Shown piece after piece: positions 1-64,000 of a stretch of 64,000 nt of DNA (within the stretch, counting starts at the first letter, position 1; each line of letters starts with the position of its first letter). Both the position numbers and the translations under genes were made by a program. This DNA is from Macrostomum lignano (Eukaryota). The notes beneath the pieces are model-generated. The model saw only the letters and a list, made by a program, of their open reading frames with translations, did no database searches and had not been told where the DNA came from. The stretch lies in contig NIVC01000810.1 in NCBI GenBank assembly GCA_002269645.1, positions 62,001 through 126,000 of the forward strand, in the 5' to 3' direction.

Positions 1-992
1 AACTCAATCTGAGACCTTGTATTATGAAACCTTTTTATTCTTCTTGTCTAGCTCAAATTCGTTTTTCGTTTCCGTACTGAAAATTGGCTCAGTTGTGGTT
101 GAAATAATTGACTGAATGCGACTTTGGATTTTAGTGGGCAGAATTCTGCCGTACATGTAAGCTATCAACTCTTTATATTAGCCATATGGCTAGCAGCAGA
201 GTTCCACCAACAACCTCCATCAAAGCCACAAAATTCAATAGTGTGTTTCGACTTTCGCCGATTTTATTACAGTAAAACAATTTATTACTGAACTTCCCAA
301 TTAGAAAATAACACTCAAACAATTAATGAAAACTGAAGGATTGGGGAAATAAAACAAAATGTCAACGTCACATGGTGTCGTAAATAAGGGCGAAAAATTA
401 ATGTTCATTTGCTATACTATTGTTAATAATACCCCGTAAATATTAGCTTTGTCCCCCAACCCTGGATGCATCAAGAAAAATTCCAGTGTTACGCCACCGA
501 TGTCACATTAAAGAAAAAGTGGAGCTCAGCCTCGGTTTTGAAATTATTGATAAAATATAGAATATATTCCGACTTAAATGCTCCGGTAAGTTACTAATTT
601 CTTTAAAAGAATACTTAGCATTCGCTGAATTCTAAAACAAGCTACTGTTGCTATCAATAAATTGAAAGATCTGAGGTATTTTTACGGCAGATTATAACTG
701 CCTATGTAAATGTACGTTAGATTTCAAATTCTAAACTGTTCAACAGGCTTCAGACAGAAATATTCGAACTTCCGCGTTAAGCATTTATCGCGTCCATTTT
801 AACAGCATTTACTTTAAAAACACACAGGCTCGCAATCTTATGTGAGATCCTGATTGATTAATTAGAGTAAATGTAAAAAATTATATATATAGAGCTCGTT
901 TGAAAAAAACAACTTGATTTTATCAAAAGTTTTAGTACTTATTTTCAATTTCCACTTCTCGAAATTTTACTTCTATGTTAAAAGTAAGCAAG

Positions 993-1068
993 GGTAAGGG
1001 GTAAAACACTACACCTGTTACCTGTTAGCCTGTTACCCCATTTTTCGGGTAGTGTTTTACCCCTTACC
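993..1068. mobile_element. 76-bp MITE, Mutator(MULE)-like
   Basis: Perfect 20-bp terminal inverted repeats GGTAAGGGGTAAAACACTAC (993-1012) / GTAGTGTTTTACCCCTTACC (1049-1068), flanked by a perfect 9-bp direct repeat GTAAGCAAG (984-992, 1069-1077). A 9-bp TSD is typical of MULEs. Confidence 0.75.
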
Positions 1069-1873
1069 GTAAGCAAGCATTATTTTTAAGGCCTATAAAA
1101 GGGAACGGCGTCACAAATCTCACGTCCTGCACAGACTTATATGTGCATTTGAAAATATTAAATGAAAAAAAGATTTTTTTTCTCATTTTCTTATTTATAC
1201 TCTGTTTCTCTTTATTTTACTGTATTTCAACAGCAGGTGCATGTGCATGCTAGTATGCTACCTGTACCAGATTCTTATTCAATGAATAAGTCTTATTCAT
1301 TGAATAATATACAATGCAATGTAAAATATAAAAGTAATTTTATTGGTAAATTTCTAAACTTATAAAAATGCTTTTCATTTTATAATTTTTGTGTTATCAT
1401 ACTACATAATATGAAGTCAAATTGTCATGCTACAAGACAAATTAAACTATTGGATGGGAATTATTCTTGACTATTTAATCCCTTTGCCTATCAAGCTCTA
1501 AATCGCATAGTTTGTTTAAATTAAATGGTGTATGTTGAAAAACATCACCCTATGATTTATTAATGTTAGGTCAAGTATATATTTATCAATATTTAAACTT
1601 CTATATATTGTATTAACTGTTAGGTACAAAAATAAATATAAAATACTATCCGCATGGTTTAATTATTTATGTTGATATTTTAATCAGTGTATAACTAGTA
1701 AAATTTAAAAATATGTTTACTTTTATACTTTTTACTTTAACTTTAACTTTACTTTATACTAAAAAGTAAAAAAAAGTTTTATTCAAAAAAATTAATCATC
1801 AGAAATAGTACTATATTTTAGTCTGGCCTATTAACTTTCCAGTTTCTACTCCCTCATCAGTGCTGAATTTAAA

Positions 1874-4800
1874 ATGGCATCAAGCAATGATGCCGGCAGC
1901 ACTGACCAACAAGGTGACAATGTACCATTGCTGCGACATCCGCACATAGTTGTTAGCCAGAACACTGTTGATGCTGGCAGTGAGGATGCTGCAGAAAGTG
2001 CTGATGCCACACCAGAGTCGGCAGTCTTTGAGGAACCGTCGTCGCCGTCAGCACCAAAACGATGTCGCTACGTGGAGAAGGAGATCCTTGAGACCGAACA
2101 AAGCTATCTTGCCGATATGTCCAAACTTGCAGAGTTCTTCCTGATGCAGCCACTGGGCAAGGAGTTTCCCACAGAAAAGGTTTGTGAAGATCTACTGAAA
2201 ATTGTCATTTAAAATCGCTTTAGTAGTGATGATTTATCTTAGGATTGCACGGCTCAGACAAAAGTTACAATCGCTTCATTAATATCATGGGGTGATTTTT
2301 CCTCAACGTTCTATTAGAGTCTCCCCTAAATCATCTGAGAGTTGACCAAAAACTATCTAAAAGATGACCCCTAGACTATCCAGGAGCCCCCCCCCCCTAG
2401 ACTATCCAAGAGAACCCCCTAGCCTATCCATGAGAATCGCCCCTAGACTATCCATGAGAATCGCCCCTAGACTATCCATGAGAATCGGTCCTAGACTATA
2501 CATGAGAATCGACCCTACTCTATCCATGAAAATCGCCCCTAGACTAGTCATGAGAATCGCCCCTAGACTATCTATGAGAATCGGCTCTGCCGCTCTATAC
2601 TATTCATTAGAATCGCCCTAGCCTTTCAATGAGAAACGCCCCTAGACTATACATGAGAATCGCCCCTAGACTATCCATGAGAATCGCCCCTAGACTATCC
2701 ATGAGAATCGCCCCTAGACTATCCATTAGAATCGCCCCTAGACTATCCATGAGAATCGCCCCTAGACTACCCATGAGAATCGCCCACAGACTATCCATGA
2801 GAATCGCCCCTAGACTATCCATTAGAATCGCCCCTAGACTATCGATGAGAATCGCCCCTAGACTATCCATTAGAATCGCCCCTAGACTATCGATGAGAAT
2901 CGCCCCTAGACTACGCATGAGAATCGCCCCTAGACTATCCATTAGAATCGCCCCTAGACTATCCATGAGAATCGCCCCTAGACTATCCATGAGAATCGCC
3001 CCTAGACTACCCATGAGAATCGCCCCTAGACTACCGATGAGAATCGCCCCTAGACTACCCATGAGAATCAAAAATACCTTCAACAACCCCTGCAAAGGTG
3101 CTGCTAAACCTGAACGAAGTATGCGAAGCGTCCCGCTCTCTGCTCGCCGACTTAGAAGCGGTTGCCAATGACAACACCGACGCATCAGGCAGCAGGGACA
3201 TTGGCCAGGTGTTCATCAAACACGGTGACAGAATCGCCACCGCCTACGTGCCGTTCTGCCGCGGCGTGAAGTCCGCGATCAAGAGGGCGGAGTCGCTGCA
3301 ATCTCAAAGCTCGCCGCTGGCTGACAAGATCGCCGAACGGATGAACTCCTTGGCGCCCGACTCTGGGTTTCAATTGGACTCGTTCCTCATCAAACCGCTG
3401 CAACGGATCACTCGCTACCCCCTGCTTCTCAGGGAGCTGCTCAAACAGGGCTGCCCTTATCCTCAATCTGTCAGTCAGGCTAGCGAGATCATCACCAACA
3501 CGCTTAGAAGGGTCAATGAGGAAGTTCGAGTGCACGAATTGCTGAGTCGGTTAGTTCTGAATATGCCTCTGGTGGAAATCATGCCTCAGTCACTGATGAG
3601 AATCATGCCTCAGTCACTGATGAAAATCATGCCTCAGTCACTGATGAGAATCATGCCTCAGTCACTGATGAGAATCATGCCTCAAGCACCCATGAGAATC
3701 ATGCCTCAGTCACACATGAGAATCATGCCTCAGTCACACATGAGAATCATGCCTCAGTCACACATGAGAATCATGCCTCAGTCACACATGAGAATCTTGC
3801 CTCAGTCACACATGAGAATCATGCATCAGTCACAGATGAATCATGCCTCAGTCATAGATGAGAATCATGCCTCAGTCATAGATGAGAATCATGCCTCAGT
3901 CATAGATGAGAATCATGCCTCAGTCATAGATGAGAATCATGCCTCAGTCACAGATGAGAATCATGCCTCAGTCACACATAAGAATCATGCCTCAGTCACA
4001 CATGAGAATTATGTCTCAGTCACATATAGGAATCATGTCTCAATCACACATGAGAATCATGCCTCAGTCACACATGAGAATCATGCCTCAGTCACATATG
4101 AGAATCATGCCTCACCCGCGGTTGCAGCTACCTGACCCCGGCTGACTGGCAGCAGCAGCAGCCGCAGCGAGCCCGCTGGGACAGCCTCGTCCACACTCTG
4201 GACAAGAAAGGCGGCCGCTGGGGCACCTTCGTTCAGGAGCGCCTGTCCGGCCATGTTTCGGCCACTGCGGATCCAAAGCTGCGTCATCAGGTTGGCCGGT
4301 TCATCGCCTGCCGCCAGCTAGTCGACACGGTGCTTCAGCAGTGCGGCCGACTTGGCCGCAAGACCCAGCGCTGCGTTCAGTCTCTGGCCGCCCTGCACCG
4401 CCAGTTGGCCAACTTCTCTCCGGCCGTGGCCGCTGAAGCTCCGTGGCCGGAGGCCGCTCTCTTGGACGAAGGTGCCGACGGTCGATGGGGCCGATTCACT
4501 TCAGACGCTGAGAAGCTAGTGTTCGAGCCGCTGCGGAGTCTGCAGGACTGCTTCTCTGGTGAGCTGGGAGTGGCTGGGGGAGCTGAGGTCATGTGCAAGG
4601 ACCTTTGAATGCATGGACTGGAAGAGCAGTACTGGCGGATCCTTGAAAAGTGTCTTTGAACTTGAAGCTACCATCCACTTTGGCTTCAAGCCTGAGAATT
4701 TAGTAGATGTCTGAACTACCTGAGGATTTAGTAGATGTCCTGAACTACCTGAGGATTGAGTAGATCTCCTAAACTACCTGAGGATTGAGTAGATCTCCTA

Positions 4801-7800
4801 AACTACCTGAGGATTGAGTAGATCTCCTGAACTACCTGAGGATTTAGTAGATGTCCTGAACTACCTGAGGATTGAGTAGATCTCCTGAACTACCTGAGGA
4901 TTGAGTAGATCTCCTGAACTACCTGAGGATTGAGTAGATCTCCTGAACTACCTGAGGATTGAGTAGATGCCCTGAACTACCTGAGGATTGAGTAGATCTC
5001 CTAAACTACCTGAGGATTGAGTAGATCTCCTAAACTACCTGAGGATTTAGTAGATGTCTGAACTACCTGAGGATTTAGTAGATGTCTGAACTACCTGAGG
5101 ATTGAGTAGATCTCCTAAACTACCTGAGAATTTAGTAGATGCCCTGAACTACCTGGGGATTTAGTAGATGTCTGAACTACCTGAGGATTGAGTAGATCTC
5201 CTAAACTACCTGAGAATTTAGTAGATGCCCTGAACTACCTGGGGATTTAGTAGATGTCCTGAACTACCTGAGGATTTAGTAGATGCCCTGAACTACCTGA
5301 GGATTTAGTAGATGTCCTGAACTACCTGAGAATTTAGTAGATGTCTGAACTACCTGAGAATTTAGTAGATGCCCTGAACTATGCAATACCTGAGGATTTA
5401 GTAGATGTCCTGAACTACCTGGGGATTTGTGGAAGTGTCGCTCGTCGAACAAATAGTAAGAAAATAAACGTCAACACAAACATAAAAAGTAAACTTTGTT
5501 TAATTCTAGCCAACGCGTTTCGTCAAACACTAGACGAATTAGTGACGAACACTAAACTACCTGAGGATTTAGTAGATGCCCTGAACTACCTGAGGATTTA
5601 GTAGATGCCCTGAACTACCTGAGGATTTAGTAGATGCCCTGAACTACCTGAGGATTTAGTAGATGCCCTGAACTACCTGAGGATTTAGTAGATGCCCTGA
5701 ACTACCTGAGGATTTAGTAGATGCCCTGAACTTCCTGAGGATTTCCCATCTAAGGCACTGATAGTTGTTAAAGCTATTTACCTATATTTAAAAAAACTAA
5801 ATTCATTCAATAAATTTACGCGTAGTTAGAAACTAGAAAACTAGAAATTCAAGCCTATGAAATTAAAGTCTTGAAAGCTTAGCAAGGTTGCCAGGTACGA
5901 GATTGTTTACCTAGGCCCCTTGCAAGTGCATCAACCCTCTCTCAATGCAACAGTTTTAACTAATGAATTCCATTTGCACACGGAATAGAAATTCTGAAAA
6001 GCGAAGTTAGTCAGTACTTTATAATACTGAATCCAGTTAGTTAAGCCAGGTAAATTATGAATTGGAATCTGCCTTTTTTCTCTTGCAACTTTATAAGCGA
6101 AGTTCATCAATTCCGCGTGGCAGAGTTTTGCAATGTGCTTTGTAAATTTAGAAACTAAAAAACACAATTTGGAAACTTATAAAATTCCTTAGCTGTGTCT
6201 GGGGCTGAAATATTCAGGGAAAGAACGAATGCTGTGACAGACACTGAGACAGGCACTGCGACAGGCACTGAGACAGACACTGAGACAGACACTGAGACAG
6301 ACACTGAGACAGGCACTGAGACAGACACTGAGACAGACACTAAGGACAGACACTAAGGACAGACACTAAGACAGGCACTGAGACAGACACTGAGACAGAC
6401 ACTGAGACAGGCACTGAGACAGACACTGAGACAGACACTGAGACAGAAACTGAGACAGACACTGAGACAGACACTGAGACAGACACTAAGGACAGAAACT
6501 GAGACAGACACTGAGACAGACACTGAGACAGACACTAAGGACAGACACTGAGACAGGCACTGAGACAGACACTGAGACAGGCACTGAGACAGACACTGAG
6601 ACACACTGAGACAGACACTGAGACAGGCACTGAGACAGACACTGAGACAGGCACTGAGACAGGCACTGAGACAGACATTGAGACAGACACTGAGACAGAC
6701 ACTGAGACAGACATTGAGACAGACACTGAGACAGACACTGAGACAGGCACTGAGACAGACATTGTTGACAGACACTGAGGCAGACACTGAGACAGACATT
6801 GAGACAGACACTGAGACAGGCACTGAGACAGACACTGAGACAGACACTGAGACAGACACTGAGACAGGCACTGAGACAGACACTAAGACAGACACTGAGA
6901 CAGGCACTGAAACAGACACTAAGACAGACACTGAGACAGACACTGAGACAGACACTGAGACAGATACTGAGACAGACACTGAGACAGACACTGAGACAGA
7001 CACTAAGGACAGACACTGAGACAGGCACTGAAACAGACACTAAGACAGACACTGAGACAGACACTGAGACAGATACTGAGACAGACACTGAGACAGACAC
7101 TAAGGACAGACACTGAGACAGATACTGAGACAGACACTGAGACAGACACTAAGGACAGACACTAAGGACAGACACTGAGACAGGCACTGAGACAGACACT
7201 GAGACAGGCACTGAGACAGACACAAAGAAATACTAAGATAGACCCACCAGTGAACACATGGTTCCAAGACAGCAGTAAGCCCCTCATACTTAGCGCAGAG
7301 AGATGGGTGCACCAGCCCCCTAAGCAAGGCAAACACGAGCGGGCTGCCTTCAGTGCAGGCCCGCTTCCTAACGCCAGTTATTTGCGAAGTTCATCAAGCA
7401 TTCACCGAAATTCTTTCCAACCCCCCGCCCGGCGCAGGCCCGCAGCGCCTGATCGACGCGTGCGAGCGCAAACGCCTCGACTACGAGCGCGTCCTGCGCC
7501 GCTCCCAGCCCGACCCCATGGCCGAGGACGCGGCTAGGCAAGATTTCGCCGCCCTGAGCGGCCGACTCAAACAGGAGCTGCCAGATTTGATCAGCTTGTC
7601 AATCCAGCTGCTGGTCAGGTCTGTTGTCTGCTTCCTGCGCTTGTTGCAGTCGGCCAGTACTCAAGCTCGTCTGCTTCTAAAAGAAGCTTTTCCAAGCGAT
7701 ATCTGCGAGCTGACGCCCCCAATAGAGCAGGAGCTGGACGCCTGGCTGCAGCGCTTGGCAGCTCTCCCGACTCTTGCCGAGGCCTCCCTACTGCAGGAAG

Positions 7801-9173
7801 TCGACGAAGAGTCCGCAGCTGACGGCGGCGGTGGCGACGAGGATGCGGCAGATTCGGCATCGCCCGCCACTCCGGGATTCAGGCCGGCTTCGGCGATCCG
7901 GCAGAGTGATGAGCTGCGGCAGCGGCTGGTCGGCAAGTACAAGATGTCCCAGCTGCGGCGGGTGGTCCGCGAGCATCTCGGCTGCTCCGCTAAACGAGAA
8001 GTGGACGCGTGCCAGGTGAGTGAGACAGGGTGGCTGATGGTGACGATGTCTCAAGTGACAGACCCATGGAGAGGATAGCGGCCTCTCAAACGGCTATCAA
8101 AGACCCACGGAGAGGGTAGCGGCCTCTTAAACGGCTATCAAAGACCCACGGAGAGGGTAGCGGCCTCTCAAACGGCTATCAAAGACCCATGGAGAGGGTA
8201 GCGGCCTCTTTAATGACAATCAAAGACCCATGGAGAGGGTAGCGGCCTCTCAAACGGCTATCAAAGACCCACGGAGAGGGTAGCGGCCTCTCAAACGGCT
8301 ATCAAAGACCCACGGAGAGGGTAGCGGCCTCTCAAACGGCTATCAAAGACCCACGGAGAGGGTAGCGGCCTCTCAAATGACAATCAAAGACCCATGGAGA
8401 GGGTAGCGGCCTCTCAAACGGCTATCAAAGACCCACGGAGAGGGTAGCGGCCTCTCAAATGACAATCAAAGACCCATGGAGAGGGTAGCGGCCTCTCAAA
8501 TGACAATCAAAGACCCACGGAGAGGGTAGCGGCCTCTCAAATGACAATCAAAGACCCATGGAGAGGGTAGCGGCCTCTCAAACGGCTATCAAAGACCCAC
8601 GGAGAGGGTAGCGGCCTCTCAAATGACAATCAAAGGCCCATGGAAAAGTTACGGCACCATAAAACGAGAGATTACAGTCATGTCTCCTTGCCCGACCAGG
8701 GAGATCTCGTGGCCGTCCTGATGGCCTCCTACCCGTCCAGAACGAGCCACTCTCTGGTGGACACCGGCTCTGCAAGCGGCCTGCTGCCAGCTGAGCTGCT
8801 TTCCACCCGCGAGCTGGCCTCCGCGCTGCCGAAGCCCGAGAAGCAGCCGGCCACCATCTGGTACGTGGATCCTGAGCAGGTGTTTTCCCACCTGCTGCAC
8901 CTGCCGCCATCCTACGACGAGTCCACCAGGACTGCCGCTCCCCCGCAAGCCAACCCGCGCCCCAGCCCGCGCACCAACTTGAATCAGCCAAAACCTCGGC
9001 TGCCGCCTCTTCCTCAGCTACCGGAAGAGGCCCGTCTGCCAGTCCAGCAGCAGCTGATGTCGGAGCTGCAGCAGCGCCTGCGCCAGCAGTTCGATGTCGA
9101 GGCGATGCTGGAAGCCACAATGGACTCTGTCAGTCTGGATTCCATTTTGGACCAGGCAGAGAACTCTCATTGA
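1874..9173 (+). CDS. DNMBP: RhoGEF with DH-BAR-SH3 architecture (dynamin-binding protein/Tuba, ARHGEF37/38 family); 5 exons: 1874-2179, 3098-3549, 4128-4558, 7438-8015, 8700-9173
   Basis: All junctions are GT-AG and frame-compatible (phases 0,2,1,0). DH motifs: YVEKEILETEQSYLADM and FLIKPLQRITRYPLLLRELLK. BAR: FSGPQRLIDACERKRLDYE...ARQDFAALSGRLKQELP. SH3 split across exons 4/5: LRRVVREHLG...|GDLVAVL...LVDTGSASGLLPAELL. No PH domain after DH, as in this family. The symbol is family-level: there are no N-terminal SH3s, so the architecture is closer to ARHGEF37/38. Confidence 0.88.
2365..3068. repeat. 24-bp minisatellite (ATGAGAATCGCCCCTAGACTATCC)n in RhoGEF intron 1
   Basis: Direct tandem units; source of the spurious MRIAPRLS ORFs. 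Confidence 0.95.
3576..4114. repeat. 24-bp minisatellite (ATGAGAATCATGCCTCAGTCACAC)n in RhoGEF intron 2
   Basis: Tandem units ending about 13 nt before the acceptor at 4127. Confidence 0.95.
4690..5735. repeat. 29-bp minisatellite (GAGGATTTAGTAGATGTCCTGAACTACCT)n in RhoGEF intron 3, interrupted by ~125 bp of unique sequence at ~5430-5555
   Basis: Tandem units visible directly. Confidence 0.95.
6235..7222. repeat. 12-bp minisatellite (GAGACAGACACT)n in RhoGEF intron 3
   Basis: Tandem units; source of the TETD/VSVS/CLSV ORFs. Confidence 0.95.
8060..8645. repeat. 41-bp minisatellite (GGAGAGGGTAGCGGCCTCTCAAACGGCTATCAAAGACCCAC)n in RhoGEF intron 4
   Basis: About 14 tandem units with two variant cores (ACGGCTAT / ATGACAAT). 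Confidence 0.95.
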
Positions 9174-10799
9174 GCTCCCTTGGGTGTTTTTTAATGGGCC
9201 AGAATGATGATTTTTACAGGTAATGAAAAGTTCCAAAGTAGGGTTGATGACGTATTACATTTATGTGCTTATTGAAATTTTGTCTTGTTGATTTAGCACA
9301 GATTTTGGCATTCTGATGCAGTTTTGCCAGTAGAAACGGTTGCTGGAGTTCAAAAAAATTTGATCTTTGATTGTACTTATTATACGATATGTTGAGATTT
9401 GTTGTCACAAATTTGATGTGTTATCATGTATAACTTAGGTGGTATTTTGTTTACCCTGAGATTTTTGTACTTCCTGCTGAGTTATACTTTCATTTCTAAT
9501 TCTATTCAGTGCATTGTGCTCTTTTAATCAAGTTGACAGAACCCGAGCTTCACAGGTGATTCCTTAAATTATTCAGTATGTCATCAATCGTGTGATGTTT
9601 TAGCCAATTTACATTTTAGCTGTGTTAACTTCTACCTTTATTCAGTATTATATTGTTAGCTCAGTTGTAGTTTCATCTGTCACTGACCTCTCTTAATCAC
9701 TAATTGATTAATTGATTAATTAGTTCAATATTTTTGTTAACTCTGATTCCTCATTGTAAAACCCTATTTTATTTAGCTCTGTTTTGGTGCTATGATGTTT
9801 TTTTCCGGCAATAAAATAAAAATTATTATCATGATTATAGCATGATACAATTGGACACAATTTATCTGCATTGGTTTGCAAGAACTTTTCCTAAAATTAA
9901 GTTTTCAATCATAAATAAATGTTTATAGCTCGTAGGTCAGATATACAAAGACGGCAACAATATCAACGTGCCTAGGAAACCGCTCAGCACTTTACGGCTA
10001 GCCCTATTGTAGAGCTGGCATAGTCAATTTAAATATAGCTCAAATTGAAAATATTTTCATCTCTGTCTGTCCACTTCAAATCAACAGGAATTTATGATGG
10101 CTGTCATCGATATATACTCTACGGTCCTAAACACACGCACGTGGATTATTATAACTTTACAATCTGTGTTTACACGTGGTAAACATTTTATACCTTAAAT
10201 AGCAAGTTTTTCGAGTCAGTAATAACTGATCCATTCACCCCAGACCGCGGGAAGGGGCTGCTTCATCACCTATAGAAACTTTTGGAGACTCTTGAGGAAT
10301 ATAGATGGCCTACTCATTCAAACAAAAATGGTACATTGTTTGTACATTATTAATGTACAACTTCGATATCGGTGAGTACCTGTAGTCTGTTGTTGAATTA
10401 ATAAAACTGGTGAAGCACAGGCCGGGGTTCGATTCACAAGGGCCAGCAAGCCAACACGTTTTGGACTTTGGTTTTAGAAAAAAGCCAACGATAAATATGA
10501 ATGAATGCAGCTCATTCTGTCTCTGGTAAGGTTTTTTGCCTGGGCAGATCATCCTCTTCTGAGCATGTCTCTGGTAAAATCTGTTTGATTTTAAAGGGAA
10601 AACTTGTAACGTCTGACTCAGGCGCCCACGACCCCTGGTTCGATTCGAGAGTACAAGCGTACATGTCTGACGATTAGAAAGCCAGGGGGTCGCTGTACAC
10701 CCTGAGTGAGCGTGTGCATGGAATTGCCTCAGTGCGCGTTGGTTGTGGGAAGATGTCGTCAAAGTTACCAACAGGAAAGTGCTGCCATCCTATTCCTAT

Positions 10800-11165
10800 G
10801 GAACTACCTTTAATACATGTCTCATCCCTATTTTGTTTCAGTTAGAGACAATGGGTCCATGTGCACCCTGGTGCACTTTAAGCGACATTGTCACACAACC
10901 GGCGAGAGGCACTGCTGCCCATTCCGCCGACTCCCCTGAGCAGGCACACAAGCGCGCGGATACGTACGCAGTCATACGCACAGGCACACACTCACACAGG
11001 AGTGCACAGCGGCCCTAACTTTATTTATCGTTAGGTATATACACTTCGTTACGCGTTAATTGCACTAGCAGAGCCAAGCCCAGATTCCAATTTAGCCCTA
11101 AATTAATGTGACTGCACTTGGAATCGAGCCTGGGCCGCTGGCGCATCAGAGCTGGGCTACGGTCG
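10800..11165 (-). mobile_element. tRNA-derived SINE, family B (copy 1)
   Basis: Clearly homologous to 48545-48930. The minus-strand head has A-box (TAGCCCAG) and B-box-like (GGCTCGATTCC) Pol III motifs. Confidence 0.7.
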
Positions 11166-11305
11166 CTCTTGTTACATCCCTTTTGCCTGGAGCATTTGGA
11201 AAGATGAATCGCGGTTTCTTCAAATACAATAATTTTCTAAGGATCCTCTTATTCTTCTCAAGGAGGCTGCTCGTTCCTTGGAACTTAACCAACCAGTCTA
11301 TACAG

Positions 11306-17568
<6,263 letters not shown>

Positions 17569-17828
17569 CACAAAACGAAATTGATTCGAGACTTCATGAA
17601 GCTTAAATTGAAACTGGACATTGTTGATGCCTTCTCGAGGAAAACGCTTGCAATTATTTCGCATATTCTGAATATTTAATAACACTTTTTAAGAGGCTTG
17701 TAAACTCAAACTGAAGCTTAGTTATCCAGGCTAAATTCTCTTCATTTTTAAACCGCCTCAAACACTTTTACTCATGTCTATCTACTCGTATTACTTTCCT
17801 ACCTTATTTATTCATGTACCAGCTATAT

Positions 17829-18166
17829 CAGAGGTCTGCAAACGTTTTTGTATCAAGAGCCAGATATTAAATCCAGCTCATGGCTTCGGGCCAGACGAGA
17901 ATTGAAAGAGGAGAGAATACAAAATTTGAAATGAGAGAGGAGAGAAAGGGCGAGAGATGGGTTGAAAGAAGAGATACGATAGAAGATAAGAGGAGAAAAG
18001 ATTGAAGAGAGGGAAGAGAATAGGAGAATAGAGAGGAGATAAGAGAAGGGGAGATGAGCGAGGAGAGAAGAGAGACGAGAGACGAGAGCGGAGACGAGAG
18101 AGGAGAGAAGAGAGGAGAGAAGAGAGGGGAGAGAGAAGGGAAGAGGAGAGAGGAGAAAAGAGAGGG

Positions 18167-18212
<46 letters not shown>

Positions 18213-18395
18213 GAAGGGAAGAGGAGAGAGGAGAAAATAGAAGGGCAGAGGAGAGAGAGCAGAGAAGAGAGAGGAGAAGAGAGCTGAGAAGAGAGAGAAA
18301 CAGGATTGCTATTGTGAAGTTTCAAAAAACCCCGGGGCCGTATCGAGAAGCTTCGTGGCCAGATGCGGTCCGCGGACGGAGTTTGCAGACCCCTG
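17829..18395 (+). mobile_element. hAT-like non-autonomous DNA transposon with purine-rich interior
   Basis: TIRs CAGAGGTCTGCAAAC / GTTTGCAGACCCCTG; imperfect 8-bp flanks AGCTATAT/ATTTATAC. Confidence 0.7.
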
Positions 18396-19099
18396 ATTTA
18401 TACGTATCGCTCCGAGTCGAAGATACTCCTAGCTGGATTTATGTATTTATGCCATATTTAATTAAATGAATTCCTGTTTCGAATTAAAATATATCCATAA
18501 AAGTACATAAGAAAGTACTTGGAGTTTGACCGACAATATTCGACTTTATTGAAGCGACATTAAGTAAAGCTTTACCTGCTTTGCTATGCATGTTTGAAGA
18601 ACGTAGGCTAATTTGGCTACTTTCAGCAGCGTGTTTAGCGTATTTATTTAAATTATTAAAAAAGTGTTGCTAGACTGTTGACGGAACCTGGAGTCGATGA
18701 ACAAATAAAATACAGATAGCAAGACTTCGCAAAGATGGAAAATTTTGATTTATAAAATATTAAAAAGGGCCTGTTAGATATGTATATACTCGTACTTGTG
18801 TATTGCTACATCAATTTTCTTTTAAATTTCTCTTGACGATACTGATTAGCTCGTATTAATAAACTTGAGGATATAAATCTACAAGCTGTTGAAACCCGGG
18901 GAATTCCGATTCCTGGAAATATTTGTGCATGTGCTCTGAGATCTGAGGCCATACTCAAGCAAAAACTTGTTAATAGTTAGTAGGATAGAGTAAACATAAA
19001 ATGGAGTACATTCGTGTAAAATTAGGATTTGAGGCAAACATTTGATATTGTTGGCTGGGGTACGTGCTGCGCAGAATGTCGGGCAATGTCTGTCTGACT

Positions 19100-19440
19100 C
19101 TAAAACATGTATTGGCAAACTCTGGCCTCCGCCTCTGACTCTCAACTTGTATCTTGTATCTGACTCTCAACTCAACTTGGATTGCAACTTGTATCTTCTC
19201 TTCTGTTTCCTCTCTTCTTTCTCGTCCCTCGTCTCTCCTTTCTTCTCTTTCTCCTCTCCTCTCTCCCCCTTTTCTCTCGTCTCTTTCCTCTCATCTCTTT
19301 TCTTGTTTTATCTCTCCTCTCTCCCCTCGTCTCTCGTCTCTTCCCTCACCTCTCTTCTCTCTCGTCTGCTCTCTCATCTCTCCTTTCTCTTCTTTTATCT
19401 TTTCTCTCTTATCTCTTCTCGTTTCTCTCTGCTCTGCTCT

Positions 19441-19520
<80 letters not shown>

Positions 19521-20689
19521 GCTCTCTTTTATCTCTCCTCTCCCATCTCTCTTCTCCTCTCTACTCTCTCCCCTCTTCATTCTCCTCTTTCCTCTTCTCT
19601 CTCCTCATTCACTTCTCTCTCCCTGTCTCTCCTCTCTCCTCTAGTCTCTGTAATCTCTTCTCTCTTCTCTCTCCTCTGTTCTCTCTACTCTCTCATCTCT
19701 CGTCTTTTTACCCTCATCTCTGCTCTCTCATCTGTCATTTTTACTCTCTTATCGGTTCTCTCACTTATCTCCTCTGTACTCTTCTCTTTCACCTCTTCTG
19801 ACTCCTCTCTTTCCTTTTTCCTTTCTCCTCTTCTCTTCTCTTCTCTTCCCTCTTCTATACTCTCTCCCTCTCTTGTCTTCTCTCTTCTCTCTCCACTCTA
19901 TCCTCCTTTATCTCTCTTATCTCACTTCTCATCTATCCTTCGTCTGTTCACTCTCATCTTTGCTCTCTCATCCCCCTCGCTCTTCTATCATCTTTACTCT
20001 CCTCTTTCCTGTGTACTCTTCTCTTTCCCCTCTTCTGACTCCTCTCTTTCCTTACTCCTCTCTTCTTTTCTCTTCCCTCTTCTATGCTCTCTCTCCTCTA
20101 TTATCTTCTCTCGTCTCTCTGCACTCCTCTCACCTTTTTAATCTCTCATCTTTACTCTCTCATCTCTCCTTTCATCTGTCCCATCTCTACAGTCTCATCT
20201 CTTTCATCTCTCCTCTTCCCTTTACTCTCTCATCTCTCCTTTCTACCCTCTTCTTTCACCACTCTCTTGTCTCAATCTTTTCTCTTCTCACTCCTCTCTC
20301 CCCCTCTTATCTCCTCTCTTCTCTATCCTTTCTACTCTCTCCTCTCTATTCTCTCCTCTCCTCTTGACCCTTTGTCATCTTCTTTCTGTCTGCTCTCTCA
20401 TCTCTACTCTCCTCTCATCGATCCTCTGTCTCATCTCTCCCGTCTTCTCACCTTTACTCTTTCCTCTCCCTTCTTTCTCCCCTCCTCTCACTTCTTTCTC
20501 CCTTCTTCTCTGCTCTCTCCTTACCACTTGTCTCTCCTCTTATCTTCCATGTTTTCTCATATCCCCCTCTCGCCTCTCCTCTCTTCTAATAGTCTATTCC
20601 TTCTCCTTTCCACTCTCATCTGGCCCGCACATAAGCTGGATTCTTTATCTGGCTTTTTAAGTAAAAGTCTTCCGATCCCTGCTTCGAAA
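19100..20689 (-). mobile_element. Related hAT-like element with greatly expanded CT/AG low-complexity interior, including a pure (CT)n at ~19440-19515
   Basis: The reverse complement of 20615-20689 (CAGGGATCGGAAGAC...AGCCAGATAAAGAATCCAGCT...CGGGCCAGATGAG) aligns with 17829-17905. The left boundary is uncertain. Confidence 0.55.
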
Positions 20690-20914
20690 GCCAGTTTGTG
20701 GGACGTACTACTCTCATGGCTGTTCTCATGCTTTGATCATGTCATCTTTCTTGCCAATTTGCAGTCCTGAAAGGAATTTGTGTATCTTCAGCTCCACCGC
20801 AGTCTGCATCAGTCTAACAACCAAGGAAATACGCATTTCTTAGGCCATTTAAATTAAAAGTACCTTTTAAGAGAAACTTAAAATTTTCATGGTGTGACTA
20901 ATTTAGTAGGGACT

Positions 20915-21690
20915 TAGGGATTGCAATTGCAGGCACTTTTTGGCCTGAAGGAATCCCGGGATTAGGGGCTCGGGATCCCGGGATTGGAAACTTTTTTGAT
21001 AAAGTGGGTGATATCCAGGAAATATCAAAATGTTCGTATTTTAAATACATTACACAAGTAACATTCGAACGCGTCGTGATCGTGACGTGACTCTCGATTC
21101 TCGAATCGGGATACAATACAAATTATACAATACATACAATACATGCGAGTCTCAAACTTGTGTTGTGTTTGTGTATTTGACTACTTGAGTTACTTGTGTA
21201 ACTTGTGTTATGTACATAAAAGCATTGAAAAATGACTGGGAGATAATTTTGCATGCATGTAATGTTTTATTTATATAGTACTATTTCATAGTAGTATTAT
21301 ACTATACTATACTACTATACTACTACTATACAATACAATATATAGTACATGTATACAAGTAATATATCGTATATATCGTACGATATATCGTATATCGTAT
21401 TGTATATATATACGATATATACGATATACTACTTACATGTATATATTATATATTGTATAGTAGTAGTATAGTATAGTAGTATATCGTATATATCGTATAT
21501 CGTATAGTAGTAATATAGTAAGTTGGACCAAGTACAGAATGCATTCTTAATTTGAAGCCGGTTTTCTGGCATTCTATCGGCAAAAACATTTAAAATGTCA
21601 ATATCGGGATTGGGTTCGGGATCTCGGGATTGAGTCATAGCTTCGTCCGGGATCCCGGGATCGTAGAACAGCCGGGATTTGCAATCCCTA
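20915..21690. mobile_element. MITE with TAGGGATTGCAA termini and CCCGGGATCCCGGG subterminal motifs
   Basis: 12-bp TIR at 20915-20926 / 21679-21690; AT-rich simple-repeat interior. No clear TSD. Confidence 0.6.
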
Positions 21691-22749
21691 ATCGGGAAAG
21701 AGAGGCAGGCGGGCGGAGGTTGGGGTGGTTGCTACGCTGAAAAAAGCAGCCTAACTTTAAAAGTGCACAGCGCCGTTCAGGATTCACTTTGAGACTTGAA
21801 ATTTTACATGATTGTGCCAAAATAGTTGAAGATTGTCTGTGTCAAATTTGAAGAGAATCGGTAGAAGTGGAGCGGCGCTATGGAGGATTAAGTGAAAAAA
21901 TCGCGCATTTTGAGGGTAGGAAGACTTGAGTCTAGGAAATTTAAAGGTAGCCTAAGACATTCTCCGTAGTAACTTTAGGGTGGGTGTAAAGTTTGGTGTA
22001 ATTTGGTTGAGCGGTTTGGGAGTCCATAGCGATCAAAATTGTACACACACACACAGACAGACAGACAGAGTTTTGATTTTTATATGTAGAGATTTTGAAA
22101 TTCACGTAGTGAATCGAAAGCTTAGAAGCGTTTATAAAACCGAACTTGTGATTAAATTACCATAATTAGATTATGCTGACTATTCAAATACATTCAGTTG
22201 TCATATTTTGATGCAGATCAGGACTGATTTGGCAGGGAAACAGCAGAACTTCGCAATACGAGCTATTTATCTAACGGAAGACCAATTTTTATAAACAAAA
22301 ACTTTCCCACAACAGCGAAGAATTGTTAGTTGGAAATACAAATTTTAAAATTCCGAGCTGTGGTTGGAAACTCTGTGGTTAAATAGAAACTGCTTAGGTT
22401 TATAAATAGATCTGCTAACTTATCTTTAGCTGCCTTCGACGTGTATTGGAATTTACAAATTTATACTCCAAATAATAATTAAATTGTTGATTTTGCGTAC
22501 ATTTTGAATTATATTATATGTAGTAGTTTTGTAGTTTACCAATTTGTAGTTTACCAATCAAAAAGCATATAGGATTCGCAAGGATCCAACACTTTTTAAT
22601 ACTCGTAGCTCCGCTTATAATAACTAAAGCTATTTAATCAGTTCATAATGAATAGACAGTTGCTGCAACACAGTAACTCTGAAAAGTAATGTTTTAATTA
22701 ATTGGTTTAATGATTTACATTAGCAGTTGACAAACTTTTTACCTCAAAT

Positions 22750-22970
22750 GCCAAAGGAGAGGAGAGAAAGGAGAGGAGAGAAGGGAGAGGAGAGAAGGGA
22801 GAGGAGAGAAGAGAGAGGAGAGAAGAGAGAATAGAGCAGAGAAGAGACACAAACCTTATGCGGGCCGGATTGCTATTGTGAAGTTTTAAAGGACCCGAGG
22901 GCCGGATGGAGAGGCATCTTGATGAGAGGCATCCAGAAGCTTGACGAGCCGGAGTTAGCCAACCTCTGGT
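22750..22970 (+). mobile_element. 3' fragment of the same hAT-like family
   Basis: GA-rich stretch followed by GGATTGCTATTGTGAAGTTT (also at ~18303) and terminus GTTAGCCAACCTCTGG. Confidence 0.55.
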
Positions 22971-23152
22971 TAATCATATTTTAATGGTTTACGTGATTTA
23001 ATGTTTTTGCGTGCTAAACATTCAGATTCTGATTAAACAAAAACAATTCTGAAATCACAAGAATAAATAAAATATAAATATTAACATGCTAAAACAGAAG
23101 AGTTCAGTTTTTATTGTCAGAGTTTAGACACAGAAGCCAGTTTTTAAGCCAT

Positions 23153-26100
23153 TCAGTTGTCCGCTTCGTAGTACACAGTCTGTAAGAAAAACATTTGCTG
23201 GATGTACTTTTAGCATTAGCGAAATTCCGTGAATGAAGTATTGAAGTTACAAAGAAGCTGTTCAACTCACGCTAGGGTCGTTCGGTTTCCCAGCGGCCTG
23301 CAGCTCGACACCTCCTCCTCGACCGCTAGCGGCAGCTCGAGTCCTCTTGAGCACAGCAGCAACAGTTGCCACGGCAACTACGGCTAGTGAGCAGCAGAGT
23401 ACAGCAACTGTCGAAGCCGGCGTGACAGTTATTGGCCATCTATATACTGCAGCTTTTGCTGAAAGGAGAAATTGTGTTTTTGGGATTTGGGATGGGATCA
23501 ATCTCAAACCGACCCAGAAACTTACCGAAAGCATCCTGAAATGTTCTTTTTATCGTTAGAGCTGGGAATGGGTTGAGAACATCTGAGTAAGGCTGGCTGA
23601 GCTTGCAAGTGACCTCAACCTCAGTTTGCCGCTCGGAAAACCGATGAATGAGTCGCACTCTCCGAATCCAGCCCCGGTTGCTGTCTGTGCGATAGGGCTC
23701 AGGAATTACCTGTCAGTCAGAATGAATAAAAGTGAAGAGCATTAGAATCTGTGGGCCATGCAGAGTACGAGCTATCAATAAAAAATGCAGAGTTCAAACC
23801 GTAAGTCTCTCGCCGTCTGATCTGCCGGAGTTCAGGGTGCACTTCAGAACAGGTTTTGGATTACCTTCGCCCGTTTCCACAGTCAGGTTGAGGTCGGACC
23901 CGTTCACCAACTGGCCTGACCAGCTGATCCAGTTCGATGGGACTGCGGGAGGATCAGACGTTTGAGTCGGTAGTGCTTAGAAGTCTAATGGCATTAGATA
24001 CTTGTAGATCAACTTATATTCAAGTGAAGAGCGCTCACAGATCACAGAAATATTCTTCCGGAAAACTCGATCTTGCAGTCCATCTTGCTTGACTCTGCAG
24101 ACTACATGGCCGCCGTTCATCCACTTTTCAACCTTCATGCCGAAGCTGGTCTCGAGCTGGTTCGCCTCTTTGACTTGCTTTACAAAACTGTCCAAGCTCA
24201 CTACGAGACCATCGGCTGTCTGCCGCCAGCACCGGTGACTGGGCTTCGGGTTGCCACCCAGGGACTTCACGGAGACTGAGAGGTGCTCACCCTCTCTCAG
24301 TAGTTGCAGCCGAGTAGCAGTCCATTGAGTTTTTGCTTCATCTGAAAGAAATGAGCAGCCTTAATTGGCAGATGTGCAACCGACAGCTCAACCGCAGCTA
24401 TTGCGCGGCGCATCTGAAGGCTGCGTACGGCTGTTCAGTCCAAGGACTGGGGGGGGGGGGGTCCGCCACACACACCCTCAATTACCTCAGCTAATGCCGG
24501 CACCCATTTTACAGCTGGGTGAACTGAAGCAATGCAGAGTTAAGTGTCTTGCTCAAAGACAAAAATTTTTTCTAGTGGATCGAGGATCGAACCCCCGACC
24601 TTACAGTCGTGAGTCCGACGCTCCAAACGCTAGGCTACAACCCCATTTGACTTTATACTGTGTACACCCCTAAAGAAGTACTATAGACATGTTCCGTTTA
24701 ATAGTTAAACTCAATAAAAATTCGGAAAACAAAATTTAAAAACTCACACAGCACATTGAGCGTCTCACTGCTCACTAGTAAATTAAAAACAGTGAAACCG
24801 TTCGGAGCGATTTGGACAATTTGACATTTGATCCGCATTCCATTGTCACTGGCAGCAGGTGTGAATCTCCAAGTCGATGAGTTGTTGTTGGAAGCTGGGA
24901 TCTAAAAGTTTTGATTTATTGCATTACTTTTACGATTATCTGCTCCGATCATTCTGTTACAATTTCGACGTACCGCTTGTTGAAGCGTCCTCTCAGCCAG
25001 GTGACAAAAGTGTCGAGCTGGTGGATTTCCTGAATCCGATGTCTGCAGGGTGAAACTCACAGCAGATCCGCTCAGAATTCGAGCTGAGGATAAACTGATC
25101 GATGCGTTTCGGATCGCATCTGCGAGGGTTCAAAATTATTTTAACAGCTTATGATAATGTAGGCTTAAAACTTAAGATAAATGTGCAACTTACAGAACAC
25201 ATCAAGAGTCTTGTTTATCCACTGCGCCAACTTGTCATCCTGCTCAAATGCACAGCTGAGAGTCCTTCTATTGTACTTGCGTGTTATCGCATTCAGCATG
25301 AATTGCTTTTCAAACCGGTCCGGTGCTAGAGACGCATTAGATGGTGCAGTTTCCTACCATTGGAGAAGTTTTCGTGAATAATGAGGTTACAGTAAACCAA
25401 AACATACTTTAATAACAGCTGGGTAAAGGCAAACCTGAAGCAGGGTTCCTCCAGCCCAGCAGGTGACATTTCTCACGGGTGGTTTGCCACCGACTGACAC
25501 CGCTGTGATGGTTAAATTGTCGCCTTCAGTAATGAATGCACTGGGACTGAGAGTCAGTGAGTTGTTGGCTAAGACTGAAAATTGGAATGAAGGTCTCAGA
25601 ATTTTATGCTTAATGTCATCGATTGGTAATTTTTGCGGCCAATATTTCTGTAGAAATTTTCTTTGTTATAAGGCTGATGAAAGAGGGTCAAATCCGGATC
25701 AATCACTTATCAGTAATCGATTACCAATGTCAATTACGCGAGTAGTTTAAATTACTAATAATAATGCAATATAATAATAATATGTGCAACCGACAGCTCA
25801 GCTGCAGCCATTGCGCGGCGCATCTGAAGGCTGCTTACGGCTGTCCAGTCCAAGGACTGAGGGGGGGGGGTCGCCACACACACCCTCAGTTACCCCATCT
25901 GGGTGAACTGAAGCAATGCAGAGTTTGCACAAGGACACAAATTGTTCCTAGTCGGTAGAGAATCGAACCCCCAACCTTTCAGTCGTGATTCCGACGCTCT
26001 AACCACTAGGATATAACCTCCTCTCAAATTACAAAAGAAAAATTTGCGAAAGGCTTATACTATGTATGATACTCATAGATAACGCAGGCTTAGAAATAAT

Positions 26101-29100
26101 ACTTACATTAACCATAGATTTAACATACAAGTAGATCGTCTTTTGCCAAAATCAAAAAAACTTACGAAAAAGTTCGACTCGGCCGCTGCTAAAAGTCTGA
26201 TTGAATAAAGTCGAACCATCTTTGGCAGTTTGAACGATTTCGCAGTAGACTTTCTGTCCAGAGTCATCGGTAGGGAAGTTCCACGTCCAGAGTGATGACG
26301 CATTCCGACATGCCGAAGGCTGAAACCCGTTTTGGATGCTGAGAGCGAAAATAAGAAAGGTACAGCACTGTTAAAATGGTTTTCCCTACCTTTAAAAGAT
26401 TGAGAATCCTTCCAGAAGCAGAGCAGCTGTGCAGAGCCGGAGGATTACCGCAGTCAGAGACGAGCAGCAGAATTTCAGCTGGAGAATTCGCTCGGGTCTG
26501 CGGTGCGGCCAGCCTGATGGAGGCACTCCGCACTGGGTCTGCAAGGTTTTTAAATATTTTTCACTCCAATTCCATTGCCCTGTTTTTGAGACATTTATCC
26601 CACTCAACTTCCGCCTGAAGAAACTGATTGCCAATGTACTCGTAGTTTTTACGCGTATATTTTTACTACTTGCAATTAGCACTAGAATTCGGCATTCTTC
26701 AATTAAATTTTTGATAGTCATTGTGTGAAAAAGTCAACTTTATCCTTACAAAAAACGGTGATGTTTTGCCGAAAATTGCTGCTCAAATTTTCGAGGCCGG
26801 TCTGAGAGACGCTGCACGCCACTGAGCCGCCGTCCATCCGCCTTGTGGAGTTCGCGCTGAAGTTGGTGCTCTTCGCTCTGCTGCCTGTCTGATCCGACTG
26901 AGTTCCATCAGTGCTGCTCATGCTTATATTCCCACCCTGAGCTGTCCGCAGCCAGCACCGGTGACTGGGCTCAGGGTTGCCACCGACTGACCGAACTGAG
27001 ACTGACACGGGCTCGCCCTCCTTCATCACCAGAGGCTGAGTTGCATTCCATGAGTTCCTTGACGCATCTGTTGTACAAATCAATTCATTTGAATAGCGTT
27101 CCATTCACTCAGAATCATAACAATGGGAAACAAAAACGACTCAAACTCACAGAGCACATCGAGTTTGTCACTGACTACTGACTTGCGAAACAAAACTGTG
27201 CTGCTTTCAGTCATCTGCAAAAGATCACACTGGATTTGCTGTCCGTTGTCTCCGGCCAGAGCGTTCAGTGTCCATAGAGATGTAGCATTTGATGCAGATT
27301 GAGGCTGGAATCAGTTTAGGGAACGAGGTTATTGTCATGTATCACCTGTCAGTCAAATACTACAAACTACAGCCTTACCATAATCTGTGTGAGATTCCTT
27401 CCGGAAGCAGAGCAGCTGTGCAGAGCCGGAGGATTGCCGCGGTCAGAGGCCAGCAGCAGAATTTGAGCTGGGGAATTCGCTCGGATCTGCGGTGCGGCCA
27501 GCCTGATGGAGGCGCTCCGCACGGGGTCTGCGGTGTTTGCATATGCAGTTGGCTATTGTGTACAAATTGTGTACCAACTGAAAAAACTATATATGTGAAG
27601 CCACATGCTGTTGCAAATAATGATAGTCAGCTATCCATCACGTGACTCACACAGAGCAGCTGGCAGCGGATGCCGGGCCCAGGTCTCGATCAGTCCCGAC
27701 TGATTCACCAGACACGCAACGGATGCGCTGCTGCCCCACCGTCTGCTCACAGTTACTGAGAATGTGCTGCTCGAGTTTGTGCTCTGGAATGAGTTCATTT
27801 CACACCATGCTTTCTGCAGGTCTCGGCGGCAAAACTGTAAAATACTCACCGAGACAATCCGCAGTGTCGAGTTCGGGACTCCCTCCGACACCAGAAAGCA
27901 GCTATGACTGGTTGTCACCCAGTTTCCTTGAGATGAGTCAGCTGTCAGATTGACAGTCGCTCCATCTATCCAGCTGGAGTCTGGGGGAAGCAGAAACCGA
28001 GTGCTGCAGGCCTCTGAAACGGTTCGAGTCGGGAGTGCTAAGGCGATTGCTGCGGTGAGAACCAGCTGTGAGAACTCACCGAGTAGCTTAGGCAGGCGCA
28101 GTGTTACTGGTGCTATATTTGTGCTGTCACTGCATTTTATGCTGCAAGATATGTTTCCATTCTTATATTCTGATTGCAGTTTCACCTCAAAGTACGACTT
28201 TGCACCGATATTTCTAGTACTGAACTTCTGTGTTTCACTCTAAAAGCATGCATGAAAGTTCACAAAAAATGTGAATGCGCACGATATTGAGTCGAAAATA
28301 CAGCGCTTTTATTCTTACACTGAAAGTCGAATTCAGTCTTTTTATTGAGATCGTTTTCGGCTTTTTTCGTCTTGATGTACTGCCATAATTTCTCGGATCA
28401 TATGTAAGATAGCAGTCGTACTCTGTTGCAGAAACCAAGCCATCCGTGCTGAGAGAGAACACTGCTGTCCTGTTCACCACCCAGTGCTTGGTGATGCTCA
28501 GATCAAGACTTGGAGCTCCTGAAATTCAAAATCAAGGCTCTGTAAACTATAAATAAAAAAGTCATTTCTATATTAAAGAAGGCATGAGGTAAGAGCGTAA
28601 TGTGATGAATTGATACAATTCTACACAATTGACAGTTCATTTATTCGAAGTTAAACCTAAAGGAGATACGAGTACAATAGCAGCATCAAAGCTGAAAGTA
28701 TAGCAGAAAGTACGCTCGTAGATTCACGGTGGCAACCCCAAACCCAAAAAGGAAAAACACGGTAACATAAAAGATGTACGTCGTAAAGGCACAAAAATAC
28801 GGCTCACAGAGCACAAGTAACGCGCTGCCGAAGTTTCACTTCCAGATGATCAGCGACGCGGTTACTAACGCGGTTGACACAGCTTTCTACAGGCCAAGGC
28901 TGGGTGCCCGTATAACCGCAGCAGGAAGAGTAGCCGATGCCGATGGTGGTTGAGAGCCCGTGAAAGGCCCGGAAGTTAATGTTGCGCTTCACTTCATTGC
29001 ACTTCAAGAGTGGATGTTCGCAGCAGGGTCATGAAGGCCGCGTTGCCAGATGCACCGGTGTTGATGCAGCCCACCGCCGCGCTGTTGTCAGTTTAGAGGG

Positions 29101-32100
29101 CAACCCGGCTGTTCTCGAGCTGCTCCTTGAACATGATGATGGCCTTGCATCAGCGGCAGGCTGCTGCCTTTGTGTTAATATTTTGCCTGCCAGGTGGCCT
29201 CCCGCATCATGATCCAATTCAACGAGCACGATCGGGTCTGCTAATCGGTGGACCACGATGCCGCCGCCCTGCTGGCAGGCGTCCGTCTCCATGACAACTA
29301 GCCGGGTTGGTCGCACCCAGAGACCATCGCATACAAAAGCGGACAGCGCTTGTGGCCACCAGTACAGCTGAGCGAGGAGCTCGCCCGCCACAAGAATCCG
29401 ACGATGATGCCCTTTGATGGCTTTGGTGACGTCAATAGGAGCTCGCAGAAAAACTCGAGCGGCACCATTAGCAACTCACCGGTCTTGGTCTGCGGCTGGG
29501 ACAGCAGACCGGATGTGCTGTCGATATGCACTCCTAGAAGTGTGATGCACACAGGTTGGCTGGTCTTTTCTCAACGTATGCAGAATCTCAGCCTGGAAAT
29601 CAAGTCCAACAGGAAGTTATCTCAGCAACTCTCAACGGTCTCAGCAGTACCGCAGAAGTCGTCCAGATAGACCAAGACTGGTCGCGCAGCTTCAAGCTGA
29701 TGTAGCGCCGAAGCGCCTGTATGAGACGGTGAAAAATGTCGACCGATGCCGATGCACCGAACGGAAGTCTGGTGTCCACCTAGTAGGTCAGCTGTGGATC
29801 ACCCGCTGAGTGCCACTGAAGTCTGAGTGAATACGCACGCTATGATAGGCCTGGCTGAGGTCAATTTTGCTCATGAACCAGTTGCGCTTCAGACGCCGCG
29901 TCAAGTCGTCGACGCTCGCAAACCGCATCCTTTGACGCTCTGTGTAGCAGTCGTTAATGCTGTCTTCGGCGGGCATGGCTGCATCGTGGAATAGGCGGAT
30001 GCTCTTCTTGATGGCTCCCAGCGGGCTGACTTTGACCGGGACATCTACAATATGTCCAGCTCTGATGCGTGCACATAGCGGCCAGTCTCAAGTAAGTTCT
30101 GTGATTTCTTCCTTGATCTGGGACTCAATTAGCTGATAGGTGTCCTCGCGGCTGGATTGGCGACTGGGCCGGCTGCTGGGCTGGCGGCTGTGCTGGAGGG
30201 TTATGTGATTAAGCGGCAGTCAGGACGCTAACAGGCGTGACTATAGCCGATGACAGATGAGGCGAGACGGGAGAAACGGTAAGCGAGGTGGGGGTTGAAG
30301 TTAAAGACGAAGCGGTATGCGAGATAGCAGGCAAAGCAGAATGCGAGGCGGCGTCTATCAGATTTTTTAACCCAAACCATTACTGGGCTGCTGGACCGGG
30401 TGTGGAGCCTCACAGATGCGGCAGAGGTAGATGAAGTTGCAAGGCTGCCTGTGGCATCCGCGGTTGCTGTTGAAAAGCCTGGACATCGTCTACCTCATTA
30501 TGTTGCCTGGCTGTTTCCGAAAGAATTCTTGCTGCTTGTTATTGGCAGGTTTTTAGGCGCGGTCATGAGCTTGACTATGAGATTCTGAGATCTGGGCTGC
30601 CCCCGTCTCTTTGCCGCTCGTGCTGTAACAGATGCATGTCCTGATCATACCGTAGGATGACATTCCAACCGTAGTCTGCTTCCATGATCTCGTCATATGT
30701 ATGTTGAAATTGAGGTAAACCTTCAAGCGCCACAAATCAATATACTTCCATCGCTTCCTTTAGCGACAAGCTGGTTGGACTCAAGCAGTTGCTGCATTAT
30801 TCTGCGTTAGCAGCGATCCTATCGGGGTTGTCGGTCGCGATCATGCAGGACAGGGGAACATGTCCCCCCAGTAAAATCTATGGGGGGACATGCTAATGCT
30901 TTGTCCCCCCAACCCACTTTTGTTGACCTGTTATGGAAATCAATAATTTTGCTTCTGGGCGACAAAAATGGGACCTGCGGCGCTAAATGAGTCCTTGAGG
31001 CGCTAAAATGAGTGCCTGCGGTGCTATAATGATCGCTGACAACACCGATTCTGAAAATAATGTACATGTAGAAATTTAGTCATGTAAATGTACATGCAGA
31101 AATTTTGGCTCTGTCCCCCCCCACCATAAAATCCATGGCGACGCCCCTGGCTTCAGCCAAGCATCTGCTCCGAAGTTCTACGAAGTTCAGGATGAGCAGA
31201 GGGAGTCCAGCCGGCCGAGCTTCCGCTGAAAAAAGGGCCGAAATCACGTCGACATCTCCAGCTGTGGCGGTGGCATGCAGACCGATTTCCTGCCGGGATT
31301 GCGCTTCTTGCTTCTTCAGTTCTAGCAGCTCGATCCGCGACCGAGCTTGCTGAATTTCGCTATCAATTCGGCTCTCTTGGGGAATGTTGACAGCTTCAAT
31401 ATTCTCTGATTCTCTCCCGTTTAGCAGCTGATTTATCGCTGCAATCCGCCTCGTCTCTTTCTGCATCGTCTGGGGCTTCGGCATCGCCTGGCTTTGGTGG
31501 AGCAGCTTTAAGTCGCTCAATAAGCTCTTGCTTGTTTCTCGAAACCGGTAGGTCGTTGTCTCTCAGAGCCGCGCGGAGTTCGGCTGCTGTTAACCGATCG
31601 AGATCATACTTGGCGGCATATAGAAAATTTAGATTTAGAGCTAAATATTTTTGAGCTCACACAGACAGTCAAAAACACTTGAGTAAACAGAGGGGGATGC
31701 AAATAAAGGGGGCGCTTTCACAAACCCAAACTTTCACAATGTTGAAGCGGGGGAACGTCATTCACTTGAAATCTCACTACGCCGAAATTTCTTTTACCCG
31801 AAACTTCACAAACTCAACATTTCATAAACCCGAAATTTCACGTCGAATTACACTGGAAGGAGTGGAGACTTCACAAACCTAAAAGTTCACAATGTCGAAT
31901 AGTCAAAATTAGCTCACCGCTCCATTGCCACACGATAAAAATAACCAACAAAGACAATAGAGCCAACAGATTTAGTTGCTAACTGCAACAAAAAACGTTG
32001 AACAAATTTAAAATTTCTACTTTCTTTATTGTTTTGTAGGTAAAGTAGTGAAGTCTTCTATCTCTCTATTGTATTTTGACGTCGTGAAATATCCGGTTTG

Positions 32101-34881
32101 TGAAAATTCGGCGTTGTGAAAGACAATTCTTTTGACATCATGAAAAGGCGGGTTTGTGAAACGTCCCTGACACAGACAGTGCAGAGGAGTGGGGTTTAAA
32201 ACTGGTTAGTGATTAGTTAGAGCAAGGCACAAACCAAGGCAATTTAGTGTGAGAAAAGCAGTTATGAGTACATTTTACTCAACCAAAGCTTCACCGAAAT
32301 TGCCATTAAGTAATGTTACAATGGCGAAGTAGGTGTTTGGAAACCGTCAAGCTCACCTTTTGCTACACATTGGTTCATCATCAGTTCTTGCGAAGTCTGC
32401 GCGAGACTTCCGTCAGTGCAGCTGTGCCGGCATTGCAGAGTCGCTCCGTGAAATTCCGGTGTCACGTTAATCTCTTTCAAAATGATGAAACTGGAAGTTT
32501 TTGCCTTCTGCAAAATTTATCGGATTCAAGTTGTAAGTTAGTAGCTAATGAATTTCAGCATTTTGTTTCCAGTTCAGCTCTCACACTGCTCAGAGCCATG
32601 ACGTCACCGCTTCGCATCCGGATGCTGCAGTTGACTGCACCAGGTGCGGATGATGAGCTGCACGGAAGCCATGCCTTAACCATCAGTTTATCATTTTCCT
32701 TCAATTTCAACAATTCTCTCTCAAAACATCCAACGCTGCTTTGTTTGCAAAAGTACGCTCCGTAGCACTGGGCATCATTGGCGTCTCGATCAGAATCATT
32801 GCTTCTTCTAAAAGCCAAGCTATTTTCCTCGATCTGCAGCAGCCGGAAGTTCATGTATTTGTCAGCATTGTTGTGAACAAACTTCCTCAGCAGCACAAAC
32901 TGCGGCAACTGTAATGAGATGTCAATGAGGACATTAAAACATGCACGGGAGCTCCAATATTGAAGGACTCAGCAATTGCATACCTTTGAATAGTCTCGAA
33001 CTAAGCAGGTAACTTTATATGCTAATTCTGAGTTAGTTGAGTTCTCGGTGATTCCACACAGGTGAAATTCGGTCAGGCTGTGGTTGAAACCCGCTACGCA
33101 ACCTGGCGGATTCTCAGTCAGACCAGCTGGCCTCTCGTGGCTGAGCAGCACCTCGATGCCCAGGGCTCTGACTCTTTCTGGGACTGGGGCTGGTTTGATA
33201 ATGTGCAAGGAAAACTGTGCACTGATTATTATCATACATTCTTATGCACAAAAACACAGTGTGTACAAACACACAGTGTGCACAAACACACGGTATGCTC
33301 AAACACACGGTACGCACAAACACACGGTGTGCACAAACACACGGTGTGCACAAACACACGGTGTGCACAAACACACGGTGTGCACAAACACACGGTGTGC
33401 ACAAACACACGGTGTGCACAAACACACGGTGTGCACAAACACACTGTGTGCACAAACACACGGTGTGCACAAACACACGGTGTGCACAAACACACGGTGT
33501 GCACAAACACACGGTGTGCACAAACACACGGTATGCTCAAACACACGGTGTGCACAAACACACGGTGTGCACAAACACACGGTGTGCACAAACACACGGT
33601 GTGCACAAACACACGGTGTGCACAAACACACGGTATGCTCAAACACACGGTGTGCACAAACACACGGTGTGCACAAACACACGGTGTGCATAAACACACG
33701 GTGTGCACAAACACACGGTGTGCATAAACACACGGTGTGCACAAACACACGGTGTGCACAAACACACGGTGTGCACAAACACACGGTATGCACAAACACA
33801 CTGTGTGCACAAACACACTGTGTGCACAAACACACGGTGTGCACAAACACACGGTGTGCACAAACACACGGTGTGCACAAACACACGGTGTGCACAAACA
33901 CACGGTATGCTCAAACACACGGTGTGCACAAACACACGGTGTGCACAAACACACGGTGTGCACAAACACACGGTATGCACAAACACACGGTGTGCACAAA
34001 CACACGGTATGCTCAAACATACGGTGTGCACAAACACACGGTGTGCACAAACACGCGGTGTGCACAAACACACGGTGTGCACAAACTTTAGCAGTACTCT
34101 TTAGCGAACTTTAGCTAACACAAACCGATGCAAAATATCCTAATACTTACAATCAAGTCTCCCATAGACAGTGACGGAGAGCACTGAGACACACCGGTTG
34201 AGCTTCAGCAACAGCCACTGGTAGCCTGAGGGGTCCGCGGTGTTGCTGGAGTGGAAATAGTCCCATTGCGATGGTCTGGCAGATGAATTGCGGAAGCAGC
34301 CGTTGCTGTTGTACCATGACGACTGCCAGGCATTATCGATTTCGGATTTGGTGATGTTGAAGCCGAGGCCTTCAGTGTTAATAAAGTTTTAGCGACTTGA
34401 AAACTGTCTGACCAAAGCTTTTTGTAAAGTGGCGTAGTATCTTCAGATTTTTATCAATAATTCAAGGCCCATCGTTTGCTTTCCAAAGAAGCGCTTAAGG
34501 TATACAATGCTCGCATACAACGACATCAAATGACCTAGTGGATCACTCGTCCAATGTACAAGGATGAAAAATATGTACAACCCGCCTGATCACGCTAAAC
34601 TTTGGCTACTCTAATGGCGAATGAGTGAACCTTTTAAGCAACAGTGACAGTTCAAAGGTATTGAATTCGATTTCTGTGCTACTAACTCATATCCAGTCCC
34701 CTTGAGTCACAGTTTGGCCTTCAAGACGCTAATGTTATTGCTCATTATATTAAAGTCAAGTAGCCTACAATAATTTTTAAACGAAGTTGTGCAAGATAAA
34801 AGCTAAAAAACGGTACTTACAAACGTAAAAGCAGCAGAGACTGCAGCTGACGTACAGAATCTGTTTTTTCTGGAGACTCAT
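23153..34881 (-). CDS. G2: lectin-like + ~9 Ig-like domain type I membrane receptor with short tail
   Basis: Signal exon 34881-34821 (MSLQKKQILYVSCSLCCFYV, phase-1 GTAAGT donor). Lectin-like exon 34369-34151. Further exons at ~33180-32985, ~32905-32570, ~32510-32355 and ~28520 down to ~23530. TM exon (VAVLCCSLAVVAVATVAAVLKRTR...PNDPS, GTGAGT donor). Last exon 23179-23153 (TVYYEADN*). AATAAA on minus strand at 23115-23110. Confidence 0.85.
24362..24645 (-). mobile_element. SINE family A copy (G2 intron)
   Basis: Reverse-complement homology to 11967-12268. Confidence 0.8.
25765..26018 (-). mobile_element. SINE family A copy with internal deletion (G2 intron)
   Basis: Reverse-complement homology to 11967-12268. 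Confidence 0.75.
28900..30010 (-). mobile_element. Degenerate DIRS/Ngaro-type (tyrosine-recombinase retrotransposon) RT-RNase H fragment in G2 intron
   Basis: Minus-strand motifs FMSKIDLSQAYHSVRIH (RT), ITLLGVHIDS, VMETDACQQGGG and TDNSAAVGCINTGASGNAAFMTLLR (DIRS-type RNase H), broken by stops and frameshifts. Confidence 0.7.
33246..34085. repeat. 17-bp minisatellite (GGTGTGCACAAACACAC)n, ~49 units, G2 intron after lectin exon
   Basis: Tandem units containing the TGTGCACA palindrome; source of the HKHTVC/VHTVCLC ORFs. Confidence 0.97.
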
Positions 34882-36151
34882 TTACTCAAAAAAATTGACG
34901 AAGCGTTTTTTGATGGGACCGAATTCTTGTCTGAAAATATATTCAGTCTTAAATCGAAAGAACTTGGTGAAAAATTTTGTTTAAGTCAGCTGAAGTTCTC
35001 AATTAGGGAAATATCAATGGTGATAAACGCTTTCTACTTTTTTCCTGGTGCAAAGCTGCATGCCGTCTTATTTAATAGCTGCTGCGGCTCTGATAACTCA
35101 CTTAGCCTTGCAACGACTAAATGGGAACCTTGATTACCGTATTAAATATACCGCGGTCGCACCGAAAGTTTTATAATCCCACATATTGCTACTTCAAAGG
35201 TAGTAGTATTGAACTTAGTATTGAACTTAAAAATTTCCAAGCTTGAACACCAAGCTTCCAGGAAAAATTAACTACTCCTTACAAGGTTAAGCAACAATTA
35301 ATTAAATAGTGTAATTAATAAGCGTCTAATTAACACTCAAAGCACTCCAAATCGAAGCAGTTCCCCCTTTGCCTTCTCATGGCCCGACGTAGGGTACGAG
35401 CTCGAAAGGCAGGGGATATGTGTTATGAATGTGCCTGCTCTACACTATTATGTAATGTACGCATACATCGCACTGATGTTGGATGGGCATCTGTCAGTTA
35501 AACAATATATATTGATTGCTAGCTCACAAGGTAAAGCCATCTCGATCCTTTCTTCTCTCAACACCTGAGTTGATTTCAGCCATTTGGCTAGCAGCCAAAA
35601 CAATAGGACCTGCATGGAAGGCACATATGCAAGGATTTTACCTCTATAGCTCATTCACTTCTTGCCGAGCGCTCTGCTTGATTAGACTTTACACGTACAA
35701 TCTTGTGCGATTGTGGACAACATCAAGGCAGGTGGCAAAGCGTGATGAGGGATCCGCGGCATTTCCAAGAGCTTGCCTGAGCTGCCTTTCGTTCTGAGCA
35801 ATCAGAGCTCCCATCTGACCTCCAAAGTGCTCTAGGCCGCTGTGACTGCCGAGATCTGGACTCTGACACCTGGAATCTGGACTCTGAGACCTGGACTTTA
35901 CCTCACGAGGCTCGCTCAACAGTAAGTCGGCACAGAGCACGCAACACTGGCCTGCCTGTACAGTCTCTAAGGTTGGTGATGATCAATTTCACTGATGCAG
36001 CTCTCTGCACCTGCCTTGCAAGCCTGCAGCTGCGCCGTCAATGACTCACTTCAGCCAGCAGGTCGCAGCATCCGCGCTGAGTCGAAGCTCGAACTGCAGC
36101 AGCGGCGCACCCTGAGAACATTCTTGCTGCATTTGTGATATGGCTAAATTA

Positions 36152-39100
36152 TACTCAGCAACATTGAAAAGTTTCCACCCTAGCGCGCGAAGGGTCAACG
36201 TTGCGAAGGGTCAACGTTTTGGTGGGTGCAGATATTCATGGTTTGAGCCATAGACAAATATATAATCCGGATTCGAACGAAGCAAAGGAACAGCACAGAA
36301 ACAAAGTACGCGAGCATGGGTGACAACTTGCCCAGAACAGGGTCAGTAACGCGTATAGCAGCCACGTGCATGCAGCAGAGCGCTCACTCTCCGGGGCATC
36401 CCCAGAAACAGGCGTCGCAGAGTTGTTGCCATGCAGTAGACAGTGATTCGCGCAGTTGGGCAACGTTTTGCGGCGGATTGTCGCGCCGAATCGAGCGCTT
36501 CAGGTAATCCCAAACGTGCTCCCTGGGATTCATGTCCGGTGATCGGGATGGCCAGCGCAAAAATCGCAGGTGCAGCAGCTCCTTCAGATGCGCCACAGCG
36601 GCTGCGCGATGCGGTGGGGCGTTGTCGTCTTGGAGGACGCTGTTCCCCACGCCACCACATGAAGCATCAATGAAAGGCAGCAGGCGCGTCTGTAGAAGGT
36701 TGGCGTACGACTCGGCAGTCACAGTCGCATCCAGGAACACGAGCTCCGTCTTCGCGTGCATTGTGATGCCTGCCCACACGTGAATAGAAGCTGACTGGCT
36801 CTCAGAGTTTTGCACGTACTGCGGCAGCATCTCCTGGTGCGGCTGGCGCCACACGCGAATGCGGCCGTCGGCACGGAACAATCGAAAGCGGCTCTCATCA
36901 TGAAGAGTTTAAGAGTGGTGATCAGTCACTCAAAAACTCCCACTTCTAGACACTGGGGAACAAGTGCCTAGGTATTTACCAGTTCAAATGACTTACTGCG
37001 GCGGATCCTCTTGTGGTTGGTAGACTTCTGGTTCTTGCGGTGTGTGTGACTCTGTCTAACTTGGCTGAGCAGTAGTGACGGCCGATTTGGAGTATTTTTC
37101 TTGAGTCCTTGACTTTTATCTGTGGGTCGACCAAACGAGAGCGAATCAGAACTTCTTAACGGTCCTCGAGCTCGGAATTAACAATAGAACGTGCGCCCTA
37201 ATGAACAATTGAATTCTCTAATTTTCTGTGATAGGTCCTCCTGAAGGGCGGCTTCTTCGTTACGTCCGAAACGTAACGGATAACTCAATTAAATCAATAA
37301 ATCCTCTAGGAATATCCTAGGAAACAAGGAGGCCTTTCTCTAATGTATCGACAATGAACTGCTCTCGTATAACTCAATTAACCAACTTATTAGCGCTAGT
37401 AACAAATAACTAAATCGGGTAAACGCTTACCAATTGGACAGGTGTGGTCCCTCAGAGATTGGTCTTCTTGTTTCTTCAGAGTCTTCTTAGAGATTGCTCC
37501 GAGTCTGAATTTTTGACTCGAATTTTGACTTATATTTATAGCAAAATTTTGGAGAAAAACCGGTTTGGGATTGGGTATTTACTTAGGTCAAAAATGTTTG
37601 ATTAAGCGGTCATGCATGTTTGAGCATTACCTGAGTTAAACAAATACAGCTGTTGAAATCCGGTTCCTTGATCAAACAATGTAGGTTTCTAAATCATTCT
37701 GTTTGCGCGTGATTCCTAAAATAGATATGACTCCTTTTGAAAGAAATTGACTTCCTTAGAATATTACTTTAAGTAGAGTAGTACATGGTCTAATAACTCT
37801 CTGCAATATGATACAACCACAGAGTCTCAGGCGCCTCTCTGGGCTTGGGCTGCACCGCTGACCAAACCCGGAGCGCCGGAATCAGTGACTTTCATAGCTT
37901 TGATTCAGATCTTAATTTAAAATGAGTTTGTACTACTCAACTGACGAGTAGTTTATCGTTAAACTATATCGAAACCAGCAGTCGTGCACTTTCGGGATAA
38001 TAAAAAATGAACGAAAAGCAATAGGGGATTTGCTTGAAACGTCTATTAACCAGATTTGTTAATAAGAATTTATTTGTTTGGAATATCTCAGCCAGTCAGC
38101 GAGCACTGATGTCTTCTCGTCTCTGATGAAGAATCCAGCTCGAAGCTCTATTGGAGGATCATTCTTTTCTCGTACTTGGCGACCGGCCTGATTTCGGGGG
38201 TGGTGGTTGGCTCTGGCATCCTGTTGGTGTCCCGGTCCAGCAGTTTCTGCAGAACAGCCAGCAGCTTCTGCAGATTGGGCTTCTCTTTTTGGTTCTTGTG
38301 ATCCCGGTTTTTTAAAATGAACGGCGTGACGGTCGAAACGTCTGGAATCAGATCGATTGAGAGTTCAGGGAGTTCGTTGAAGCTGAGCATTCCACGGGAT
38401 CGGGTCTCTCTCTCCTCTACTGAATTGGAGCCTATCCTGCCTATATCCAGTTTCTATCCTGCCTATATCCAGTTTCTATCTAGCCTATATCCTTTTTAGA
38501 GACCGCTCTGAGTCTGAATTTTTGACTCAAATTTCACTTATATTTATAGCAAAATTTTGGAGAAAAACCGGTTTGGGATTGGGTATTTACTTAGGTCAAA
38601 AATGTTTGATTAAGCTGTCATGCATGTTTGAGCATTACCATATATGGGGTTAAGCAAATACAGCTGTTGGAATCCGGTTCCTTGATCAAATAATGTAGGT
38701 TTCTAAATCATTCTGTTTGCGCGTGATTCCTAAAATAGATATGACTCATTTTGAAAGAAATTGACTTCCTTAGAATATTACTTTAAGTAGAGCATTACGG
38801 TATGGTCTAATAACTCTACAATCAGTAAAAATCACTCGCCGCCACTGCTGCTGCCCTTTGCATTTCCCATTGTTTAGCAATTTGACGATCATTATTCCCA
38901 TTTTTAATGCAGAACAATCCATTGCTACAAACAATGCATTGTTTTTAGGATCGTCAAACAGAAAAACAATGCAAAGAATCAGCGGTCGCGGTCAATAGTG
39001 TTGATTATTTATCCATTGTTCCCGGCTGGCCACATGGGTTGGGGTCAGGCGTGGCCGTTTGCGCATCTTACGGGATCGCAGCATGGGTCTGCTCCATGTG

Positions 39101-39280
39101 ACTGTTTCCTTCGACCTGTCCTGTCTGGCGTCTATGACCCAAGTTTTTGTCTATGGCCGAAGTGCGTGTTGACGAAATCATCAATCGTCTATGGCACAAG
39201 TCTGGCGACAAAAACTAGTTTTGAAACTCTAAATATACACGGCTGGCGCGAGGGTGGAAACTTTTCAGTGTTGCTGAGTG
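36152..39280 (-). mobile_element. Tc1/mariner (DD34E-type) transposon split by a ~2-kb nested insertion
   Basis: TIRs TACTCAGCAACATTGAAAAGTTTCCACCCT (36152-36181) / AGGGTGGAAACTTTTCAGTGTTGCTGAGTG (39251-39280), each flanked by TA. Catalytic part 36343-36903: DESRF...VWAGI...QDDNAPPH...SPDMNPREHVW...MPRRV...GCYTRY, one frameshift. N-terminal piece RKRPRLTPTHVASREQW at ~39000-39070. Confidence 0.88.
37490..38817 (-). mobile_element. LTR-like direct repeats (~315 bp, 37490-37800 and 38498-38817) within the insertion that splits the Tc1
   Basis: Two near-identical copies, each with a minus-strand TATA-like CTATAAATATAA. The element class is not determined. Confidence 0.55.
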
Positions 39281-40092
39281 TATAAGGCTATATATAGCTA
39301 GTTAAATTTTTCGATTTTCGAAAAATTTTTTCATCACGAGTTGAAAAAAAATTCACCGAGCTTTGCGAGAATTTGCTCATATAACTCGTGATGGTCATAC
39401 GAGCTTGTAGTGATTCGGTCATACGAATCAAACTAAGGAAAGCAGACACTCGTAGCTACGTGTGCGTTTGATGTCCTCGTGTCTATAAATCTCAGGAAAA
39501 GTCGTGAAATCTAGAAAAAAATGAAATTTTTGCGTTCAATAATTTCGTATTTTAAGTAAATTACATCAATTTTTTTATTCTGTTGTTGAATTTATATAAC
39601 TACGACCAAGCCATTGATAAAATATTAATAACGAGTGTCCTAAATATGCATCATTATATTAAGTAATTTAGGTAGTAATTCTTTACAAACGATTTTTTGC
39701 CTTATCAATGCATAATGCCGTGTTGGAATATCTACCACTGTGGCAAATGCTGGACCTAAATCTGTAAGCCTCAAAAGAAGGTTTTAGCCCAGGTTTTAGC
39801 ATATAGCAGTCCGTGGCTAAATGGACAATAATTATATTTACACGTACATAAAGCCCCAGGTCCATTGCCTATTGGCTAAAGGTGAATTGGACGGTTGGAT
39901 GTAGGGTAATTTCTACCCATATTACGAGTGTAGCTATTTCACTCGTTGAGCCGCCGTATTGATGGTGAAATTTCACAATATTGTACCATCTAAGCTTCCT
40001 TCGAAGTTTAATCTTGATAATCGCAGCAGACAGAGGGCCTCTTCTGTTCCGCAATCGTATTTTGCAAAACTGTAGACACCCTCAGCATCTAC

Positions 40093-43000
40093 ATGGATCT
40101 GCAATTGAAGCTGTTTTTGTGCTTTGCTGTCTATTGCTTCAGAAACTGTGAGGAAAATTGTTTTATTTCTGATATTGTATAATTATATCATAATTATTGC
40201 GCAATGGCATCTTGATAGAAAATAATGTAATAACCATTTATTTGACAGTTCAATTACCGGCACAGTTTCAAACCCACTGTTGAAACTTGCTACGCTAAGA
40301 GTAGGGGGTCGTACTACGAGCGTATAAAGCTTTCGTAGCGTAAGTTCGATCTTATGTCGGAACTTTTACACTGCGGAGATTGGAGTTGAGAACGGTCTTA
40401 TCTTACAATGGCTTTATAGAATTAGTAGGATGTGAATGTTACACCTTGATAAAGCGTCACTTTATCAGTGGTAGTTCTTATTGCAACTTTAACTCACATG
40501 GAACTTCATACTCATATCAAGAGTGTTAGAGTGGTGGAAGTTCAAGCTACAAGCTACATAAACCAAAAGAAACTGTAAATAATCATATCATGCATGTTAA
40601 AAAAATGTGAATGTCAAATGTCATTAGAAATCTAGTGATCTTCTAAATTACAAAAACAAGTCTCATACAATTAAGACTATCATGATTGAGTGTTCGGCTA
40701 CTGGAACATTGCGTCTTTTACAGACTCCAAAAGAGCACCAACTTGAAGTTCAATGAAGTAGTGCTAGTAACTACAATGATGCTCGCTCAGATTAAGATAG
40801 ATTACCCGTTTAAGTAGTAATCTAGATGTATAAATGCTTGAGGGTTAAATAATAAGCGCTTCTTTGGAAAGCAAACGATGGGCCTTGAATTATTGATAAA
40901 AATCTGAAGGCACTACGCCACTTTACAAAAAGCTTTGGTCAGACAGTTTTCAAGTCGCTAAAACTTTATTAACACTGAAGGCCTCGGCTTCAACATCACC
41001 AAATCCGAAATCGATGATGCCTGGCAGTCGTCATGGTACAACAGCAACGGCTGCTTCCGCAATTCATCTGCCAGACCATCGCAATGGGACTATTTTCACT
41101 CCAGCAACACCGCGGACCCCTCAGGCTACCAGTGGCTGTTGCTGAAGCTCAACCGGTGTGTCTCAGTGCTCTCCGTCACTATCTATGGGAGACTTGATTG
41201 TAAGTATTAGGACATTTTGCATCGGTTTCTGTTAGCTAAAGTTCGCTAAAGAGTACTGCTAAAATTTGTGCACACCGTGTGTTTGTGCACACCGCGTGTT
41301 TGTGCACACCGTGTGTTTGTGCACACCGTGTGTTTGTGCATACCGTGTGTTTGTGCACACCGTGTGTTTGTGCACACCGCGTGTTTGTGCACACCGTGTG
41401 TTTGTGCACACCGTGTGTTTGTGCACACCGTGTGTTTGTGCACACCGTGTGTTTGTGCACACCGTGTGTTTGTGCACACCGCGTGTTTCTGCACACCGTG
41501 TGTTTGTGCACACTGTGTTTTTGTGCATAAGAATGTATGATAATAATCAGTGCACAGTTTTCCTTGCACATTATCAAACCAGCCCCAGTCCCAGAAAGAG
41601 TCAGAGCCCTGGGCATCGAGGTGCTGCTCAGCCACGAGAGGCCAGCTGGTCTGACTGAGAATCCGCCCGGCTGCAAGGCGGGTTTCAACCACAGCCTGAC
41701 CGAATTTCACCTGTGTGGAATCACCGAGAACTCAACTAACTCAGAATTAGCATATAAAGTTACCTGCTTAGTTCGAGACTATTCAAAGGTATGCAATTGC
41801 TGAGTCCTTCAATATTGGAGCTCCCGTGCATGTTTTAATGTCCTCATTGACATCTCATTACAGTTGCCGCAGTTTGTGCTGCTGAGGAAGTTTGTTCACA
41901 ACAATGCTGACAAATACATGAACTTCCGGCTGCTGCAGATCGAGGAAAATAGCTTGGCTATTAAAAGAAGCAATGATTCTGATCGAGACGCCAATGATGC
42001 CCTGTGCTACGGAGCGTACTTTTGCAAACAAAGTAGCGTTGGATGTTTTGAGAGAGAATTGTTAACACTGAAGGAAAATGATAAACTGATGGTTAAGGCA
42101 TGGCTTCCGTGCAGCTCATCATCCGCACCTGGTGCAGTCAACTGCAGCATCCGGATGCGAAGCGGTGACGTCATGGCTCTGAGCAGTGTGAGAGCTGACT
42201 GGAAACAAAATGCTGAAATTCATTAGCTACTAACTAACAACTTGAATCCTATAAATTTTGCAGAAGACAAAACCTTCCAGTTTCATCATTTTGAAAGAGA
42301 TTAACGTGACAAAGGAATTTCACGAAGCGAATCTGCAGTGCCGACAGAGCTGCACTGACGGAAGTCTCGCGCAGACTTCGCAAGAACTGATGATAAACCA
42401 ATGTGTAGCAAAGGGTGAGCTTGAAAGAGTTTTGAGACGGTTTCCAAACACCTGCTTCGCCATTGTAACATTACTTAATGGCAATTTCGGTGAAGCTGTG
42501 ATTGAGTAAATAAATTTCAGTATCTCATGTTTTTCTCGCGCTGTATCTTTCAATAAATGAACTGCCGATTATGTAGAACTGTATCATCAATCCTTCTCAT
42601 TTCCAGTTGGTCATTTACCAACTTTAACGTGAAATTGAAGTCACCATTTCTTTTTTCTTTTTCTAAGCTTTCAGCTTGAATTTCAGGAGCTCCAAGTCTT
42701 GATCTGAGCATCACCAAGCACTGGGTGGTGAACAGGACAGCAGTGTTCTCTCTCAGCACGGATGGCTTGGTTTCTGCGACAGAGTACGACTGCTATCTTA
42801 CATATGATCCGAGAAATTATGGCAGTACATCAAGACGAAAAAAGTCGAAAACGATCTCAATAAAAAGACTGAATTCGACTTTCAGTGTAAGAATAAAAGC
42901 GCTCTGTCTATATTTGCGTGTCAATATGGTTGAGCATTCACATTTTCAGTAAACTTTTCTGCATGCTTTTAGAGTGAAACACAGAAGTTCAGTACTAAAA

Positions 43001-46000
43001 ATATCGGTGCAAAGTCGTACTTTGAGGTGAAACTGCAATCAGAATATAAGAATGGAAACATATCTTGCAGCATAAAATGCAGTGACAGCACAAATATAGC
43101 ACCAGTAACACTGCGCCTGCCTAAGCTACTCGGTGAGTTCTCACAGCTGGCTCTCACCGCAGCAATCGCCTTAGCACTCCCGACTCGAACCGTTTCAGAG
43201 GCCTGCAGCACTCGGTTTCTGCTTCCCCCAGACTCCAGCTGGATAGATGGAGCGACTGTCAATCTGACAGCTGACTCATCTCAAGGAAACTGGGTGACAA
43301 CCAGTCATAGCTGCTTTCTGCTGTCGGAGGGAGTCCCGAACTCGACACTGCGGATTGTCTCGGTGAGTATTTTACAGTTTTGCCGCCGAGACCTGCAGAA
43401 AGCATGGTGTGAAATGAACTCATTCCAGAGCACAAACTTGAGCAGCACATTCTCAGTAACTGTGAGCAGACGGTGGGGCAGCAGCGCATCCGTTGCGTGT
43501 CTGGTGAATCAGTCGGGACTGATCGAGACCTGGGCCCGGCATCCGCTGCCAGCTGCTCTGTGTGAGTCACGTGATGGATAGCTGACTATCATTATTTGCA
43601 ACAGCATGTGGCTTCACATATATAGTTTTTTCAGTTGGTACACAATTTGTACACAATAGCCAACTGCATATGCAAACACTGCAGACCCCGTGCGGAGCGC
43701 CTCCATCAGGCTGGCCGCACCGCAGATCCGAGCGAATTCCCCAGCTCAAATTCTGCTGCTCGCCTCTGACCGCGGCAATCCTCCGGCTCTGCACAGCTGC
43801 TCTGCTTCCGGAAGGAATCTCACACAGATTATGGTAAGGCTGTAGTTTTCAATATTCGACTGACAGGTGATACTTAACAATAACCTCATCCCCTAAACTG
43901 ATTGCAGCCTCCATCTGCATCAAATGCTTCATCGCTATGGACACTGAACGCTCTGGCCGGAGACAAGGACAACGGACAGCAAATTCAGTGTGATCTCTTG
44001 CAGATGACTGAAAGCAGCACAGTTTTGTTCAACAAGTCAGTAGTCAGTGACAAACTCGATGTGCTCTGTGAGTTCGGGTCGTTTTTGTTTCCCATTGTCA
44101 TGATTCTGAGTGGATGGAACGCAATTCAAATGAATTGATTTGTACAACAGATGCGTCAAGGAACTCATGGAATGCAACTCAGCCTCTGGTGACGAAGGGG
44201 GGCGAGCCCGTGTCAGTCTCAGTTCGGTCAGTCGGTGGCAACCCTGAGCCCAGTCACCGGTGCTGGCTGCGGACAGCTCAGGGTGTGAATATAAGCATGA
44301 GCAGCACTGATGGAACTCAGTCGGATCAGACAGGCAGCAGAGCGAAGAGCACCAACTTCAGCGCGAACTCCACGAGGCGGATGGACGGAGCGGCTTTGCT
44401 GTGCCGGGTGTTTCAGCAGAATTTCACTGATCTGGCTGGAGATTTCCAGCAAAATGTGACCGTTTATTGTGAGCTGCACTTTATGCATGCTGTATGTGTA
44501 CATAGCTCATGGTGCTTCAGCTAGACACATTTCTCGGATAGCAAATGCTGCATTGGTTGGTGAAGCAGAGCAAGCAATGTGGAATGAATTTCAATGTGAA
44601 AACGACATTTTCTTCAATTCAGACAAATATTTGTATTTGCAAGCCACTAATCTATTAGTAATGTATGTAATTACTATATAGAATTATGCTCATCTGAGAA
44701 AGGTTAAGCTGAATATGCTCTCATGCTCTTGGCTTGACGATTGTCCTTGAGATTGTATTGTGAGCCACAATTTAAAAATGAAATCAGGCTGGATTTCATG
44801 TGTACATAGCTTAGATGTGTACACAGCTTATGGTACTTCAGCTAGACATATTTCTGATAGGAAATGATGCATTGATTGGTTTAGCAGAGCAAGTAATGCC
44901 GAATGAATTTCAAAATGAAATCGACATTCGCTTCAATACAGATAAATGTTTTCTCATACCGGATTCTTAAGCCATTCGTCTATTAGTAATAATTACTATA
45001 TAGAAGCATACTCATCTGAAAAAGGGGGAAATGAAATTATATCATGCTCTTGGCTTGACGATTGTCAAATTGAATATAGTACACAAGGTACTTCTATCCC
45101 TTTCCACTCGCATAAATCTTGGTGTACAGTCTGTCTGTAACTTGCATGTGCATATAGACTTTGTTAAGAAAATCGTAGGTAATTGTTCCTGAAATAATTC
45201 ATCCTTATGTTCAACTCTCAGATCCCATCAGCAGCGCATCTCTCAGAGTCCCTTCAGGCGGTATTCGAAGTGGCTCAAATGTTAAAGTTGAGCTGCTGGC
45301 CTCTGATCGGGGAAATCCGCCTGCTCAGCATTTCTGTCAGCTGGATGGAAGAAGTTTGAGCAAAGAAAAGGTAATGAAATTCGAATCAGTTAACAAAAGC
45401 CCAGTCTATAATATTTAGCTCCTACTTAATAAATTTGTTTTTTTCAGGAACCATCAGAGTCGAATGCATCCTCTGTGTGGGCATTCAGTGCACAGGCCAG
45501 TGACAATGGGCTGAGAGTCGCCTGCCAAGCCGTGCAAGCTGCTGCAGACGGTCCAGCCGTGTTTAACCTGTCAGTGAGCAGCGAGCCACTCAGTGTGCTG
45601 TGTGAGTTTTCTGATCACCGAAATTACCCATTAAGCGACTGTCTGTTGATAGTTTCCAAGAAACATTGATTTCTAACTCTAAATTAAAAGATTTTTCCCT
45701 ACTAAATCAGGAAAAATTCACCGCAAAATATAGTTTTGAAAAGACTAAAACCAAGTTCGGTTCGTTTTAGTGGAGCGAAAAATCAATCACTGTACTCGTA
45801 AACTTAGTTTAGTATCCACAGAAGCATACGGGATATAAAATATTTAAATATTTATATTATATGTAATATAATATGCAACAACATTTTCTGTCATGCACAG
45901 ATCCACCGAACAACTCGTGGACTGCAACTCAGCCTCTGGTGATGAAGGAGGGCGAGCCCGTGTCAGTCTCAGTTCGGTCAGTCGGTGGCAACCCTGAGCC

Positions 46001-49000
46001 CAGTCACCGGTGCTGGCTGCGGACAGCTCAGGGTGGGAATATAAGCATGACCAGCACTGATGGAACTCATTCAGAACAGACAGGCAGCAGAGCGAAGAGC
46101 AACAACTTCAGTGCCAGCTCCACGAGGCAGATGGACGGCGGCTCAGTGGCGTGCAGCGTCTCTCAGGCGGGCCTCGAAGATCTGAGCAGCAATTTTCGGC
46201 AAAACATCACCGTTTTCTGTAAGCAAGTTTATTGTACAAATTTTCTTTTGAGTTTTGTAATTTCAAGTGGAAACTAGAACAACAACGTTAGTTCATTAGT
46301 TTTATTTACAGTCGATTAGAAAGTCTGATCTCTAAAACATAAATGCTGCATTTTCTTGGTCCCGAGTTCGAACTAGCTTCAGACTAGCTCAATTCACTTT
46401 TCTCAATTTGTCCAATTCATTTTACGTTAGCATCACAGTCTTTAGATAAACAGGTGGGAAAGATGGGTAGAAAGAAGATTCTTTGAGTTTAGTGTCTATC
46501 CTGACATGCTGCAGGTATTCGATGAACAGCAAATTTGTAGGAAGCATCCGAAGCAATGCGCTTCAAAGAGTGTCACATTAAATAGGGTACAGTAACTGAA
46601 TTTCTGCTCCAATATTTGAATATTCATATACATATTTTTCTTTCTATAACGACAAACATCCATCAATATTCTGGATTTTAAAAGCATGACAGAACCAGCT
46701 TGAAATAAACCTTCATTTCAGTCCAACCGAAAATTACTGAGATACTCAACCTGAACTCAATCATGCATGAGGACTTCCACGAGAACTTCACAATCAAGTC
46801 GACCAAGGGAAATCCGAGAGTTAATCACAGCTGTTTAGTCAATGGAAAAATAATTGTGAGGCCTCGTACGATCGGGAAGTTTTATTCATTGTAGCGTAGC
46901 TAAACCGTGTGAAGTTGAGCAAAACTCTCCAATTTCAGACAATAACTAATCAAATCAGTAATTCGAATAGATCCGAGACCCGCATGACTTTCACGCCTCA
47001 TAGAAGTCACAGCGAACTTTTGTGCTCAGCTCTGCAGTTGAGCAGCAACTCAGAAGTTGTCTTTAATGCTACTGTCTACAGGAATTTTACAGTTTACTGT
47101 AAGTGTCGAATATTTAACCTCATACGTTAAAAATCTTGAACAGGCCTCAATCCTGCTGGTTAAAAATCGCAGACAAGGCCAACAACTCACAGTTTAACAG
47201 TCTGAACTCCAACAACGTGACAGAAGGCAGCGAGTTGAACGTCACGCTGGTGTCAGTTGGAGGCAGACCGCCCGTCAGAAGTTTTAGCTGCTGGGTTGGA
47301 GAGGACCAACTCAGTGAAGTGAGTGCAGTGAGCTTTCGAGTACAGCCACATCGGTTATTGATTTCATAACATTACATGATTACAGATCAGACCGGCATCA
47401 AATACTTCTTCGATGAAAGAAACATCAAAGAGGCATCTCACGCTTCGAGCGTCTAGAAGGCACCACAACAAGAGCCTCTGTTGCAAGTTTGAGCAGGACG
47501 AAGTTCTGACTGAATGGAATAACAAAAGCTTGGTTATTTTTTGTAAGTATTTTGTTTCCTAATGTAAACTGGGAAAGCAGGATATGCATCATCCAGAATT
47601 CTGTACTTTCAGACGAGCCCTTCGTAAATCTGTCCGACAAAAGCTTTAACGGAACCAGTTTTTCTGCAATGCTGAACATCTCCGATGGCAATCCGAGTCC
47701 CGAGACTCGGTGCTTTGCGGACGGAGTTCAGCTGGTCAGTCAGCCGCAACAAATTTAGTCATATCTTCTAATTACGAGCTATTGCAACTGTCTCATGCTC
47801 GTTGTAGAATGACACGGCGTCAGCTCTTCTGACAGGCCAGGCCACTCACAGCTTGACTCACCTGCTCGAGGCTCACAACGATCAAATCAACATTTCCTGC
47901 GTGATTTCGCAACAAGGAAAAGTGAATTTCTCCAAGACCCATTATTGGGTTCTCAACTCGACAGATGATGCTCCGAGTGAGTATTGCTTCGAATGCTGTG
48001 AAATCTATTAATAACTATGAATTTGAGCATCCAATTCTTTTTGTCTTGGATCTAAAGCTTTCGAGCTTAATTAAAGCCTAATTAAAGTTTGCACGCCAAT
48101 AATAAAAAAGCAAAGTATTGATCGAAAGAAGCAAATGCATCGTAGAAGTAGTAGCTTGTGAATCTTTTTCGATAGATTTAGCGATAAACTCAAAAAATAA
48201 TTTCTTAAATACTTATAACAGATAATTAACTATGCTTTGCACTAAAATGTCACGGTCTGGGCTATTTTAAATTCTAGCTAAACTGCCAATCATCCGAGGC
48301 AATGGAAACAAAAATCTGCTATTTCTGCTGCTATTGCTGCTTCTGCTGTTGCTGCTTCTAGTGGCCGTGCCAGTTCTGCTGCGTCGCCGTCGCGGGGTCA
48401 CCCTGGGAGAGCCGTCGGGCAAGCAGGTCAATGACTTATATCGCCGCACGTCGTTGGAACTGGAGCAGGACTTCATGCGGTCGCACTACCTGTACAAGGT
48501 TGGATTCAGAGAAATTTGTTGTGTACGAGCTAAAGCGTTAGACAGAAGTTCCAACTTAGGCATGTAGTCACCAGTTGTGGCAACATCTAAACTACCCTGG
48601 CGCACTTTAAGCGACATTTTCACACAACCGGCGAGAGGCATTACTGCCCATTCAGCCGACTCCCCTGAGCAAAGGCACACAAGCGCGCGGATACGTACGC
48701 AGTCATACGCACAGGCACACACTCACACAGGAGTGAATGAGCGGCCCTAACTTTATTTACACTATGTACACTTCACTGTGCCTTGGAGGTTGGCCCTCAA
48801 GGATGTTAATTGCACGAGCAGAGCCAAGCCGAGATTTCAATTTAGCCCCAAATTAATGCGACTGCACTAGGAATCGAGCCTGGGCCGCTGGCACATCAGA
48901 GCGCCACACTGGACCACTGGGCTACGCCCCCGCATGCGGGATTGGATAAGTCTATGGTCAAACCACGCGATATAGGGCAGGATTGATTATGTCAATAGGT

Positions 49001-49278
49001 TAGCCTCATCAGACTCAGGCTCTCGCAAGGCATTTTCCTAATACAAGTAATTTTCCGTAGCAAAAATCCAAGTATTTTTTCCGGTTATATTTTACACTGT
49101 TGCACGATACCGAGTTGCTCTCTGCACCCATTCGCTCTGCCATTTGTAGAATCTACTGAACAACACCGAATATGCCACGGTGATCGGGTCGGGCACTGAC
49201 CCGTCGGACAGCCTGGAGACTCTGTACCTGCACATCGTTGGTCACATGGACGACGATGGGAATATGGTGTTCGCTTGA
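40093..49278 (+). CDS. G3: lectin-like + ~9 Ig-like domain type I membrane receptor with long Tyr-motif tail
   Basis: Signal exon 40093-40147 (MDLQLKLFLCFAVYCFRN, phase 1). Lectin-like exon 40981-41199. Further exons from ~41589 to ~47977. TM exon 48278-48498 (NLLFLLLLLLLLLLLLVAVPVLLRRRR). Last exon 49150-49278 (NLLNNTEYATVIGSGTDPSDSLETLYLHIVGHMDDDGNMVFA*). The donor at 48499 (GTTGGA) is weak. Confidence 0.85.
41265..41527. repeat. 17-bp minisatellite, ~15 units, equivalent intron of G3
   Basis: Reverse complement of the 33246-34085 unit at the homologous position. Confidence 0.97.
48545..48930 (-). mobile_element. tRNA-derived SINE, family B (copy 2) in the G3 intron between the TM and tail exons
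   Basis: Minus-strand head GGGGGCGTAGCCCAGTGGTCCAGTG...GGCTCGATTCCTAG; homologous to 10800-11165. Confidence 0.75.
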
Positions 49279-49290
49279 GAGACGCCTTTG

Positions 49291-50785
49291 TATTGGAGAA
49301 TTGTATTGGGGGAATTGTATTGGGGGAATTGTATTGGGGAATTGTATTGGGGGAATTGTATTGGGGGAATTGTATTGGGGAATTGTATTGGGGGAATTGT
49401 ATTGGGGGAATTGTATTGGGGAATTGTATTGGGGGAATTGTATTGGGGGAATTGTATTTTGGGAATCGTACTGGTGAATTTTATTGGGGAATTGTATGGA
49501 GGAATTGTACTGGGAAATTGTATTGAGGAATTGAATTTGAGGGAATTGTATTGGAGGAATTGTACTGGGAAATTGTATTGAGGAATTGAATTTGAGGGAA
49601 TTGTATTGGAGGAATTGTACTGGGAAATTGTATTGAGGAATTGAATTTGAGGGAATTGTATTGGGGGAATTGTACTGGGAAATTGTATTGAGGAATTGAA
49701 TTTGAGGGAATTGTATTGGGGGAATTGTATTGAGGAATTGAATTTGAGAAAATTGTATTGGGGGAATTGTACTGGGAAATTGTATTGAGGAATTGAATTT
49801 GAGGGAATTGTATTGGTAGCGATGCTCGTTTAATAAGTAATAGAAAAATGAAGCTTAACACCAACATAAAAGTTTTATTGAATTGTATTGGGGGAATTGT
49901 ATTGGGGGAATTGTATTGGGGGAATTTTATTGGGGGAATTGTATTGGGGGAATTGTATTGGGGGAATTGTATTGGGGGAATTGTATTGGGGGAATTGTAT
50001 TGGGGGAATTGTACTGGGAAATTGTATTGAGGAATTGAATTTGAGGGAATTGTATTGGGGGAATTGTACTGGGAAATTGTATTGAGGAATTGAATTTGAG
50101 GGAATTGTATTGGGGGAATTGTATTGAGGAATTGAATTTGAGGGAATTGTATTGGGGGAATTGTACTGGGAAATTGTATTGAGGAATTGAATTTGAGGGA
50201 ATTGTATTGGTAGCGATGCTCGTTTAATAAGTAATAGAAAAATGAAGCTTAACACCAACATAAAAGTTTTATTGAATTGTATTGGGGGAATTGTATTGGG
50301 GGAATTGTATTGGGGGAATTGTATTGGGGGAATTGTATTGGGGGAATTGTATTGGGGAATTGTATTGGGGGAATTGTATTGGGGGAATTGTATTGGGGGA
50401 ATTGTATTGGGGAATTGTATTGGGGGAATTGTATTGGGGGAATTGTATTGGGGGAATTGTATTGGGGGAATTGTATTGGGGGAATTGTATTGGGGAATTG
50501 TATTGGGGGAATTGTATTGGGGGAATTGTATTGGGGGAATTGTATTGGGGGAATTGTATTGGGGGAATTGTATTGGGGGAATTGTATTGGGGAATTGTAT
50601 TGGGGGAATTGTATTGGGGGAATTGTATTGGGGAATTGTATTGGGGAATTGTATTGGGGGAATTGTATTGGGGGAATTGTATTGGGGGAATTGTATTGGG
50701 GGAATTGTATTGGGGAATTGTACTGGTGAATTGTATTGGGGGAATTGTATTGGGGGAATTGTATTGAGAGAATCGTATTGGAAGA
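49291..50785. repeat. G-rich 14-15-bp satellite (GGGGGAATTGTATT)n with a duplicated ~65-bp unique spacer
   Basis: Tandem units. The spacer GGTAGCGATGCTC...AAAAGTTTTATTG occurs at ~49815 and ~50209. Confidence 0.95.
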
Positions 50786-51685
50786 ATTGTCTGTAGAATT
50801 CAAAATTTTCTAATCTTCCTTATTGACACTGTTACAACACACCAAAGCATATGCGCTTGTACCCACAGGTATTAACTGCAATGGCCTTTAAATAGGGTCA
50901 ACATAAAACTTTCTACTTTATGCTACTCTGCAACTCCAGTATCTCCAGTTGTATCCAAGCATTTTCCAAGCAATTTCAGCTCAAACTTGAGCTCTGAACT
51001 GCATGACTAAAGACTCATCTCAATGCGGATGCATGATTCAAATAATAGACCCAAACATTTATGAACCACAATGTTTATATTGTACTCCAGCAAGATTCCC
51101 CTAAAGGGTATGCAACCGTATCTAAGCACTAACTGATACTTTTGTTAGCAAAAGCATCTATAATTCAAATTCGATATGAATTCCTGTTTATTCTGCCCGA
51201 CTGTGGTTTCAAGTCTTGGCGACTTTTGTGAATGTTTATGCATTAATATTTGCTTCTAAATATGGAATCATCATTGCGTTTTAGTCACCTGTTTCGTTTA
51301 GAAACTCCAAAGACCTGTGCTCTCCAATCCTGTAAACTATCCGATTCCAGTAACTTTTGACAGTTACTAATTTTAGCATTGCTATCTAATTGAAGAGAGA
51401 ATGTTTGCTTGTCTGAGACAAACATACCAGAGGCATATCACAGTTCAGCATCTTATTCCAGATAATATATAACTTTTTCTTTACATAGAAGACTTTATAA
51501 CTTCGCTTCCGGCAGAGATTGTGGTTGTGGAACTTCTAAGCTAAAACTGACTTTTAAATTCAAAATTACCTGAATGTTCAGGCTAATTTGCAAATTGTGT
51601 ACGAACTAAAGAGAATGGATGGCAGAATGCAGGGAAAGATATTGGGTTTTAGAGTTATTCAACTTTACACCACATGCCTGTCTGA

Positions 51686-51882
51686 ATTAGACAGGATTAG
51701 ACAAGATTAGACAGGATTAGACAAGATTAGACAAGATTAGACAAGATTAGACAGGATTAGACAATATTAGACAAGATTAGACAGGATTAGACAAGATTCG
51801 ACAAGATTAGACAACATTAGACAAGATTCGACAAGATTCGACAAGATTAGACAAGATTAGACAAGATTAGACAAGAATAGAC
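51686..51882. repeat. 10-bp minisatellite (TTAGACAAGA)n
   Basis: About 20 tandem units. Confidence 0.95.
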
Positions 51883-52107
51883 CAAATTTTTCAGGATATA
51901 CCTTTCTCCAATTCATTAATTTATATCTAACATTCAACGATTCCGCATTGTAAACGAATCGTGACGAACAACAGACAAGAGAGATCAGTTGCAAAACCTG
52001 ACTTTATCCAGCACGGATATTAAAGCGAATTCGTCCATCTGTTTGATTTGGCCATCACTAGAATAAGAGACAATCAGAAGAATTTTTAAATTATTATTAA
52101 TTACACC

Positions 52108-52365
52108 TATCCTAATGGGCAGGTGTGCAACCGACAGCTCAGCCGCAGCTATTGCTGTACACGGCTGTTCAGCCCAAGGACTGGGGGGTCGCCACACACA
52201 CCCTCAATTACCCCAGCTAATGCTGGCACCCATTTTACAGCTGGGTAAACTGAAGCAATGCAGAGATAAGAGGCTTGCTCAAGGACACAAATTGTTACGA
52301 ATGGGTTGAGAATCGAACCCCAACCGTTACGTCGTGAGGCCGACGCTCTGACCACTCGGCTACAG
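52108..52365 (-). mobile_element. SINE family A copy
   Basis: Reverse-complement homology to 11967-12268. Confidence 0.8.
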
Positions 52366-52621
52366 TTCCCTGTTTAGAATTTAATTATTAGAAGAATTCA
52401 ACATTACAACTTACAAAATTGTCGAATTTCTGTCTCAACAAGCCGAAAAAATGCCCCCCCCGGATCTCATTGGTCGGCAGTTGCGATCAGTTGGTAAAAT
52501 TTATACACAGATTTTCTCAATAACAAGAAACGCGGCCTCGCACTCTGCTTCAAGGACTACTGAAATTTTTGTAGGCTAAGAAGCTTGGAAACTGCAACTC
52601 AAAAACGTTCGCCAATTTATC

Positions 52622-55600
52622 ATGAACTATTGCTTGATAATTCTGGCGATTCTCTGTTGCTTCTGGACCTGTGAGTTTGGGAAGGAATTATATATTAAAT
52701 GGGGAACAGGGACTGAACGTTTTCATATCAGAAGACCCCGAAATTCAATTCATTTAAATTCATCAACATGTCGACTGAATGAGTCTACATCAGCTGTCAA
52801 GCTGAGCTGAGTCAACGAGGATCATTAAGAGTCTCTATAGACGCCGTCCTGTCGCTAGAGCATGGTGGACTCCAGTTATTGTATCAAGAATTCTATAATT
52901 TCCTATGTCTAATCGACAGTTTCTAGTTTCTAAGCATTCGAAACGATAGTCAAGGGGCTAAAAATACCATCTCGTTCCTCTGTAGTTGTAGTTGTTTTCG
53001 AAAAACCTGACCTTGTGACAGAATTGTTGAAAAAAAAGCTCATGCAAAAGTTATTCCATGTCCTTGAATTCAATGTGCCTAGTTTCTTCGATGAACATAT
53101 AAATAGAATAAAAAGGACAAAAAACTAAAACCTGGGGACCGGGGAGTTGTACGTTAATAATATAGAAGCTTACATCGATTATCACTAAAACTTTACTATT
53201 AAATGTATGCTTTTAGCCCTTAAAAAGTTTAAATTTCTGACCAAATTTTTTTTTCAGGTCGTGCCATCAAGGTCGCCAGAGCTGATATCACCAATGCCTG
53301 GCAATCGTATGTGTACTATCACTCAGTCTCCAATTGCTTCATCAGATCTATAGACATGAGAGGGCAACGGTTCTATTTTCATACCCACGACACTCCGGAC
53401 CCCTCCGGCTACCAGTGGCTGCTGCTGAAACTGACCCGAAGTGTCCCAGTGCGCTCCATCACTTTCTATGGGAGACAGAAGGGTGAGCCCTGTCTCACCT
53501 TTTAGTATCAATCTGAACGATACGAGTATTTTGCATCTGAATTTTTCAATAAACTTTTCTCAGTCAGCCACAGAGCCCTGGGCATCGAAGTGCTGCTCAG
53601 TGAGGAGAAGCCAGCCGGTCTGGATGAGGATGCACCCAACTGCACTGCAGCCACTTTCAGTCACAGTCTGTCCGGATTCCAACACTGCGGCTTCACCAGA
53701 AATGACAGCAGCAAGTCAAACAGGTCGCACTTTGTAGATGAAGTGACCTGCTCAGCTGAGTGCGATGTCAAGGTTTGTCACCCAGTTGCTGCAACTCTTT
53801 CAATATTGGAATTCGCAGTGCTGCAGCATCACATTGCAGATGGCGCAGTATGTCCTGCTGAGGGAGTTCGTGGCCAATCAGACTGACAAGATGATGAACT
53901 TTGAGCTGCTTGAAATTGAAAAAGGGGACTGCTTTCGGCATAACAAAGACAGCAGCTCTTGTTGCTCTTCAGCTGACTTCTGTAAAGAACAACACACGGG
54001 ATGCTTTGTGGAAGACTTGTCTCAGCTGAGACGCGGTAATGAAGCGATGATTCGAGCTCGGCTCCCAGGAAACTGCAGAGCACCTGCTGCATCAAACTGC
54101 AGCATCAGAAACGGTAGTGATCTCTTGTATTTGAGTTCGGTAAGAGTTCGATTGAGATAAATACTTGAGCTTGCACCTGATATGGGAATTGAGCAGCACA
54201 TGTGGGCGTTCGCATTGCAGAGGGCGACCTTCAATGGCTCTCTGATTCTGGAACCTTTTACAGTGGAGCTGCAGATGCACGGGGCGGAGTTGAAGTGCCG
54301 ACACCGCTGCAGCGGTGGGACTGCGATTGGCACTTCGCACACACTGGGTGTGCAGTCCGCCAGTGAGTCAGGCTGGAAATCAGTTTTCCACAGAAATCTG
54401 CATACAAAATGCATACAAAAATCCATATGGCTATGTTGGATGTTAGTTTGCTTTGCAGGAAAAATATGGGAAATCAAAATGCGGAAGGGTTTGAGTAGTA
54501 AGTGGTGCAGGGCTCTCGACTGTCTTCATTGTTATGATTGCCTTTCGTTCTAATACTCATGTTTCTTAATTCTGTGGCGGTCACGCCACACGCGCGTATG
54601 CGCTCCAGCAGCCACCCCAACCCCGGCCGGGGAGGCCGGCACTATGTGCACGGTCGCTGTGCGTTGATTGGCTGCCCAGTGTACACCGCTGGCCAATATA
54701 ACTTTAGACTTTTGTCTCGCGCGCCTCCACCCTGCTACTTCAAATAAATTTTACGTGGCTAAACTCGCCACAGAATTAAGAAACATGAGTATTAGAACGA
54801 AAGGCAATCATAACAATGAAGACAGTCGAGAGCCCTGCTCCACTTACTACTCAAACCCTTCCAGAGCCCTGCACCACTCACTACTCAAACCCTTCCAGAG
54901 CCCTGCACCACTCACTACTCAAACCCTTCCAGAGCCCTGCACCACTCACTACTCAAACCCTTCCAGAGCCCTGCACCACTCACTACTCAAACCCTTCCAG
55001 AGCCCTGCACCACTCACTACTCAAACCCTTCCAGAGCCCTGCACCACTCACTACTCAAACCCTTCCAGAGCCCTGCACCACTCACTACTCAAACCCTTCC
55101 AGAGCCCTGCACCACTCACTACTCAAACCCTTCCAGAGCCCTGCACCACTCACTTGCTGCTCCCCGCAAACACCAGCTGGACAGACGGAGCAGCTGTCAA
55201 TCTGACAGCTGACACACCGGGTTGCTACTGGATGCCAATCAGCCACAGCTGCTCTGTGCAGTCACAGCGAAATGGAAACACAGCGCTTCAGCTGCTGTCA
55301 GTGAGTCTCACACTGACCCATGGTTGCACCTGTGTATTGGGTGCATGGCAACAATGACCTGACATTTAGCTGTGAAAACTGACTCATTTCAGAGCACGAA
55401 CTCAAGCAGCACATTCTCAGTGACTGTGAGCAGGAGCTGGGGAAGCTCAGCATCCGTTTTGTGTCGGGTGAACCAGTCAGGACTGTTCGATGTAACGGCT
55501 CGTCGCGAGCTGCCTGCAGTTCTGTGCAAGTGTCCATGTACTTCTGCTTGTTTTTGGATGCATGTTAAATTTTCGTATTGTCTCTTTCCATAAATTCTTT

Positions 55601-56542
55601 TGTTAGTTGCCTTGGAGTCGATATACTCGAAGTTGGATTTTAAAAATCTAATGCGGAACCAGGTTACCAGTTAAATCTGATGTGGATGTTTAAAAATTAT
55701 TGATTTAAAACTAATGTGACCTCATAGAGGAGCTTTTCATTGTCTGAAATTCTTCAACAGTCCCTCCAGAGAGCATCGACATCTCAGGCCAGCTGCTCAA
55801 TGGTTTTGACTTGAATCTGACTGTGCTTGTGGAGGAGGGAAACCCGAGGCCGGAGCTGCAGTGTCTGCTGAGATCCGAGACTGTCGGAACAATGCAACTA
55901 GTGGTACGGTTGGTGTTTTTACGTCTTCTTTAGACAGTTGATTCACACCTTCAATTCAACTTTGATTGACAGCTGCTGACAGAAGTGGATCTGCGGGGCA
56001 TCTGCGGTGGTTGGATTCGGAGAGCTCGAGTGTTCCACCGGTTCAGCGAGCAGCAGGCAGAGACTGCGGTCACGTGCCGCACCAACCAGGCCCGAACTGG
56101 CTTCAAAGATCCCAAGTTTTTGACGGAGAACTCGAAAACTTTTCAAGCCCTGTTCAGTGAGCAAGTCTTTGTGTACTTTTGAAACAGCGGGTCCTAATAA
56201 GTGCACAAAGTGATGCTAAAAGTACATGTACTTTTCTCTGTAGCAAACTGCGAGCTCCTCAAGCCCAGAGGGGTTAATAAAACTGCTGTAATTTGCTGTT
56301 CGCTGGCTGCAGTTTCTGCTGTCTCAGCTGTGGTGGTTTTTGCCTTGCTGAAGCGGCTGCCAGCAACGGGCCGTCGAAGCAAAGCCTCTGCAGTGGAGCT
56401 GGCGGCTGCCACAGCGCTTAGGGCCGCTGACCCGAACGTAAGCTTTGCGAAATCAGTTTACCGAAACTCTTAGAACTGATGTGTTCCTTATTACCAGACT
56501 TTCTCTGTAATCAAGGAACAATCACTTCTAGCACTTAGCTAG
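52622..56542 (+). CDS. G4: lectin-like receptor with only 2 of the repeated Ig-like domains and a short Tyr-free tail
   Basis: Signal exon 52622-52670 (MNYCLIILAILCCFWT, phase 1). Lectin exon 53258-53482. Exons ~53564-53772, ~53839-54139, ~54175-54362, 55137-~55300, ~55370-55527, ~55761-55903, ~55975-56172. TM exon (TAVICCSLAAVSAVSAVVVFALLKR...AADPN, GTAAGC donor). Probable last exon 56498-56542 (TFSVIKEQSLLALS*). Confidence 0.8.
54831..55154 (+). repeat. 34-bp VNTR (AGCCCTGCACCACTCACTACTCAAACCCTTCCAG)n spanning a 3' splice site of G4
   Basis: Nine CCCTTCCAG acceptors at 34-nt spacing (54864...55136). Confidence 0.95.
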
Positions 56543-57028
56543 GCAACCCCGTTATCAATTGAAGGTACTGCTTACCTTGACTTCGTATGAGATATCTCTT
56601 CAGTAGTTCTCGTTGTAGATCTCACAATAGATCTCGTCCGTTGTCTTCCGGAAGAATATTGAATCTGTTGTGGTCCTGCTTCTCCTGGTACTTCCGATGA
56701 AGTAGTTTCCGGCCGGTATCTGCAGTCAGGACCAATCAGAGGCCTCGTATCAAACAATGGGTACCCTGCGCCGAATAGCGGTTTCTCTTTAGCCTTCTCC
56801 TTCTAGTAGTGCCTCTATGCACTCTAGGTAATGCTCCGGTAATCTCTAATAGATTCTCTAATGAGAAAGGCTTACCGCAACAACTCGACCGAGTCTCGAT
56901 TGACTTGGTGATCAGAAAGTCTCGCTAAGAACTTCCTCTTCGGAGCGCTCCTCTTCCATGGGGAGAATGACTCCGGTACCGCTTTGAACCGCTTGTATTT
57001 ATGGACGATTTCGTAGGCCAAAAATATT

Positions 57029-57520
57029 AACATGATTCATGTGCTAAAATAGCAACGTGATTAATCTGCTATAAATAGTAACATGATTCATTTGCTAAAA
57101 TAGCAACGTGATTAATCTGCTATAAATAGTAACATGATTCATTTGCTAAAATAGCAACGTGATTAATCTGCTATAAATAGTAACATGATTCATTTGCTAA
57201 AATAGCAACGTGATTAATCTGCTATAAATAGTAACATGATTCATTTGCTAAAATAGCAACGTGATTAATCTGCTATAAATAGTAACATGATTCATTTGCT
57301 AAAATAGCAACGTGATTAATCTGCTATAAATAGTAACATGATTCATTTGCTAAAATAGCAACGTGATTAATCTGCTATAAATAGTAACATGATTCATTTG
57401 CTAAAATAGCAACGTGATTAATCTGCTATAAATAGTAACATGATTCATTTGCTAAAATAGCAACGTGATTAATCTGCTATAAATAGTAACATGATTCATT
57501 TGCTAAAAATAGTAACATGA
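57029..57520. repeat. 51-bp AT-rich near-perfect minisatellite, ~9.5 units
   Basis: Unit AACATGATTCATTTGCTAAAATAGCAACGTGATTAATCTGCTATAAATAGT; starts at 57029, 57080 and so on. Confidence 0.95.
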
Positions 57521-58377
57521 ATCATCCTTAAAGTTTAGGTGCACATGCGTGCACTTACTCACTTATAGTAGCATTCTACAATTGTCAATTTACTTTTGCG
57601 GGAGGTAGAACACTCTACAGAATTTAGTTTGAGCTTATCGTAAAAATATTCAGCAATGTAGCTGTGTATACTACTTCTATTATAAGTAGCAGGTACGTAT
57701 TGTAAAGAATGATTCTAATTGATTCAATACGGCAAATCATTCCAGGCTGTGTACTACTATGCTGAGGGCTGAGAGCGCAGCAGTTTCTGGGAGGCCTCTC
57801 CTTGACTTGCATCAGTGTTTATTCTAGTAAAGAATACAATTTCGTTAGCTATTGGTAATATTCTGTAGTGCTCACTGTTCCTTGTATGGAATTATTATCT
57901 TTATCATTATCAGAATCTTTATATATTCAGTTAGATGGATTCGTTCAAGATGCAAAGGTTCGAGAAATCGAGAAGCCTTTCGAGAAACAGAGTTTGTCGG
58001 TAAACGAAGAGATCAGTTAATATAATTATACTTGAGAACTTTTTATTATGATTAACAGTGCAACGAATCGTAATATGCGTATTTGTTTAAATAAACAACT
58101 TAAAATCGAAAGACACTATACAGAATAGATTTATTGACGTCATATTTTTTTAAAGTTTTGTTTAGGTTTTTTTCACATCATTGTCTGTCAGAATTATTTA
58201 TTGGTTGCAACATTAATTTGTTATTTTCATAGAATTGGCGTCTGGATTTTTAAACACTCCCAAATATATTTAACTCAAAACTAAAGGTCTTGGGAGTCAC
58301 GTGGCTGAGGATGTTGGGGTCATGGGGCTGAGGACATTGGGGGTCATGGGGCTGAGGACGTTGGCGGTCATGGGGCT

Positions 58378-58612
58378 TGTAGTGAGTGAAACGAGGCTAG
58401 ACTGCTTGTTGTAGTCGATAGTTGCCGAAAGCTTGCAGGCGAGAATAATAGCGATCAGTATATTTATTGAATAATTGAGCTGAGACAGGGTGGTTGCTAA
58501 AGTCACACCATGCACATTTGATATTGTACGCATAAGGGTTGAGCTAGCAGAGTCACGCGGCGCAGCCGCTGACAACCCCCCAACACACACACGATAGTAG
58601 GCGCTGCCTACA
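58378..58612 (-). mobile_element. Solo LTR (235 bp)
   Basis: TGTAG...CTACA termini, perfect 5-bp TSD GGGCT, minus-strand AATAAA. Confidence 0.8.
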
Positions 58613-58893
58613 GGGCTGAGGACGTTGGAGTTATGGGACCGAGAACATTGGGTCATGGGGCTGAGGTCATTGGGGGTCATGGGGCTGAGGATGTTGGGGT
58701 CATGGGGCTGAGGATGTTGGGGTCATGGGGCTGAGGATGTTGGGGTCATGGGGCTGAGGACGTTGGGGGTCATGGGGCTGAGGACATTGGGAGTCATGGT
58801 GCTTAGGAAATCGGAGACATGGGGCTGAGAACATTGGGTCATAGGGCTGAGGAAATCGGAGTCATGGGGCTGAGAACATTAGGTCATGGGGCT

Positions 58894-59066
58894 TGTAGTA
58901 ACTGAGTCAGAGGCCGTGATTGCTGTGTAGCCAAACTCTTACAAATCTCGCCGCGCTGGGCACGCGTCTATATATTATGGAGTTAGAATTGGGGTGGCGG
59001 CACCCACCCCACTCCGCAGCCAATCAGACTGCCCGGGCGTACCATACTGTGCGTACGCACACTACA
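58894..59066 (-). mobile_element. Solo LTR (173 bp), different family
   Basis: TGTAGT...ACTACA termini, perfect 5-bp TSD GGGCT, CCAAT and TATA-like boxes. Confidence 0.8.
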
Positions 59067-60552
59067 GGGCTGAGGAAATTGGAGTCATGGGGCTGAGGAA
59101 ATCGGAGTCATGGGGCTGAGGTCATTGGATCATGAGGCTGAGGACATGACATTAGGGTCATGAGGCTGAGGACATGACATTAGGGTCATGAGGCTGAGGA
59201 CATGACATTAGGGCCATGAGGCTGAGGACATGACATTAGGGTCATGAGGCTGAGGACATGACATTAGGGTCATGAGGCTGAGGACATGACATTAGGGTCA
59301 TGAGGCTGAGGACATGACATTAGGGTCATGAGACTGAGGACAATGGGGTCATGGAACTGAGCAAATTGAGGTCATTAAGCTGAGGACATGACATTGGGGT
59401 CATGGAGCTGAGGACATGATATTGGGGTCATGAGGCTGAGGACATTGAGGTCATGGGACTGAGGAAATTGAGGTCATTGAGCTGAGGACGTGATATTGGG
59501 GTCATGGGGTTGAGGACATTGAGGTCATGGGACTGAGGACATTGAGGACATGACATTGGGGTCATGAGGCTGAGGACATTGAGGTCATTTGGTCATGGGA
59601 CTGAGGACGTTACACTTTTTGCAATTTTAACCTGTTCTGAGAAACACTGAAACCTGACTCTCACGGAAAATACCAACTCCAGCAGGACTTAGCTCGTATG
59701 TGTAGCAAGAGTGCATTTAGCGTGCCTGTGACTGTACTCAGTAGTATTATTTTCTCTACAGTTCATCCCAGGAAACTCCAACAATGCCAGGATACAGCAC
59801 GTACTAGAGGATTTTTATTGGGATTCTTGACAGAAAGAGTGCGAAGTATGAGCTAAATCTCTGAACAGAACCGTCTAGAAGCCTCCAGGACATCCATCTC
59901 CTTTGAGCTGACAAAGAAATGGAAATAAATATGATATTTCTTGTCAACTTAAGGCCTCAGCAATGGAATCTTACATAACCATATAAAATCGCGCATAAAG
60001 CAGGGGTCTCTCCGAGTTTTCCTTTCTCAGACATCAGTCTAGCTTGCAGATTCTGCGTTTCGATCTGTCTTGGTCCTCTGCTGTCCGATCATCAACTCCT
60101 AAACATCAACTGCAGCTGTCATAAGCCTGAAATGTTGGCAGGGTTTGGCAGAGGCGCGGATTATCGATGGTGTCTTACGGGAATGAGATCCAGATAGATA
60201 CTTGGATCTGAAATGGAGACGTCAGTGCTGTTGTTTGCCTGCGCGTAAGCCAAATATTGACAGCGTACGGCGCGAACTTGCGCCAGTCATGCCAAAAAAC
60301 TGCTTCGATTTCATTGGGCGGTGCAGCAGAAGTGATCATCAATCTAAAAATGATCAGCCAAAGGGTTTTTAAACACTCATAGAAGATTTGTGCGAGCCGA
60401 TGAAAAGTCACATCAAGGAACTGCTCTACTTGCTACGAATTGGTTGCTTGCTTTGCTCATCTTCGATCACATCCAACAGAATTACTTCTACGGTTTAGGC
60501 TGAGATATCGAACAAATTTAACTGCAACAAATCATACGCAGTAAGACTACTC

Positions 60553-61329
60553 ATGCCCAGGCTGCTGATCCTGGTGGCTTTCGTCTGCAGTCTGTGCTGC
60601 TTCAGATGCTGTGAGTTTCGGAAGGACTTTTGAAAAGGACACACATTTAAGGGAATACTGCAAAGGCACCGACGGATTCAGAAATTCTCCCAGATTAAAA
60701 CAGATCAAAGTAATTCGAAGGATATACTACTCATTTCTATTGAAGCCTTTAGCACAAACCATATACGAGTATAGTTATGTAAAAAAATACAACTCATAAA
60801 GCTAGCAAAAAACGTAACGAATCGTTTGAATAGGCCGTGGCATCAAGGTCTCCAGAGCTGAGATGGCCAATGCCTGGCAATCGTCTGTCTACAATCACCC
60901 AGAATGCGATTGCTTCATCAGATCAATGGACAAGCCGGGGCAGTGGCCCTATTTTCATACCAGCGACACTCCGGACCCCTCCGGCTACCAGTGGCTGCTG
61001 CTGAAGCTGACCCGAAGTGTCCCAGTGCGCTCCATCACTGTCTATGGGAGACAAAACTGTAAGCCATTGGCGTTCCATTACTGAGCTACAGTAATAATGT
61101 ACCCAGAAGTAATTGCCCTCGTTGCACATCAGTCAGCCACAGAGCACTGGGCATCGAAGTGCTGCTCAGTGAGAAGAAGCCAGCCGGTCTGGATGAGGAT
61201 GCACCCAACTGCACTGCAGCCGCTTTCAGTCACAGTCTGTCCGGATTCCAACACTGCGGCTTCACCAGAAATGACAGCAGCAAGTCAAACAGGACGCAAG
61301 TGACCTGTTCAGCTGAGGGCGATGTTAAG
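60553..61329 (+). CDS. G5: 5' three exons of a G4 paralog (signal, lectin-like); remainder absent from the window, interrupted by gypsy sequence (pseudogene or long intron)
   Basis: Exons 60553-60610 (MPRLLILVAFVCSLCCFRC, phase 1), 60834-61058 and 61133-61329. The third exon is nearly identical to G4 53564-53772. Confidence 0.8.
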
Positions 61330-61533
61330 GTTTGTCAAGTGTTGTACTCTGCGCCCCCCCCTTCTTGGCACGTTGATTTTAACTCCTATGTACATTGCAT
61401 CGCAGATGTACACTTACTCTAGAGCAATCGATTACAGAGCTTTGAGCTCAAATATATAATCGTGCCCTACGCCCAATTCGGGGCCGTATACGTTTGGTTC
61501 AGCTTAACTTCTGTCTCTCGCGTCAGTCACTAC

Positions 61534-62300
61534 ACTGGCATCGCAAGTTAAGCTATGTCTACTGAAACAGTGGCCAGACAGGCACGGTCGTTCAACTGCA
61601 ACTGCCTCCTCCAAAGCCATTCAACGTCAACCAAGAAGCACACGCACTGTCATCACGGTGGGAAGATTGGTCATCGCGCTTTCTGTGCTTCATCCAAGCT
61701 TTCGGAGTCAAGGATCCGGCCCAGCAGACACAAGTCCTGCTGTACACAAGCGGGAGGGAGCTGGCCGAACTATACAAGCAGCTGACCAACAGCGGAAACA
61801 CCGTCGAAGAACTTATATCAAAGTGTTCAAAGACCACTTCACAGGCCGCAGGTGCGTGGTGTTCTCAAGATATGAGTTCCGAAACTGCATGCAGCAACCA
61901 GGCCAGAGCATCGACGCATGGGTCAGTCAGCTATACAAGGCCGCAGAAAGCTGCGACTTCGACAATTTGCGCGACTCCCTCATCCGCGACCAGGTTGTCG
62001 CCGGATGCAACTTCGAGCAACTCAGACGACGGCTACTGCAGACCGCCAACATCAGCTTGCAGGATGCACTGCAGCTGTGCCGATCCTTCAAAGCCGCGAG
62101 CTACCAGTCAGCGGCCATGGAGTCACGCCGCGACGAGACAGTCAACTCGATGAGGCGCACCAGAGGTGAGCAACAAGACGGACCATCCTACTAGCCTGCC
62201 AGCAAGTCCAAGTGCTACCGTTACCGTTGCCGTTACCGTGAAACCAGGCACCGCAGCTGCGACGCGGCAAAAGGCAAAACATGCAACATCTGTGTGATAG
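61534..62300 (+). mobile_element. Ty3/gypsy LTR retrotransposon gag remnant (frameshifted)
   Basis: LTR-like end ...CAGTCACTACA followed by PBS-like TGGCATCG. Gag motifs LPPPKPF...RWEDW...F, and SRYEFRNCMQQPGQSIDAWVSQLYKAAESCDF...LIRDQVVAG...LSLQDAL-like. Confidence 0.8.
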
Positions 62301-63281
62301 ATACAATAAATGTATATAGCATGCACGATAAGCAATTCTTTAGGCCCTAGATAAACCTACTTGAAGCGTTCGGAGATTTTAAAGCTATTGGCCCTAATTG
62401 CCTATCGCCGGTCGGCGAGTCCTACCCGTCTTTCTCCAATAGCCGCAGGTACAGTACAAGAAAAGAAAGAACACGAGGGAACACGAACCGAATAGATTTG
62501 GAGAGTGATAATCCTAGTTCAAGACTGACTAAACTTGATTGACGGTTTAATTAGATTTAATAAAGTTACAAGATTCAATGCGATTCGCGGTGCAGATGAT
62601 TCGAACTGATGATAATAACGATACAACGATTAATAATAAATTAATAACGCAACTGGCAAATGGATCTCAGCGGAAGAGGAAGAAGAAAACCCGAACACGA
62701 CCACGGAGAAGACTCCTAACCCCTGGCCTAAACCAGAACCTACACTCAACGAGAGCCCTGCCGAATTGACCGTTCAACGGAGCACTGACTAAATTCTATC
62801 AGTACTGCCCTTCAGTGTGACACCGAGGCCCTCAGGATCGAGGCCACGTGCTTGGTCAAATCCGACAGTCTCTATCTAACCGCGCTTGATAGCGACGACT
62901 TCAGACAGGAATCTGCCGTAGATGTTACGCTACAAGACTGAAGCGGTCGGGCGGGGACAAAAAATGGACCGGTGATGAACTCAAGCGCCTCAAAGCGCGA
63001 ACCAAAACAATCGGGCAAGCGGCCGGGAAGCTGGACAAAACCAAGAACCGGGGAAAGAAGGCGAGATCCGATTGCCAAACACACTTTCATATATAGTTAT
63101 TGTCAGACCCTCAAAACCCCCCTCAAGCCGGGTGGTGGTCGTCTGGCCGGCCGCCCGCTAAGCTGATTTGCATTGTGCCCGCGGCGTCGGGTAGACTTGG
63201 ATTTTGCCGCGTGCCAGGGTCCAGGCCGGTTCTTGCTTGCATCGACGTTTGCAGCTCGGCGGCGTCCTTCCTCACCAAGCA

Positions 63282-64000
63282 GAGAGTCGGAAAAAGGCGA
63301 TCCTCCTGCATCTGCTTGGTGAGGAAGGACGCCGCCGAGCTGCAAACGTCGATGCAAGCAAGTCGCTTCAGGAGACCAAAACGGCACTGAAGGCGATTTT
63401 CAGCTCGTCGAGAAGCGTCATAGCAGAGCGCTTCGCCTTTCGGCAGCGAGCCCAGCACGACGGCGAGAGCATCGGAGACTACGTGATGGCCCTGAGAGAA
63501 CTGGCAACAAACTGCAAATTTGGCACCTTTCACGACGAAATAATTCGAGACCAACTTGTGGAGAAAACCTGCGTACCTCGCATTAGGGAAAGACTCCTGA
63601 TGGAGGAGGACGATCTGACGCTAGATGACGCCATCAAGAAGGCTGAGCGAATCGAAGCAGCCATCAGAGATGCCAAGCAGGTCAGCGGCCCAGAGCTCCA
63701 CGTGAAGGCGCTGAGCAAGAAGCCGAAGCCAGCTGCTCGCCATGAGAAGACCGCAGCAGCAGGTCCAAAGTGCACTCGATGCGGAGGCAACCACGGACAC
63801 AAGGGCGAATGCAAGGCGATGGGCCAGAAATGCAGACGATGCGGCAAGACGAACCATTTCGCGAAAATGTGCCGCATGAACGCGGTCTCTGCGATCGACA
63901 CCAAAGAGCCTGCAGAGTCCAGTCTGACGGTCCTGGCCGTGAACAACAAGAGCACAGACAGCTTATTCTGCGAATGCCGTCTGGGCGGACAGCTGATTCG
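63282..64000 (+). mobile_element. Second Ty3/gypsy gag (5'-truncated, open to window end) with zinc knuckle
   Basis: Frame KKAILLHLLGEEG...ERFAFRQRAQHDGESIGDYVMALRELATNCKFG...IIRDQLV...CRRCGKTNHFAKMC (CX2CX4HX4C). It has no ATG, so it is missing from the ORF track. Confidence 0.85.

Follow-up and report, generated by a model that had tools for sequence, protein, structure and literature searches.

Two head-to-head lectin-like/Ig genes of Macrostomum lignano share a mosaic 5' block, probably through interlocus gene conversion

Introduction

Two neighbouring genes of Macrostomum lignano, here called G2 and G3, have nearly the same 5' part joined to very different 3' parts. How did this arrangement arise, and do the two genes encode paired receptors? 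An earlier note on this DNA had proposed that gene conversion keeps one ligand-binding end on two receptors with different signalling output. We examined the locus within a window of 64,000 nucleotides, which is the whole stretch of DNA analysed and to which all positions refer.

Results

Gene models of G2 and G3

G2 and G3 belong to a cluster of five M. lignano genes. Both have intact ORFs and are transcribed divergently, and the head-to-head layout described earlier holds.

34881-23262, minus strand: gene model of G2 with 22 exons and an intact ORF of 1319 aa; predicted signal-peptide candidate, F-lectin/discoidin-like head, ~10 Ig-like domains, Ala/Val-rich transmembrane segment (TM) and short tail
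34881-34821, minus strand: candidate signal exon of G2
40093-48567, plus strand: gene model of G3 with 22 exons and an intact ORF of 1342 aa; predicted head as in G2, own Ig stalk, poly-Leu TM and 61-aa tail
40093-40147, plus strand: candidate signal exon of G3

The exon models are based on ORF and splice logic and on a few junctions matched to database proteins: the E19/E20 junction of G2 agrees with the M. lignano protein P0010, and the E8/E9 and E9/E10 junctions of G3 agree with the pattern in P0002. The exons of G2 join at GT-AG sites in matching phase and amount to 3960 nt without internal stops. Every Ig module of both genes repeats a 'GGNP.P...C(W)' motif and a second Cys, and the Pfam C2-set_2 model matched G2 with 29.8 bits and G3 with 19.6 bits (cut-off 21); this conserved Cys...Trp...Cys pattern and the match to a Pfam Ig model identify the modules as IgSF (C2-set). 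The C-terminal module of G3 had no homologue among 5.8 billion proteins, so that its functionality is suggested only by the open frame and the conserved Ig hallmark residues. P0010 and P0011 are variants of G2 exon 19, and four almost identical M. lignano proteins share one protein cluster. Judged from their sequences, the products of the five-gene cluster would be type-I membrane proteins of an uncharacterised family so far found in the genus Macrostomum only, and both G2 and G3 are presumably expressed. The architecture predicted for each product is an F-type-lectin/discoidin-like domain at the N terminus, ~10 C2-type Ig-like domains in series, a single TM and a short tail.

A sharply bounded inverted repeat

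The 5' parts of the two genes form an inverted repeat whose arms are 97.4% identical (80 mismatches in 3,081 alignable nt).

26830-34497, minus strand: G2 arm, 7,668 nt, starting in intron 1 and stopping midway in the Ig4 exon
40853-44388, plus strand: G3 arm, 3,536 nt, exons E2 to E12a
G2 34497-33823 vs G3 40853-41527: inverted block 1, 97.3% identical
G2 33507-32274 vs G3 41265-42510: inverted block 2, 95.7% identical
G2 28529-26830 vs G3 42676-44388: inverted block 3, 96.7% identical
34498-40852: unique spacer between the arms, 6.36 kb, containing the candidate signal exons of G2 and G3 as well as remains of repeats
37483-37800 and 38492-38817: direct repeat in the spacer
28654-32273 (boundaries approximate), minus strand: decayed retroelement of ~3.6 kb in intron 5 of G2, with frameshifted RT and SAP-domain ORFs
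G2 33245-34086 (49.5 copies) and G3 41265-41527 (15.5 copies): 17-nt minisatellite in intron 2

The earlier note had called the G2 arm an inverted near-copy of the G3 arm. The inverted homology is indeed present, but the copies are unequal in length (7.67 vs 3.54 kb). The insertion in G2, with ORFs matching RVT_1 (E=2.7e-5) and SAP (E=5.6e-8), is missing in G3, in which 42511-42675 takes the equivalent place.

Both ends of the repeat are sharp. In a sensitive self-comparison, the arms had no similarity upstream of 34497/40853, and further inverted homology in the spacer was limited to one 37-nt match; past 26830/44388, at the MDG motif of the Ig4 exon, identity falls to ~58%. The protein heads are identical at 670 of 694 aligned residues (96.5%), compared with 27% in the remainder of G2 and G3, and the downstream exons have nucleotide identities of at most 76%. 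Everything past the MDG motif had been described as unrelated or highly diverged, which is true of the stalks, TMs and tails but not of the post-MDG sequence of G2, which has 94% identity to exon E15 of G3.

An inverted repeat of this kind might be an assembly artefact in which haplotypes or homeologues of one gene were misjoined in a polyploid, repeat-rich genome. Long-read assemblies are known to contain false inverted joins, and M. lignano has many near-identical gene copies, such as the four-protein cluster and P0010/P0011. However, the 6.36 kb between the arms is unique sequence without a fold-back junction, the 3' gene halves that follow the two arms are intact and differ from each other, and the repeat ends in an exon on one side and in an intron on the other. 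The arms also differ in the retroelement, in minisatellite expansion and in patches of old divergence, and the window contains no Ns. We therefore regard an artefact as very improbable.

Patchwork of divergence within the block

Mismatches between the arms are strongly clustered, as the patchwork reported earlier would have it: in 100-nt bins their index of dispersion was 3.23, compared with 0.95 ± 0.25 under permutation (0 of 5,000 permutations that high; p≤0.0002). BIC segmentation resolved tracts at 2.3%, 20%, 0.68% and 4.85% divergence. By feature, divergence ranged from 0% to 14%, with exons and introns in both hot and cold tracts.

G3 42544-42671 vs G2 28653-28534: diverged patch in intron 5, only ~68% identical
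G3 42900-42961 vs G2 28305-28251: diverged patch in intron 6, mismatched at 20% of positions and with indels
G3 42962-43846 vs G2 28250-27366: coldest tract, exons 7-10 with introns, 6/885 mismatches (0.68%)
G3 43847-44127 vs G2 27365-27091: hot tract, intron 10, exon 11 and intron 11, mismatched at 8% of positions and with an in-frame indel of 6 nt

The two intron patches had already been singled out, and other introns proved to be near-identical (0-0.8% divergent). The patch in intron 5 aligns with a local score of 72, compared with 27 ± 4.6 for shuffled sequence, and is bordered by sequence of 97-100% identity; it is a remnant of old divergence. Had a retroelement simply inserted into a new duplicate, the interior would not be left at ~68% identity between near-identical flanks. 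Such a mosaic takes at least two events of recombination or conversion.

A breakpoint in the Ig4 exon

44151-44468, plus strand: Ig4 exon (E12) of G3, in which high identity to G2 stops at 44388
26750-27067, minus strand: Ig4 exon of G2, mosaic
45901-46218, plus strand: exon E15 (Ig5) of G3, matching the Ig4 exon of G2 at 94.8% identity across 305 nt
26390-26538, minus strand: exon E13 of G2, 92.8% identical to E10 of both genes (G3 43685-43833)

The Ig4 exon of G2 consists of two types of sequence. The first 238 nt (5') go with G3 E12 (17 vs 3 informative sites) and the last 80 nt (3') with G3 E15 (32 vs 1), and a three-sequence test placed a breakpoint within this exon (Fisher p=5.9e-10). 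These data indicate that the 3' boundary of the block is a recombination breakpoint in the Ig4 exon. The likeness of G2 E13 to E10 marks another copy at exon level among the family's genes.

Comparison with G4, another member of the family, gave incongruent relationships along the gene. In the head, G2 is 96.5% identical to G3 and ~49% to G4; in the membrane-proximal domain, TM and tail, it is 46% identical to G4 and 22% to G3. G2 thus joins G3 in the head and G4 in the tail. The 3' end type is common to G1, G2 and G4, and that of G3 is different.

Origin of the shared block

The 3' halves of G2 and G3 share 27% of residues and the intron-5 remnant is ~68% identical, suggesting that the two genes are old paralogs. 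A sharply bounded block, regional tree incongruence, mosaic tracts and a third-sequence breakpoint are all found here, as in gene conversion, and the account we consider probable is that the 5' block of these old paralogs was overwritten by interlocus gene conversion in several tracts. Non-reciprocal recombination between inverted copies 6.4 kb apart would have overwritten ~3.5 kb at the 5' end (696 residues, from exon 2 into the middle of exon 12), with tracts of unlike age. The 3' junction would lie at the end of the family-conserved stretch in the Ig4 exon, a conservation that would offer homology for strand invasion. Exon-sized exchanges may also have taken place between Ig exons, within and between genes (G2 Ig4 3' end/G3 E15; G2 E13/E10).

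The abrupt 5' boundary is a point against conversion: there is no detectable homology past it, and a non-homologous duplication breakpoint would fit there too. Such an event, in which one recent partial inverted duplication or template switch copied ~3.5 kb of the 5' part of one gene onto another family member, or beside it, and made a chimeric gene with no ongoing homogenisation, is an unlikely alternative. The diverged patches would then stem from later small paralog exchanges, indels and the retroelement insertion. Besides having nothing alignable past 34497/40853, most of the block is at similarly low divergence (0.7-2.3%). In addition, G2 is a canonical family member throughout and the 3' end of G3 is an orphan, which suits a G3 that gained a G2 head, and derived amino acid changes occur in G3 alone (9 to 0).

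However, the intronic segments of 20% and ~32% divergence inside the block are beyond point mutation since a recent copy, so that a single duplication would also need extra conversion-like replacements. The low-divergence tracts differ ~3-fold from one another and ~7-fold from the 4.85% 3' segment. Moreover, the in-frame, mid-exon junction lies exactly where family-wide homology stops, a position that homologous exchange predicts and that a random breakpoint would hit only by luck. A further point against conversion is that the hot patches could be imports from paralogs outside the window, and no donor was found within it. Taken together, repeated conversion between old paralogs seems to fit this comparison, which is of one genome copy, better than one recent duplication, and conversion rather than duplication-fusion is the likely source of the block.

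The lectin-like head domain

The head domain is encoded by three exons in each gene.

40981-41199 (E2), 41592-41788 (E3) and 41864-42187 (E4), plus strand: F-lectin/discoidin-like domain of G3
34369-34151, 33180-32984 and 32908-32585, minus strand: the same domain of G2

Of the 219 nt of the first exon, 3 differ between the genes, exactly as had been counted. Pfam F5_F8_type_C matched the domain with 13.1 bits (E=0.11) and 11.8 bits, under the gathering cut-off of 28.2 (E range 0.11-0.27), and there was no sequence match in the PDB. With an N-terminal family profile, hmmsearch reached the Tigriopus protein P0020 (E=1.4e-12), which has four F5_F8_type_C_2 domains and the cluster name 'Fucolectin tachylectin-4 pentraxin-1 domain', as well as other F5_F8_type_C_2 proteins. 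Against P0027, hhalign gave E=0.0022 at a probability of a mere 13% and aligned the motifs QSS, W-x-x-D/K-L and (N/G)R...R-x-x-G-x-E-I/V. The two Arg aligned here lie seven residues apart, as in F-lectins (compare the residues of eel agglutinin). An AF2 model of the homologue P0001 was of low confidence (mean pLDDT 54, pTM 0.54). Its best Foldseek matches were all galactose-binding-domain-like, with E no better than 2e-3 and TM scores in the range 0.3-0.5, and included the F-lectins 1k12 and 3cqo, the DDR1 discoidin domain, CBM32 and the GnT-IVa lectin domain. The domain differs from F-type lectin and F5/8 type C domains in its length of ~245 residues, with an additional Cys-rich C-terminal extension. 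The label 'lectin' would denote remote F-type lectin/discoidin homology only, and sugar binding by the head is putative.

The paired-receptor reading

Paired receptors are closely linked genes with near-identical extracellular N-terminal parts and divergent TM and cytoplasmic parts. Both features are found here, with arms 6.36 kb apart and an Ala/Val-rich TM in G2 as opposed to a poly-Leu TM in G3. In true paired receptors, selection would keep a shared ligand on the heads and the tails would signal oppositely or differently. Heads of 96.5% identity on unrelated anchors and tails, intact ORFs in both genes and a geometry resembling SIGLEC11/16 agree with this reading. So does the dN/dS of ~0.48 in the shared part (dS 0.0355, dN 0.0172; Fisher p=0.019), a value below 1 that points to some constraint.

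However, the suggestion of an activating/inhibitory pair did not hold for the modelled proteins: neither tail contains an ITIM, ITSM or ITAM, and neither TM contains K, R, D or E. Matches to [ILVST]xYxx[ILV] in G2 and G3 were confined to the ectodomains, with none in the modelled tails. In G2 and G4 a conserved GTGAGT stands where the tail ends, suggesting that further exons, outside the models, may extend the tails, and so the absence of motifs is not final. The heads also differ by 26 amino acids and a 2-aa indel, including five clustered substitutions where the lectin-like domain has a hypervariable residue (K/V following the invariant Cys). All nine polarisable head changes are in G3 and none in G2, with G3 departing from conserved family residues; this points to drift or divergence of the G3 head rather than preserved sameness. 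We thus consider a true paired-receptor system improbable, and any effect on ligand binding or signalling would be conjectural.

Discussion

The closest known system is SIGLEC11/SIGLEC16, whose genes lie head-to-head ~9 kb apart and share a ~3 kb similar region with fragmented converted tracts (PMC5701461). The earlier note had drawn this parallel, and the layout of G2/G3 is closely similar: the distance between the arms is 6.4 kb, the near-identical block likewise spans the N-terminal binding domain together with the Ig domains next to it, the homogenised sequence is broken into fragments, and the membrane-proximal, TM and tail regions differ. Constraint on the converted exons also appears relaxed in both systems (PMC5701461). 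In contrast to SIGLEC11/16, the putative binding domain of G2/G3 would be an F-lectin/discoidin-like jelly roll instead of a V-set Ig domain, the pair has neither an ITIM tail nor a charged TM for a DAP12-type partner, and the host is a flatworm.

Snail FREPs and amphioxus VCBPs are invertebrate recognition families of the lectin-IgSF kind in which recombination generates diversity. The G2/G3 family resembles them in combining Ig-like domains with a lectin-type domain, in being lineage-specific, clustered and multi-copy, and in mosaic exchange. FREPs have a C-terminal fibrinogen domain and VCBPs a chitin-binding domain, whereas G2/G3 have another lectin fold and domain order and, as predicted from their sequences, are long membrane-anchored chains. 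We know of no immune role or somatic diversification in the G2/G3 family.

Interlocus conversion is an ordinary mechanism, and the family concerned is uncharacterised and so far seen in Macrostomum only. The locus as modelled carries nearly the same distal ectodomain on two different stalks, membrane anchors and tails.

An apparently Macrostomum-specific family of lectin-like/Ig genes

The window is eukaryotic and contains many minisatellites and much retroelement debris, and the protein matches to the studied genes are all from M. lignano, a free-living flatworm. Five members of one gene family lie within it.

Family members in the window
~11334-17568, plus strand, G1
34881-23262, minus strand, G2
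40093-48567, plus strand, G3
~53233-56470, plus strand, G4
from ~60830 (recognised 60830-61420), plus strand, G5, interrupted from ~61500

G1 and G2 are tail-to-tail, and G1, G4 and G5 flank the head-to-head G2/G3 pair. G5 appears to be cut short or broken up by a retroelement of gag-like type (zf-CCHC, PNMA-like) reaching from ~61500 to the window end. The exon at 60863-61015 is identical to the database protein P0008 across 51 residues, G2 exons 19-20 show local identity of 98-100% to the proteins P0010 and P0011, and a database look-up with the protein P0015 led to L001, the locus of a distant paralog. A literature search on this Macrostomum family found nothing relevant. The family, which combines an F-lectin/discoidin-like head with a long Ig chain and a transmembrane (TM) segment, appears to be confined to Macrostomum and is uncharacterised, with no described function.

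By joining ORF segments via GT-AG sites with matching phases, we obtained models of 22 exons for both G3 (4,029 nt, 1342 aa) and G2 (3,960 nt, 1319 aa), with the frame open throughout. Several modelled junctions recur in database proteins of M. lignano, such as that following '...AVLY' in P0002 and that joining 'NISVIF' to 'PSNWISW' in P0010. In both proteins, three exons encode the N-terminal domain (~245 residues), which is followed by a chain of Ig-like domains, many of them split over two exons, with a recurring 'GGNP.P...C(W)' motif, and then by a single TM segment and a short tail. Pfam C2-set_2 scored 29.8 bits in G2 and 19.6 bits in G3 (cut-off 21). The candidate signal-peptide exons both lie beyond the repeat that links the two genes.

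Candidate signal-peptide exons
40093-40147, plus strand, G3, MDLQLKLFLCFAVYCFRN
34881-34821, minus strand, G2, MSLQKKQILYVSCSLCCFYV

The C-terminal module of G3 (47613-48567) consists of a membrane-proximal Ig domain, a poly-Leu TM segment (12 consecutive Leu) and a Tyr-containing tail, and searches of the window and of 5.8 billion database proteins found no homologue of it.

Other repeats were observed around these genes. A run of large minisatellite arrays (2352-8644; periods ~24, 29, 12 and 41 nt; copies 86-97% identical) fills much of the first 9 kb. In G1, a long trinucleotide array at 15721-16207, which on the minus strand would encode poly-Ser, is placed between an Ig4-type exon (15371-15694) and the membrane-proximal exon (16210-16359), and is either a microsatellite within an intron or a low-complexity stalk within the coding sequence. 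In G4, a tandem repeat with a 34-nt period (54826-55154; copies 98-99% identical) immediately precedes the 'PCTTH...LLPANTSW' exon; its unit repeats the start of this exon ('EPCTTH'), and the acceptor side of the exon therefore seems to have been tandemly duplicated. Copies of a dispersed repeat of ~270 nt, 84-90% identical and in either orientation, are present in the G1 region (11966-12232), in G2 introns (24369-24644, 25782-26022) and downstream of G3 (52161-52364), and probably represent a short transposable element of non-autonomous type. A direct repeat, 86% identical, is found upstream of the first recognisable exon of G1 (10865-11152) and just 3' of the G3 stop codon (48594-48902).

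Remote relationship of the head to F-type lectins

Pfam searches with single exons and with the assembled head, the shared N-terminal half, gave no significant match (F5_F8_type_C on the assembled head, E=0.11, was under threshold), and a PDB sequence search with the head gave no match. A profile of the N-terminal domain of the family had only 22 matches among 1.84 billion representative proteins. Cluster look-up of 10 of the 22 returned M. lignano in every case except P0020, a Tigriopus protein (E=1.4e-12) with four F5_F8_type_C_2 domains and the cluster name 'Fucolectin tachylectin-4 pentraxin-1 domain'. In addition, two proteins at the weak end of the matches, P0027 and P0028, are true F5/8-type-C_2 proteins by Pfam, and hhalign aligned the QSS, W..(D/K)L and (N/G)R...R..G.E(I/V) motifs (E=0.0022, with a probability of only 13%). 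Structure modelling and protein comparison were based on the homologue P0001 and on single-exon translations. The best structural matches of the AlphaFold model of the homologous domain in P0001, a low-confidence model (pLDDT 54), were all galactose-binding-domain-like folds and were weak (E ~2e-3 to 2e-2): the GnT-IVa lectin domain, DDR1 discoidin, CBM32 and the F-lectins 1k12 and 3cqo. The lectin identity of the head is thus supported only remotely; 'F-type-lectin/discoidin-like' is a fair label, and sugar binding is putative.

An inverted repeat links G2 and G3

The earlier note described G2 26830-34497 as an inverted near-copy of G3 40853-44388. Indeed, the repeat is real and has these coordinates, with three blocks linking the genes.

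Inverted blocks
G2 34497-33823 with G3 40853-41527, 97.3% identical
G2 33507-32274 with G3 41265-42510, 95.7% identical
G2 28529-26830 with G3 42676-44388, 96.7% identical

The arms differ at 80 of 3,081 alignable positions (2.6%), and mismatches number 3 in the 219 nt of the first lectin-like exon, the same count as noted before. Both ends are abrupt: nothing is alignable upstream of 34497/40853, and within the Ig4 exon identity falls from ~98% to ~58% directly after the codons of the MDG motif. The arms are also of unequal length (7,668 nt in G2 and 3,536 nt in G3), which the note had omitted. G2 intron 5 holds ~3.6 kb of extra sequence, in which ORFs for a reverse transcriptase (RVT_1 E=2.7e-5) and a SAP domain (E=5.6e-8) are frameshifted, and a 17-nt minisatellite in intron 2 has 49.5 copies in G2 and 15.5 in G3. 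No more inverted homology was found in the spacer within the window. A fold-back assembly artefact was rejected, and an assembly artefact of any kind is very unlikely, since the spacer is unique, each arm runs into a different intact 3' gene half, and there are structural differences between the arms. The spacer also contains a direct repeat of ~320 nt (37483-37800 and 38492-38817; 92% identical, ~1 kb apart), which may represent LTR-like ends of a decayed element.

A patchwork of divergence within the shared block

Divergence between the arms was not uniform but ranged from 0% to 14% per exon or intron, which bears out the patchwork reported earlier. The index of dispersion of mismatches in 100-nt bins was 3.23, against a null of 0.95 +/- 0.25, and was reached in 0 of 5,000 permutations. 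Change-point segmentation gave four tracts under a BIC-scale penalty and a single segment under a harsher one.

Divergence between the arms
Introns 3 and 8, 0%
Exon 5, 7.3%
Intron 10, 12%
Intron 6, 13.9%
Tract 40853-42899 (G3), 2.3%
Tract 42900-42961 (G3), 20%
Tract 42962-43846 (G3), 0.68%
Tract 43847-44388 (G3), 4.85%, dividing into 8.0% and 1.5% under a lower penalty

Because exons and introns are present in hot and cold tracts alike, coding constraint does not account for this pattern. Its most telling part is in intron 5, where G3 42544-42671 and G2 28653-28534, adjoining the retroelement, are ~68% identical (score 72 versus 27 +/- 4.6 for shuffled sequence), with flanks that are 97-100% identical. 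Had a transposon simply inserted into a fresh duplicate, the sequence beside it would still be near-identical; the intron-5 interior instead looks like old paralogous sequence missed by homogenisation. At a finer scale, five substitutions fall within 11 nt at G3 41668-41677 and G2 33104-33095 (CCCGGCTGCAAGGCG versus CCAGGTTGCGTAGCG), with 140 and 282 identical bases on either side. They cause one Lys to Val change and two synonymous changes, and the residue, hypervariable in the family (K/V/T/I), adjoins an invariant Cys of the lectin-like domain. This cluster resembles the outcome of a micro-exchange or of a multi-nucleotide event. The hot patches lie at G3 42236-42510, 42900-42961 and 43847-44127, and a search of the window for their donors found none.

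The 20% and ~32% divergent segments inside the block led us to reject a uniform single recent duplication. The main rival, in which a chimeric gene arose through one recent inverted duplication of partial length, would still require later conversion-like replacements for these two segments.

Two gene halves with incompatible histories

A three-way alignment of the G2 Ig4 exon, G3 exon 12 (Ig4) and G3 exon 15 (Ig5) located the 3' boundary. In the first 238 nt of the G2 exon, 17 informative sites agree with exon 12 and 3 with exon 15; in the last 80 nt, 1 agrees with exon 12 and 32 with exon 15 (Fisher p=5.9e-10). The 3' boundary of the shared block is a recombination junction. The earlier description of everything after MDG as unrelated or highly diverged therefore does not hold for this stretch of G2, which is 94% identical to the matching part of G3 exon 15, with no match between the flanking introns. 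Moreover, G2 exon 13 matches exon 10 of each gene with 92.8% identity. The protein P0002, otherwise only ~50% identical, has the same protein sequence in the first half of the Ig4-type exon, and this conserved stretch is a natural place for homologous exchange to resolve.

Downstream of the shared block, the exons of G2 and G3 are at most 76% identical in nucleotides, and the proteins past MDG are 27% identical. Across the membrane-proximal domain, TM segment and tail, identity is 46% between G2 and G4 but only 22% between G2 and G3, and one type of 3' end is common to G1, G2 and G4. In contrast, the heads of G2 and G3 are 96.5% identical and those of G2 and G4 ~49%. These conflicting identities indicate that the two gene halves have incompatible histories.

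A recent partial inverted duplication would also need a lucky in-frame junction exactly where family-wide homology stops, and we consider it rather unlikely, though not negligible. Repeated interlocus gene conversion between old paralogs is the best reading and a probable one. G2 and G3 would be old paralogs, in which the 5' 3.5 kb was overwritten piecemeal, more than once, by interlocus conversion between inverted copies 6.4 kb apart, with further exon-sized exchanges among the Ig modules. The conversion proposed in the earlier note is reasonably supported by the mosaic and the breakpoint, but copies from one genome alone fall short of proof.

Divergence of the shared head and comparison with paired receptors

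The coding sequence common to both genes has a dS of 0.0355 and a dN of 0.0172, a ratio of ~0.48 (Fisher p=0.019), and the 697 codons of the head contain 26 amino-acid differences and one 2-residue indel. When these differences were polarized with other family members as outgroups, G2 had the family residue and G3 the derived one at all nine positions with a clear ancestral state (binomial p=0.004), indicating that the G3 head is leaving the family consensus. This change argues against strict preservation of sameness, and recalls the relaxed constraint reported for converted SIGLEC11/16 exons (PMC5701461). SIGLEC11 and SIGLEC16 are likewise head-to-head, ~9 kb apart, and share a ~3 kb N-terminal block with fragmented tracts (PMC5701461). 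The gene geometry of G2/G3 is a close parallel to theirs.

Unlike paired receptors, G2 and G3 are without the defining signalling features. No ITIM, ITSM or ITAM was found in their modelled tails, although the tail exons of G2 and G4 both end with a conserved GTGAGT, so that further tail exons may lie beyond the models, and neither TM segment has a charged residue. The genes can therefore not be classed as an activating/inhibitory pair. The functional inference of the earlier note is unsupported. G2/G3 behaves as one common head mounted on two anchors. It is conceivable, if improbable, that the pair is an independently arisen flatworm counterpart of vertebrate paired receptors. By this analogy, recurrent conversion would keep a lectin-Ig head nearly the same on two anchors and tails, in a fast-evolving Macrostomum-specific family for non-self, microbial or mating-partner/gamete recognition that would signal without ITIM/ITAM.

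Clustered paralogs are well known to gain a common binding head with differing anchoring or signalling through partial gene conversion. The mechanism itself is of a known kind. G2/G3 would provide a clean non-vertebrate example of it at base-level resolution, and the locus displays the shuffling of Ig modules within and between genes through exon-sized exchanges. The family could serve as a useful entry point to recognition biology in a flatworm model, whether immune, allorecognition or reproductive.

What the first reader, a model, noticed from the sequence alone, without database searches (positions are those of the whole stretch)
49150..49278. Two ITSM-type motifs (TEYATV, TLYLHI) in the G3 cytoplasmic tail
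Seen: the terminal exon joins in phase 0 and encodes NNTEYATV (49165-49182) and ETLYLHI (49219-49236), both matching TxYxxV/I; a YKNL spans the junction. The tails of G1, G2 and G4 lack these motifs. Knowledge: TxYxxV/I is the ITSM consensus and the PD-1 ITSM is TEYATI; such motifs recruit SHP-1/2-type SH2 proteins. Inference: G3 is the inhibitory or switch member of the family. Six-residue motifs can arise by chance, but two in a 42-aa exon is notable.
Basis: partly seen in the sequence, partly recalled or inferred. Interest (0 to 1): 0.75.

Follow-up and report, generated by a model that had tools for sequence, protein, structure and literature searches.

The report
Flatworm Ig receptor with PD-1-like tail
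A gene in a cluster of flatworm (Macrostomum) cell-surface receptors probably ends in a short tail with two tyrosine motifs like those on vertebrate inhibitory immune receptors such as PD-1, and distant relatives of the gene carry the same motif, but whether this last exon is spliced in is unproven.

Summary
Bases 49150-49275 read in frame as NLLNNTEYATVIGSGTDPSDSLETLYLHIVGHMDDDGNMVFA, followed by a stop. This contains two TxYxx[V/I] motifs, and it is the only place in all six frames of the window with two of them within 42 residues.

The exon looks coding. Codon-usage log-likelihood ratio (LLR) is +13.9 bits in frame against about -14.5 in the other two frames, GC3 is 0.74, and it has a good acceptor. 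It is by far the best terminal-exon candidate after the G3 transmembrane (TM) exon.

The window comes from a Macrostomum flatworm. G1-G5 belong to a lineage-restricted family with a divergent discoidin/F-lectin-like N-terminal domain, many C2-like Ig domains and a TM segment.

The new evidence is that two distant M. lignano paralogue groups also end in TEYxx[I/V]. One has VVYAQV...TEYTEI. The other has YINS...TEYLDI on a small phase-0 terminal exon. By chance this would happen about 8e-7 of the time.

Caveats:
- The G3 donor (AAG|GTTGGA) scores far below all 25 family donors.
- No homologue of the tail exists in the databases searched.
- The terminal exons of G1, G2 and G4 were not found.
- "Inhibitory/switch" is inferred, not shown.

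Verdict: a real, probably functional phosphotyrosine docking tail.

The parts
46722..47976 (+). Last six ectodomain exons of G3 (46722-46855, 46939-47098, 47173-47318, 47386-47542, 47613-47734, 47808-47976). They encode three C2-like Ig domains, each split into two half-domain exons.
   Evidence: Open frames and splice sites were read. The phases run 1-0-1-0-1-0-1 without a break. There is paralogue conservation with G1 and G2 and a weak Pfam C2-set_2 match.
48278..48498 (+). G3 transmembrane and juxtamembrane exon. It holds a poly-Leu TM helix (48316-48381), the RRRR stop-transfer signal, and a cytoplasmic stretch ending ...DLYRRTSLELEQDFMRSHYLYK.
   Evidence: The acceptor is ttctag|CT in phase 1, matching the donor at 47976. 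Codon LLR is +10.8 bits. There is no paralogue in the window and no database hit.
48499..49149 (+). Proposed last intron (651 nt). Its donor GTTGGA is weak. If the intron is retained, the frame reads VGFREICCVRAKALDRSSNLGM and then a stop at 48565.
   Evidence: The donor scores -1.6 against 5.5 to 11.2 for 25 family donors. The read-through codons have LLR -3.7 and GC3 0.32. The intron contains an interspersed repeat at 48594-48930.
48594..48930 (.). SINE-like interspersed repeat inside the intron.
   Evidence: There is an 85% identical copy at 10865-11152 and a 77% identical copy in M. lignano contig L002 at 23557-23878. ARAGORN and Rfam find no tRNA there.
49150..49278 (+). Proposed terminal coding exon of G3: 42 codons plus TGA.
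   Evidence: The acceptor is ctctgccatttgtag|AAT. Codon LLR is +13.9 bits in frame against -14.8 and -14.4 in the other frames, and GC3 is 0.74. It is the best of all acceptor-preceded ORFs in the 4.7 kb after the TM exon; the next best scores 4.4.
48493..48498 (+). First half (Y, K) of the YKNL motif, a pYxN Grb2/Drk-type site. The second half (N, L) is 49150-49155. The motif exists only if the donor at 48498 is used.
   Evidence: A YxN motif (YINS) also precedes the TEY motif in paralogue P0025.
49165..49182 (+). TEYATV, ITSM-type motif 1. Five of its six residues match PD-1's TEYATI.
   Evidence: PD-1's motif is taken from PMC5149523.
49219..49236 (+). TLYLHI, ITSM-type motif 2. Its tyrosine lies 18 residues after the first one.
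49288..50790 (.). A 14-nt minisatellite (about 108 copies) that starts 10 nt after the stop codon and would lie in the 3' UTR.
   Evidence: No AATAAA occurs before 53107.
40980..42187 (+). G3 N-terminal discoidin/F-lectin-like domain exons (40980-41199, 41583-41788, 41864-42187), which define the gene family.
   Evidence: The profile search hits Macrostomum paralogues first and then F5/8-type-C proteins.

Best explanation
G3 (about 40,980-49,278, + strand) is one of five tandem or inverted paralogues in this window. They belong to a Macrostomum (flatworm) receptor family. Each member has a divergent discoidin/F-lectin-like N-terminal domain, a cysteine-rich module, about ten C2-like Ig domains encoded as half-domain exons, one TM helix and a short tail.

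The last coding exon of G3 (49150-49278) is most likely real. It is joined in phase 0 to the TM exon and gives an 81-residue, probably disordered cytoplasmic tail. That tail carries YKNL, TEYATV and TLYLHI.

Inferred mechanism: after ligand engagement, a Src-family kinase phosphorylates these tyrosines. The two TxYxx[V/I] sites have the -2 Thr, small +1 residue and +3 Val/Ile that the SH2 domains of SHP-type phosphatases prefer. They would dock the tandem SH2 domains of the flatworm Csw/SHP orthologue, and pYKNL could dock Grb2/Drk.

TEYxx[I/V] is a family-wide short linear motif kept inside otherwise unalignable tails.

The very weak donor of the last intron suggests that inclusion of the motif exon is optional. 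Intron retention would give a motif-less isoform ending 22 residues after the junction.

Shown: the sequence, the frame, the coding signature, the rarity of the motif, and its recurrence in paralogues.
Inferred: splicing, phosphorylation, the binding partner, and the sign of the signal.
For: - The sequence and frame are as described.
- Two TxYxx[VI] motifs within 42 residues occur nowhere else in the window; P is 3.6e-5 per stretch.
- Codon LLR is +13.9 bits in frame against -14.8 and -14.4, and GC3 is 0.74. The read-through codons score -3.7 with GC3 0.32.
- The exon is the clear outlier among candidate terminal exons after the G3 TM exon: 13.9 against a next best of 4.4. Nothing above 4.0 exists after the G1, G2 or G4 TM exons.
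- Exon phases are unbroken from 46722 to the stop.
- A profile of the N-terminal exon finds only Macrostomum lignano proteins at the top, with E from 1e-24 to 5e-11.
- The full-length paralogue PAA49974.1 (P0009) ends ...PDVVYAQV-x21-TEYTEIVKSNA. That is an ITIM plus an ITSM 27 residues apart, all in one exon together with its TM segment.
- PAA92527.1 (P0025) ends ...EFYINSKLFR|SRRLNGDVTEYLDIV..., with the TEY motif on a 24-codon phase-0 terminal exon. This is the same layout as in G3.
- The chance that both independent tails carry TEYxx[VI] is 8e-7, or 3e-4 for the looser TxYxx[VI].
- The tails are otherwise unalignable, as expected for a selected short linear motif.
- PD-1's ITSM is TEYATI (PMC5149523).
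- Shp2/Csw and Grb2 are conserved down to cnidarians (PMC7260276).
Against: - The donor AAG|GTTGGA scores -1.6. All 25 donors of this family, in the window and in M. lignano loci, are GTRAG-like (one is GTCAGT) and score 5.5 to 11.2. No GT in or just after the TM exon scores above 1.8.
- There is no transcript evidence.
- Neither the tail nor the TM exon has a homologue in 5.8 billion protein clusters, in the window or in metagenome contigs.
- The G3 TM exon is unrelated to the G2 and G4 TM exons.
- No canonical polyadenylation signal follows the stop for 3.8 kb.
- The Tyr-Tyr spacing of 18 is shorter than the 23-27 typical of ITIM/ITSM pairs, and the second motif has Leu at +1.
- I could not check whether a Csw/SHP orthologue or a SAP-like adaptor exists in Macrostomum.
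Confidence: 0.55

Rival explanations
1. The 49150 ORF is not part of mature G3 mRNA. The TM exon is the last coding exon and reads through to the TAG at 48565, giving a motif-less tail. The downstream ORF is then a recently orphaned exon (donor decayed) or a chance ORF.
For: The donor scores -1.6 against 5.5 to 11.2 for 25 family donors, and there is no consensus donor anywhere in the TM exon. The tail has no homologue anywhere. A SINE-like element has been inserted in the supposed intron.
Against: The coding signature is strongly frame-specific and the exon is the top-ranked candidate. The read-through codons look non-coding. The acceptor is good and the phase matches. The motif matches the family's C-terminal TEYxx[I/V] hallmark, which a chance ORF would not do. 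A recently orphaned exon would still show all of these features, so that version cannot be excluded.
Confidence: 0.2
2. The exon is used, but the tyrosines act as YxxPhi sorting signals (YKNL, YATV, YLHI). These would bind the mu subunit of AP-2 or AP-1 when unphosphorylated and control endocytosis or lysosomal targeting of the receptor, rather than serving as SH2 docking sites.
For: All three motifs fit Yxx[LIVMF]. This rests on established knowledge of tyrosine-based sorting signals. CTLA-4's YVKM shows that one motif can serve both roles.
Against: What is conserved in the family includes the -2 Thr and -1 Glu (TEY) in three unalignable tails. AP binding does not need these positions, whereas SHP-type SH2 domains and acidophilic tyrosine kinases do use them. 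P0009 pairs the motif with a textbook ITIM, VVYAQV.
Confidence: 0.1
3. The tail is a positive (activating or scaffolding) module rather than an inhibitory one. In one version, pYKNL and pTEYATV recruit Drk/Grb2 and Csw/SHP-2 to drive Ras-MAPK signalling, as in receptor-tyrosine-kinase docking proteins. In another, YKNL-x5-YATV acts as an ITAM-like pair for a Syk-type kinase.
For: YxN precedes the TEY motif in both G3 and P0025. From my own knowledge, Csw/SHP-2 is mainly a positive effector in invertebrates, and Schistosoma has a Syk kinase (SmTK4). Shp2 and Grb2 act together downstream of FGFR (PMC7260276).
Against: The YKNL-YATV spacing is x5 and the second motif ends in Val, so the ITAM rule YxxL/I-x6-8-YxxL/I is not met. 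YKNL exists only with one of the three possible donors. P0009 has an ITIM and no YxN.
Confidence: 0.15

Closest known systems
PD-1 (PDCD1) cytoplasmic tail: ITIM VDYGEL plus ITSM TEYATI
   Same: TEYATV matches PD-1's ITSM at five of six positions and also sits near the C-terminus of a type I Ig-superfamily receptor. The paralogue P0009 reproduces the ITIM-then-ITSM order with similar spacing: 27 residues against 25 in PD-1, the latter figure from my own knowledge.
   Different: There is no sequence homology outside the motif. G3 has two ITSM-type motifs and no ITIM. Its ectodomain is a discoidin-like domain plus about ten C2-like Ig domains, not a single IgV domain. The organism is a flatworm. 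The resemblance is therefore convergent, or reflects shared SH2 specificity, and does not indicate family membership.
SIRP-alpha/SHPS-1, PZR and PECAM-1 (Ig-superfamily SHP-2 docking receptors)
   Same: From my own knowledge these carry motifs such as HTEYASI, VIYAQL/VVYADI and TVYSEV, paired 23-25 residues apart, which bind the tandem SH2 domains of SHP-2. G3's NNTEYATV and P0009's VVYAQV/TEYTEI resemble them closely.
   Different: They belong to unrelated vertebrate families. Binding has not been tested here. The G3 spacing is 18 residues.
SLAM-family receptors (CD150, 2B4), for which the ITSM was defined
   Same: They carry several TxYxx[V/I] motifs in one tail.
   Different: The switch function depends on the SAP and EAT-2 adaptors, which to my knowledge are known only from vertebrates. 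Their presence in Macrostomum was not tested. The ectodomains are unrelated.
Botryllus FcoR and Hydractinia Alr families (invertebrate Ig-superfamily multigene clusters with ITIM, hemITAM or ITAM tails)
   Same: These are lineage-restricted, fast-diverging, clustered Ig-superfamily receptor genes with tyrosine motifs in their tails. In FcoR3 and FcoR4, intron retention swaps or removes the motif exon (PMC12582321). That parallels what the weak last-intron donor of G3 would allow.
   Different: The phylum differs and there is no homology. The Macrostomum family has a discoidin/F-lectin-like head domain. No link to allorecognition or immunity has been shown here.
Macrostomum lignano paralogues PAA49974.1 (BOX15_Mlig012130g1) and PAA92527.1 (BOX15_Mlig026357g1)
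   Same: They share the N-terminal domain (WQSS...QWDYFH...GYQWLL(I/L)KL), the Ig repeats, the TM segment and a C-terminal TEYxx[I/V] motif. PAA92527.1 also carries its motif on a small phase-0 terminal exon preceded by a YxN motif.
   Different: Identity is only about 20-25% overall. The tails are unalignable apart from the motif. The paralogues have consensus donors. They are annotated only as hypothetical proteins.

Membership tests
ITSM (immunoreceptor tyrosine-based switch motif) | Sequence TxYxx[V/I] | tested here: met
   TEYATV at 49165-49182 and TLYLHI at 49219-49236.
ITSM (immunoreceptor tyrosine-based switch motif) | The motif lies in the cytoplasmic tail of a transmembrane receptor | tested here: inconclusive
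   The TM exon (poly-Leu helix plus RRRR) lies 651 nt upstream and is phase-compatible, and the exon has a coding signature. However, the donor is very weak and no transcript data are available.
ITSM (immunoreceptor tyrosine-based switch motif) | The phosphorylated motif binds SAP/EAT-2 and/or SHP-1, SHP-2 or SHIP through SH2 domains | not testable with these tools
   This needs phosphopeptide binding or pull-down experiments.
ITSM (immunoreceptor tyrosine-based switch motif) | The organism encodes SAP-family adaptors that make the motif a switch | not tested
To my knowledge the SAP family is known only from vertebrates.
ITIM | Sequence [S/I/V/L]xYxx[I/V/L] | tested here: not met
   Both G3 motifs have Thr at -2, and no other G3 tail tyrosine fits the pattern. 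The paralogue P0009 does carry VVYAQV.
ITAM | YxxL/I-x6-8-YxxL/I | tested here: not met
   YKNL-x5-YATV is one residue short and ends in Val. YATV-x14-YLHI is too far apart.
PD-1/CD28 receptor family | A single IgV ectodomain and detectable sequence homology | tested here: not met
   The ectodomain is a discoidin-like domain plus many C2-like Ig domains. No homologues were found for the C-terminal half or the tail.
Macrostomum discoidin-like/Ig receptor family (undescribed) | N-terminal domain with the WQSS...QW.YFH...DPSGYQWLLLKL...YGR signature | tested here: met
   G2, G3, G4 and G5 align at 49-97% identity. The profile retrieves M. lignano proteins at E from 1e-24 to 5e-11, and then F5/8-type-C proteins.
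Macrostomum discoidin-like/Ig receptor family (undescribed) | Repeated C2-like Ig domains containing GGNPxPSHxCW | tested here: met
   Paralogue tblastn, weak Pfam C2-set_2 and Ig_3 matches, and the same motif in P0007, P0008, P0011 and P0018.
Macrostomum discoidin-like/Ig receptor family (undescribed) | C-terminal TEYxx[I/V] motif after a single TM segment | tested here: met
   It is present in G3, in the P0009 group and in the P0025 group, which are all three tails available. It is unknown for G1, G2 and G4.

The most novel reading that the evidence does not exclude
Flatworms of the genus Macrostomum have evolved their own clustered, rapidly duplicating family of lectin-headed Ig receptors. 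These signal through PD-1/SIRP-like ITIM/ITSM tails, which would make the family a platyhelminth counterpart of KIR/LILR, Hydractinia Alr or Botryllus FcoR. The system could serve self/non-self, mate or gamete recognition. In G3 the weak last-intron donor would let splicing switch the receptor between a signalling-competent form and a tail-less form.
Probability: 0.2. Interest if true: 0.8.

Novelty: new variant of a known kind. Interest (0 to 1): 0.55.

Why it matters
ITIM/ITSM-type signalling tails on clustered, fast-evolving Ig-superfamily receptors are known from vertebrates and, more recently, from Hydractinia and Botryllus. I found no report for Platyhelminthes in the searched literature.

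If the tail is used, it would be another independent case of unrelated receptor families converging on the same SH2-docking code. It would come from an animal that to my knowledge supports RNAi, transgenesis and regeneration studies, so the function could be tested directly.

It would also give an annotation to a family that is now only "hypothetical protein" in M. lignano, and define its domain layout: a discoidin/F-lectin-like head, Ig repeats and a TEY tail.

Tried and rejected
- **Database searches for the tail.** Searches with the G3 C-terminal half and with the tail alone found nothing. Exact look-up of two window ORFs found nothing. A metagenome scan for the exon DNA found nothing.
- **Concatenated query.** I used a profile of the single N-terminal exon instead, and that identified the family.
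- **Shared tail exons among paralogues.** tblastx between the regions downstream of the four TM exons found no shared cytoplasmic exon.
- **Terminal exons of G1, G2 and G4.** A scan by acceptor plus codon score, and a scan by acidic-Tyr motif, both found nothing.
- **Orthologous cluster in M. lignano.** P0021 and P0018, the closest relatives of G2/G3 and G4, are not on record with genomic context. The orthologous cluster could therefore not be inspected.
- **Structure prediction.** AlphaFold2 on P0025 with a 12-sequence alignment gave mean pLDDT 45, too poor for a fold search, so none was run.
- **Domain assignment.** Pfam does not recognise the N-terminal domain. Calling it discoidin/F-lectin-like rests on the profile's lower hits being F5/8-type-C proteins.
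- **tRNA-like stretch in the intron.** ARAGORN and Rfam find no tRNA or RNA family there. It is an interspersed repeat.
- **Insect origin.** All were rejected once the Macrostomum hits appeared.
- **Literature.** Searches for flatworm ITIM/ITSM receptors found nothing relevant.

Full report
**What is in the sequence.** The stretch 49150-49275 is an open frame of 42 codons. It reads NLLNNTEYATVIGSGTDPSDSLETLYLHIVGHMDDDGNMVFA and is followed by TGA. The ORF is preceded by a good acceptor (ctctgccatttgtag|AAT).

Upstream by 651 bases lies an exon at 48278-48498. It encodes KLPIIRGNGNKN, a 22-residue poly-Leu hydrophobic segment, RRRR, and then GVTLGEPSGKQVNDLYRRTSLELEQDFMRSHYLYK. I traced the six exons before it (46722-47976). 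Their phases run 1-0-1-0-1-0-1 and lead correctly into this TM exon, which ends in phase 0. Joining 48498 to 49150 is therefore in frame, and YKNL spans the junction.

**Is it more than chance?** TxYxx[VI] occurs at 2.3e-4 per stop-free hexamer in the six-frame translation of the window. The probability of two or more in a given 42-residue stretch is 3.6e-5. This is the only one of 703 open segments of at least 42 residues with two motifs that close together. No other TxYxx[VI] lies in a plausible coding context downstream of the other paralogues' TM exons.

**Is the exon real?** I trained a codon table on 2,880 codons. These came from paralogue-conserved exons and from the RhoGEF gene at the left end of the window.
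- The exon scores +13.9 bits in its frame against -14.8 and -14.4 in the other two frames. At 0.33 bits per codon it is above the training mean of 0.24, and its GC3 is 0.74.
- It ranks 9th of 541 stop-terminated 42-codon windows. At least four of the eight that rank above it are other genuine exons.
- Among all acceptor-preceded ORFs in the 4.7 kb after the TM exon it stands alone, at 13.9 against a next best of 4.4.
- The 22 codons that would be read if the intron were retained score -3.7 with GC3 0.32.
- The intron holds an interspersed SINE-like repeat (48594-48930). That repeat is also found at 10860-11153 and, at 77% identity, in a Macrostomum lignano contig.

Against this stands the donor. 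I built a matrix from 25 donors of this family, taken from the window and from two M. lignano loci. All are GTRAG-like except one GTCAGT, and they score 5.5 to 11.2. On that matrix AAG|GTTGGA scores -1.6. All three join in frame, but only 48498 creates YKNL. Splicing is therefore plausible yet clearly sub-optimal. It may be inefficient or regulated, or the exon may have been orphaned recently.

**What the gene is.** The window holds five related genes:
- G1, about 11.3-17.6 kb, + strand
- G2, 34.4 to 23.3 kb, - strand
- G3, 40.98-49.28 kb, + strand
- G4, 53.26-56.47 kb and beyond, + strand
- G5, a partial copy at 60.83-61.34 kb next to retroelement ORFs

The 5' halves of G2 and G3 are a head-to-head inverted duplication at 94-97% identity. 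The exons encode three parts. The first is an N-terminal domain with an invariant DPSGYQWLLLKL...YGR core. The second is a cysteine-rich module. The third is a long series of C2-like Ig domains carrying GGNPxPSHxCW (weak Pfam C2-set_2 match).

Word-indexed protein searches with the G3 C-terminal half and with the tail found nothing. A full HMMER search of 1.84 billion representatives, using a profile of the N-terminal exon, found 15 proteins. The best six, and ten of the fifteen, are Macrostomum lignano proteins (E from 1.3e-24 to 5e-11 for the top six). Lower hits (P0014, P0016, P0019) are multi-domain proteins that Pfam assigns to F5/8 type C and NedA-like galactose-binding domains.

P0011 and P0018 are 77-94% identical to exons of G4 and G5, and P0006 and P0021 are about 70% identical to G2 and G3. 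The window therefore comes from M. lignano or a very close relative. The family is a lineage-restricted receptor family with a lectin-like head and Ig repeats, and its members are annotated only as hypothetical or "Ig-like domain-containing" proteins. Pfam itself does not recognise the head domain. An AlphaFold2 model of a small member was too poor to use, with pLDDT 45.

**The decisive new evidence.** Only two paralogue groups in the database have complete tails, and both carry the motif.
- PAA49974.1 and its near-identical copies (P0009, P0022, P0024; 804 aa) end ...ATVPDVVYAQVLKVSGDAWQQEEVNKSAASLATEYTEIVKSNA. This is a canonical ITIM (VVYAQV) followed 27 residues later by an ITSM (TEYTEI). 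It is encoded in one exon together with the TM segment, so no splicing assumption is needed.
- PAA92527.1 (P0025; also P0026) ends ...DEFYINSKLFR|SRRLNGDVTEYLDIVSIGVVRQPK. The TEYLDI motif sits on a 24-codon terminal exon, reached through a phase-0 intron with a consensus donor (CGG|gtgagt) and acceptor. This is the same layout as proposed for G3, including a YxN motif just before the junction.
- A sister copy, P0017, lacks the motif exon.

These proteins are only about 20-25% identical to one another overall, and their tails cannot be aligned with the G3 tail. With the family's own amino-acid frequencies, the chance that both independent tails contain TEYxx[VI] is 8e-7. For the looser TxYxx[VI] it is 3e-4. 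TEYxx[I/V] is therefore a maintained short linear motif of this family. This supports both the reality of the G3 exon and a function for the tyrosine.

**How it most likely works.** What follows is inference from established SH2 biology. The motif has Thr at -2, Glu at -1, a small residue at +1 and Val or Ile at +3. This is the pattern preferred by the SH2 domains of SHP-type phosphatases, and it is shared by PD-1 (TEYATI; PMC5149523), SIRP-alpha, BTLA and PECAM-1 (my own knowledge). Two such sites 18 residues apart could engage a tandem-SH2 phosphatase. YKNL is a Grb2/Drk-type pYxN site. Shp2/Csw and Grb2 are conserved across eumetazoans (PMC7260276), but I could not check Macrostomum itself.

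Whether the outcome is inhibitory is open. SAP-type adaptors, which make an ITSM a "switch", are to my knowledge vertebrate-specific, and Csw/SHP-2 is mostly a positive relay in invertebrates. The motifs also fit YxxPhi sorting signals, although conservation of T and E upstream of the Tyr argues for kinase and SH2 recognition. YKNL-x5-YATV falls one residue short of ITAM spacing.

**The other paralogues.** The TM exons of G2 and G4 are homologous to each other and end at consensus donors in equivalent places (DPS|gtgagt and DPN|gtaagc). They must therefore continue into cytoplasmic exons, but none could be located. The G3 TM exon and tail are unrelated to those of its neighbours, even though its 5' half is a recent copy of G2. 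G3 thus has a different 3' end, whose origin is unknown.

**Comparison and novelty.** The closest functional analogues are vertebrate ITIM/ITSM receptors and the invertebrate Alr (Hydractinia) and FcoR (Botryllus) families. In FcoR, intron retention adds or removes motif exons (PMC12582321). There is no homology to any of them, and G3 does not meet the ITIM or ITAM definitions. It does meet the sequence definition of an ITSM, while the biochemical definition is untestable here. I found no literature on such receptors in flatworms. I rate this a new variant of a known kind and moderately interesting. The main open point is transcript evidence for the last splice.

Noticed in passing
window 40853-44395 (+) vs 34497-26825 (-): The 5' halves of G2 and G3 are a head-to-head inverted duplication at 94-97% identity. 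Each carries the same 17-nt minisatellite in the intron after the first domain exon (33245-34086 and 41265-41527). G2 has about 3.6 kb extra between 32274 and 28653. The 3' halves of the two genes differ.
   Followed up: partly
window 23265-23549 (-) and 56201-56470 (+): The G2 and G4 TM exons are homologous and end at consensus donors (DPS|gtgagt and DPN|gtaagc). Both genes should therefore have further cytoplasmic exons, but none could be found by conservation, codon score or motif.
   Followed up: yes
L002 15508-15966 (M. lignano NIVC01003746.1; PAA49974.1): A distant paralogue has a textbook ITIM (VVYAQV) followed 27 residues later by an ITSM (TEYTEI) in its last exon. Three near-identical gene copies exist in the M. 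lignano assembly, and two of the three keep this tail (the third, P0023, is a truncated 676-aa copy without it).
   Followed up: yes
L001 11967-12128 (M. lignano NIVC01000049.1; PAA92527.1): A 24-codon phase-0 terminal exon carries TEYLDI, preceded by YINS. The sister gene PAA53557.1 is annotated without this exon (...KLFRKA). This suggests optional or variable use of the motif exon in the family.
   Followed up: partly
window 47613-47734: This G3 Ig half-domain exon appears to use the donor CTG|GTCAGT, with C at +3. It is the only other non-GTR donor in the gene.
   Followed up: partly
window 48594-48930 and 10860-11153: A SINE-like interspersed repeat with a tRNA-like stretch, which ARAGORN and Rfam do not call. 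A 77% identical copy lies in M. lignano contig L002 at 23557-23878.
   Followed up: partly
window 49288-50790: A 14-nt minisatellite (TTGTATTGGGGGAA, about 108 copies) begins 10 nt after the G3 stop codon. No AATAAA occurs before 53107.
   Followed up: partly
window 15721-16207: A (TAC)162 microsatellite lies in G1 directly after an Ig-domain exon. It is open in frame as poly-Thr or poly-Leu and is presumably intronic.
   Followed up: no
window 1835-9170 (+): A dynamin-binding-protein-like RhoGEF gene (Pfam RhoGEF, E 4e-21) has best database relatives at only 30-34% identity. Several minisatellites whose periods are multiples of three (24 nt, 12 nt) lie within or between its open frames.
   Followed up: partly
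window 36387-36908 (-) and 61508-63998 (+): There is a DDE_3 (Tc1/mariner-type) transposase remnant between G2 and G3. Gag-like ORFs with a CCHC zinc knuckle lie next to the partial paralogue G5, which they may have interrupted.
   Followed up: partly
window 11289-11504: G1 seems to lack the discoidin-like N-terminal exons found in G2-G5. It starts, as far as can be detected, at the cysteine-rich module.
   Followed up: no
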